Under the pieces are notes generated by a model. That model was not told where the DNA came from. It worked only from the letters and a program-made list of their open reading frames with translations, and did not search any database. 64,000 nucleotides of DNA from Tubulanus polymorphus (Eukaryota > Animalia > Nemertea), in contig NC_134030.1 of NCBI RefSeq assembly GCF_964204645.1, positions 665,355 through 729,354 of the forward strand, read 5' to 3'. How positions within the stretch are numbered: position 1 is the first letter of the stretch; every line of letters starts with the position of its first letter. Positions 1 through 64,000 of the stretch are shown here, piece by piece. Position numbers and translations under genes: made by a program.

Positions 1-620
1 TGACTTCTACGATGATGAGACTTAATCGAATTTGAATTTATTCCTAATTAGCATAATTTATACATAACAGCTACTACCCTCTATTTTCAAATTACAAATT
101 GAAATAAGCGTGATTTATTAGAAAATAGTTATCACTTACCGGTGTAGAAGAACCGCTCGGCGGCGTTGTTGGTAAAAACTGAAAATACAATCAAAGACAA
201 TGTTAAAAACCTGATCTGATTTGTATAGTGTAAGTAAATGGTTTTGGGGTCGGACCAAATTTCTGTAAATGTGAGTGAAATCAATCGAAGTTTGTCCGAA
301 CTGGTTTTTCAGTTTTTCTCCACTCGTCTATAACGGGCTATCAATCAATATGGTCGAAAGTGCAGAATGTTCCAGCTGATAAAAACTGGGTTCCAAAATA
401 ATCAGCCCTTTGCATGTGATGATGCGAACGATCAGGCTGGGTGCACCCTGGTATAGATTTGACGATGCAGTAATGTATGACGGACATTACCTGTCAGTAG
501 CAGAAGCAGGGTTTAATATTCTATATATATAAATTTCGGTTTCAAGCTCAAGAATGATGACTTCAAACAGGCGTTTACGATAACTTACGTCTATTCCGGA
601 CATAGAAATATTAAATTTTG

Positions 621-621
621 G

Positions 622-665
<44 letters not shown>

Positions 666-666
666 G
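621..666. repeat. (GTT)n microsatellite; reads as poly-Gln within a minus-strand micro-exon
   Basis: About 15 GTT units; the plus-strand paralogue at 16010-16075 carries (CAA)n. Confidence 0.9.
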
Positions 667-866
667 CTGCGCTGTACCCTATAAAAGAGAAAACATATTC
701 ATACAATGACAAGAAATAGGACAGACGCGAAATCAGAGTTTATCTAACAGTTTATCTCCAGGACGGATGTGGCTGTGAAATCAAACAGTTTATCTCTAGG
801 ATGGACACGTCTGTTAACTGTTGCCACTGGTTACCTCGAAAAAACCGTTCCTGATATAACTAAATA

Positions 867-1419
867 GTTTCCATAGCAACCAGACGAGGTCAAACAATGC
901 AAATTGAGAGATAATAAGGTAATGGATTCGAGGGGGCAGCAGACTACAGTAGACTCGGCCACCCTACTCGGTACCCGGTTGAAATTGCATACACATTTTC
1001 TGATCCTTAACGTAAAAATCCTAAAATTTTAAAAAGTTGGTATTCGGTTAATTAATGGTCCAAATAGAACAGAGTTAAGCGGAGTCTGCTGTATCATCAT
1101 TTTGATATTGATGCCTATAATTTTAGAGAATGTCGATATTTAATGGAACAATACATTTAGCCGATCCAGAAAAATTTCATAAACGTAATTCTAACCATTT
1201 CTTCCTTTTTTTTCATTTTATTTTTTTTTTTCATTAGTGGTGAGACGAAAATGACGTCATCGACTCACTACCATCTTACGTCATGAAGCTCAAAAATAGG
1301 ATAAATGTTCTCATGTATCGCCATGGGAACGTTGGGACCCATAATTGGTGCCACTACCTAAACGTTACTGTTGCCATGGATACCACAAAGAAACTTAAAT
1401 AAATAGTTTCCATAGCGAC
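867..1419. promoter_or_regulatory. Cluster of RFX X-box-like motifs
   Basis: GTTTCCATAGCAAC at 867-880, GTTGCCATGGATAC at 1370-1383 and GTTTCCATAGCGAC at 1406-1419 match the X-box consensus GTTNCCAT(A/G)GNAAC. Confidence 0.5.
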
Positions 1420-1670
1420 CAGACAATGTTAAACAATGCAAATTTAGAATGGAGAGAAATGAGGCTATGGGTTGGGCAACAACTAGCAGCGCATACAGTA
1501 ACTAATCACGATTCAATACAATATTTTTATTCTTATATCTTTACTTTTAGAGAATATCGATATTTTACTAAACGATGCATTGAGCAGAAATCCAGAGAGA
1601 TCCAGAAATATTTCACCAACGTTATATTCAATATTTTTTTTTCTTTTTTTTCATTCTAGATGCAATTCAG

Positions 1671-1777
1671 GGCCTAGTTTCACAAACAGGTTTAACTCTT
1701 AAATCGATTTAATTTCTTCATTAATTCAGTTTATCTTAAATCGATTAAGGCGTTTATCCTTTTTGTGAAACTGGACC
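1671..1777. mobile_element. PIF/Harbinger-type MITE
   Basis: Imperfect TIR GGCCTAGTTTCACAAA / TTTGTGAAACTGGACC with CAG on both flanks; a truncated inverted copy lies at about 12685-12727. Confidence 0.6.
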
Positions 1778-1974
1778 CAGGGGTACAAAATACTAAGTAT
1801 GGGATGAATAAATTAGCATGGAAGCAGTAAATTTGTACTTACTTTATTATACGGGCTTGAATGTGAGGGGCCCGCACCCCGTGTTTTTTTTACAGCTTTT
1901 GGCATCTAGAAAAACAAGTAAAAATATTAAATCATTTGAAAATATATCAGTCAGTCTTATTCTGGTTCAGTGAA

Positions 1975-3070
1975 CTAATTCTCTATATGGTGCATGTAGG
2001 GGTCCAGGGACACCACATCCACTAATTCTCTATATGGTGCATGTAGGGGTCCAGGGACACCACATCCACTAATTCTCTATATGGTGCATGTAGGGGTCCA
2101 GGGACACCACATCCACTAATTCTCTATATGATGCATGTAGGGGTCCAGGGACACCACATCCACTAATTCTCTATATGATGCATGTAGGGGTCCAGGGACA
2201 CCACATCCACTAATTCTCTATATGGTGCATGTAGGGGTCCAGGGACACCACATCCACTAATTCTCTATATGGTGCATGTAGGGGTCCAGGGACACCACAT
2301 CCACTAATTCTCTATATGGTGCATGTAGGGGTCCAGGGACACCACATCCACTAATTCTCTATATGGTGCATGTAGGGGTCCAGGGACACCACATCCACTA
2401 ATTCTCTATATGGTGCATGTAGGGGTCCAGGGACACCACATCCACTAATTCTCTATATGGTGCATGTAGGGGTCCAGGGACACCACATCCACTAATTCTC
2501 TATATGGTGCATGTAGGGGTCCAGGGACACCACATCCACTAATTCTCTATATGGTACATGTAGGGGTCCAGGGACACCACATCCACTAATTCTCTATATG
2601 GTGCATGTAGGGGTCCAGGGACACCACATCCACTAATTCTCTATATGATGCATGTAGGGGTCCAGGGACACCACATCCACTAATTCTCTATATGGTGCAT
2701 GTAGGGGTCCAGGGACACCACATCCACTAATTCTCTATATGGTGCATGTAGGGGTCCAGGGACACCACATCCACTAATTCTCTATATGGTGCATGTAGGG
2801 GTCCAGGGACACCACATCCACTAATTCTCAATATGGTGCATGTAGGGGTCCAGGGACACCACATCCACTAATTCTCTATATGGTACATGTAGGGGTCCAG
2901 GGACACCACATCCACTAATTCTCTATATGGTGCATGTAGGGGTCCAGGGACACCACATCCACTAATTCTCTATATGGTGCATGTAGGGGTCCAGGGACAC
3001 CACATCCACTAATTCTCTATATGGTGCATGTAGGGGTCCAGGGACACCACATCCACTAATTCTCTATATG
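1975..3070. repeat. 47-bp minisatellite, about 23 copies
   Basis: Unit CTAATTCTCTATATGGTGCATGTAGGGGTCCAGGGACACCACATCCA, highly homogeneous. Confidence 0.97.
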
Positions 3071-3127
3071 AAACTTGAAGGCAACTGGGATTGCAAATCT
3101 TGATATGATGATTGACAAAAACACAAA

Positions 3128-3546
3128 GACAGCGATCTAACCCAAAAACAGCGATCTTACACAAAAACAGCGATCTTACACAAAATAGCGATCTAACCTA
3201 AAAACACCAATCTAACACAAAAACAGCTTTCTAACCCAAAAACAGCGACCTAACAAAAAACTGCGATCTAACCTAAAACAGCGATCCAACCTAAAACAGC
3301 GATCTAACAAAAAACTGCGATCTAACAGAAAAACAGTGTTCTAACCCAAAAACTGCAATCTAACCTAAACACTGCGGTCTAACCCAAAAACAGCGATCTA
3401 ACACAAAAACTGTGATCTAACACAAAAAGTGATCTAACACAAAACAGCAATCTAACCAAAAACGGTGATCTAACCTCAAAACAGCGATCTAACCTAAAAA
3501 CTGCGATCTTACCTAAAAACTGCGATCTTACCCAAAAACAGCGATT
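3128..3546. repeat. Degenerate 19-21-bp tandem repeat
   Basis: Unit approximately ACAGCGATCTAACCCAAAA. Confidence 0.9.
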
Positions 3547-4234
3547 GAAAAGGTGATTTCATATTCACATTTTGATTATCTATAATATCGTGAAATGATG
3601 AATTCATTAATTTGATTCAATTGAATTAATTTTTAAGTCGGCATTTTAGACAAAATGAAAATCAAACATCTCCATCCTAAATTCTTCTTAATTTTAATTT
3701 TGGTTGAGAAAACCAATTGATTTCAGTGATTTATATCTTCAAATTCCAAATAAGAAAATCAACTCTGCCATTGGGCCGCAATCGAAGTCCGGATCCGTCG
3801 TTTAGCATTCGTGTTTTTCAAAAATTCAAACGTTTCGAATCACTATGATCATCAAAAATTGTTTTTGAATCGAATCCATGATGAGTCAATAGTTAGGTAA
3901 CTATTGCTGGATTTAAAAACAGTCAGTTTGAGGTAGGTTGATGATGTTTGAAGGGCTGAAATGGACGCTCAATACCTCGGTCTCTAAATAAGGGATAAAA
4001 ATTAACCTTATATGTGCACTTTCGAGCTAAACTACTATGACACCTAATCATTGTCTACAAGAGCTGTGCTAAAGTAATCATTTAAAGTCAATCGATCATT
4101 TATAGAGGCCTTAGTTTTGAGTTTTTTTACACTACAATTTTTGATCAAAGATGTAAAATATACTTACGTCGTAATGTCTGTGAAACGAATGATTCGATCA
4201 GCTGACAGCTGGTCATCGTTCAGTAAACCGCACT

Positions 4235-4335
4235 GACCTCAACCAATCAACACGCGGCTTAATACATTTAACATTCAAACTACTTGTATGCAAATCACAA
4301 ACGCGGAAGTAAGTGGACCGGAAGAAAGTGGCGAA
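4235..4335 (+). promoter_or_regulatory. Possible Pol II promoter (CCAAT box plus two ETS-like sites, CpG-enriched)
   Basis: AACCAATCA near 4241, GCGGAAGT near 4303 and ACCGGAAG near 4317. Confidence 0.3.
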
Positions 4336-7300
4336 CGATTCTACGGATCAGTCTTCTGAACCGACGGCATCACATAAATCAGTTTTCACCTATTCTAAAA
4401 CCGGTATTAGATTTTATCAGATTTACTATTAATACTTTGGTTAATATGGCTGTCATTTTAATAAGATAATTCAAAATTCAAAGTAAAATGAATATCTCCG
4501 TTCATAATTTTTCAGAAATGATTTTTCATCGTAGACTGGTTGCCCGTTCATTCCCGCGCAATGAACATTGTCAGTTAGACTGGTTACCGGGCTCTATCAG
4601 GCTACTGAATTGACGACTTCGCACATCGGTTTTCACTAATGCAAATTGTTGAGCTTTGGCAGATTTATCTTATGAAGATAATAAAAATTTTGTAGTCAAT
4701 ATGAGAAAATATTTCAGAATCTGATATGAAATGAATATTTCCGTCAACCATATTTCAGTAATGGTTTTTCAATGTAGACGGATCGTGAGGTGGCTAGACT
4801 GGTTACCGGTCTCTATGGGACAAGCAACCAGTCTATGCTCCGACTCACCTACCAGTGTATGGAATACCTCCACTCCGGCGTTCGATTGCCAGGGCACGGA
4901 ATCTTGCCCGCATTTATACAATTCTTTTCATGCACGCCGCGCTTTATTATGCAAGTTATTAGATGTTGTATGCTGTAGTACAGTGAACTCTGAAGGTTTA
5001 GTTTGGGCTATTCACGCGATCACGCCCCGCCAAAGAGTTATCCCTGCAGACTAATCATCGTAAACCAGAGAAGCGTTCCGGTATCCATTTTTGAGGATAC
5101 ATCTTCACGTGTCGGGGTTTGATTGCCTCCCACCGATCCAAGCCAACACGAACCCTGCGGCTAGTGCAGATCACTCTTTGGTCTTCTGTTCTTCGGCCTC
5201 GTCGAACTGAATTCAGTTTGTCCGGATTTCTAATAGTGACGCATGCAAGAAGTGAGGAAAAGAGGCATCCGAAAACTCCATAGACTCCTGAAGTTAAAGA
5301 CATAGGGTTCAGTTAATGCCTTTCTACTTGATGTTTCTAGAAGATACGGAAAGGACCAAAACTCAAAATCCCCACTAAAACAGGGATGTATTTAATATGG
5401 TTTCATCGTTTCATCATTTGAAGTGAACGTAAACAGCTTGAAAATAAAAACTACCACGAAAATATATCTTAAACTAAATTCAATTTCAACACGATTATTT
5501 GTTTACATCAATTTCACCCAGCGGCGTTTGTTATCGAACTGTGACTGAGTTTATATTCATTATCAGATCTGAAATAGTTCCCGTTATAGCTGCACAGAAA
5601 AACGAGTCTATCATGATGTTCCAACTACTCAACTACTGTGGCATGCGAGTAATAAATTCACTTTTCCGATACATATCGATTAAGGGGCAGCACTAGACGG
5701 TTCAAGATTTTAGACAGCTCGCTATGATTCTACTCTGGCAAGCGAGCTATAAGTTAGTTCACAGATTTACCGCTATTGATTTGTTTAGGGGCAGCACCTG
5801 ACGGTTAAGACATTGAAGAGCTCTGTATCTTGCTGTGGCACGCGAGATTCAGCTCCCTGGGTCCAGTTCTACAGTTCAGAGTCGATTCATTTTCAATGGG
5901 TCGACAGAGAACTAGATCGCTCACAACTTGAAAAGAAATATATACTAGTTATTGATGACAAATTCGAAAATTCCCAAAAAATAAGTCATACAAATTAAGT
6001 AGTTCAATGAATTAATTATATATGCAAAATTTTCAATGAATCCCATCACATATCTTCACTTTTATCTTTTTCTGATGATCTGGGCTCAATTGCACAGTGG
6101 TGACCTATATAATAATACTGTTCCATCCTATAGCTGTTGGAATCGCTAGTGAACTTATGGTCTCAGATAAGACTGGTGATCTTAAATCGAAGACTTGGCA
6201 CTCCGACCATTTTCTGAGGATCCGGTTGTTAAAAACTCTCGCATTAAAACAGTCTGAGGAGGAACTTGTATAGAAGAGGAATTCCACGAAGAAATTTCCA
6301 CCAGAGAAAGCTGAGAAAACCAAAATATTTTTTAAAAAACTTGACAATGACCAAGTAATATATATATATATGACAAACTAGTTTTATTAGAAGGCTTGTT
6401 GGCCGTTTGAAGTTGAATCATATGTTTTTTTAGAAACATCAATATATTAGAAAACATTTTTTCTAACATGGCAAAGTATAAAAAACATGATCTTTGAATT
6501 GTTCAACACTTGTTACAACACTTGTATAAACAGGCTCAAAGTTTTCTGAGCTAAAAACTCCCCATAACTGAATGTTTCAATAGCACACAAGTTATTCAAT
6601 TTTTTACAATTTTTGATACAAAAAATGATAACATTTGAATTTTGATTTATCCCAGAAATCAAAATTTAACATAAATTTCTCAATAAAAGGACAATAATGT
6701 AGTCACTGTAGTTACATTGATTATAATGTTGACGACTTGTGATTAAACCAAATTACGTTATCTGAAGTAAACTGAATACTAATTGAGACTTCAAAATAGA
6801 GATGACTTCAATAATGTGACGACTTATCCAAATGATGACTTACACACTTAGTGAATTGAATTAGAAATACAAATTGAGACTAAAAAATAGAGATGACTTC
6901 AGTAATGTTTTTTTTTTCTATATCTCGTTCGTATGATGATCACCTAGAGTCGAATACAGGAATTCGGAATGGAGAATAAGTGCGCATTAATCATCCAACT
7001 CTTTCTTCCCTTCTCTTTCTTCCCTTCCCTTCTCTTTCTTCCCTTCCCTTCTCTTTCTTCCCTTCCTTTCTCTTTCTTCCCTTCCTTTCTTGTTTACGTT
7101 TCCCTGAAAATACATTATATATTTCACATGTATGATTAAAATTGAATATATAAATGCTGCAATGAAAGATAATGAGAATTGCATAAACATGAAGAATTCA
7201 TTTCAATCTGAAATAATAAACCCCTAAAATTAATTTAGGAATTATTTTATGAAACTGATCACTGATTCATAAAAATGTTAATTCTTAATTTAATCTTTTA

Positions 7301-10300
7301 TTTTTATTTTTGAATCAGGGCCCAGGGATGAGTGTTTAGCGTTTGTAGGTTTTCTACCTGTGAGTAGTGGATGTACATTCACTCCGATGGATAAAATGGG
7401 GATCTTAAAGTATATCTCTGTTCATGCAGATTTCATCCGTCTCAATGCACATTTCGTCCCAGTCTCAATGCAGATTTTCATGAACCATTTCCGGCGTGAA
7501 ACTGAAATTAGAATAATGAAATTTCAGATGAAGAAGTTAAACGATTAAAAGAACAACTATAGCATAACAGACACTATCTGCAAAACATGTAAACCAGATA
7601 AAATAGCAGCAGCGGTTAGCTGCTAGGCAGTGGGGATCAAAGGTAATCAGGAGGAAAGGGAAGGGATATGTAGGAAGCAGGCGAGGGGGATGTTGGTTAA
7701 AGAGACATTCTTAACCATTAAAGAAACACTCTGAGTCCATGTTCTGACGATATATAGAGAATCAAATGCTAATAATACAAGAAAGAATGACCTGAAAAAG
7801 TTTCTGAAAAGTTACCTTGTAGCTAATGATATATCGATAGTTCTCTTTTGAAAGATGGTGGGAAACCAAGAGAAACCGAAAAGTACCAGTTGCGGTCGTC
7901 GTGGCTCCGCAGGGAGGAGGAGCAAGAGTGGTCCCGGCGGATGGTGCGGCTGACGAAGGTAATCGGGAGGAAGGGGAGGGGATAAATAGGAAGCGGCCGA
8001 GGAGGGATGGTGGTGGGGCTGGAGATGGTGCGGGTCCTGCTCCTCCTGCTCCTCCATCCGTATCTTGGGCGGTCACTCGTCAAAAAGCTGGCGAGTGATC
8101 GAGTGGCCCGAGAGGTAGAGGTGGTGGCCCGGCATACTGATGGAGAGTGGAGGGTGCCACTTCGTTCGGGGACAATTCCGGATTTGTTAACTGATCTAAA
8201 GAATATTCTTTCAGTGAAGGGATATGCCTTGAACGCATGAGACGTTCATGTGCGCCTACTATGCCTTCACTGAAAAAAATTTAAATATAACATATACCCA
8301 AATGAATAACACACAACAGTTTCAACAACATTCTACACTTTTTAGTTTGTTCTTAGCAAGATATTTTACAAGTGAATCTACCAATGATTTATCTGATCCG
8401 CAGTTGTGTGCTTTAGTTGCACTTGGACTCAGTTGCGCGCATTTAGATTAGCCTCGGGATCCAGTTCCATGAGTTTAATAGTGAAGGACTCACATAGGTG
8501 TATTATACGCACATAGGTGTATTATACTAAATACTTATTGTTCATTTTTTTCTCTTTACAGACACGACCACCGCCAAAAAAAACTCGCACGAAAAGGAAA
8601 AGAAAAGTTGCGGTCGTCGTGGCTCCTCAGGGAGGGGAGGCAAGAGTTGCCCCTGCGGATGGCGCAGCTGATCAAGGCAATCAGGAGGAAGGGGTAAGAA
8701 TTAATAGGAAGAGGCCGAGGAGGGATGGTGGTGGGGCTGGGGATGGTGCGGGTCCTGCTCCTCCATCCGTATCTCGGGCGGTCACTCGTTCACTCGCCCA
8801 AAAAGCTGGCGAGTGATCGAGTTGCCCGAGTGGTAGAGGTGGTGGCCCGGCATACTGATGGAGAGTGGAGGGAGCCACTTCGTTCGGGGACAATTCCGGA
8901 TTTGTTTTGATGTGCCTAATATGCCTTTACTGTAAAAGAATTTTAACATATACCAATGAATAAACGCATGACAGTTTCTAGTTTTTGATCATCTAAAATG
9001 TACAAAAGAGAAGCCAATCAGCGAATCAGAGAAAGTAGACCTCAGCAGTGAGGGGAACAAGTCAGAGCTCCGCTCTCGGTTCTACAGAGCTTTTGAAAAT
9101 ATAATGTCAAAACCTTTTGGGCAGAGGCTGCTTGTGAGCCGACTGTTCCTGGATTGATAGAGCTCCCTCTACATGCATGCTTAAACCACCAGCAAATCAA
9201 AACAAACAAACCACAACAAACATGGAAAAGTGGTTCAGAGAATAAATCCGAGTAATGAGGATCAAGGAAGTTATGGTGGGACAGGAAGACACTGAGTGAT
9301 TCATGAATGTGTCTACCTACATGCAACTACTTTGTTCTTGAATTCCTGAAGAAAAAAATCAAGACAACCAACAAACTCAAGACTGACCCATAGCTGCTGC
9401 TGCTGAAATAACCAACAAACTCAAGACTGACCCATAGCTGCTGCTGCTGAAATAACCAACAAACTCAAGACTGACCCATAGCTGCTGCTGCTGAAACAAC
9501 CAACAAACTCAAGACTGACCCATAGCTGCTGCAACAACCAACAAACTCAAGACTGACCCAGCTGCTGCAACAATCAACAAACTCAAGACAGACCCATAGC
9601 TGCTGCAACAACCAACAAACTCAAGACAGACCTACCCATAGTTGCTGCCACAAACAAAGAAAACAATGCCAAAAGCCATGAAAAAATGTGGGGCGCCGGC
9701 CTGTATGCTGGTAACTACAAATTTACTCTTTTCATGCTAATTTATTCATACTATGCTTAAGAATAAGTGTAAGAAAGTACTGAACTGTATGACTGACTTA
9801 ATTATAAAATGTATTTTCAAATGATTAAATAGTTATACATATTTTACTAGATACCAATAAGGCAGGTTTCAAGCCAATACAATCTGGGAGAGATGTTAAG
9901 CATTAACCATTCAAGTATGCTAAAAGCAAACAAAACACATGGGACGCCAGCCCATCCACATTACGAATTATGCCAAAAGCCATCAGAAAAACCTCGGGCG
10001 CGGGCCCCTCAACGTCAAGCCCTTACGCTAATAGAACACAACAACAACAACAACAACAACAACAACGACCTTTTGATGTCAAATCTATACCAGGGTGCAC
10101 CCAGGCAGATCGTTCACATCATCACATGCAAAGGGCTGATTATTTTGGAACCCAGTTTTTATCAGCTGGAACATTCTGCACATTCGACCATATTGATTGA
10201 TAGCCCGTTATAGACGAGTGGAGAAAAACTGAAAAACCAGTTCGGACAAACTTCGATTGATTTCTTGTTTCTTGTTCAATAGTGACATATTGCAATAGAA

Positions 10301-12061
10301 AACGTGAAGCAGTGAACAGTAGAACTACAACCGTTTATTATAGTCAAAGTGGCTCCATCTGAAATGTTACCTCATGGTAAACAAAAGGGAATTTCAATGA
10401 GTTTAACTCACATTTACAGAGTTTTAACGAGGTTAGACTGAATTAACCATTATTCCATCAATGGTGTGTTCTGTCCATCAAGGCTCCTCAGACGCACCGA
10501 GCAGTCAAATGCAGCAGTAGCGCGAGGGTCGGGTGTTCTCGTGTGGGCAGACGGTCCGAACCCCAAAACCATTTACTTACACTATACAAATCAGATCAGG
10601 TTTTTAACATTGTCTTTGATTGTATTTTCAGTTTTTGCCAAAAACGCCGCCCAGCGGGGTTTCGACACCGGTTTATCGCCTACTACGCCGGTAAGTGTCC
10701 ATCAAGGCTCCTCAGACGCACCGAGCAGTCATATGCAGCAGTAGCGCGAGGGTCGGGTGTTCTCGTGTGGGCAGACGGTCCGAACCCCAAAACCATTCAC
10801 TTACACTATACAAATCAGATCAGGATTTTAACATTGTCTTCGATTGTATTTTCAGTTTTTGCCGACAACGCCGTCCAGCGGTTTACCGCCACTGCCACCA
10901 GTTTACCGCCTACTACGCCGGTAAGTGATAACTTTTTTCTAATAAATCACGCTTATTTCAATTTGTAATTTGAAAATAGAGGGTAGTAGCTGTTTTGCAT
11001 AAATTACGCTAATTAGGAATAAATTCAAATTCGATTAAGTATCATCATCGTAGAAGTAATATATCAATGATGCCATCTCTACAGTTGTCATTTCCATTCA
11101 TGAATATCCATCTAATAATTTGTTTTATTTTTACAGGTTTTTTCACCAATCCAGCACGACAGCGATATCTATTTCAAGTTCAAACTAATTAATTTTTTTT
11201 ATCTCACTTGGGACTATAGTTATTGCGTTCACTTTTCATCCGTCCGTAGACGAAATCCAGTTTGCATTAATTATGCTAATTATTCACTGTCACGTCACAC
11301 AATCCTTACACAAATATAAGTAATAAATACATATATAAGACTGATACACGTAACAAAGAGTTCAGCAGGTGCCGTGTGATATCGTTAAACCAATTATTGG
11401 TTAAACGACAAAGTTTGGAATCTCTGGATGCTCAAACAGTAAATCTCATCAGGAAATCATAGATAACGAATAATTGTACAATTTAACTGCTGAATAAAAA
11501 TAATTTCAATTACTGAAGTTACATTGAAATCATACTTCAGTAAAATCAGGCGCCCCCTGTTGGAATGATATTCATAGCCGTAGCATCGAAACCATTCGAC
11601 TTGTTGTTTAATGTATTTCTCTCTATTTTTATTTTACAGTGATGAACATATTAGACGAATGTCCGTTCGAGGATTTGGTGGGGGAATTCAAAAGAAACTT
11701 GGTTCCCGATAGGATACCACCACCGCTTAATCCTTTGTCGCCCGCTGCTGCCCCTCCCCCACGCCCAATAAATTCGCCTCAGCAGCGGCCTGTCAGACAG
11801 CCGCCCCCGGGTGCCAAAAGATGGTCAGAAAGAGTCCGTGGGCGGCTGTTTGAAGGAGATCTGACGGAGGTAAGAATCTTTATTTGTTTTCATATTTCAT
11901 TAAACTAAGATGATTTAAACTGTAGCTAAGAAAATCTTATTTGGATTGAAATCATTGATTATGCACTTGTGAATTACAGTTTTCAATCTGTAATTAGTCA
12001 GAATTCAGGATATCAGTTGATTTTCAGCAAGAAGGGTGAAAGCGCCCGGGCCCAACAACTA

Positions 12062-12487
12062 AGTGGATGTGGTGTCCCTGGACCCCTACATGCACCATAT
12101 AGAGAATTAGTGGATGTGGTGTTCCTGGACCCCTACATGCACCATATAGAGAATTAGTGGATGTGGTGTCCCTGGACCCCTACATGCATCATATAGAGAA
12201 TTAGTGGATGTGGTGTCCCTGGACCCCTACATGCACCATATAGAGAATTAGTGGATGTGGTGTCCCTGGACCCCTACATGCACCATATAGAGAATTAGTG
12301 GATGTGGTGTCCCTGGACCCCTACATGCACCATATAGAGAATTAGTGGATGTGGTGTCCCTGGACCCCTACATGCATCATATAGAGAATTAGTGGATGTG
12401 GTGTTCCTGGACCCCTACATGTACCATATAGAGAATTAGTGGATGTGGTGTTCCTGGACCCCTACATGCACCATATAAAGAATTAGT
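12062..12487. repeat. Same 47-bp minisatellite in inverted orientation, about 9 copies (about 2 more at 19661-19771)
   Basis: Reverse complement of the 1975-3070 unit with the same flanking sequence. Confidence 0.95.
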
Positions 12488-14522
12488 TCACTGAACCAGA
12501 ATAAGACTGACTGATATATTTTCAAATGATTTAATATTTTTACTTGTTTTTCTAGAAGATGCCTAAAGCTGTAAAAAAAACACGGGGCGCGGGGCCCTCA
12601 ACATCGAGCCCCTATAATAAAGTAAGTACAAATTTACTGCTTCCATGCTTATTTATTCATCCCATACTTAGTATTTTGTACCCCTGGGTCCAGTTTCACA
12701 AAAAGGATTAACGCCTAAATCGATTTAATATTTTTACTTGTTTTTCTAGATTATGCCTAAAGCAATGAAAAAAAACACAGGGCGCGGGTCCAAGTACATC
12801 AAGCCCGTATGCAAAAAGAACCGAACAACAACAACAACAACAACAACAACGGTTCAATATTTCTATGTCCGGAATTGAGTTTTTGCCAAAAACGCCTGTT
12901 TGAAGTCATCATTCTTGAGCTTGAAACTGAAATTTATATATATAGAATATTAAACCCTGCTTCTGCTACTGACAGGTAATGTCCGTCATACATTACTGCA
13001 TCGTCAAATCTATACCAGGGTGCACCCAGGCAGATCGTTCGCATCATCACATGCAAAGGGCTGATTATTTTGGAACCCAGTTTTTATCAGCTGGAACATT
13101 CTGCACTTTCGACCATATTGATTGATAGCCCGTTATAGACGAGTGGAGAAAAACTGAAAAACCAGTTCGGACAAACTTCGATTGATTTGACTCACATTTA
13201 CAGAAATTTGGTCCGACCCCAAAACCATTTACTTACACTATACAAATAAGATCAGGTTTTTAACATTGTCTTTGATTGTATTTTCAGTTTTTGCCAAAAA
13301 CGCCACCCAGTGGTGTTTCTACGCCGGTAAGTGATAACTATTTTCTAATAAATCAGGCTTATTTCAATTTGTAATTTGAAAATAGAGGGTAGTAGCTGTT
13401 TTGCATAAATTATGCTAATTAGGAATAAATTCAAATTCGATTAAGTCTCATCATCGTAGAAGTAATATATCAATGATGCTATCTCTACAGTTGTCATTTC
13501 CATTCATGAATATCCATCTAATAATTTGTTTTATTTTATTTTTACAGGTTTTTTCACCAATCCAGCACGACAGCTATATCTATTTCAAGTTCAAACTAAT
13601 TAATTTTTTTAATCTCACTTGGGACTATAGTTATTGCGTTCACTTTTCATCCGTCCGTAGACGAAATCCAGTTTGCATTAATTATGCTAATTATTCACTG
13701 TCACGTCACACAATCCTTACACAAATATAAGTAATAAATACATATATAAGACTGATACACGTAACAAAGAGTTCAGCAGGTGCCGTGTGATATCGTTAAA
13801 CCAATTATTGGTAAAACGACAAAGTTTGGAATCTCTGGATGCTCAAACAGTAAATCTCATCAGGAAATCATAGATAACGAATAATTGTGCAATTTAACTG
13901 CTGAATAAAAATAATTTCAATTACTGAAGTTACATTGAAATCATACTTCAGTAAAATCAGGCGCCCCCTGTTGGAATAATATTCATAGCCGTAGCATCGA
14001 AACCATTCGACTTGTTGTTTAATGTATTTCTCTCTATTTTTATTTTACAGTGATGAACATATTAGACGAATGTCCGTTTGGGGACTTGGTGAGGGAATTC
14101 AAAAGAAACTTGGTTCCCGATAGGATACCACCACCGGTTAATCCTTTGTCGCCCGCTGCTGCCCCTCCCCCACGTCCAATAAAAATGCCTCAGCAGCGGC
14201 CTATCAGACAGCCGCCCCCGGGTGCCAAAAGATGGTCAGAAAGAGTCCGTGGTAAACAAAAGGGAATTTCAATGAGCGAGGGCACCCTCACGTCCAGTAC
14301 AAACGATGGTGCTAGTACAAATTTACTGCGTCCATGCTAATTTATTCATACCAAATCAAAACAAACAAACCACAACAAACATGGAAAAGTGGTTCAGAGA
14401 ATAAATCCGAGTAATGAGGATCAAGGAAGTTATGGTGGGACAGGAAGACACTGAGTGATTCATGAATGTGTCTACCTACATGCGACTACTTTGTTCTTGA
14501 ATTCCTATAGAAAAAAATCAAG

Positions 14523-15752
14523 ACAACCAACAAACTCAAGACTGACCCATAGCTGCTGCTGCTGAAACAACCAACAAACTCAAGACTGACCCATAGCTGC
14601 TGCTGCTGAAATAACCAACAAACTCAAGACTGACCCATAGCTGCTGAAACAACCAACAAACTCAAGACTGACCCATAGCTGCTGCTGCTGAAATAACCAA
14701 CAAACTCAAGACTGACCCATAGCTGCTGAAACAACCAACAAACTCAAGACTGACCCATAGCTGCTGCTGCTGAAACAATCAACAAACTCAAGACTGACCC
14801 ATAGCTGCTGCTGCTGAAACAACCAACAAACTCAAGACTGACCCAGCTGCTGCAACAATCAACAAACTCAAGACTGACCCATAGCTGCTGCTGCTGAAAT
14901 AACCAAAAAACTCAAGACTGACCCATAGCTGCTGAAACAACCAACAAACTCAAGACTGACCCATAGCTGCTGCTGCTGAAACAATCAACAAACTCAAGAC
15001 TGACCCATAGCTGCTGCTGCTGAAACAACCAACAAACTCAAGACTGACCCATAGCTGCTGTTGCTGAAACAACCAACAAACTCAAGACTGACCCAGCTGC
15101 TGCAACAATCAACAAACTCAAGACAGACCCATAGCTGCTGCTGCTGAAACAACCAACAAACTCAAGACAGACCCAGCTGCTGCAACAACCAACAAACTCA
15201 AGACTGACCCAGCTGCTGCAACAACCAACAAACTCAAGACTGACCCATAGCTGCTGCTGAAACAACCAACAAACTCAAGACTGACCCAGCTGCTGAAACA
15301 ACCAACAAACTCAAGACTGACCCATAGCTGCTGAAACAACCAACAAACTCAAGACAGACCCAGCTGCTGCAACAACCAACAAACTCAAGACTGACCCAGC
15401 TGCTGCAACAACCAACAAACTCAAGACTGACCCATAGCTGCTGCTGAAACAACCAACAAACTCAAGACTGACCCAGCTGCTGAAACAACCAACAAACTCA
15501 AGACTGACCCATAGCTGCTGAAACAACCAACAAACTCAAGACTGACCCAGCTGCTGCAACAATCAACAAACTCAAGACTGACCCATAGCTGCTGCTGCTG
15601 AAATAACCAACAAACTCAAGACTGACCCATAGCTGCTGAAACAACCAACAAACTCAAGACTGACCCATAGCTGCTGCTGCTGAAACAATCAACAAACTCA
15701 AGACTGACCCATAGCTGCTGCTGCTGAAACAACCAACAACCTCAAGACAGAC
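14523..15752. repeat. Variable-length (about 34-43 bp) minisatellite with internal (CTG)n; shorter array at 9361-9650
   Basis: Unit CAACCAACAAACTCAAGACTGACCC(AT)AG(CTG)n(A)AA. Confidence 0.95.
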
Positions 15753-18075
15753 CCCCTCGAATCCATTACCTTATTATCTCTCAATTTGCATTGTTTGACC
15801 TCGTCTGGTTGCTATGGAAACTATTTAGTTATATCAGGAACGGTTTTTTCGAGGTAACCAGTGGCAACATTTAACAGGCGTGTCCGTCCTAGAGATAAAC
15901 TGTCTGATTTCACAGCCACATCCGTCCTGGAGATAAACTGTTAGATAAACTCTGATTTCGCATCCGTCCTATTTCTTGTCATTGTATGAATATGTTTTCT
16001 CTTTTATAGGGTACAGCGCAGCAACAACAACAACAACAACAACAACGGTTCAATATTTCGATGTCCGGAATTGACGTAAGTTATCGTAAACGCCTGTTTG
16101 AAGTCATCATTCTTGAGCTTGAAACCGAAATTTATATATATATATAGAATATTAAACCCTGCTTCTGCTACTGACAGGTAATGTCCGTCATACATTACTG
16201 CATCGTCAAATCTATACCAGGGTGCACCCAGGCAGATCGTTCGCATCATCACATGCAAAGGGCTGATTATTTTGGAACCCAGTTTTTATCAGCTGGAACA
16301 TTCTGCACTTTCGACCATATTGATTGATAGCCCGTTATAGACGAGTGGAGAAAAACTGAAAAACCAGTTCGGACAAACTTCGATTGATTTCTTGTTTCTT
16401 GTTCAATAGTGACATATTGCAATAGAAAACCTGAAGCAGTGAACAGTAGAACTACAACCGTTTATTATAGTCAAAGTGGCTCCATCTGAAATGTTACCTC
16501 ATGGTAAACAAAAGGGAATTTCAATGAGCGAGGGCACCCTCACGTCCAGTACAAACGATGGTGCTAGTACAAATTTACTGCTTTCATGCTAATTTATTCA
16601 TACCATGATTACCATGATTACCACAATCTGATATATAATTTATTTTCAAATGATTTTATAGTTTTACTTATTTTTCTAGATAATGCCGAAAGCAGTGAAA
16701 AAAACGTGGGGTGCGGGCCCTCAACATCAAGCCCGTATCCTACTGTTAGTACAAATTTACTGTTTCCATGCTAATTTATTCATGATTAAGAATAGTTGTA
16801 AGAAAGTACTGAACTGTTTGACTGGCTCGATATATGATATATTTTCAATTTATTCATGATTAAGAATAGTTGTTAGAAAGTACTGAACTGTTTGACTGGC
16901 TCGATATATGATATATTTTCATATTATTATATATTATAACTAATGTTTTTAGATGTCAAAAGCCACCAAAAAGGCACCCAGCGGACAAGGGGGTCCCTCT
17001 ACATCAAGTCCATATGCACCTGTGAGTACAAATTCATCGCTTCATGCTAATTTATTAACTAATGAACGTTACAATAAAAATGTTGAAAATTTAATTTTTA
17101 ATGAAATTGACTAATATATTTATATTATTTTTTAATTTCTAGCGTCTCTACTTTGGGTCGCCAGGCCGATCGCCACCTCTGAATTCGGATAACAACAACA
17201 GCAGCAGCAGAAGCGCATCTCTTCCGCCAGAGACGCCTCCCGACTTCCAAGCGCGAAGTAAGTTCAGTCTTCAAATACAATTTCAACGCATTCAATTTTT
17301 TGTATGGAGCTAAAACGGTTAAAGTTGTGACCAGTTTTCATAACTCTGTGTCGGGGGCCGCTAACCAAAACAAATTTTGAAAATGTGCCCATCAATCAAA
17401 TTGCCTCTGGGCGATTTCTATTGATATAACGAAGGTTTTGATTAAATGAACAAATTTCAATATTTGTAAGTTTAACATTTCTGTTTTTAATTTTTCTTTG
17501 CGAGGAACTGAATTTTCGAACCCCCCGAACCGCCTCAAGCTACGTTCCTGATATAGTGCTAGCTATACCTGAATATTTTTTTCTTATTAAAATTGTTTAA
17601 AAAACCAGCACCTTGAACTTAGCAACGTTAATGAATTTGACTAATGTATTTTTTTATTTTCATTTCTAGCGTCGGTTTGCCTCGCAGGCAAGGTCACCGC
17701 TGCTAAATGTAAGTATCAGTGACGCCCTCAATCTCACATGCCTCACTTCCCTCGTACGTGCCGGTTTTTATGAAATTCCTCACGGAAATATATACTAGTA
17801 ATCTTAGAATACACGTTTTTCTACCCAGACCCCTTCATTCTACTGAACTACCGTATAATAAGTGCCTGTTGTGTTCATTTTCTGTTGCATTTATTTTTAT
17901 ATTATTTCCATTTACAGTCGGTGAATCACAGCAGCAGCAGCAGCAGCAGCAGCGCACCCCTCCGGAGACGCCTGTTTCTAATCGGTCAAATAACAACAGC
18001 AACAGCAGCAGCAGCAGCAGCAGCAGCGCACCCCTCCGGAGACGCCTGTTTCTAATCTGTCAAATAACAACAACA

Positions 18076-18106
<31 letters not shown>

Positions 18107-19370
18107 TAGCACCCCTCCAGAGACGCCTCCCGACTTTCAAGCACCAAGTAAGTTCAGTCTCCAAATACAATTTCAATGCTTTCAATTTTTTTGTATGTAG
18201 TTAAAAGTTGTGACCAGTTTTCATAACTCTGTGTCGGGGGCCCGCTAACCAAAACAAATTTTGAAAATGTGCCCATCAATTAAATTGCCTCTGGGAGATT
18301 CCTATTGGAGGAGCGGCTTCGTTCGGGGACAATTCCGGATTTGTTAACTGATCTAAAGAATATTCTTTCAGTGAAGGGATATGCCTTGAACGCATGAGTC
18401 GTTCATGTGCGCCTAATATGCCTTCACTGAAAAAAAATCAACTATAACATGTACCACATATTTTTTGATTTAATTTTAGTCCAATTCCACAATTATTTCG
18501 GCTTACAATAGTGTCTTCAATTCTTTAAAGCCCAAAGCACCTTTTTGACTCAACATTCGGTATGAAGGTGGCCGGGAATTGGGCCGGCCTGTTTTCTTTC
18601 CGTTTCTGTCTCACGCCCAGCATAATTCATTTATATCATGCTTAAGAATAAGGCAAGTAAAAGTACTTAACTGTATGAGAGGCTAGATATATTTTCAAAT
18701 GATTTAATATTTTTACTTTTTCTATATGCCTAAAGCTGCAAAAACGCCCAGTGGGCGAGGGCACCCTCACGTCCAGTACAAATGGTGCTAGAACAAATTT
18801 ACTGCGTCCATGCTAATTTATTCATACCATGATTACCATGATTACCACAATCTGATATATTATGTATTTTCGAATGATTTTATAGTTTTACTTATTTTTC
18901 TAGATAATGCCGAAAGCAGTGAAAAAAACGTGGGGTGCGGGCCCTCAACATCAAGCCCGTATCCTACTGTTAGTACAAATTTACTGTTTCCATGCTAATT
19001 TATTCATGATTAAGAATAGTTGTTAGAAAGTACTGAACTGTTTGACTGGCTCGATATATGATATATTTTCAATTTATTTAATATTATTACTAATTTTTTT
19101 AGATATCAAAAGCCACGAAAAAGGCACCCAGCGGACAAGGGCGTCCCTCAACATCAAGCCCATATGCTCCTGTAATTATAAATTCTTTGCTTTCATGCTA
19201 ATTTTTTAATTAATGAACGTCATAATAAAAATGTCGAATGAAATTGACTATTTATATTATTTTCATTTCAAGTGTCTGTCTTTTGGCTCACTAGCGAGAT
19301 CGCCGCCTCTCAATTCAAACAGTCACAACTAAAAAGATCTTATTTGGATTAAAATCATTGATTATTGCAC

Positions 19371-19660
19371 TCTGTTTGTCCTGTGGTACGACGTTAAACT
19401 GCCTCTTTTTAACAATACGTTTTATCCATACATTTTATCAGTGATTTTTATCTGTTTGTCCTGTGGTATGACGTTAAACTGCCTCTTTTTAACAATACGT
19501 TTTATCAATACATTTTATCAGTGATTTTTATCTGTTTGTCCTGTGGTATGACGTTAAACTGCCTCTTTTTAACAATACGTTTTATCCATACATTTTATCA
19601 GTGATTTTTATCTATTTGTCCTGTGGTACGACGTTAAACTGCCTCTTTTTAACAATACGT
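19371..19660. repeat. 80-bp tandem repeat, about 3.6 copies
   Basis: Units start at 19371, 19451, 19531 and 19611. Confidence 0.92.
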
Positions 19661-22600
19661 GTCCCTGGACCCCTACATGCACCATATAGAGTGGACCCCT
19701 ACATGCACCATATAGAGAATTAGTGAATGTGGTGTCCCTGGACCCCTACATGCACCATATAGAGAATTAGTTCACTGAACCAGAATAAGACTGACTGATA
19801 TATTTTCAAATGATTTAATATTTTTACTTGTTTTTCTAGAAGATGCCTAAAGCAACAAGAAAAACACGGGGCGCGGGCCCCTCACATTCAAGCCCGTATA
19901 ATAAAGTAAGTACAAATTTACTGCTTCCATGCTTATTTATTCATACCATGCTTAAGAATAGTTGTAAGAAAGTACTGAACTGTTTGACTGGCTCGATTAT
20001 ATGATGTATCTTCAATTTATTTAATACTTTTACTTTAAATTTTTCTATTAATATCATTATATCATAGTTATTTTACTAGATGCCGAAAGCTCAGAGAAAA
20101 ACAGGGGGCGCAGAAGCTTCAACTTCCAGCCCGACCTCCAGCCCATAAGCTGCTGCAATTACAAATGTACTGCTTCCATGCTAATTATTCATACCATGCA
20201 TTACAACAATGCCTAAAGCAATTAGAAAAACCTGGGCCGCGGGCCCCTCAAGTTCCAGCCCGTATGCTACTGTAAGTACACATTTACTGTTTCCATGCTA
20301 ATTTATTCATGATTAAGAATAGTTGTAAGAAAGTACTGAACTGTTTGACTGCCTCGATTATATGATGTATCTTCAATTTATTCAATACTTTTACTTTAAA
20401 TTTTTCTATTAATATCATTATATCATAGTTATCTTACTAGATGCCGAAAGCTCAGAGAAAAACAGGGGGGGCAGACCCTTCGACTTCAAGCGGCTAAGCT
20501 GCTGCAATTACAAATGTACTGTTTTCATGCTAATTTATTCATACTTTGTTAAGAATAAGTGTAAGAAAGCATTGAACTGTTTGACGGACTCATTATAAAA
20601 TGTATTTTCAAATGATTTTTACTTATTTTTCTAGATGCCAAAAGCAGGTTTCAAGCCAATGCAATCTGCAATCTGTTTATAGAAAAGCCAAAGATTCAGA
20701 TTTTAAATGAATTTTTATCTGTTGATCACCTGAAACGCCACTTTTCTCAAGGGAGGGACATTTAGGATTGACCTCTGAATGAACCCTGTCTGTTGATATC
20801 TTACGTAAATGGGTTAGAAAAATACAAATCCTTATTTGGGAACTGGACACACTTAGGTTCAGTTACATAATTCTATGGATTCAGTTCATCTCATTAAAAC
20901 AAACAGCTCTTATTCAAACTAGTTTTGTCAAGCAGGAACACTTGCTTTTAGAATTCGTCGTGCGTTCCGGCGGGAGGAGTTTGTACGTTTATTTCTACCG
21001 AAGTGTAAGTAGTTTAACTATTTTCATACAATATCATTTAGTGTGACGTGTGTCACTGATAATCAAAATCTAATAATAACTGTTGTTCCCTAGTATTAAC
21101 ATTGTGCAATTGAAATCCTATAGTTGTTTTTAGAAAGGATAGATGGCGCCATCAATGTGACAATCGATTGTAAAGTTTAAGAAATGAATGTTTAACCTCG
21201 CCGAGTACCAGAATTCTTAACCGTAGCATCGAAACCATTCGACTTGTTGTTTAATGTATTTCTCCCTATTTTTATTTTACAGTCATCAACATTTTAGACG
21301 AATGTCCGTTCGGGGAATTGGTGGAGGAATTTAAAAGAAACTTGGTTCCCGATAGGATATTACCACCACCTTTGTCGCCCGCTGCTGCCCCTCCCCAAAA
21401 TCGGATTAATACGCCTCAGCAGCGGCCTATCAGATAGCTGCACACCAGATAGAATGGGAGGGCAATTACCTAAAATTACCTTAGCAATGTTAGATTAAAG
21501 CGTGCAATGACTACTGGTGATAATAAGGAATCAAACTAATATGCTGTCAATAGTTTGAGCAAAAGTCACATTTCAAGCAACACATGCTAATGACACACAC
21601 ACAAGTGAAATCGATATATCGAGTGTTCAGACACAAGACGGTAGTTTCCAGCAAGAATTATCCGTTAAAACCAAATGATAACAGAGTGAAATTATCCTTT
21701 CATTTCCAAGAACAGCATCCAAATTGGAAAATTTCACAATTTATATATTTTTGACATTATAGAAGGGGCACGGACCCATCCAGATCAAGTATTAACATCA
21801 AGCCTTTCAACTATTCCAAAAGGCTTTCCCAGTGACATCATCATTGAGAAACCAGGTCAAGCTATGATTACTAGTTTTGCTCATTTTCACGCAGTACTTC
21901 TCAACGGCTAAGAGCTGATGGACGAAACTTTTCAAATTAATTCCAAAACCTCGAGCAAGAGAAAAGGATCGGACAGCAGTTGTAGTGAGGGAACAAGTGG
22001 ACCTCGGCCGCCAAAAAAGAATGCAGATTCAGAGGTACAACATACATTTCAATTACGATGATAATGAGATATCAGCTGTGTTTATCCAACTACAATCTGC
22101 GTCACAGAATGCAAGACAGGACAGCATCAGAAGAAAAGACGAGCGGTTCCTCTATCTCCCCTCTCCGTCTAACAATCCCGCTTACAACCACCATTTATCC
22201 ACTAAAAGTATTTTTTGTCAAATTTTTGTCACTTCGATTGATGATTCAATGAATATTTCCAAGAATTCAGATACAAGTGCTATATTTTCTGAATCCAAGA
22301 ATTTCTTTCCAAATAAGACAATTATTATTATCAAATTGACGAAGGCCAACGTGTTTTCTTTAAATAAAAGGCAGCGGCAAAAAGAAGAAAGTGACACCAG
22401 TGAAAATACTAAGATTTTGCACAATTGTTGCTATTTAATAAATCCCAGAATTGAGGTAGTTGAATAACCATAAAAATTGAGATAACGATATATGATATGA
22501 TATATGTAAATATGGTAAATCTAATTTTGAAATGAGTAAATGAATTATGATATATCTTTAACTAACGTTTTTGGGATGTTTTGCCCTAGTTTGTTAATGA

Positions 22601-23300
22601 AGATTTGTATGTTTATAAATACTAGTATGATATTCATTTCAAGTCAATTGCTATATTATACCTGATGATTAAAATAAATATAAGTTATATATATATATCC
22701 AGTTTCCCAAAAAGTCTGAACAAAACTTTTTTGTGAAAGCAGGACTAGATTTACTTATCTATTTTATTATTTATTTCATTATTTTTTTCTAAATTTTCTG
22801 TTTAACTTTTTCGATGTTAATTAGGGTCGAAAAATCACTCCCATTACAACAATGTAATTATTTTCAATCAATTTTAACATTTTTTTATAAATGAAAACCT
22901 TTTGAACCAATGAATTTCTAATTAAGTCTAAATATGTAAGTTTTTGATTCACAATTTATCACGATAGAGAATACCTGAATGCGGTGTGTAAATCGGTGAT
23001 GGACTTTACATTAAAACATTCAAAAACTGCAGAAACGCCTGAACAACAAGAACAAATTAATCTAACATCGTAATATGCTTGATACAGCAATTTAACCCTG
23101 TTTTTTGCTAGCAATCAGAAAAATATGGGGGCGACACTTGAACAGAAAAATAACCACATACTACAACAGAAACACCTGAAGAGATGATGGGAAGTTTGAA
23201 AACATCTCAAGACCTGTACTCCAAAAATATTGTAGTTTAATAATAAATATATCTCTACTTATCTTTTCCATTCAGTGATTCCCAATTCAGGTCAGTCCCT

Positions 23301-24165
23301 CCTGTGGCTGCTCCTAGGTGTGGTCCCTGTGGCTGCTCCTAGGTGTGGTCCCTGTGGCTGCTCCTAGGTGTGGTCCCAGTGGATGCTCCTAGGTGTGATC
23401 CCTGTGGCTGCTCCTAATGTCTATTTATTAATTGATGAGACCTGTTTTTCTTGGATATTTTGCTTACTTTTTGGGGTACATACCTCATTTATGTCTTAAC
23501 AGAATGCCAAAAGTCGCGGACAACAACTGAATATCCGATATATTTCCAGTTCTGTACCAATTAGATGGATTGGCAAAAAGACTCCTTAAGTCCAATTGAA
23601 TGAGAGAGAAAATCCTCCATTTTGTGAAATTTCTTGAATTTTTACATTGTCACCATGCCTACGAAATGAAGTTATTTTTCTTGTGGGGTCTCAACAACTA
23701 AATCAGGGTGGCGTAGGCATGGTAACAATGTTCAAATCCAAGAAATTTGACAAAATGGAGGATTTTCTCTCTCATTAAACTGGACTTAAGGAGTCTTTTT
23801 GCCAATCCATCTAATTGGTACAGAACTGGAAATATATCAGATATTCAGTTGTTGTCCGCGATTTTTGGCATTCTGTTAAGACATAAATGAGGTATGTACC
23901 CCAAAAAGTAAGCAAAATATCCCAGAAAAACAGGTCTCATCAATTAATAAATAGACATTAGGTGTGATCCCTGTGGCTGCTCCTAGGTGTGGTCCCAGTG
24001 GCTGCTCCTAGGTGTGGTCCCTGTGCCTGCTCCTAGGTGTGGTCCCAGTGGCTGCTCCTAGGTGTGGTCCCTGTGGCTGCTCCTAGGTGTGGTCCCTGTG
24101 GCTGCTCCTAGGTGTGGTCCCTGTGGCTGCTCCTACTTGCTGCTCCTAGGTGCGGTCCCCGGTGT
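23301..24165. repeat. 25-bp minisatellite interrupted by the foldback element
   Basis: Unit CCTGTGGCTGCTCCTAGGTGTGGTC on both sides of 23417-23958. Confidence 0.92.
23417..23958. mobile_element. Non-autonomous foldback/MITE-like DNA element with about 247-bp inverted arms and TA target duplication
   Basis: 23417-23663 is the reverse complement of 23712-23958 with few mismatches and a 48-bp spacer. TA flanks both sides, and the element sits at the CCTAGG of a minisatellite unit. Confidence 0.85.
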
Positions 24166-27100
24166 GGATCGATGACTCACCAGCAAATGCTAGAAAACAT
24201 AGAATTCAAAAGTTACTCAGCCGGTTTGAGAGATCTAAAGAATACTGACATCAATTCAAAGAGCGCGGTATCTATTTTATAAATCTCGCTGCTCTAGAGT
24301 GCGACCTCAACTAGTCTAAGAGTACTGGCGGCGATCTCTGAACCAGCATCTCGTGAGTAACAGTGTCTTCACTAATACGGAGCACGCACGTACAAGTTAG
24401 TCGTGTCACGTGGCTTTGCTGCGGAGAACGTTACGGGGATTCCCCGCCGTTCAGAACTGCTCGCGCATATCGGTTTTTTCGCCGCAGATATAGCGATGAG
24501 ATAAATCACCCGGTTCGACAAAAGGGATTTCAGAAATGAATTTGCGTATTATCTCAATAAGTAAATAGTTTTTTTCAGAAGTTTTGAATACAATTTTTTT
24601 CAAACTAAAAACGGTTTTAGGACTCCTAAAAAATTACGAAAGATTTAACAGCGGGCGAGCCGTGGTTGTCGCGTTCGCATCTGGGAAGCAACTCACGTGT
24701 TCGAATTCCGCACGACACTCAGGGAGGTGACCTCCCTGCTCCACCCAAGATGGGTACCTGGCCTGAGGGAAACTGATTGATACATTTAAGACTGGGAGTT
24801 GTAAAAGAATGAAAATGATGAAAGAAAGCGATATATACTTACTCACCAAAAAGAATTGCGCTTCTCAACGATTTGTTCAGACTTCAGTTATTTCCAGCAG
24901 TGTGTTTTCGCTATCCTACAAAAGAGGACAACACATTGAACACTTCAAATTATTTTGATTTTGAAATTAAAATTTTGATGACATGTATTAAACAGTACAA
25001 ACTTCAATGAAATTAAAATTTGCCACCATGGCCTAGCGAGTTTGTGAGAACATTAAGCTAAAAACGGTTAAGTACAAATTGTTGTCCTCATTGACAATGG
25101 CAATAAAACTTAAAAAATTGAGAACAGGGGCTGGTTTAATAGAGCAGTATCAATATTAACCCGGGCTTAAAGTCAATCTAATTGAGTTTAACCAGTCAAG
25201 AGTCAGCCACATTTGAAATGAATTGTTTAGTAAGAGTAATTTATTTCATCGTCAAAAAATTTAACTTTTAAAGAGTCAAAATCATTCTTAAACTGTTCAA
25301 CTGGGTGCGGAAAACATAAGCGGAAATGAAACAAGTTCATAAAGTTTCTTACGAATAAATTTCTAATGGTTATGTCAAATGTTAACACTAACCAAACACG
25401 TTCGGGTTCCGGGAGAATTTTCACAGGAGGTGTTCGCTGTCTGGTGTCCAGTGGTCGAAAGGAAGGTGCTGGTCAGGTAAAATGGATCGGAAGAGTTGCG
25501 GTCCATCCAAGCGATTATCTATAACAATACCATACGATCGATATCCGGTAAAGGAATGCGCACCGATTCCATTGTGAAAAAAGTCGATCAAAATTCAACC
25601 TGAATCCGGACACAATGGCGACCGCTGACCTGTGATTATAAGAAATAGGTTATAATGGGAAAAATCCGTGAACATGTATAGACTAAAATCAGAGGCTCAC
25701 CGACTTTAAACTATCTACATTAAATCATTTAACTTCTTTAAAACATTTGTTCACATTATACCTAGAAGCCTCTCTTGAATCGTAATTAGCCGTCCGTTGA
25801 ATCGAGATGTTTTTGTATGCTCAAAATTAAAGTCAAGACTAACACTGTGGAAATGAACATATTACTATAAGTCTAACCTTGGATCAAACTATATGCAACT
25901 GGATTCTGTGAGCTGGATCCTGATCTGTGGAACTGGATCCTAGGAGCTGGATCCTGATCTGTGGAACTGGATCCTAATGAGTGGACCTGGGTTCTGGCTG
26001 TGATGTACAAACAATCATAAGTTGCTGTATGATCGGCACAAACGCGCATTCCACACCTTGACAAAAACTCAACCATCAACATAAACACATACTTTTAGTT
26101 CAATACATATTTTATTTATGATTTAAATTTGCGATTTAGTCACTGGACTGGGATTAACTTCGTCGGCTGCCGATCGGTGTCTTACTGTGGCAAGTGAGGT
26201 TAGAAATTAGTTCACAGATTTACCGCTTATTGTTTATATAGAGGCAGCACTCGACGGTGGAGATCGTACATAGGTCGATTGTCCAACTGCGGTACGCGAG
26301 TAATAAGTACATCGTTTAGAGAATAAGACTGGTTACCGGGCTCTATCTTCAATCAGACCAAAATTACGGCAACCAGTCTATTCGAAAACTATTCAAAACC
26401 CAATATTATTTCACTTTGGTTACACTTTATACGTCCCGGGTTCGAACCCAGCAATTACTGACACTGATTTAGAGTGGTGCTATAATAGATGATATGCAAC
26501 AACACAAATTAAATCTTTGAAATAAATTCTACAACACATTTTCTGAATTTTCTCCCAACAATGCCCGGTAAAAAAAACTTTATTATCAACCTCTTTTCAA
26601 TGATCATATTATATTATTTTACACATTTCTTGAATATCTACAGAAATAAACATGTATTAACTTTTGAACAAATAGATGAAATTTCCCCATCATCACCATT
26701 TCTTTAAATAACATACATCAACATAGATAATATGAAAAAAATGCTTGACACTTCGTGGGATAGGTGTATAATCACAGGTTAAGAAAATGAATGGGATCTG
26801 AACTCGGGACCCGTGTCCCTGTGTACCAAAAGTCCCTCGCTCCGCTTTAACCGTCAAGTGCTGCCGCTCAAGATATCGTTGACGGTGAATATGTGAACTA
26901 ACTTTACACGCATGCCACAGTAGGAATATAGAGCGGTTGGGGTTTAGTTCACAAATTTGCATTCAATGTATGTTTTTTTTTTCTGGCAGCACCTCACGAT
27001 AAAATCGCTTCTCAGTCGGCCGTGGTCCTGCCAATCAAGACATCATATACATGTACGTGATAATTGTATATACATGTACGTGATAATATGTCAGTGTTGT

Positions 27101-28231
27101 AACATTATGTTTTTTGCTAACACTATTCCGCGCAGGACTTCAGTTTCATTCTATCACAATACGTAAGATGGCGCAGTGGTCGCCCGATTGAAGCGACGAC
27201 CATATTGCCCTCATCTGGAACTGTGTCAAGGTGAAGTACTTCTATTTCTGAAAACGGTGACGTTTTTTGCTGCGTATTGATTTTCCGCGCTCACTAGGCT
27301 TACAGTGTATGCAGTATACATTAGACACGGGTGAACATGTGGCGGATAACGAGTCGGTATCGTTCACGATAAACCGCCGACGAATCGCTGCTGACTGAAT
27401 TCTTGTTTTCGTGTTGAAATATTTCCTATGATCGGAATTATTCTGTGGACAGTGAACGACGATAGATGAATTCGCGTGTTCCGAAAATCAAGAGCCTTTT
27501 CGGAAAATTCCTAAATCGACATCTGTACAATACATGATCAACAGTTTACGTGGAACTTATCAGACTTCGGATCCGTTTTTATATGTTTGGGGAATACTAG
27601 CCAATGCACTCTGAAAGATGGCTAACTTGAGGTAAATAATTGAAATAGGCCTACCTGTCGCTAACTTATCAAAAATTACATCATTTTTAGTTTGGATAAA
27701 GTCATAGTTAGAATGTACATGTATATGTACAGCGATGAGAAAAAAAACAAACAATAAAATTCGCAAAGTGTAACTTTACATAACCGCAATAAAAAAAGAC
27801 TCTAAAAAGTTGAAATATCGACGACAGGCATAAAAAACGTCGATTTTTTTCATTTTTCGGTTTTTATTGTGGAACTTTAAGATTTCATTCTTAATTCTCG
27901 ACATATTCCAAAGTTTTGTCATTAATACGATAAAAACACGTGTTAATTTGAGACGGAAAAGATGCTTTCTATGCGTTGTTTGTGTGATATAACTCATGCA
28001 CTGCGCAGATGTTACGAAGTTTGAGTTTACAGTCCAGTCCACTTCTTATACTTATTTCTGCAATATTCAACTCACGCCTCGCAATCAGAACAGTCGATCA
28101 CCCTTAAAGTGCACATATCAAATCAGACAAACACTTATTAAAAATGAGAAAGTTTTAAAGCGAGCGATCTCCTGATCATGATGACGTAAATAGCGTCTTA
28201 TTTGTGTGTTTTATTTTTTCTTGTTTTCAAG

Positions 28232-28982
28232 TTCAATCTTCGTGACGTTAGGAGTGATAATAATAAGTACAGGAATAGTAGTACTGATCGTATGTTGGAT
28301 CAGACACATTAGACTAAAACGTTGTAAGTATCTTCACACTTACGATCGTCGATAAAAGATAACTATTTCCAGTTCAGAAGTTTTAAACGTTTTAGATCTA
28401 GACCCTGGTTCCACCTAGTTCCACAGCATCTAGTTCCACAGTTCAGCACCTAGTTCCACAGCACCTTATAGTTCCACTGTTCTGCGCAGTTCCACTGGTC
28501 AACACCTAGTTCCACAGCACCTAGTTCCACAGTTCTGCACCTAGTTCCACAGTTCTGCACAGTTCCACTGTTCTGCACCTAGTTCCACAGCACCTAGTTC
28601 TACAGTTCATCACCTAGTTCCACAGTTTTAATTCAGTTATTGTATCAGAGTTAACAATGAGTTTATTAAAGATTCTTAGACTCTCAAGATGATCAAATAT
28701 TCATCCAGAACCGCAGATGTACCCCCCGCAAAATCCCGAACATTCAATTTTTCATTAATTTCTATTCCAGTTCAGACAATGGGTGGAGTAGGCGTCGGTC
28801 AGACGAATACTACAATGGTAACCGGATATCCTACATCTACATACCCTCCACCACAGCAGTTACAACAGTACGACCCCGGTTATAGCGCCCCCTATACACC
28901 ATACACACCCCAGCAACCGACTGCTCCAACAATAGAACCGACCGCCATGCCTCCTCCTAGCTACGACTCGGTTGTCAAATAA
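28232..28982 (+). CDS. Divergent Shisa-like/PY-tail membrane gene, last two exons (5' part unresolved, possibly pseudogenised)
   Basis: TM exon 28232-28323 (SIFVTLGVIIISTGIVVLIVCWIRHIRLKR; phases 2/1 as in the family) and terminal exon 28771-28982 (Pro/Tyr/Gln-rich, ending PPPSYDSVVK). Candidate upstream exons at about 27168-27631 contain stops or frameshifts. Confidence 0.6.
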
Positions 28983-30679
28983 ACTTTGTCTAATAACAAT
29001 TCAAGATAATATGGTTTCCGGATTCAATCAATTTTCAATTTACTAAGTGTGTAATACTGTTTAGGGTTAAAGTTGTCTTCAGCATCAAAAAGTCGTCATC
29101 GAAACGACTTGAATCTAGTGTCATGATGACTATGAGATTTAAACTTCTTAACATATTTATGCTGGACCTGATCTGGATTAAACGTGGTCTTCTGGATCCA
29201 GTTCCACAGTTGTGAGTTAGAGTTAACTCACAACTCTGGATCCAGTTCCACAGTTGTGAGTTAGAGTGAACTCTCAGTTGAAATTACCTCATTTCCAATG
29301 AGTTTAAACTCGGTGTCAAGTGAACTCGGAACCGTGTACCAGGTTTTATGTTGTTGATACTTAAATCTACCGCGGTAAATAATATGAGAATTTTAAAAAT
29401 GTATGCAATGTGGGTTCATATAGCTGATGAGGTTGGCTGTGTTTTAAATGACCTCGTCTTTGTTTATGATTCAACCGCAAATAATATATATTATGTATAT
29501 TCAATAAACTACTTTCTATGTCCGAAATATATTTCATAATGAAAATTAAAACGACTAACACTATTCATATCGATACATTCGTTAGTTTATTCATTCAGTA
29601 TGAACAAATGGCGTCGAAAAATTTCGCTGTTTGACTCCAGTTTGGTCAGAGTTATCCATAAGATAGTCCAGCGGTCTATTCACTATATAGCGGAGTGTGG
29701 CTATTCTACCGGATGACTCTAGAGACACCTGAAAATACGTTTAAAACAGGAACTATCATCCCTTGAGTTCACGATCAGTGGTCACCACACTGACCAGAAA
29801 CATATGTATTATCACTGAGGAATATGACACAGTTAGGCTATTGTCTAGAGGTTAGCATGCTCGACTCGTGTGCTGTAGGTCTGGAGTTCGAGTCATGCTA
29901 TAGGTTTAGAGTTATGGTGTCACCTGGTTTGGGTTACCTATATCTCGGCTATAGCTGTCGCACTATCTTGTGTAACCGCACTGCGTCCCAGTTTTTTTTT
30001 TTAATGTTTCGGGGCGTAAGGAGGGTACTGCTTCTCCCAAGCCACGAGGGATTGAAAATAAGCGACGTCATCAGTCTTCCGAGAACCAGCGACCACTCTT
30101 GGCATACATAAATACTAGTATCTATATCTTACAAAGTGATTTCAGTAAAGATAAAAATTCAGAAGTTACAAAAATGATTGTATTTGATAAAAAATACTCC
30201 CAGTATATAGAGAATAAAATTCAAGGACGTTTGTGAAATTAATGAAATGCAATGATGTCATAGAAAAAAAAAGAATAAACGTGTATTTAATTGTTCACAG
30301 AGAAATGGCCATCACACGTCGACTAGACAAACTTACAAACATTATCAGTTGCTCAGCGCCGAGTGGACTGGTGGTTTGAGCGTGAAACTGGCATGTTCGA
30401 GGTCCACAATTTGACTCCTAGGCTTTATGGTTATTTTCAATGCCGTTATTTATATAAAAATTCGTATTTCTTTATAGAATTTTATTAAAATAATTTCAAC
30501 AAAAATTAAGATAGAAATCATAGAACCATGCAGAATAGATATTCATTGACGTCATAAGATGATACATTTACATGAAAAATTAATTTCATACATGATTTTA
30601 TTAAGTTAAGTAGTATCACTTTTATATACAAAATCAATCAATATAAGTTAGGGTTATGTACATGCAAGTCGTCAACAGT

Positions 30680-32508
30680 TCAATGTTTAACAGCAGAATC
30701 GTAAGATGGTGGAGGGACGTTATAGTTCATTGGTGGAGGTGGTGCACCCGCTGGAGGATAGGGGGCGTTGTTTGGAGGACCTCCATAGTAGTTTGTCGGT
30801 GGAGGTGGTGCATTCGCTGGTGGATAGGGGGCGTTGTTCTGAGGGCCGCTGTAAGCATTATGTGCTGGAGCTCCCCCGTACACTAATGTTGACGAGGCTG
30901 GTCCACTCACTGAAATATATAACAAACAAACTTTTGAAAAGAAATTGGGCGGACATTTTTCATATGTTTTTGGGATAATCTAGTACCTTGATTCATCGCT
31001 TGGTGTCGCTTTTTACACCAAAATTTTAATCCGCCGATGAGACAGCCCATCAGTAGCGCGACCACAATCACTGGTACAAAGATTTTAACGAACCTATAAA
31101 TGAATATCAAAGAAAACACAATAATTCAGCGAAAGTTTTAACGTTTAGGTTCAAATTTAGAGTTAAATCATATGATATATTTCAGTAATGTTTCGGCTAA
31201 ACAAATAATAGCCATCTTCAGGGGCCGGTTCCATAGTGAGGGCTTATACTTAAGACCAGTCTAAAACCAACTTAGTTTTATAGCCAATCTAACAACTTAA
31301 GACCAGTCTTAAGATTTAAGACCACTTTTGGTCTTGAAGTCTTGACTATGGAACCGGCCCCAGGCGAAGTGAGGCTTACTTTGATTTACTGTATTTTTTT
31401 TTGTTTTTTACTATTGTTTTATTAACTATAGTTTTTTGGTCTTTGTAACTTTAACTTTTATTCTCATTTCAAGTTTGTAATCACTGGCTCAGTTCCTGAG
31501 TTCCTAAGTTGCGGACAAGTTTACTCGTTGCCAACACACAACTGAGAATATTCAGTTATTAATTATTTGATTTAGTTGAAATTACCAAATGAGGTCGAAA
31601 TATAGCTGTATAGCTGCAGTGGAAAGAAGGATTAAAAGGTGCTAAGATACTAAAACGATATAATGATATATTCTAAATGCTGACTGAGTCCTTTAATGAC
31701 TTTACTGCAGGTAGGATCAATGATTCGTGAAGTGCATCTAAAAGTTACAAATATCATCGTAAAAGTACATTTTCACTGAAGTCATTTATCCAAGATCTAT
31801 CTTCAACCATCTTTTGGGCATCTGGCCCCGGATAAACTGCGGGGCCCTTGACTGTCTTATGGGCATCTGGCCCGGATAAACTGCGGGCCCCTTGACTGTC
31901 TTATGGGCATCTGGCCCGGATAAACTGCGGGCCCGGATAAACTGCGGGGCCCTTGACTGTCTTTTGAACCTGTTAATTACTTAGTGTTTTCACATGAACT
32001 TTTAGTAGTTGTTGTTGATCGGTTCTCATTCTCAGGTATTCTATATCCCTCTCTTGTGCAGCAGTATTTAATGTAGCTCGTTATTCCTTTCCCTCCGCAA
32101 CAGAATTCTCCACCTGTACAATATTCAACATCGAACCAGTGTCCTCCGTAGTCACTGTCCATTTTACTACAAAACGCCGTACAAACCGAGCCTGTAAATA
32201 TAATAAAATATTATATACAATCCCGATGCTAGACGTCCCGGGTTCGAATTTATTCACTTAGAAACCCGCTAGTACATACACACATAACAAGATCTTGTGA
32301 ATATATCTCGTTTGAAAAATCCCCATCACCCACATCCCCTCATCCACCCTCACCCCTCACCCCTCACCCAATTCAGTGTCACACTCGGAATGTATTACCT
32401 ACCGTTGTATCCAGTAACAGAAGATATATCCACAATCAGTATCCATACAATTAAACTCACGATATTAACTTCAAAACCTGACAGTTTAACAGCAGTGAAA
32501 TGAGACAT
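30680..32508 (-). CDS. Shisa-like single-pass membrane protein, copy A (217 aa)
   Basis: Exons 32508-32403 (signal peptide MSHFTAVKL..VWILIVDISSVTG), 32191-31981 (Cys-rich CTAFC..YC..FCC..YCC..C), 31093-30987 (TM + KKRH), 30909-30680 (Pro/Tyr tail ending PPPSYDSAVKH). GT-AG introns with phases 1/2/1; 654 nt. Confidence 0.88.
31181..31221 (-). ncRNA. Degenerate minimal hammerhead motif (Penelope-type remnant) in intron 2 of copy A
   Basis: Minus strand reads CTGAAGA-T-GGCTA-loop-TAGCC-GAAAC-ATT; stem I is disrupted by the adjacent MITE. Confidence 0.5.
31222..31360. mobile_element. PIF/Harbinger-type MITE
   Basis: TIR GGGCCGGTTCCATAGT / ACTATGGAACCGGCCC with a 3-bp TSD (CAG). Confidence 0.75.
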
Positions 32509-33381
32509 TTCTGAATGTGATTTTATACACGGATAAATGTTTTCTCTTCCCGCGAGATGCGATATCGAAAAAGGAGACAGTAGTATCAGTAATTCAAATA
32601 CAGCGCCGCTGTCGGGCAGACGATCGACGCTATACGGCTGGTATGGCGATATATTACATCACCGCCTTTTATATATCAGTGTGCAAATATGGGTGTTAGT
32701 CACGTGTATATTTTACTCCGCGCGAGTTTTATGACAAAAAAGGTCGACGTTATTTTCATAAGCTTGAGATAAAGCGGGACAAAACGACAGACTGGGGTCG
32801 ATAACCGATAGAAGGTGAAGGTCGACATTTACTCATACCGGTACAACGTGTAATCACCCGATAAAACATAGAGTCATCGACGTCGTCGGTTTTAGTCAAA
32901 TTCTTATCTTGATTACTTTATTCTAAAAAACCTAGTATTTAGTTGACAAAAAGGGGATATTTGACCTATGTTATAACGAACAATAAGAGAGTACAAACTG
33001 ACGCACATTCATGGAGAGTTTGTTCTTGACACAAATTTATTCCCCAAATATTTCAAGTAAAGAAACATGAACCCGAACAGGCGCCGGTCGGTTTTACCTA
33101 TCTTGGATGATTGCTCGTAGGTTTTACTATAACGCGGAAATCGAAAACGAAAAAAAAAACAGTTGAATAATCAGATATAATCATGACTAATTGATATGAC
33201 GACGTTCATCTTTTGTAAATAACTTTATGACTGCGACCTGTCTTCAAAGTTTTTAAACGGGTCAATAACCGGGCGTCGTAATAGCGGGTCAATAACCGGC
33301 AGAGCACGTACGTGATATGTCATCGTCAGGTTGCTTATGACGTCATTTTTAAATTTTAGGGCGTACCGTTATTCACGAAAC

Positions 33382-34276
33382 TCACGGGACTGGTCGCCAC
33401 TCTGGACTGGTCGCCACTCACGGGACTTGTCGCCTCTCATGACTGTTCGCCACTAGCCGAGAATTAAATAGGCAATATTATCATATCTTATAGGATAAGG
33501 TGACGTGTTTTATGTGAAATGCAGAAAGGACGCACAACTTTGGCCCCCTAAATTTCGATGATTTTTAGGGCTTGACTAAAAACAATAACACCATATTATA
33601 ACTAAGTTCATACGTTCAATTTTGGCCGAATATGAAGTTTAAATGACATAAATATCAGTTTTTTAATTGAGCTATGGAACATTTACCGAATTTCAAATGT
33701 CATGTTAGAAAAAATGATTTTGTTTTAGTTTAGATACGGCGGTTAGTGAACCAGTGACGAATTCATCAGTCTCCAAACCTGATTGGTCACCAGTCACCAC
33801 ATCTGACTGGTCATCAGTCACCACATCTGACTGGTCATCGGTCACCGCACTGAACAGACAAATTACTAGGTCTATTGTCTAGTGATTAGCAGGTTTGACT
33901 GGCATGATCGAGTATCAAAAAAACTGTAGCGGCTACACTAATGCCAAAAGAGCCGGTGTTTGTAATTCAGAACTGTCTGATTGGACATTCAACAGATCTG
34001 TATCCACGGTAAATAGTTCAGTTACCACTAGTAACATGGTCGCCACTCGCGGGACTGGTCGCCACTCGCGGGACTGGTCGCCACTCGGGACTGGTCGCAC
34101 CTCGCGGGACTGGTCGCCACTCGGGACTGGTTGCCACTCACGGGACTGGTCACCACTCTGAACTGGTCGCCACTCACGGGACTGGTCGCCACTCACGGGA
34201 CTGGTCGCCACTCGCGGGACTGGTCGCCACTCACGGGACTGGTCGCCTCTCATGACTGTTCGCCACTAGCCGAGAA
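33382..34276. repeat. Segment bounded by two arrays of a 17-19-bp repeat that end in the same roughly 40-bp tail
   Basis: Unit CGGGACTGGTCGCCACTC(A/G) at 33382-33440 and 34037-34250; both arrays end TCTCATGACTGTTCGCCACTAGCCGAGAAT. Confidence 0.8.
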
Positions 34277-34713
34277 TCCGGTACCAGAGATGTGAGTTGA
34301 ATTTGACTCTATTTGAAGTTGAAAAGGTCATCGATATTATCAACTCAGATATCAACTCTGAATTGACGAGGGTCTAATTATATCTGTTGTACTGGATTCA
34401 GTGGGGTAGTGGTTAGCGCGTTGAGCTCCCGGGTTCGAGTCCAAGGTTGGAGGTTATTTTGAATAAGATCTAAGAATTTCTTACTTTTTAAGATATATAT
34501 TAGAAATAATTTCAACAAAACTACACCGCGTAGAATAACACAAATATGAAAACGGTTTGTAAAAAATGACACAAAAAAACAAACAGGTTTACACTGAACC
34601 ATGAGGAATAATAGATCGCATTCAACGACGTCAGAAGATAAATAGGATCTATATATTATATCTTCTATTAGAGCTACTTAGTTTTTATAAAGTGAGTTGT
34701 AGAAGTCTGATAG

Positions 34714-34822
34714 AAATACCCCCAGTAATACCCCCAGTAATACCCCCAGTAATACCCCCAGTAATACCCCCAGTAATACCCCCAGTAATACCCCCAGTAA
34801 TACCCCCAGTAATACCCCCGGT
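34714..34822. repeat. 12-bp tandem repeat
   Basis: (TAATACCCCCAG)n, about 9 copies. Confidence 0.95.
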
Positions 34823-35207
34823 ATAGCCTATATCAAATAAAATCCGTGGACGTTTGTGAAATCAATGATATGCGATGACGTCATATAAACAAAAAATAAA
34901 GGCGTATTTTACGGTTATTTTCCGATTGATTTCCACAAGGTGGCGCCACATTCCACCCATTTAAGAGTCCTTGATTGTTCCAAATAATTCTCCGAGCGAA
35001 TCAGAAAGATCTCTAGGTTTAAAGTGTTACAATTCATTCATTTTTCAGTGGATCACCTACTGATAAAGAAACTCGCGGTCAACAGCTTTTTTCCGAATTC
35101 CCAGAGTTTTCCAGATTTTTGGTGAAATTTGCCAAACTACCTGAGTTTTCCCCTGTTTTTATATATCAGTATATCCCGTGTACCACGTGCTACGACGACT
35201 GGAAGAA

Positions 35208-36621
35208 TCAATATTTAGAATCATAAGATGGAGGAGGGGCACCGTAGTAGTTAGCTGGTGGTGGTGCACCCGCTGGTGGATAGGGGGCGTTGTTTGGAGG
35301 ACCTCCATAGTAGTTTGTCGGTGGAGGTGGTGCACCCGCTGGTGGATAGGGGGCGTTGTTCTGGGGACCGCTGTAAGCATTATGCGCTGCAGCTCCCCCG
35401 TACACTACTGTTGACGAGGCTGGTCCATTCACTGAAAGTAAAAGAAATAAGAAATTGATGCAGAAACGAAAAACCAGTTTCAAAATTAGAGGGGGTGAAT
35501 TTTAGTACCTTGGTTCATCGCTTGGTGTCGCTTTACAATCCAAAACACAAATCCACCAATTAGACAGACAATCAGCAGACCGCCAACAACCGCCCCCACT
35601 ATTATAGGAGTATAACTACAAAGAAATTAATCATATTTAACATAACAATGACCATCTGCAAACTTTACTGATTCCAGGGGGCGTTTATCAGGTTAGTTAA
35701 TTTAACAACTTGTTTATGGATGTATTGGTATCGAGGTTTCTAGACTAAAACGGTGACCGCATTTTAGAGACTGATATTTAACAATAACCCCGAGATCCGT
35801 TAAGAAGAGACTCAAGGTAAAAATCACACAATACTCAGAAAAAAGCGTTAAAAATGTATCCTTGAGACGCGGCGTTAGTAGTTTATTTCATACCGGCTAT
35901 TGTTGTAGGGTTTTTTGCAGTCACTTTTTGCAATTGTCGATGGTTGGTTGTCGCTAGGTCCTAATTTTCTAAAATCAAAACTACAGCAGCTCTTTGAAAA
36001 GCCGATCGTTCTCGCTTTACAACAGAAATGTGAACCGCCACAATACTCAGTATCATACCAGTGCGCATGCTCAGTATCGGGATCACTGCAGTATGCTGTG
36101 CAAACAGAGGCTGTAAAATAAAACATGTCGTCAATTACTGGTGAATGTCCCGGGTTCGAATCAGGTAGTCTCACACTCAGCATCCCCTCACCCACCCCCA
36201 CAGCGTCCCCTCACCCACCCACACAGCATCCCCTCACCAACCAACACAGCGCCCTCTCACCCACCCACACAACATCCCCTCACCCACCCACACAACATCC
36301 CCTCACCCATCCACACAGCTCCTCACCCACAGGGAACTCTCCCACCCATAACTCACCCACCCACATATTACGGCCGCCTCTCTCACCCACACTGCACCCC
36401 CCCCCCCACCACCACCACCACCAATACAGCTTCGACTCACCAACCGTCAAAATACCCCTCCCTCCTCATCAACTCATATTCATTGTCACACTCGGAATGA
36501 TTTATTACCTACCGTTGTATCCAGTAACAGAAGATATATCCACAATCAGTATCCATACAATTAAACACACGATATTAACTGCTAATATTCGCCGTAGTTG
36601 AACCGCAATGAAATCATACAT
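35208..36621 (-). CDS. Shisa-like single-pass membrane protein, copy B (218 aa)
   Basis: Exons 36621-36513, 36110-35894, 35615-35509, 35431-35208; phases 1/2/1; 657 nt open frame; ends PPPSYDSKY. Confidence 0.88.
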
Positions 36622-37186
36622 TTTCCCTTGAAATTTAGACCAAAATGCATTTAAAATCCAGTAATGGACGGAAAAACATCAGCAGCGCAACAAGCTGGTG
36701 GTGTTTACAGATTGCTTCTATCGGGATATCAATATAATGAGAAGTGTATGTGCACTGTGTGCTGTACTCACTGTGTGAGGTAAAGGCGCAATGTGTTCGG
36801 TTCTAATGGCATTCTGTGCTATCAAAAATTCATAAAGACTATTCTTTATGAATGGTGATATCAATAGTGTGTTTGTTGTCACCGTTTTTTTTCCATTCAA
36901 CTCGTTCTAAAAAACCTCGAGTCCTAGAGTTGGGTTAATTTCGAAGCCGGTATTCTATATAAAGTGTTATTTTTAATAGACTTTTATTAAAATAATTTCA
37001 ACAAAAAATTCAAAATATAAAGATAGAAATTATAGAACCATGCAGAATAGATATTCATTGACGTCAGAAGATGATACATTTACATTTTGATAAATTAATT
37101 TCATACATGATTTTATTAAGTTAAGTAGTATCGCTTTTATATACAAAATCAATCAATGGGTTATATACATGCAAGTCGTCAACAGT

Positions 37187-38716
37187 TCAATGTTTAACAG
37201 CAGAATCGTAAGATGGTGGAGGGGCGTTATAGTTCATTGGTGGAGGTGGTGCATTCGCTGGTGGATAGGGGGCGTTGTTCTGGGGACCGCTGTAAGCATT
37301 ATGCGCTGGAGCTCCCCCGTACGCTACTGTTGACGAGGCTGGTCCATTCACTGAAATAAAACAAAACAAAAAAAACTATGAACAAACTTTTATCAAACGA
37401 GGCGACATTTATCCTATGTTTTTTTTTGGGGGATAATCTGGTACCTTGATTCATCGCTTGGTGTCGCTTTTTAAACCAAAATATAAATCCACCGATGAGA
37501 CAGACCATCAGCAGAGCGACCACAACTACTGGTACAATGATTATTACTAACCTATGAATAAATATCAATCATATGTTTAACATTTAAAGTATCGTCTGCA
37601 TTTGTGTATTTATGATTATCGTAAGCCGATGGAAGCACAGTACCACCCAGTACTAAATAATTTTGTATTTGTTGTCTACAAGTTGAAAGTTAAAGTTTAA
37701 TGGCAACCTCCCAGTGACGTCACTGCTACTAGTGAGACCTCGACTGTGTGTTGTGTATAGGAATAAATCGGGAATGATAAAGTCGCATTGTATCAAATTA
37801 CGTAAAACATCCAGTTGCAGAAAAGCTGGTTAAAGTTAACTGCTCAAATGCATTTTTAATTGTCACTATCCAAGATCTATCTTCAACCAACTTTTGGGCA
37901 TCTGGCCCGGATAAACTGCGGGGCCCAGATAAACTGCGGGCCCCTTGACTGTCTTATGGGCATCTGGCCCCGGATAAACTGCGGGGCCCGGATAAACTGC
38001 GGGCCCCTTGACTGTCTTTTGAACCTGTTAATTACCCTGCGTTTTCACATGAACTTTTAGTAGTTGTTGTTGGTCGGTTCTCATTCTCAGGTATTCTATA
38101 TCCCTCTCTTGTGCAGCAGTATTTAATGTAACTCGTTATTCCTTTCCCTCCGCAACAGAATTCTCCACCTGTACAATATTCAACATCGAACCAGTGTCCT
38201 CCGTAGTCACTGTCCATTTTACTACAAAACGCCGTACAAACCGAGCCTGTAAATATAATAGAATATTATACAATCCCGATGCTAGACGTCCCGGGTTCGA
38301 ATTTATATCCATGCTATCCATAAACTTCCCACTTGACTTGATCTTAGAAACTATAAGTTTCAAAAATCCACCCACGCAGTATCCCCTCACCCACCCACAC
38401 TGCAAAACCCTTACTCGCCCACATCATCCTTTCATCCACCAACAGAGCACCCACTCATCCACACTGCATACCCCTCTACCACATAAAGTACCCTCCCCGC
38501 CAAAGTTATAACCCTTCAACCACCCACACAGCACCCCTCACCAACCCACACACATACAGCATTATAGGTTTCTCAAAATCATAGTGCCACGCTCGGAATG
38601 ATGTAAAACCTACCGTTGTATCCAGTAACAGAAGATATATCCACAATCAGTATCCATAAACACAGGATATTAACTGCTAATATTCGTCCACTCCGTATAA
38701 CAATGAAATCATACAT
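37187..38716 (-). CDS. Shisa-like single-pass membrane protein, copy C (194 aa)
   Basis: Exons 38716-38614, 38246-38036, 37551-37445, 37350-37187; 585 nt. The ectodomain is almost identical to that of copy A. Confidence 0.88.
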
Positions 38717-39025
38717 CTTGCGGCAATATATAGACATAGAAGTTTGAGAGAGACTCAAAGAGGAGGATTGGGAACTACACGGTTGAGCTACTGTTATATA
38801 TACACGTATAGATTGTTTTTGTCGATATGAGAAGTGGCGAACACGTCACGTGTTATCATTTATTAATAAACGCTGTTTGCACAAGACTTCAGTCCCGTAA
38901 CCTCTTTTGCCGTGACACCATTCAAAAATCAATATTGAGTTGACACCATTTTTTGTCACCCCTATATGTGGGTGTTAATGAGGCCAATAGCTGCTGACCC
39001 CAATCTGTGGTTAAAGGTGAAGATG

Positions 39026-39242
39026 TCAAACTGTGACATGTCGCACCATCTCACCGGTCAAACTGCGACATACCGCACCATCTCACCGGTCAAATTGCGA
39101 CATGTCGCACCATCTCACCGGTCAAACTGTGACATACCGCACCATCTCACCGGTCAAACTGTGACATGCCGCACCATCTCACCGGTCAAACTGTGACATG
39201 CCGCACCATCTCACCGGTCAAACTGCAACATGCCGCACCATC
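39026..39242. repeat. 32-bp minisatellite, about 6.7 copies
   Basis: Unit TCAAACTGTGACATGCCGCACCATCTCACCGG; one degenerate unit recurs at the duplication junction 43738-43770. Confidence 0.92.
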
Positions 39243-40023
39243 ATTTAGAGATGATTTCCATTTTTTGACCAACTATAAAAAATTGAAATTTACTCCGTAA
39301 TGATAACTAGAATTGATGACAGGAAACCGATATAACGATTCTTCTTCTTAAATACCCCAACAAGAACAATCTATAATACAATATTTGTCAGTCTCAGGTG
39401 AAGGGTTCTACATTAAATTTCGGTGAGGGGGGAAGCCCCTCATTATGTAAGGCCCTGCGTGTCTGTACCAGTATACCCGTAGAGTACACGAAACCTCTGT
39501 CAGTCTCAAGAGAATGATTGTACATTACATTTCTATTGGATATAACTACATTGTATTATTGTAGTATAATACTCTTTATAGGGGCTCTTTTCTAAAAATG
39601 TCCTTGTTTTTAGTCCCAACCTGTGGTTATAGGTTATATATCAGTTGTTTCATGTCAATGAATATCAGAATCGCCAAACCGTTACATCTCACTGATCACA
39701 CTGTCACACGTCACGAATTGAATCTGCACTCAAATCAAGGAGCTTTGAGAATTAATAGCTTTATTAAGCTTTTTTATTCAAAGTTATTATTTCAACAAAA
39801 CTAAAATTCAGAAGTTAGTACAATAAATATTACATTTGATACAAATATATTGAGTATAAAATCCGATGAAGTTTATGAAATTAATGACATTCAAATGACG
39901 TCATCAAATCAGTAAAATATTTATACATCTATTTTACGGCCTGAACTGATACAATGTATTTTTAATACAATATACTATATAACGTATTTACAATGTAATT
40001 ATCCCGCATTATCCATATATGTA

Positions 40024-40413
40024 TTACGATAGGTAGAACACTATATCCGTGTTGACGCGATGAGGAGAGAATCCCACAATGATAATAAAAAGTCCGAAAA
40101 TGAAACTTCGAGATAGTAGTTTATTTCAACGTTTCGACTATATCCTAATAGTCATCTTCAGGAATAACATTATTCCTGAAGATGACTATTAGGATATAGT
40201 CGAAACGTTGAATAAACTACACTAGCTCAAGGAATACAGTATTCCTGAAGATGACTATTAGGATATAGTCGAAACGTTGAATAAACTACACTAGCTCAAG
40301 GAATACAGTATTCCTGAAGATGACTATTAGGATATAGTCGAAACGTTGAAATAAACTACTATCTCGAAGTTTCATTTTCGGACTTTTTATTATCATTGTG
40401 GGATTCTCTCCTC
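40024..40413. mobile_element. Penelope-like element terminal-repeat remnant (inverted plus tandem repeats) with 13-bp TSD
   Basis: Absent from the paralogous site near 44600. TSD ATCCATATATGTA at 40011-40023 and 40414-40426. Inverted arms of about 108 bp (40059-40166 and 40309-40416). Contains hammerhead cores. Confidence 0.75.
40171..40352 (+). ncRNA. Three tandem minimal type-I hammerhead ribozyme motifs (69-bp period); a fourth, inverted copy lies at 40125-40166
   Basis: TATTC-CTGAAGA-T-GACTAT-taggat-ATAGTC-GAAAC-GTT-GAATA has the CUGANGA/GAAA core, a 6-bp stem II, a 5-bp stem I and a GUU cleavage triplet. Confidence 0.75.
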
Positions 40414-40713
40414 ATCCATATATGTACCTTATGTACCTGTGCATATATCTACAAAATTTATCAGAAGTCAATCAATTTATTCTATATCAAGTTCAGATAT
40501 AAATTCTATGAACCAAAATCAAATGTATTTACTACAAAATAAATGAATTCTAAAGTCAAGAAAGGACGTAAATCAGATATTTTTCTCATATATTAAGTTT
40601 AGCAGTAAACAGTACATTCACTCAATATACCATGAAATAATACAAGAGAGTATTAACAAACCCGTAAAATCTTTACAACCCGTATCATGCATATTGTAAA
40701 ATGCATGGATGAA

Positions 40714-42408
40714 TCAATATTTAGAATCATAAGATGGAGGAGGGGCACCGTAGTAGTTAGCTGGTGGAGGCGGTGCACCCGCTGGCGGATAGGGGGCGTT
40801 GTTTTGTGGACCACCGTACGGATTATTCGGATAGGGGGCGTTGTTCTGGGGACCGCTGTACGCATTATGCGCTGCAGCTCCCCCGTACACTACTGTTGAC
40901 GAGGCTGGTCCATTCACTGAAATGAAGTAATTTGGAAACTGATTATTTTCGGTACATACTAGTTATCATATATTAGTTAATTCTAGTGGTACCTTTTTTA
41001 AAATCCATCTGCAATTTGGCTAAAATCGATAAGAGCTTTGATTCACCCGTTTTAAATCTTTCCGTATTCACTAGTGTAATATTAGCTCTAGTTTGCTTTG
41101 CTTTGATATTTGTTTAGTTTATAATTGTTTAAATCATGTATAATACCCCGAGTTTGTTTCATACTAATTATGGTCCATTTGTTCTGGATTATGTGCGTAT
41201 ACCTCATAATTTTGTTCGAATTTCATTTGTGTTTTCATGAAGATGAATATCAAGGATAAATTCAAAATGTCAAGTAAACTCTGCGCTAGTTCGGTTTTTA
41301 TTTATTCCTTCAAAGTGCGATATTCTTTATTTTACATCATGACTGATTGATTACCTTGATTAAACATTTGCTGTCGTTTTTTGAACCAACACATACAACC
41401 AACGATCACACAAATAAGTATCACACCTGCTACCACTGCTGGTACTATAATCTTCGTTAAACTAAAGAATAAAAAGATAAAGATAAACTATTTATCTGAT
41501 AAAAACTGGCTCCAGTTCCACAGTTCAGGATCTAGTTCTGTAGGTTCAGAACTCGTAGAACTGAGTCCAGCAACTGTAGAAGTGTGTACAGAACTGTGAT
41601 GCCGAGTCCAGAACTGTGGAACTGGATCCAGAACTGTGGAACTTGATCTAGATTTATGGAACTGAGTCCAGAACTGTGGAACTGGACCCAGAACTGTGGA
41701 ACTGGATCCAGAACTGTGGAACTGGATCCAGAACTGTGGAACAAGGTCCTGACCTGGCGTCTCATATCAACCATGATTTAAACATGGTAAACATGATTCA
41801 AACATCCATTAAACTGGATCCAGAACTGTGGAACAAGGTCCTGACCTGGCGTCTCATATCAACCATGATTTAAACATGTTAAGTCAATAAATGATATATA
41901 CTTAGTTTTGCCACATTCACTTTTAGCGTTAGATGGCGCTGGTTGATTATCGATCTCATCTATTCTGTCCACTTCTCTAACGCAGCAATATTTTATCATT
42001 TTTGTATCGTCGAATATGTCTTTCCTTCCGCAACAGAATTCCCGACCAGTGCAATAATCAGCATCAAACCAGTATCCATCTTCACCGCTACCAGAACAGA
42101 ATGCCGTACATACAGTCCCTGTAAACAGACGTGAAACCCTCATTACTGCCAACCAGTCGTCATCCTGGGTTCCATTCTAAACCCCCAATTACAAAATAGG
42201 ATTGGTCTTGAATAGCCACACTGCATCCCCTCACCCACACTGCACACCCTCACTCACCCCTCACCCAATTCAGTGTCACACTCGGAATGACGTAAAACCT
42301 ACCGTTGTATCCAGTAACAGAAGATATATCCACAATCAGTATCCATACAATTAAACACACGAAATTAACTGCTAATATTCGCCGTAGTTTAACAGTGAAA
42401 TTATACAT
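40714..42408 (-). CDS. Shisa-like single-pass membrane protein, copy D (210 aa)
   Basis: Exons 42408-42303, 42118-41902, 41461-41355, 40916-40714; 633 nt open frame. Confidence 0.88.
41609..41835. repeat. 20-bp tandem repeat in intron 2 of copy D (related tracts at 25900-25990 and 28405-28626)
   Basis: (CAGAACTGTGGAACTGGATC)n. Confidence 0.85.
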
Positions 42409-43487
42409 TTTTGATCACAGATATTGTGTAGTGAGGCACTGAACACTCAGTAAGTATAGCCGCTGTAAGCAGTCGCTGATCGAGACACTGCAGCTGGTGA
42501 TATTACAGTCATACACGGTTTCTATATTTGTAATGATAAACACACGGCATGCACAAAGCGGCCTTCCATATATTCAGTGTACAAATATGGTCTTATTGTG
42601 TTTTTACCGTGTGCAATTTTTATACAAAACAAACAACGTTCAAGGGTCGACAACTGTCGACTTTTAAATAAAGTAGGACACCTATAGAAAACCGCCACAC
42701 CACACTGAAGGAGGCCGTGGAACCGGTTCACAATTTTTGTAAAAAATTATCAAGATATGAATAAAGTGACTTTCATATCTTGATACTTTATTTACAAAAA
42801 TTGACACCATTTTTGGCAACTTAGTTAGGGAAACATGATTCCACATTTAAATGCGACGATTAAAAATACAATACCGGATTCCGTAGAGAAAAGCAATGCC
42901 CTCGAAACTTCCGAACTGAAAAAATGTACACGTCTAATTATTTTTTTTTGAGTCGAGTACATGTTCAAACGATCGTAGCAGTCGATGACCTTGGATTTTT
43001 CTGCCAGGCTTGTTGTGAAGAAGCTGCTGATGACATCACGGGTATATGTTAGTACCGTTTGACTGTAACCGAAATAACCGTGAATCCTAGTTCCATTAGA
43101 TCGACAATAAATGGATACTTAGTCGTTTTCTTATAATAAGATACATTTTCATTTATTGATTTCAACAAAACAAAATATTCCACAATTTTACAATACATAC
43201 ATGATATGCATATTTATCTAAACTAACAATAAAATATAATTTTAAAGGATTTTAAGATTCATTACAAAATGTAAAATCTTCAGTCGCCGAAGGACTGAAG
43301 GAATCCCATACATGGATGCTAATAACATGGAGGCACATTCATGTGTAATTTATTTGATCATGCTGTTTATAGAAAGTCGTACAGCGACTGCATAGACTTA
43401 TGGAGGTAGGTAGCATATCTAACTGACATCACTCACATTAACTCAATACGAAATATCGTATATTGTAACTGGTATATCGTATGTTGT

Positions 43488-43739
43488 TTATTGTATAAGA
43501 CACGCTTGAGAACCTCGTTTACCCATCACGACAGACGACAACCGTCCAACCGTCTTTAAACCGACTACACGTCTGTCCTGCTGATCTGAAACAGCTGCTG
43601 GTGCTGCTGCTGCGGGCTTCACTGATGATAACATTACCACTACGGTAGCGGGTGGGGTCAAGGTCACTGTGACGTCACGTTCATCCTGGCTATGATTGGT
43701 CGATTGTTGTTGCGGTAGACTCGGTAAGCGCCGTAGACG
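43488..43739 (-). pseudogene. Duplicated 3' fragment of the NWD gene's last exon
   Basis: Near-identical to 47588-47833 (RLRRLPSL..KRGSQACLIQ*) and followed by a copy of the 3' UTR; identity stops abruptly at 43739. Confidence 0.85.
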
Positions 43740-44898
43740 GTCAAACTGCGACAGGTCGCACATCTCGCCTGTGACATGTAATCATGTGGATCGTCAGGTT
43801 GTGTATGACGTCATTTAAACAACAACCAGTCATTTAGAGATGAATTCCATTTTTGACCAACTATAAAAAATTGAAATTTACTCCGTAATGATAACTAGAA
43901 TTGATGACAGGAAACCGATATAACGATTCTTCTTCTTAAATACCCCAACAAGAACAGCCTATAATAAAATATTTGTCAGTCTCGGGTGAAGGGTTCTACA
44001 TTAAATTTCGGTGAGGGGGGACGCCCCTCATTATGTAAGGCCCTGCGTGTCTGTACCAGTATACCCGTATAGTATACGAAACCTCTGTCAGTCTCGAGAG
44101 AATGATTGTACATTACATTTCTATTGGATATAACTACATTGTATTATTGTAGTATAATACTCTTTATAGGGGCTCTTTTCTAAAAATGTCCTTGTTTTTA
44201 GTCCCAACCTGTGGTTATAGGTTATATATCAGTTGTTTCATGTCAATGAATATCAGAGACGCCAAACCGTTACATCTCACTGATCACACTGTCACATGTC
44301 ACGAATTGAATCTGCACTCAAATCAAGGAGCTTTGAGAATTAATAGTTTTATTAAGCTTTTTTATTCAAAGTTATTATTTCAACAAAACTAAAATTCAGA
44401 AGTTAGTACAATAAATATTACATTTGATACAAATATATTGAGTATAAAATCCGATGAAGTTTATGAAATTAATGACATTCAAATGACGTCATCAAATCAG
44501 TAAAATATTTATACATCTATTTTACGGCCTGAACTGATACAATGTATTTTTAATACAATATACTATATAACGTATTTACAATGTAATTATCCCGCATTAT
44601 CCATATATGTACCTTATGTACCTGTGCATATATCTACACAATTTATCAGAGGTCAATCAATTTATTCTATATAAAGTTCAGATATAAATTCTATGAACCA
44701 AAATCAAATGTATTTACTACAAAATAAATGAATTCTAAAGTCAATGAAGGACGTAAACCAGATATTTTTCTCATATATTAAGTTTAGCAGTAAACAGTAC
44801 ATTCATTCAATATACCATGAAATAATACAAGACAGTATTAACAAACCCGTAAAATCTTTACAACCCGTATCATGCATATTGTAAAATGCATGGATGAA

Positions 44899-46701
44899 TC
44901 AATGTTTAGAATCATAAGATGGAGGAGGGGCACCGTAGTAGTTAGCTGGTGGAGGTGGTGCACCCGCTGGCGGATAGGGGGCGTTGTTCTGAGGACCAAT
45001 GTACGGATTATTCGGATAGGAGGCGTTGTTCTGAGGACCCCCGTACGGATTATTCGGATAGGGGGCGTTGTTTGGAGGACCTCCATAGTAGTTTGTCGGT
45101 GGAGGTGGTGCACTCGCTGGTGGATAGGGGGCGTTGTTCTGGGGACCGCTGTATGCATTATGCGCTGGAACTCCCCCGTACACTACCGTTGACGAGGCTG
45201 GTCCATTCGCTGAAATGAAGTAATTTGGAAATTGATTATTATCGGTACATTCTAGTTAGTAATTATATATTATTTAATTCTAGTGGTACCTTTTTTTTAA
45301 ATTCATCTGCAATTTGGCTAAAATCGATAAGAGCTTTGATTCACCCGTTTTAAATCTTTCCGTATTCACTAGTGTACTATTAGCTCTAGTTTGCTTTGCT
45401 TTGATATTTGTTTAGTTTATAATTGTTTAAATCATGTATAATACCCCGAGTTTGTTTCATACTAATTATGGTCCATTTGTTGTGGATTATGTGCGTATAC
45501 CTCATAATTTTGTTCGAATTTCATTCGTGTTTTCATGAAGATGAATATCAAGGATAAATTCAAAATGTCAAGTAAACTCTGCGCTAGTTCGGATTTTATT
45601 TATTCCTTCAAAGTGCGATATTCTTTATTTTACATCATGACTGATTGATTACCTTGATTAAACATTTGCTGTCGTTTTTTGAACCAACACATACAACCAA
45701 CGATCACACAAATAAGTATCACACCTGCTACCACTGCTGGTACTATAATCTTCGTTAAACTAAAGAATAAAACGATAAGGATAAACTATTTATCTGATGA
45801 AAACAGGCTCCAGTTCCACGGTTCAGGATCTAGTTCAGGTTTGAGTCCAGCAACTGTAGAAGTGTGTACAGAACTGTGATGCCGAGTCCAGAACTGTGGA
45901 ACTGGATCCAGAACTGGGGAACAAGGTCCTGACCTGGCGTCTCATATCAACCATGATTTAAACATGTTAATTCAATAAATGATATATACTTAGTTATGCC
46001 ACATTCACTTTTAGCGTTAGATGGCGCTGGTTGATTATCGATCTCATCAATTCTGTCCACTTCTCTAACGCAGCAATATTTTATCATTGAATCGTCGAAT
46101 GTGTCTTTCCTTCCGCAACAGAATTCCCGACCAGTGCAATATTCAGCATCGAACCAGTATCCATCTTCACCGCTACCAGAACAGAATGCTGTACATTCGT
46201 TCCCTGTAAACAGTCGTGTAACCCTCATTACTGCCAACCAGTCGTCGTCCTGGGTTCCATTCTAAACCCCCCAATTACAAAATAGGATTGGTCTTGAATT
46301 TTCGCTATGGTTATGATTTATTATGATCGGGCCTTTGCAACGTACCTGTTAATGTACACAGCACCCCTCACCAACCCACACAACATACCCTCAATCAGTT
46401 ACACCTAGCACCTCCTCAACCACCCAACAACATACCTTCATCCACACACTGCATCCCCTCACCCACACACTGCATCCCCTCACCCACACACTGCATCCCC
46501 TCACCCACACACTGCATCCCCTCACCCACACTGTGCACACCCTCACTCACCCCTCACCCAATTCAGTGTCACACTCGGAATGATGTAAAACCTACCGTTG
46601 TATCCAGTAACAGAAGATATATCCACAATCAGTATCCATACAATTAAACAAACGAAATTAACTGCTAATATTCGCCGTAGTTTAACAGTGAAATTATACA
46701 T
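44899..46701 (-). CDS. Shisa-like single-pass membrane protein, copy E (245 aa)
   Basis: Exons 46701-46596, 46203-45990, 45759-45653, 45209-44899; 738 nt. Recent duplicate of D with a longer PY tail. Confidence 0.88.
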
Positions 46702-47587
46702 TTTTGATCACAGATATTGTGTAGTGAGGCACTGAACACTCAGTAAGTATAGCCGCTGTAAGCAGTCGCTGATCGAGACACTGCAGCTGGTGATATTACA
46801 GTCATACACGGTTTCTATATTTGTAATGATAAACACACGGCATGCACAAAGCGGCCTTCCATATATTCAGTGTACAAATATGGTCTCATTGACCGTCTGC
46901 AATACAAAACAAACAAAGTTCAACAGTTCACTATATTACCATTTTTGTTTACTTGAAATAAAGTAGGACACCTATAGGAAAACCGCCACACCACACTGCA
47001 GGAGGCCGTGGAAACTGAAAAAATGTACACGTCTAATTATTATTATTTTAGTCGAGTACATGTTCAAACGATCGTAGCAGTCGATGACCTTGGATTTTTC
47101 TGCCAGGCTTGTTGTGAAGGAGCTGCTGATGACATCACGGGTATATGTTAGTACCGTTTGACTGTAACCGCAATAACTGTGAATCCTAGTTCCATTAGAT
47201 CGACAATAAATGGATACTTAGTCGTTTTTTTTATAATAAGGTACATTTTCATTAATTGATTTCAACAAAACAAAATATTCCACAATTTTACAATACATAC
47301 ATGATATGCACATTTATCTAAACTAACAATAAAATATAATTTTAAAGGATTTTAAGATTCATTACAAAATGTAAAATCTTAAGTCGCCGAAGGACTGAAG
47401 GAATCCCATACATGGGTGCTAACAACATGGAGGCACATTCATGTGTAGTTTATTTGATCATGCTGTTTATAGAAAGTCGTACAGCGACTGCATAGACTAA
47501 TGGAGGTAGGTAGCATATCTGACTGACATATCTCACATTACCTCAATACGAAATATCGTATATCGTAACTGGTATGTCGTATGTTGT

Positions 47588-50500
47588 TTATTGTATAAGA
47601 CACGCTTGAGAACCTCGTTTACCCATCACGACAGACGACAATCGTCCAACCGACTTTAAACCGACTACACGCCTGTCCTGCTGATCTGAAACAGCTGCTG
47701 CTGCTGCGGGCTTCACTGATGATAACATCTCCACAACGGTAGCGGGTGGGGTCAAGGTCACTGTGACGTCACGTTCATCCTGGCTATGATTGGTCGATTG
47801 CTGTTGTTGTAGACTCGGTAAGCGCCGTAGACGCGACTGCCAGCCGTTCTGTTGCGAGTCTACAAGCGTGAACGCCATCACGCGGCCATCTTCCGAACCA
47901 ATCAGAATCGTCTGCTCGTCTTGCGCCATAACGATACAGGTGGCGCGACCGTGCACGTCTATTTCCGCTACCGTTTGATAATCCGTTAATCGCAAAGCTT
48001 GTACCGTTAATCCACCGGTGGCTATGAACAGTACGAACTTATCCTTAGCTATAATCGGTAAACCTACAGCGCCTCTATAGTCGATTTTATGAACTATTTC
48101 ATCCCGCCAGACGTCGTAAATATTCAATTCGCGATCGACGATAAATTTACCGTTAGACGAAATTCGTAAATCGTTAACGTCCGAATTCACTTTCATAAAA
48201 CGACGACATTTTTTGATGACCGCGTCACGCGACGGGTTCCAGATGAAAGCGGTTTTCGGCGCGCGCAGGTTCGGCTCGATGGCTCCGTCGACGAATTTCA
48301 GACGCGAGGAAATCTTTGCGAACACGACTAAAACCAATTCGGTGTCGACACCTAGCGGTTTGGCTTTGAGAATTTTCTCGCCGAAAATCGTAGCGTTCTC
48401 GTCGAAATCGGCGACATCTTGCTTGCAAAGTGGAAGGTGCTGATCGCCGTTGACGCCGATATCGAAAGCGTAAACGTTGGGCGTATCCCCTCTAGACAGG
48501 GTCTCCAGGACAAGGTAATCGGTATTCGTTAGAAACGGTTCGGATATCAGCTCCATACAGCCTAACGTTACAGATTTCACTCTGTTCGGTTCAGGGTATA
48601 GTTCGAGCACGTGCGCGGTGATCGACGCGGCCGAGTTGGTATTCGATGCTTTACTGATGAGAACTATTCTACTTCCGTCGTCGCTGAATATGACCTGTTC
48701 GCGTCTACACGTCAGCTTAGCCGAATAAACGATCTGATCCCGCGATAAATCCCACAGGTGGAGCCCCTCTCCTAAACTATTCGTCACCAGGAAATTGCCG
48801 TCCGGTGACATCGACACCGCCTGCTCGCCGACTATGTGTTTCAAATTCGGCGTGCCCGTTTTCAAATCTAGTGGCACCCTCTGGCGGCGCAATTCGTCCT
48901 CCGAACACGCAACGGCTGTACCAGTCGCGTCACCTTGAAGAAAGAGAGAATGAGTTCGTAAATTAACTGAATACAAGAGAATCACAATGAAGTTTCAGAC
49001 GCACAATCAGAACTACCTTCAAGTTATTAGATTGTCTTTAGAACCTATGGAGTTATACTACAAGATAGAATCAATATGGAAGCCGTGGCGGTTCAACCAG
49101 AAACATTAGGGGCCAGTTGCACACCTATGACTTAAACCTAAGACCAGTCTGAGACTATCTAAGTTCTGAGCTTATCTTATTATTTAAAATCTAAGACCTC
49201 TTTGGACTCAGACTCCCGACATACAAACTGGGTGCAAGACCGTATCACCAGCAGATACGTCTGCTATAGCTGGTCGGATGGTTACTTACCGACCATGATA
49301 TCAGTAATTGGTACATTCAACACGTGTAATCTACTATCCATTTCATCCGATATTTTATCCAGATTCCACACTTGTAAACAGTTATCGCTCGACACCGATA
49401 CGATTTTGTTGTAAAGACGAGAGGCGTGGATTTGCTGCATCGGCGCAAATGACGGCTTCAACGACCAAACCAGCGAACCTAGAAAATATATATATCTATA
49501 TATATATACAATATTACATGTTTTATATCAATATTCGAAATATTTCACCTAGGCGAATATCATTTCAGAAAATATAAGATTTTAAGTCCTTTCGTCATTT
49601 TGATAAGTCATAAACATAGCGATCGTTCATACAAAGTCTCAAACGGTCACTGTGTTATTTTTGTACGTAGATTTTTACTTTCAAAATATTTCAGTAATCT
49701 GGGATGACAACTCACAATCGATAACTCTCCATGCCAACAGGAACCCGTCTCTAAGGGCAACGATTAGAGTCTCGTTAAAGTTGAAGTCGGCCGATAGATA
49801 TTTCGATTGGGGGTCGATGAGTTTCGGAAGGGAGTTGTAAACTCTCGAACCATCTTTACTGACCACATCGACAACTCGTAACTCAGTTCCGGTCGATAGT
49901 AACACGTACGACTCATCTTTGGGCGCCATGCGGGCCATATTGACTCTACATTCTAATTCAGCTACGAACGATACTTTCTCACGGTCGGTGTACTGGTAGC
50001 GACACCTATATATAGTAGTTCTATGTTTACTCGTGTAGATTACAATGGCGTCCTTATCGCTCTGACGGATGATAATACTACAAGGCGGACGGACTTCATC
50101 CGGGACTTTAAACGTTTTGATGATTTTATAATTATCGAGGTTGTGATAGAGTATCAACGTTCCGCTGTTACACACCATTATATCACCGTCGTCGCTAAGC
50201 GCGCAGATTTTCGCCTCGTACTGAAAACGATGACGTAGTTTGCCGGAGTGAGCCTCTATTATTATCGGACCTTTCGACGTTATACCCTGCACGACCAACG
50301 CTATCTGATCACGTGATATATCCAAATGCGTAACGTCACCGCCGTATTGACGTAAATTAACGCTGACGATGAAATTCCCGATTTCGGCGTCGTAAACGCA
50401 TATCGTATCGTCCGTAGTAACGACGTAAATATTGTACGTCAAAAATGACGTATTGTAAACGTAACCCATAGCGGTACGTAGATCTTGTTGCGGTTCACCG

Positions 50501-53500
50501 CTGTCGACGTTCCAACGTCTGATCGTTGATTCGTGCGGTATTTTCAAGATGATATATTCGGTATCGGCGGTGGTGTGAATACAGTTGACGTCGACTTCGT
50601 TAGACGGATTAATGTGGGGTTCGAACACGTGTTGAAGCGGACCGCCGGGCGCCTGGTAACACTGATACGCCGGTACTAAAGCGCATTGTTTACCCGCTGC
50701 TAGGTAACACGCTTCGACTAGTCGTAATATTTTCGGATAGAGCGGACAATATTTCAGTAATCTGCCGATGATTTCCACGCACATTTTCTCCGGGTCGCGG
50801 TTGATAGTGGATTCAGCTAGCTGTAGCGTGTCGGCCAGTAGTTTAGTCTCGTCTGTAACGTGAAGCTGGAAGTCGGTGAGGATGTTATGTAGAGATGTGG
50901 CTCTCAGTTTCGAGTAGAGGAATTCATAGTTAAACAGTACTTCATCCTCCAGTTCCTCAACTCGCCCGCTCTCATTCAGGTGGTACGGTAACATGTTCAA
51001 TTTACGGAAATTGAAACGAACCGACGTCGAATTTTCGCCGTCAGAAAACCTCAACGGTTGCGACGATACTTTACGATCGGCAACGCCCTCTTGCGACTGC
51101 AATTCGAATCTGATCACGTGATTGTCGCTATAGGTGAACGGTTTTTCGCGTCCGTCGCTCCAAACGCCCAACAGATAGTCGGCGATATTCGAATGGACAA
51201 GCCGACGAAAATTCTTGTCCGCTAAATAGCGTTGACTGGTGACGTTGATGAATTCCTGATGGTACCAGTAAACGGCCAGAACCCCGTTAGCCTCTCTCTC
51301 CACCAGATACGTGTCTATATCTGAACGTATTCGTGTCCATAGCGACGGCGGAATACGTCGTATCGGTGGCAACCAGTACGTGTATATACTGTTGAGAACG
51401 TCGTCGTCAAGCGATAATAAATCTTCAACTTCCGAATCGGAAAGACCGTTACGCGAAGCGGTGATGTAGGCTAGAGCGTGTTTTACCACGTGACCGTCGT
51501 GTCTCGACTCGAGACGGTCTAATAGTTTACCGATACTGTCAGGTACAGTTGCGGCCAACGTGTCGGACATGTGAACTTTAGTGTAGGAATTCCAGTCGTA
51601 AACTTCATCGAACACAAGTTTCAGAAACAAAGGGACGCTACATTTCATAAAGGCGCAGCCGACCACGTAAACCTGATGCGACGTCAGTTGTCTGTTGTGT
51701 TCTCTCAACCACAGTTTCAATATATCCGTACATTTGATATGACTTAACGGACTCAGTTCGATGAACGTGCTCGTGTCCCGTATCTTCTCTTTCAACCGTT
51801 GCATCATGTGACTATCGTCATCGGACAGCGTCGTTACGATGACTTTCACGTTTTTGCCAAGCGACGACGGTAACCAGTCTAAACGATGAGCATTGTTACC
51901 GGGTGATAATTGATTTAAAGCGTCGAGATATAGAACGAGCGGGAAGCGGTGATCGGCGGACAGGATGTTGATGAAACGGTCCCTCAGTTGTCGGTATGTT
52001 TTCGGTACCGGTTTCGTATCGAACCCGATCGCGTTAAACTGTTCGCAAAGCGTTTGCAACAATAGATTTATATTGGAACTCTGCAGCGTCGTGCCGATCA
52101 GACGTATACAGATAGCGGCGTTCTTACTCAACCACGATGACGTCAGACGGAACGCTTTCGACGTAAACGACGTTTTACCGATTCCGGTTTGACCGTGAAC
52201 GACCAGCGGATAACGGTGATCACTCCTGACGTATTGAGCTAGTTTATTTAGTTCGTCTTTACGCGCGTGAAAATTATCGGAACGTTCCTTACACTGGATC
52301 TGATGTTTTACAATATCTTCCATTAGTGCACTGAGGTGACCCTGTCCAGCACTCTTTACACCTGCAATGGAATACAAATGGAATAATAGGGTAAAATAGT
52401 TAGGCTAGACTCGCAAGACAAGTGGTTCTGGACAATTATGTCAAGTGGATCTGGAAGGTGGGCAATGCCAAATGAATCTGGAAGGACACGACGCCTTATG
52501 GTTTTGGAAGGGGATGATACTAAGTGGGTCTGGAAGGTGGGCGATTCCAAATGGATCTGGAAGGTTGGCGATACCAAGTGAATCTGGACGGTGGGCGATT
52601 CCAAATGGATCTGGAAGGTGGGCGATACCAAGTGAATCTGGAAGGTGGGCGATTCCAAATGGATCTGGAAGGTGGGCGATTCCAAATGGATCTGGAAGGT
52701 TGGCGATACCAAGTGAATCTGGAAGGTGGGCGATGCCAAGTGGATCTGGAAGATGAGCAATGCCAAGTGGGTCTGGAAGGTGTGCGATGCCAAGTGGATC
52801 TGGAAGGAGGGCGATGCCAAGTGGATCTGGAAGGAGGGCGATGCCAAGTGGGTCTGGAAGGCGGGCGATACCTAGTGAATCTGGAAGGTGGGTGGGCGGT
52901 ACCTAGTGGGTCTGGAAGGTGGGCGATGCCAAGTGGATCTGGAAGGAGGGCGATGCCAAGTGGGTCTGGAAGGCGGGCGATACCTAGTGAATCTGGAAGG
53001 TGGGTGGGCGATACCTAGTGGGTCTGGAAGGTGGGTGGGCGATACCTAGTGGATCTGGAAGGTGGGCGATGCCAAATGCCTGTTTGAACCACTGATTAAT
53101 TGAATGAGTTGATATTGTTACCTTTATCGATGAGTTGAATGAGTTTTTCAGTGAACTGTGAACAAAAATCGTTTAGATATTCAGTCTGCGCGCGCATACC
53201 AACATTACCCGCCCACGTGACCATGTTACTGAAATTGACAAAGATCGATTACTGAACATTAGGTTGGCTCAACTGTGGTAAGACCTTACACTTTTTAAGT
53301 GAAGGACAAATTGCATCCGCCCCTTTTAAAACACCCCATCCCCCATGCACCGGGTTGTAAAGGAAACGATAGATTATCAATACAGCCGCACTGATGACTT
53401 CAAGGCGATAGATGATCATTGTTTATTGAGCACGTAATCACTGGGGAATTGTGTTTTATCCACTCTGTACCTTCCGCCTTGCAATATTGTAGCTGTAGGA

Positions 53501-56500
53501 AGGCGAAGAACTCGATTTTTACCAACCTGATGACATTACTGGGAGGAATACTATGCGGAATAACTCTCTCTTTAAGGTTGCGAACGCGCCTTTTAGCATC
53601 GGCGTCGATTTCACCTTTACTCTGATCCCAATCTACGTATCTTGAATAGAAACACACAAATAACTCGATTGAAAAATACAAAAAACAAAGAGAAGCTGAA
53701 GAAAATCTATATGAGATGCATCTTAAGGGACCGATTTTATAGATCGGGAATCAAAGTTACCCCTAGTGGTAAATCCCCAACACGGGCTCGGTTTTAAAGA
53801 CTTATCATCAAACTTTACCGTAGTGGTAAGTCATCAACATGGGTTAGGTTTCCTGGGTAGAAAAGTAACCCGTAGGGTAAATCCCTGGGCCAGGTTTCAC
53901 AGTCTGAAATATCTTTGAAACCGGCACAAAATGATTCGTTTGTATGTCAGAATTATGCGCTAACATTTAATAAGAACCACCCTTAACTACCCATGAGAAA
54001 CATTATACAGTAACATACTTTTTAATTTTGTCGATGTGAAGATATCGTTCAAGGTCAGTTATTCGACGTGTAAAACAGATAACAGTACCGGCAACGTTGT
54101 CCTTGACCTTCGTGATGCCCTCGTGAAGTTCGTTTTCCGTTACTGTAAAATAATTAAAAGATAATTATGAACATTAATCGTTGCCTCGGTTGAAAGGGTG
54201 CAGGTGGTTGAGAAGAGTGGTTCACTGGCAGAAAGAGTATGGTTGCCTGATGGGAAGATGGAGGTTCCCAGAGTGAATAGGTAATTGCCAGACTGAAAGG
54301 AGGGGTTCCTAGATAACGAGGTTGGGTTGGTCCCTATAGGTAGGAATGGTTCCGGCCTAGGGGACTACTAGTGTCTGAAATCTGTAGATTGTTGTTATTA
54401 TCTATATGAACAGTAAATAGCCTACCTGAACACGTGTATTTCCTGCTGGTTTGTTGACTCATTAACTTCTGTTCGACACATTGTTTTACAGTGTCAGTGA
54501 ATACAGTTCTCATGCGCGACTCATCCTTGTACCACCATTCTTTGGGACTCTTCTCGCCCAGTACACTTTTCACTGGTTGTAGTAGGAACTCCGGCGGCAA
54601 ACTATTCTCATCTTTCTATAATTAATCATTGTCACAATTTGAATTATGAAACATGTTTCAGATGGTCTGCGGTTGATCTAGCGGATCTTACAATCAAGTT
54701 AACACCCATCGATTTCAAAATCGAACCCCCTGTTTCGCTCCCGGCAGGTGTGGTGGGTCTGTAAGGGACACTCAATCAGAAAATCAAACAAAATTTACCA
54801 ACCTAATAAATAACAGGGATAATCCCTATTTTAAGATCAAACACCCACAATAAGAAGAAAAACTAGGAGATAGTCTTACGTTTCAACTCAAATTTATGAG
54901 CCATTTCCAGAAATGTATTTTAAAGCCTGTCACTAGACAGTCACGTGTCTATGATGACTAAAAAGACTTAGTATCTTATTTCACATGAGATTGTGACACG
55001 TGTCTATTCATTTGTATTACTTGTTTTTGTAAATCATTTCGTATGAATATATCACCATACGTTAGATACGTAATTCAATGTTGTTTTACCTTGTACCACT
55101 TGTTGAGTAGATCGACCGACATATCATTATCCTGAATGCAAAGTGTAATGCTCTCAAACTCATCAGCTGGTATTCTATACGGTAACATACGACTCCCATA
55201 TTTCTCTCCTAACATCAACTGCAACATCAACATCGATACATCTACATAATCATCTTAATAATACTTGGATCTAGTTCAACAGTTGAGGTGGATTAGGCCA
55301 CAAAACTGATACCCTGTTTCTTCACTCTGTTGAGCTTAGACCCGGCCGGTCGTCTATATACCCTTAACATAACCTTGAAAAAATACGTGATCAAGCTAAT
55401 CATAACCTTGGAATAATTCAGTCAGATTACTCCAAGCCATAACAGACAAGCTATCATTATTTTCAGCCTTACTCGCGTTGTTAGATATGGTCGAATTTCA
55501 TTAAAGCGAATAGGAATATAGTTGATAACACAGATGATAAGAAGTACAGAAGCTGTAGCGATTATTTCTACGTACCACGAAGTTCGGCCCTGCGGATAAT
55601 CTTTGACATTCTTGTATTTGCTTCAAACACAATTCAGTTGTCGTATGATTCTCGCTCGCCTTGGCAGGAATTCCCCACCTCATGTCAACTACCTGTAAAC
55701 CAACAATGAATAGATTAGACCATCTAGCAGCATCTCCAGCGATTTCATCAAGATGTTCTCCCAAACAGAGACCACAAATTTGATGATTTTATATCAAAAG
55801 CAGTTGGAGTGCCCTTTCGAATCATATACTCGTATTCAAACATAAATCTCCCGATTCCCCGTTGAATATCAAACGGACGTTTTTAATTTTAAAAAATCAC
55901 TTCAAATCTTACTTCATATCATGTTATTATTAATTTGAGATCAGATGTAATGTTTTCTGTCCAATAACTACACACTAGGGACTGTCTCTAGTTTTGGAAG
56001 TGGCCAGGGGGACCTCAGTGGCCTTACTGATTTGCGGGGCCGGACGCAGAAAAAAGCTGCTTAGCCTATCCGTGCCCTTATCCATGGTTTAGCTAACTAG
56101 CTTAGAATAAGAGGCCGCACGAAAACATTGGTTACAAATAACAGCGTTTTCCTGCGCCCGCCTCAGGTGATCAATCTTATTCTTAATCAGGGCCATCGGT
56201 AAAGTTCCGTGCCACCATCTGTCCATCCAATCCCTCCCCTTTCCACCCATCTCCATCCACCCTTCTACTTTCAGTTTGATCGTCAGTAACTCGTTCACCT
56301 GGAATTCGAAGCCGTATTTATCTCGGCAATATTTCTTCACTACCGGAAACACGTTTTGCATGGCAGCATTGCGTTCAGCTCGAGTGTCTGAAATTAGAAA
56401 AACAAATATGTTAATGAATAATGGTGTTTATTTTCATCCAGTGCGCATTAACACAGACTTATAAAGCTCTGAATAAATAATACAGAATAAACGATAAGAT

Positions 56501-57700
56501 TACTTATACAGCATATTCAAAAAACTTAGTCATCAGGCCATCCTGAATGGTCTGTTAACCGTAACCCGACCGACCCGACTTCAAAGGTACCGAGTGATAA
56601 CTTTTTTTCGGGATTCATTGAAATGAATTCTATTTTTGATATTGTTTCCATATGAAGAAGGTGATAGATTTGTTTTTTTTTGCCCTAAAATTTTGCAAAA
56701 AATATTTCTACCTACCGACTCATCCTTAAAATTTAAGTCGGTGTTTACGGCAAACAGACATTTATTTTAGGATGGCCGTACACAGTTCAATTACAATCTA
56801 TCCCTTAAATAATGAGACGAGGATAACTATATAGGATAACTATTTATTTGACATTACGAGCTTTCGCTAAAGCTTCATCGAGTGAATGAGAATCTTTATT
56901 CTAAACCCGGTTAACGCAGCTACTGTATATGAATCTAACCCTTGATAATGCGCCTAACGCCAGGTTTTTCCAGAGACGGATGTATTTTTGACTTGCAATT
57001 GTATAGTAAAGATAAACCCCACAGATACAGCACCATACTCTCTATACAGCCAAATTCCTATAGTTGGTACCCTTACTACAGTCAGGGGCGTAGCCACCGG
57101 TGCGACAACTGCAACATATGTCGCACCTATAATTGAAAAACACATTAAGCTAAAACGTCATAATTAACGTTATTCTACTGATAATCGACTGTTCTTCCAG
57201 AGGACGGAATGTCTGTATTTTGACTTGCAACTAATACCGGTATTTATCCCAGATACTCTATATATAGCCAAAATCCCAAATCGCCGATATGGGACCCTAA
57301 CTACCCCTGACCGAGTGTGTGAATAAATATCATTTTTAAAATGGGTTTTTCAGCCTCTTAGATAAATTCATAATACTTCTCGCTTAAATCACGAATGAAT
57401 TCCGGCAGCGAATTTAATATAGGGGCCTATACTCACGTAGCTTAAAGATTTAGAATAATTTTTCATTCTTCGTGTGTTGTGTGAATTACCCAAGCTTGGC
57501 CGTATTCAACGACGTACTATAATATGCAAGGAGTTGTTATCCAAGTTAGATTTGTGGCTATAAAATGTTTGATTATTATTTTTACCTGTGAACGTCGAGC
57601 TCAGGAAGACGCGTACGATTTTCGAATGTAGAATTGGCAGATCTTCCAACGGTCTTTGACCTCTGAGGACATCGAGAGGTCCAGTGTCTCCCGACGGCAT
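47588..57700 (-). CDS. NACHT and WD40 repeat protein (NWD1/NWD2-like STAND NTPase) with N-terminal DUF4062-like domain, 1721 aa, 11 coding exons
   Basis: Hand-spliced GT-AG exons: 57700-57586, 56387-56299, 55692-55576, 55218-55090, 54615-54426, 54142-54019, 53640-53527, 53228-53122, 52361-49716, 49478-49290, 48933-47588. Phases are consistent and the total is 5166 nt. N-terminal VRVFLSSTFTD..AERN..VDMRWG is the DUF4062/NWD signature. Walker A VHGQTGIGKTS, Walker B LVLYLDALNQL, the NWD motifs ASRNGLSDSEVEDLLSLDDDVL and RRIPPSLWTRIRSDI, and C-terminal WD40-like repeats (LHLWDL, LQVWNL, ILIGSEDGRV) are present. Confidence 0.93.
52443..53075. repeat. 27-bp minisatellite in NWD intron 8
   Basis: Unit GGATCTGGAAGGTGGGCGATGCCAAGT. 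Confidence 0.93.
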
Positions 57701-57993
57701 TCTCGCCCGAGTGAAGATAATCTCTAAACTAAATAGAATAATTCCGATAAGCCTTAACGGTCCATCGCTGCTCCACACATTTCATGTTTACAAAAAAAAC
57801 AATTCGTCCTCAAAATATAAGCGAATTTGTTGCGAAATTATTTATGAAATCGAGCGAAATATAGTTGGTTTATAAGGTATACTGGATTTTTATTTTGTTT
57901 TTGGAAGTAACTGTCAGTCAGCTCGCATACACCATACAGCGCTAAACGTCGATATAGGGTTGGTTTTTGGTGTCTTAATTGAATAAAATCTAA

Positions 57994-58210
57994 GGCAAAC
58001 AAAAATTGATACCTTGTTTCTCCGCTCTGCTGAGCTTAAATGTTGACCCGGCCGCCTATCTACCCTATACATTACTTTTTTTTAAAATCGTGATCAATTT
58101 TACCATAACAGCCCCGGCCGCTATAGAAATGAACTGTTTATAAATTTTATCATATTTTACAAAAATGACCCGGCCGCTGCGGAGAAACAAGGTATCATTT
58201 TTGTTTAGCC
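57994..58210. mobile_element. PIF/Harbinger-type MITE
   Basis: About 30-bp TIR GGCAAACAAAAATTGATACCTTGTTTCTCCGC with TAA on both flanks; a related copy lies at about 55295-55430. Confidence 0.7.
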
Positions 58211-59714
58211 TAAGAGAGGGTATTCATTTGACGTTTCGATCCTATCCTATGTTCTGTATTGAATTTGAAAATGTCCCGTATAACCAAATTTAACTCGATT
58301 ATTTTCTCTTCGTAATTGTAGATTTTTTGTTTATTCGATTCTCAGGGGAAAAAAATCTCGCAAATCTCTCACAGGAAATCTCTAAAATTTCATTCAATCC
58401 CGAATCCTTAAAATCACAGTTATGTGAGAAATGAATATAAACAATCTTACAATCATAAATCCACAGTTGTGATAGGAACCACCCGAATAGATATATTCCT
58501 CCTATAAAACAATTTTTAGTTAATTCATGAAATCGTGAATTTTTTCAAATCTTTTACATTGTTAGTTCTATTCGATCGAATGAAACTGATGGAGATTTCC
58601 GCGACTTACCTACTTTTAACACAGCACGAAGTGTCGTTATTTCAGTACAGATTTAGTCCAGTGGATCCTCCTCAGTAAAACACTATTAGGGCATTATAAA
58701 CCGCTGTTGCTATTTATGTGTTTCGATAACATGTATTTATATATAAACCCCCCGCGTACGAACACGGGTCAGTACTGGGGTTATTCTCAATCATGAGATA
58801 ATCCAATGGTCGTCGTCACCGTTAATCCGTTAAATTAATCCCTAACAGATTGACCGCCGTTAGTGCATTTGGACACGTAAATACCGCAGATATATAAAAC
58901 ACGTGAAAACATTTTGAGATCTTATAAAATTTTATTATTATTTCGAGATATAAATAACTTAACGGAGGAATTCCTAAAATCAGAAAGGAAAAAGAGTAAT
59001 GTTTCCTCGAGTTAATGGTTTATTCGATGCTTTGGACTTTGTTCTAATAGTCGTCTATACAGAGTGACCACTTTCAACGTAATCAATTTACAAATTCCCT
59101 GAGCTTTTCCATGTGATTACACAAAATTCCCCCTGAGTGAATCCAAGGAATTTCTAGGTTTTAAAATGATTCAATTCATTAAGTTTTTAAGAATCACATA
59201 TTGATAAAGAAACACAATAGCGTTCAATAGCATTATCCAAATTCCTTGAGTTTTCCAAGGATTTCCAGGAATTAGTCAAATTTCCTGATATTTTTAAATA
59301 GATTTTTCTAATTCCCAGAATTTTCCAGGTCCACCCTGCTTTAGGAAAACTGAGTTTACAAAAATATGCGATATAATACGGTAGAATACAAATACACAAA
59401 CTAGTTGAAGCAAACTAGGGGTATGACAGTTAAAAATCCAAATATGGGGACCGTTTTAAGGCGTTTTAAAAATTTCTCGGAAAATTGTTTCTTTTTGCAT
59501 TTTATAAAGATATATGAATGACAAATTCTATAAAGAAAAAATATAGCCATCAAATAGCACTGGAGAACACCAAAATTTCGAAATATTCCGAGGAGGACCC
59601 CATACCCCTTCGGTGGCTTCGTACCCTTGACGATTACTTTTGTGCCCTTCAGTACCGTGGTCCCCCACCTTCCAAAATCCTATTATCGGCAATTTTGACT
59701 TTTGACTGAAATAT

Positions 59715-61503
59715 TTAGTATTTACTATCATAAGGAGGCGGGGTGCCATAGTTCATTGGTGGAGGTGGTGCACCCGCTGGAGGATAGGGGGCGTTGTTTG
59801 GAGGACCTCCATAGTAGTTTGTCGGTGGAGGTGGTGCATTCGCTGGTGGATAGGGGGCGTTGTTCTGAGGGCCGCTGTACGCATTATGCGCTGCAGCTCC
59901 CCCGTACACTACTGTTGACGAGGCTGGTCCATTCACTGAAATAAAACAACAAACATACGTAGATGTGTTTAGATAAAAAAACCATGTTCACGTTGGAGGG
60001 GTAAATTATAGTACCTTGGTTCATCGCCTTGCGTCGCTTTATAAACCAAAACGCAAAACCACCTAATAGACAGCCAATCACCAGAATACTGACAACCACT
60101 GGCACTATGAGAGCAGTATTACTACAAATAAATCAATCATCTTTAACATTGCAAGGATCGTCTGCACGCTTTACTGGTTCTGAGCACCAGGGGGCGTTTC
60201 ACGGACGAATTGAGGTTTCATTATTATATCATTAATCCTTAACTTCTTGAAACAGAAACAGACCCGGGTTTTAGAAACTGGTGGTATCTAACTAACATTT
60301 ACTATAGGCCCGCGGTTTCATAGTAAAGGATACGGACTCACTAAGCGGAGACTAAGAGACGTATTAAAGGGGTCATCCCACAATAGATACACCCAAAAAT
60401 AAAAAGTTCTATGGTCAAATGATCGATGCATCAGGCGTCGAAATATATACTATCTTACTATAGAACCTTTTGGCTAAATCTATTGTCGGATTTGTCTCTC
60501 GTTGTTGACAAGCAACATACCTGCTTCCGCAATCGCTTTTCTGAGTTGTTGTTGGTGGATTGTCATGTTGTGGTATCCTATATCCCTCTCTACTGCAACA
60601 GTATTTGATGACGTCCCTGCCCGTTCCTCTGCAACAGAATTCCCCATTGGTGCAATATTCAGCGTCGAACCACGTCAAGCCGCTACTAGTACAGAAAGCA
60701 GTGCACACAGAGGCTGTGAACACGAGAAATCATTAATAACATATAATTAATTACTGAAGTGAACGTTACCGGGTTCGAACCGTCTTATAGCACGTCGATA
60801 TCATATTAAACATTTTCCTTACTCATATTCGAACCAACACATTCCCCTCACCCACCTACACAGCATTCCCCTCACCCACCTACACAGCATTCCCCTCACC
60901 CACCTACACACAGCATTCCCCTCACCCACCTACACAGCATTCCCCTCACACACCTACACAGCATTCCACTCATCCACCTACACAACATTCCACTCACCCA
61001 TCTACACAGCATTCCCCTCACCCACCTACACAGCATTCCCCTCACCCACCTACACAGCATTCCCCTCATCCACCTACACACAGCATTCCCCTCACCCACC
61101 TACACACAGCATTCCCCTAACCCACCTACACACAGCATTCCCCTCACCCACCTACACACAGCATTCCCCTCACCAACCTACACACAACATTCCCCTCACC
61201 CACCTACACACAGCATTCCCCTCACCCACCACACAACATTCCCCTCAGCATTCCCCTCACCCACCTACACAGCATTCCCCTCACCCACCTACACAGCACC
61301 CCTCACCCACCATCACAGCACCCCTCACCCATCAACACAACATTCCCCTCACCCATCCACTCACTGCCACAATCAGATTACCTACCATTGTACCCAGTAA
61401 CAGAGTATATATCCACAATCAGTATCAATCCGATCAAACACACGATCGTATTAGTTTCTGATATTCGCCCGCACATTATTTTAACAGCAGTAAAATCATA
61501 CAT
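59715..61503 (-). CDS. Shisa-like single-pass membrane protein, copy F (212 aa)
   Basis: Exons 61503-61386, 60713-60521, 60121-60015, 59935-59715; 639 nt; ends PPPYDSKY. Confidence 0.88.
60838..61360. repeat. 24/26-bp C-rich minisatellite in intron 1 of copy F
   Basis: Unit CATTCCCCTCACCCACCTACACAG; related tracts occur in intron 1 of copies A-E. Confidence 0.93.
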
Positions 61504-63588
61504 CTTACTCGGCCACATTCAATAGTGATTAACGCTGTGTAGTTCTACTGCGAGACTCGCATCGAAAAACAGTACAACAGCAGGAGCTGCTGTGTTGATG
61601 GACGAGTAGTTTTTTGTCGATATGTTTCGTAGATAACAGCGCGGCCTTACTCATTCCTATGCCGGTGTTACAATCAGATATCAACACTGATTATGCCAGG
61701 ACAACGTTTTTATTTGTCAACTCTTCCAATAACTGGGGCAACTAAATATTAAAACATACACTTATAACCACTAGGAAAAAAAACGACTGGCAGACACTAA
61801 TAATCGAGAGGACACGACGATGACTCAGAGACTCCGGATTGGGCGTTTTATATACAGAAACCACTCAGTATCCATGACTCATTGACAAATACCGGTGCTG
61901 CTGGTCTCCACAGTTAACAGGTCACCGCACTGAGGACCAGGCGGCAAACTTGTATAACAATAACATAACTGAGACAATCGCTCAGTCCATTTAGAGGCAA
62001 GGTGCGGGAGGCAGTTGCCCCCAAGAGAAAGTTTGGAAAAGTGTCCTTTGTGCGATGAGGGTGGTGTAGGCGAGTGGAATCGACTCTTGAGAGTTCTGGT
62101 CGTGGGTTCGAAACCCAAACATTACCGGGCTAGTGTTCTCGGCCAAGAGACCTATTCATTTTTTTGGTTATATATCAAAATTCCTGGATCCGTCCGTCCG
62201 TGCCACTGCCCAGAGAAGCCGTTCGATAGGCCCTGACCGTATGTATTGACTTCTTTAGATTCAAGCGTCAATTATTTTGCTTTAGTTGAAACGAAATACT
62301 CGAAACTACACTCATCAATGAAAACTTCTCGGACATTTTTTCTTATAAAATGTTTGATGTTTCATAAGTTGAGTTTAGAGTATTTAGTCCGGCGTGCACG
62401 GTGTACTTCCGAAATTAGAATGGTTTTTGCCGGTACATAATAAGACCGAAGTAATGGTTCGTTCAGATCCGATACAATGTTGGTACCCTCCTTTCGTAGG
62501 AGCCTTCCATGGCTATTTATCAAGATTTATTGCATATTATTTGATTATAGCCGAAACGTTGCTCTTTAGACGAGACAATTTAGAAATATCGGTTATGCAC
62601 CTAAATTATAGTTGATATGAATCTATCATAAGAGATTAATTAGTAGGATTACGGATTATCCGTAAATTACTTTATCCGTTCTTAGTCTCTTGCCGCGAAG
62701 TGGGAATTCTTCGTGTTCTAATCTCAACCTGCTTTTCATCAAATATCCAATCAAAAAATCCAGAAACAATTTATTACCAATAATTTAAGGTGTACCTTTA
62801 TTTAGTTAATACTTCAGTGATCGACCATGTGAAATACATAAGGCATTTACTCTGCAGAGATCATAGAAACAAAGTGAGAGAAATATGTGAATTAAGCCGT
62901 TTAACATTTAAAAATTTGACATTTAAATAAATAAATGACCACAAATTTTACTCTGTTTTCAGTAAAAAAGAAGTTTCTTTTTCAATACAACCAGATTGTT
63001 CAAATTTCTATTTTGACTGTATTCACTAAATTGAATTATAGCTTCTTTTAAATCAAAAACTACCAATGAATTATCTTCGATCAGCTACAACTGAACCCAA
63101 TATTACCTTAAATCATTTATTACAAAAATCAGTTCTAAAAAATTACATACAAAATCGACTACATTATTGTACTATTAACTACAATTAACATCTAAATAAC
63201 ATCTTTCAGTGGAATGTGGTGAAATCTAAATTACGTATTTTGATTCTATCTTGCAAGAAAAAACTCTCATGGCAGGGATACCAGGGGTTGGTAGATCACT
63301 ATAGGAACTGAAATCAACTCCAGAAAAAATTCGACTCCAGTTTATGGACGGTTCTCTACACGTTCATACAGTTCTTCTGAGACTCCAGCATGGGCAAAAC
63401 CTCAAAATAGGGCGGCCCCAGCCTGTGATACCCGGTAGTGAGGCCCAGCACCGACTGAGCCCTTACACAGCTCCAGCGTCCGCTGCATGGCCTCCAGTGT
63501 CCACTACGAGAGGTCCAGCAAGGCTCCAGCATCCGCTGTGCTCTAGGAACTCATTTTAATAGCACCATTCTACATAATTATCACAAAA

Positions 63589-63954
63589 ATCATCATCTAT
63601 TGTTGAGTATTTCTATAGCGACCGCCAGCCCGAATCCGAAAAAGACGAACAGTCCAAACGGTGCAGCGGTAGTCAGGACGATATCTAGACTTGAGAAAAT
63701 TCAAAATAAAAGAGAAATATTAAAAATATATCAATTATCAGTAGCTCCTCCTGGTGGTGAATGAGAGGTTTGAATACGATGTTTATATGTACCTCGGTTC
63801 TGATTATTGTCACTAGGGGGCACCCAATGTTTCGATCGTTTAACGGCTTCGTTCCATCTTTCGAAACGATCGTCACGATCTAAAAATACAACAGACAAAA
63901 ACTTCACAACAAACACGGCAGTTATTAAAACAGTTATAGGTGACATTTTTGTCA
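63589..63954 (-). other. Possible exons of another membrane-protein gene or pseudogene running off the window end
   Basis: Two hydrophobic segments preceded by AG: TKMSPITVLITAVFVVKFLSVVFL (donor near 63792) and DIVLTTAAPFGLFVFFGFGLAVAIEIL. No family recognised. Confidence 0.25.
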
Positions 63955-64000
63955 CTTAGAAACCAGATCTCGAACCATACGCCCCCATTTGTTTTCATGG

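Follow-up and report, generated by a model that had tools for sequence, protein, structure and literature searches.

MPKA cassettes in the ribbon worm Tubulanus polymorphus: probable first exons of an amplified orphan gene and, for the most part, its rearranged debris

The products of the schistosome micro-exon genes (MEGs) all carry a signal peptide, and the coding region of these genes consists mostly of micro-exons (PMC4350168). A likeness to them had been proposed for the DNA described here in an earlier, sequence-only reading, and as regards architecture it stands: the gene family has a run of small symmetric phase-0 exons, is multi-copy and lineage-restricted, and escapes ORF scanning. 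The likeness does not extend to the protein or to the coding region as a whole. By inspection the N-terminus, MPKAxKKTRGAGPS, is basic and has no hydrophobic stretch that could form the core of a signal peptide for secretion, and the protein has two basic NLS-like runs. Exons E1 to E6 supply only about 337 of 957 coding nt (~35%), and the C-terminal two thirds of the protein come from two ordinary exons, E7 (230 nt) and E8 (393 nt). The exon symmetry that had been claimed holds for E1 to E5, which are all very small (27-90 nt) and phase 0, and fails for E6 (phase 0 to 1) and E7 (phase 1 to 0).

Two further systems invite comparison. The protocadherin and UGT1A loci also have many similar 5' coding exons in tandem, each variable exon having its own promoter and no acceptor and splicing to shared downstream constant exons on the same strand. 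The cassettes considered here, in contrast, carry acceptors, are mostly broken rather than individually maintained, and have no intact E2-E8 downstream to serve as constant exons. Ampliconic arrays resemble the locus in that units of ~34 kb, near-identical in their non-coding DNA, are repeated over more than 1 Mb together with co-amplified rearranged partial copies; unlike the usual array of this kind, the family shows a divergence limited to exons that is ~10 times that of the introns.

The window, by which we mean the whole 64,000-nucleotide stretch analysed (contig NC_134030.1, positions 665,355 to 729,354), had been read as a library of MPKA cassettes that could be skipped or shuffled without frameshift. 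All 16 cassettes listed in that reading exist at the ATGs given, the one at 9917 having been read directly, and a 23-nt degenerate motif matches 11 times against 0.03 expected from shuffles. The best copies (ATGs at 1905 on the minus strand, 12559, 16953 and 19843) are 63-69 nt long and have a polypyrimidine tract and AG, a spacer of 0 or 3 nt (among all copies AAG, ATT, ATA or none), the ATG, and a GTAAGT or GTGAGT donor. The cassette is E1, the first coding exon, start codon included, of an eight-exon gene with coding exons of 63-66 (E1), 84-90 (E2), 39 (E3), 27 (E4), 39 (E5), 70-82 (E6), 230 (E7) and 393 nt (E8). The 5' end of one intact copy (E1-E3) lies at the left end of the window on the minus strand and runs leftwards out of it:

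140-178, minus strand: E3, FLPTTPPSGSSTP, 39 nt, AG/GTAAGT, 39 of 39 nt covered; formerly called an inverted paralogue
589-678, minus strand: E2, polyQ exon, 90 nt, AG/GTAAGT, phase 0-0
1843-1905, minus strand: E1, MPKA cassette, 63 nt, AG acceptor, ATG at 1905, GTAAGT donor
1974-3070, no strand: 47-bp satellite in 23 copies, adjoining E1 on its upstream side in each of the canonical units
3120-3545, no strand: 19-bp satellite; belongs to the canonical unit as well
4168-4250, minus strand: E0, putative non-coding first exon, ending in a GTAAGT donor; 5' limit not fixed

Exons E4-E8 of this copy lie at 650729-665354 of the same contig (C6), and joined with E1-E3 they give an open frame of 317 aa. 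The 47-bp satellite presumably sits in a 5' intron, and the ATG of E1 is likely to be the start codon because an in-frame stop occurs shortly before the E0 donor. All three full gene copies examined have an open frame and AG/GT sites at every exon, and each canonical gene has exactly one MPKA cassette followed by E2-E8 in constant order. The claim of genuine exons in a modular micro-exon family missed by ORF scanning is thus borne out, while that of a skippable or shufflable library is not, given the single E1 per gene, the fixed E2-E8 and, as described below, a scrambled block with shared lesions and no complete E8 downstream.

The predicted product of 314-318 aa is low in complexity and rich in S/T-P sites. 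As had been suggested, the protein is basic and probably disordered; it is probably nuclear, and the family is presumably expressed. A Pfam search with E7 and E8 returned no family, phmmer with E8 gave 0 matches among 1.84 billion representatives, the ESM Atlas gave no usable match and PDB sequences only chance-level ones (E 0.04 or worse), the queries throughout being single exons, one at a time. AlphaFold2 on E8 alone reached a mean pLDDT of 57.5, too weak for a fold search. The gene is an unannotated, lineage-restricted orphan.

Genome-wide, the family comprises about 34 copies in tandem units of ~34 kb (spacing about 33-35 kb) on three contigs; 34 copies of E8 are full-length and open, 19 of them encoding an identical protein. 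A carrier transposon was rejected, as all E1 matches lie within the arrays on C6, C3 and C8 and none is dispersed. The loci read at the level of sequence are those on C6; in the arrays on C8 (15.1-16.3 Mb) and C3 (at ~539 kb and at ~654 kb), more than one functional E1 may be present in a single gene. The cassettes stand among satellites of 47, 44, 80 and 19 bp and their flanks are repeated along with these, as would be expected of a complex satellite, or of exon fragments borne by a transposon, without any gene. That explanation, to which we give next to no credence, is refuted by the open full-length copies; an intact eight-exon gene in 34 copies, an E1 dN/dS of 0.19 and the confinement to three array regions all speak against it.

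Most of the cassettes belong to an 18-kb scrambled pseudogene block on the plus strand (about 8000-26125), which stands head-to-head with the neighbouring intact gene and in which exon fragments follow one another out of order: E8, E1, E3, E4, E7, E1, E3, E4, E7, E2, E1, E1, then E5E6, E5 and E6, and after these the tail of E8, three E1, an E5-like exon, five E1 and E7. Its features are as follows:

7863-8224, plus strand: E8 fragment, frame broken
8562-8906, plus strand: E8 copy, acceptor present, 3' end cut off
9364-9657, no strand: 44-bp satellite; a second, larger array at 14523-15754
9666-9710, plus strand: E1 remnant with an internal deletion and a weak donor; acceptor missing
9849-10069, plus strand: three E1-like cassettes (9849, 9917, 9970) and the start of E2, intronless junctions, then a jump into intron 2
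10632-10670, plus strand: E3 copy, donor lost
10856-10920, plus strand: E3 copy, lengthened to 65 nt and out of frame
11137-11158, plus strand: E4 remnant without donor; a second remnant at 13548-13569
11640-11869, plus strand: E7 copy of 230 nt, AG/GTAAGA, frame open; isolated, lacking E5 and E6 and with no E8 downstream of it
12556-12621, plus strand: E1, intact, canonical flanks, ATG at 12559; preceded by 47-bp satellite at 12062-12487
12750-12893, plus strand: frameshifted E1 with ATG at 12753, E2 and the first 17 nt of E3, intronless junctions; breaks into intron 2 at a 7-nt microhomology, AAACGCC
13288-13326, plus strand: E3, FLPKTPPSGVSTP, AG/GTAAGT
14051-14252, plus strand: E7 copy, truncated to 202 of 230 nt
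16010-16075, plus strand: E2, GTAQ9RFNISMSGID, AG/GTAAGT
16680-16744, plus strand: E1, frameshifted by a 1-nt deletion, ATG at 16683, donor GTTAGT; its duplicate, with ATG at 18907, spans 18904-18968; lesion in 7 of 7 blocks
16953-17021, plus strand: E1b variant, MSKATKKAPSGQGGPSTSSPYAP, 69 nt, AG/GTGAGT; a type confined to blocks
17144-17258, plus strand: fused E5E6, 115 nt, intron 5 absent, phase kept
17670-17708, plus strand: E5, RRFASQARSPLLN, AG/GTAAGT
17918-18147, plus strand: E6, lengthened by an internal tandem repeat of 74 bp
18307-18459, plus strand: E8 tail and 3' flank, no acceptor
18726-18790, plus strand: E1 remnant, no acceptor, in-frame stop
19103-19171, plus strand: E1b remnant, ATA where the ATG would be, donor GTAATT
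19840-19905, plus strand: E1, intact, canonical flanks, open in every block; 0-19 of 66 nt differ between blocks
20080-20148, plus strand: E1 remnant, in-frame stop, no donor
20209-20271, plus strand: E1, ATG, open frame and GTAAGT donor, no AG acceptor
20441-20497, plus strand: E1 remnant, stop; poly-G tract length varies between blocks
20635-20680, plus strand: E1 remnant, truncated, stop
21283-21441, plus strand: E7 remnant, 165 of 230 nt, in-frame stop

The other modules that had been picked out, namely E3 (also inverted in the intact copy), E2 at 16010-16075 and E5 at 17670-17708, are indeed multiples of three in length and flanked by AG and GT. The remark that several copies are decayed was an understatement, and the region is in part a graveyard: acceptor, ATG, open frame and donor are all kept in only 4 of the 16 cassettes, those at 1905 (minus strand), 12559, 16953 and 19843, and the remainder have frameshifts, stops, lost splice sites or fusions to other exons.

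The block occurs seven times on C6. The six others, at about 1036, 1233, 1333, 1490, 1617 and 1717 kb on the minus strand, are colinear with that of the window and 94-99% identical to it, and cassette order, frameshifts and stops are common to all seven. From block to block, broken cassettes show no variation beyond 0-2 differences per 65 nt, and they have distinct flanks, with 10-30 of 50 nt unlike the canonical ones; variation between blocks is seen only in cassettes with canonical flanks. Since the blocks are young duplicates, diverged by 1-5%, the shared lesions date the decay to before the amplification and do not establish an absence of present function. Some transcription or use of the intact block cassettes (12556, 16953 and 19840) may occur.

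It could be argued that the E1 copies form a functional array within a single transcription unit, spliced in as alternatives or in series and giving variable or repeated N-termini. The cassettes are 63-69 nt long, phase 0 and in many cases provided with AG and GT sites, the one at 19840 is open in all blocks, and the intronless string at 9849-10069, which is also present in other blocks, could trace a multi-cassette mRNA. We nevertheless consider this quite unlikely, as a splice site or an open frame is missing from 12 of the 16 cassettes and their lesions are conserved, canonical genes have a single E1, and what follows on the same strand is a scrambled or truncated set of exons, with no complete E8 among them. 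Moreover, the block cassettes are opposite in strand to the neighbouring gene and so cannot be spliced into it.

Several fragments consist of exons joined exactly at the predicted splice junctions with the frame kept, as compared with the intron-containing paralogues. An E1E2 fusion that is open, with a normal acceptor and the intron-2 donor, is found in the blocks at ~1036 and ~1233 kb; an E1E2E3 fusion is followed by intron 3; and the exit phase of the E5E6 fusion (17144-17258) equals that of E5 plus E6. The short form made up of E1b and fused E5E6 was found only in blocks when its parent locus was sought genome-wide. Within the family, the paralogues with fused exons have diverged further, and loss rather than gain of introns is suggested by the usual rarity of intron gain. 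Read as intron losses, the fusions confirm the splice model indirectly, and they probably arose through spliced RNA or cDNA intermediates. Intron loss mediated by reverse transcriptase and fragments of processed pseudogenes are products of a known process, which the family resembles in its precise junctions and retained adjoining introns; it differs in that the loss affects 5' and internal introns of partial copies within the array. Neither a full-length retrocopy nor a poly(A) tail nor a target-site duplication was observed.

We therefore read the MPKA cassette as E1 of an amplified gene and the block as rearranged debris, in which the cassettes are mostly pseudo-exons and form no splice library, with a probability of roughly 0.8. 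The gene has been amplified to ~34 copies in ~34-kb tandem units on three contigs. Within the block, E1 with short flanks would have been duplicated locally many times, while other exons were moved out of order and some were fused by precise intron loss; the block, already broken, would then have been co-amplified sevenfold with the array. Decay before co-amplification would leave its cassettes mostly as pseudo-exons that no gene uses as a library for splicing. Taken by itself, the window gives no support to a novel system of splicing or diversification. For annotation, ~34 copies of a real eight-exon gene should be modelled rather than masked as satellite, and the seven pseudogene blocks, which mimic an exon library, also need correct modelling.

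The gene copies differ from one another mainly in their micro-exons. Diversity among them is 0.12 in E1 and 0.014 in intron 1 (~9-fold; Fisher p = 1.7e-8), and E1, E3 and E5 are ~10 times more variable than the introns, whereas E7 and E8 are not. The excess starts with the base that immediately follows the acceptor AG, takes in the 3-nt leader before the ATG and stops inside the exon. In the 19 copies with canonical flanks, the E1 differences are mostly silent, with diversities of 0.05, 0.08 and 0.22 at the three codon positions and a dN/dS of 0.19, so that the bias to third positions noted earlier survives a codon-level check; dS in E1 is 0.37 against the intron diversity of 0.014. E1 is thus under purifying selection. 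Decay of CpG was rejected as the cause of its variation, many of the variable sites being transversions with 3-4 alleles. Across the family, E1, E3 and E5 form islands of ancient and mainly silent divergence, set among introns that are almost identical, and the pattern is best explained if gene conversion homogenises the units while the exon variants persist.

At MHC loci, introns are homogenised by gene conversion while exon differences remain. The same holds for the primate L/M opsin genes (PMC3213168). Here too the introns are more alike between paralogues than certain exons, and exon haplotypes are mosaic. Unlike the opsins, the family has ~34 copies, its islands are micro-exons of 39-66 nt, the excess is mainly silent, and selection has no known function to act on. 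The family offers a clear example from nature of micro-exons that have diverged ~10 times as much as their introns yet are under purifying selection, and with its graded series of precise intron losses it can be used in studying gene conversion, selection and RNA-mediated recombination in tandem gene arrays.

Chicken pseudo-V genes and the archives of antigenic variation are silent donor templates, and the block cassettes might likewise be copied by gene conversion into active E1 exons to create diversity. Canonical E1 is indeed mosaic, since over its 63 nt all four gametes are present at 67 of the 136 pairs of sites, and its flanks are almost identical among canonical genes, which favours short conversion tracts. 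The broken cassettes, however, with their distinct flanks, are invariant between blocks and hence take no part in exchange, and their diagnostic variants (e.g. TWGAGPQ and APSGQGG) are absent from 19 of 19 canonical-type E1 copies. On these grounds a donor library was rejected, and we hold it to be highly improbable.

Restraint of amplified families by RNA is known from Su(Ste)/Stellate and Nmy/Dox in Drosophila. The inverted, partly intronless fragments of the blocks could similarly give rise, for instance when transcription of the preceding array gene reads through, to small or antisense RNAs that hold the family in check, with the exon-limited divergence representing escape from them. Blocks of the main array do lie between groups of 2-5 genes, opposite to them in strand, and contain intronless fragments, and the excess divergence begins right after the acceptor AG, 3-nt leader and silent sites included. 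We regard this role as very unlikely, since the block has no hairpin-forming inverted repeats within it and also contains fragments of E7 and E8, which are not hypervariable in the genes.

A broader proposal, to which we attach a small probability, is that a process acting on spliced sequence only has diversified the micro-exons or maintains their diversity; it is suggested by the boundary of divergence at the acceptor AG, the mostly silent and mosaic nature of that divergence and the repeated precise loss of introns. Two versions would fit. One is exon exchange between distant paralogues via RNA or cDNA intermediates. The other is selection on the mature mRNA, for instance for escape from small RNAs of the inverted, partly intronless blocks, which would resemble a conflict of the Stellate/Su(Ste) or Dox/Nmy kind in a ribbon worm.

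The recurrent MPKA micro-exon of the window belongs to a tandemly amplified orphan gene that is accompanied by co-amplified pseudogene debris. When the window sequence was read, every one of the positions at which the sequence-only reading had placed this cassette proved to carry it (cassettes are named here by the position of their ATG), and a 23-nt degenerate motif drawn from it has 11 copies in the window against 0.03 expected from shuffles. The best copies are 63–69 nt long and have the structure claimed for them, namely polypyrimidine-AG, 0 or 3 nt, ATG CCN AAA GCN ... AGC CCN TAT NNN NNN, and GTAAGT or GTGAGT; the three other modules reported with them are likewise confirmed, each in frame and flanked by AG/GT. 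Four of the 16 cassettes (1905 on the minus strand, 12559, 16953 and 19843) retain acceptor, ATG, open frame and donor, while 20209 lacks an acceptor and the remainder carry frameshifts, stops, lost sites or fusions.

In the assembly (268 Mb of eukaryotic DNA), at least 56 matches to the cassette and its flanks were found, and among the matches listed all lie in 0.66–1.74 Mb of C6 (the contig holding the window, at 665355-729354), 0.40–1.31 Mb of C3 or at 15.6 Mb of C8, with a spacing of approximately 33–35 kb in the main arrays. At about 539 and 654 kb of C3, 3–5 E1 matches stand in tandem. One 40-kb main-array stretch, C6:1535000-1574999, was scanned for splice sites and open frames, and an eight-exon gene was recovered from it, in which the cassette is the first coding exon.

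Exons of the canonical MPKA gene (positions in the array unit)
4047-4112, 66 nt: E1, the cassette
5274-5357, 84 nt: E2, polyQ
5768-5806, 39 nt: E3
7307-7333, 27 nt: E4
9225-9263, 39 nt: E5
9474-9555, 82 nt: E6, exit phase 1
19333-19562, 230 nt: E7, entry phase 1
20676-21068, 393 nt: E8, with the stop codon

In all three full copies checked, one of which has its 5' end in the window, the frame is open (318, 314 and 317 aa) and each exon is flanked by AG/GT; E6 measures 82, 70 and 73 nt in these copies, and phase 1 is kept in all. A six-frame search with E8 found 34 full-length, stop-free copies (18 on C6, 10 on C3 and 6 on C8), 19 of which are identical in protein sequence. There is one E1 per canonical gene. 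In one copy of the canonical array (L003, C6:1382856-1386035) E1 has a 1-nt deletion, giving the frame MPKAVKKTRAWGPQHLAPII, so the array copies are not all intact.

The window holds the 5' end of an intact gene copy at its left edge, where the minus strand of positions 1-3070 shares 98% identity with the canonical unit, and a second, distinct structure made of scrambled exon fragments.

Parts of the MPKA family in the window
140-178, minus strand: E3 of the intact gene copy
589-678, minus strand: E2 of the intact gene copy
1843-1905, minus strand: E1 of the intact gene copy
about 4168-4250, minus strand: putative non-coding first exon, with a GTAAGT donor and an in-frame stop before it
about 8000-26125, plus strand: block of scrambled exon fragments, distinct from the canonical unit

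The other exons of the intact gene are situated immediately upstream of the window; the protein segment encoded by its E8 (C6:650729-651118) is 100% identical to that of the canonical E8. The 47-bp and 19-bp satellites are part of the canonical unit, within the presumed intron between the putative non-coding exon and E1. In other blocks, e.g. at about 1725 kb of C6, an E1 cassette has downstream of it a piece related to this putative non-coding exon, with acceptor and donor.

The block lies on the opposite strand to the intact gene and faces away from it. Read in order, it consists of two E8 pieces, E1 remnants, E3, E3, E4, E7, E1, a fused E1-E2-E3', E3, E4 and E7, followed by E2, E1, E1b (a 69-nt cassette variant, 16953-17021), a fused E5E6, E5, E6 and the tail of an E8, then E1 three times, a piece resembling E5, E1 five times and the remnant of an E7. 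In the window block the cassettes have no complete E8 downstream of them. Six more copies of the block are found on the minus strand of C6, at about 1036, 1233, 1333, 1490, 1617 and 1717 kb, 94–99% identical with indels between them, and on this contig the blocks set apart groups of 2–5 canonical genes. Cassette types, their order and their lesions are common to all blocks, for example a 1-nt deletion producing MPKAVKKTWGAGPQHQARIL and stops in MPKAGFKPMQSAICL and MPKAQRKTGGAEASTSSPTSSP, indicating that decay preceded amplification. In a genome-wide search E1b and the fused E5E6 exon were found in blocks only, and thus there is no intact parent of the short form elsewhere. An expansion of 2.6 copies of a 74-bp unit, which holds a polyserine CAG run and an 'APLRRR' segment, lengthens the E6 copy at 17918-18147; this is an exon growing through internal tandem duplication. 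A small version of the block is present in every canonical unit, about 6 kb upstream of the following gene and in head-to-head orientation to it. At C6:1565615-1566713 (unit 30615-31713, minus strand), for instance, it comprises a fragment of E8, the 47-bp satellite and a single E1 that is cut off shortly past an intronless E1-E2 junction. Ancestrally, the unit may have consisted of a pair of divergent genes.

It had been proposed that the cassettes form a library of exons that can be skipped or shuffled without frameshift. Between blocks, the broken cassettes show 0–2 differences per approximately 65 nt, not above their flanks, and an exon excess is confined to the canonical-flank cassettes 12559 and 19843 (7–19 per 66 nt versus 3–8 per 300 nt in flanks), the seeming excess at 9666 and 20441 being due to indels. 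Because the broken cassettes are invariant, have flanks unlike the canonical ones and carry diagnostic variants absent from 19 canonical-type E1 copies, they are probably neither spliced alternatives of a working gene nor conversion donors, and the library is not upheld in the blocks of C6. Nor is the block laid out like clustered variable first exons. Schistosome micro-exon genes, also invoked for comparison, are defined by a signal peptide and a coding sequence mostly in micro-exons (PMC4350168). The likeness holds for architecture, as E1–E5 of the MPKA gene are symmetric exons of 27–90 nt, but on inspection the MPKA product has no signal peptide, and most of its coding sequence lies outside micro-exons.

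At the family level, the points of interest are divergence limited to exons and a series of probable intron losses. Among 19 cassettes with canonical flanks (15 distinct sequences, 10 distinct peptides), diversity at codon positions 1, 2 and 3 is 0.05, 0.08 and 0.22, bearing out the third-position variation noted earlier; since dN/dS is also low, at 0.19 (dS 0.37, dN 0.069), E1 is a coding exon under purifying selection. Across nine canonical genes of C6 and C3, diversity reaches 0.12 in E1 (16 of 63 sites variable) versus 0.014 in intron 1 (46 of 1158; Fisher p = 1.7e-8) and 0.005 in the 147 nt upstream. In the alignment of three full-length copies, variable sites make up a fraction of 0.185 in E1, 0.154 in E3 and 0.103 in E5, and of 0.011–0.019 in introns, 0.017 in E7 and 0.018 in E8. 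The excess in E1 runs from the first base past the acceptor to codon 18, and all four gametes are seen in 67 of 136 site pairs within its 63 nt, which reflects either recurrent mutation or an exchange among the variants. On the most economical reading, gene conversion and unequal exchange keep one unit almost the same as the next and old variants of the exons survive, as described for the primate L/M opsin genes, in which gene conversion homogenises introns while exon differences are maintained (PMC3213168). This reading does not explain the escape of silent sites in just three micro-exons.

In several block copies, exons are joined exactly at the predicted splice junctions.

Fused exons in the blocks
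C6 blocks at about 1036 and 1233 kb: E1E2, one open 150-nt exon with normal acceptor and normal intron-2 donor
C6 blocks at about 1490 and 1717 kb: E1E2E3, followed by normal intron 3
window 12750-12893: E1, E2 and 17 nt of E3, with a breakpoint into intron 2 at microhomology AAACGCC
window 9849-10069: three E1-like units and the start of E2
window 17144-17258: E5E6, 115 nt, phase kept

These fusions are independent evidence, at the genomic level, that a mature transcript would have E1-E2-E3 and E5-E6 contiguous and in the predicted frame. Intron loss via a spliced intermediate would be their best explanation, and we infer the polarity to be intron loss rather than gain.

The MPKA protein is of low complexity and rich in S, G, P, Q and R. 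Its S/T-P sites are numerous, E8 contributes two basic runs that resemble an NLS, and a helical segment is predicted, at low confidence, for the C-terminus. With exons queried singly, no relatives were found in Pfam, 1.84 billion protein representatives, the ESM Atlas or the PDB. Its composition suggests a nuclear, phospho-regulated protein. The last 65 residues of E8 have distant matches (43–45% identity) in open frames of 155–232 aa, at C11:2084878, C11:2952655, C9:1581253, C11:2003135, C8:13961557 and other sites, and the predicted helical segment may be a domain common to another gene family or mobile element.

The window also contains an NLR-type gene, with Pfam matches to an NWD1-like winged helix, NACHT/AAA_16 and a WD40 beta-propeller of the NWD2 C-terminal type, and, at several places in its right half, C-rich 21–24-bp satellites.

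Other features of the window
47588-52377, minus strand: NLR-type gene, two long open frames (898 aa and 465 aa)
52438-53075: 27-bp tandem repeat, adjoining the 5' end of the NLR-type gene
36174-36330, 46431-46550 and 60840-61355: related C-rich satellites, consensus CATTCCCCTCACCCACCTACACAG and variants
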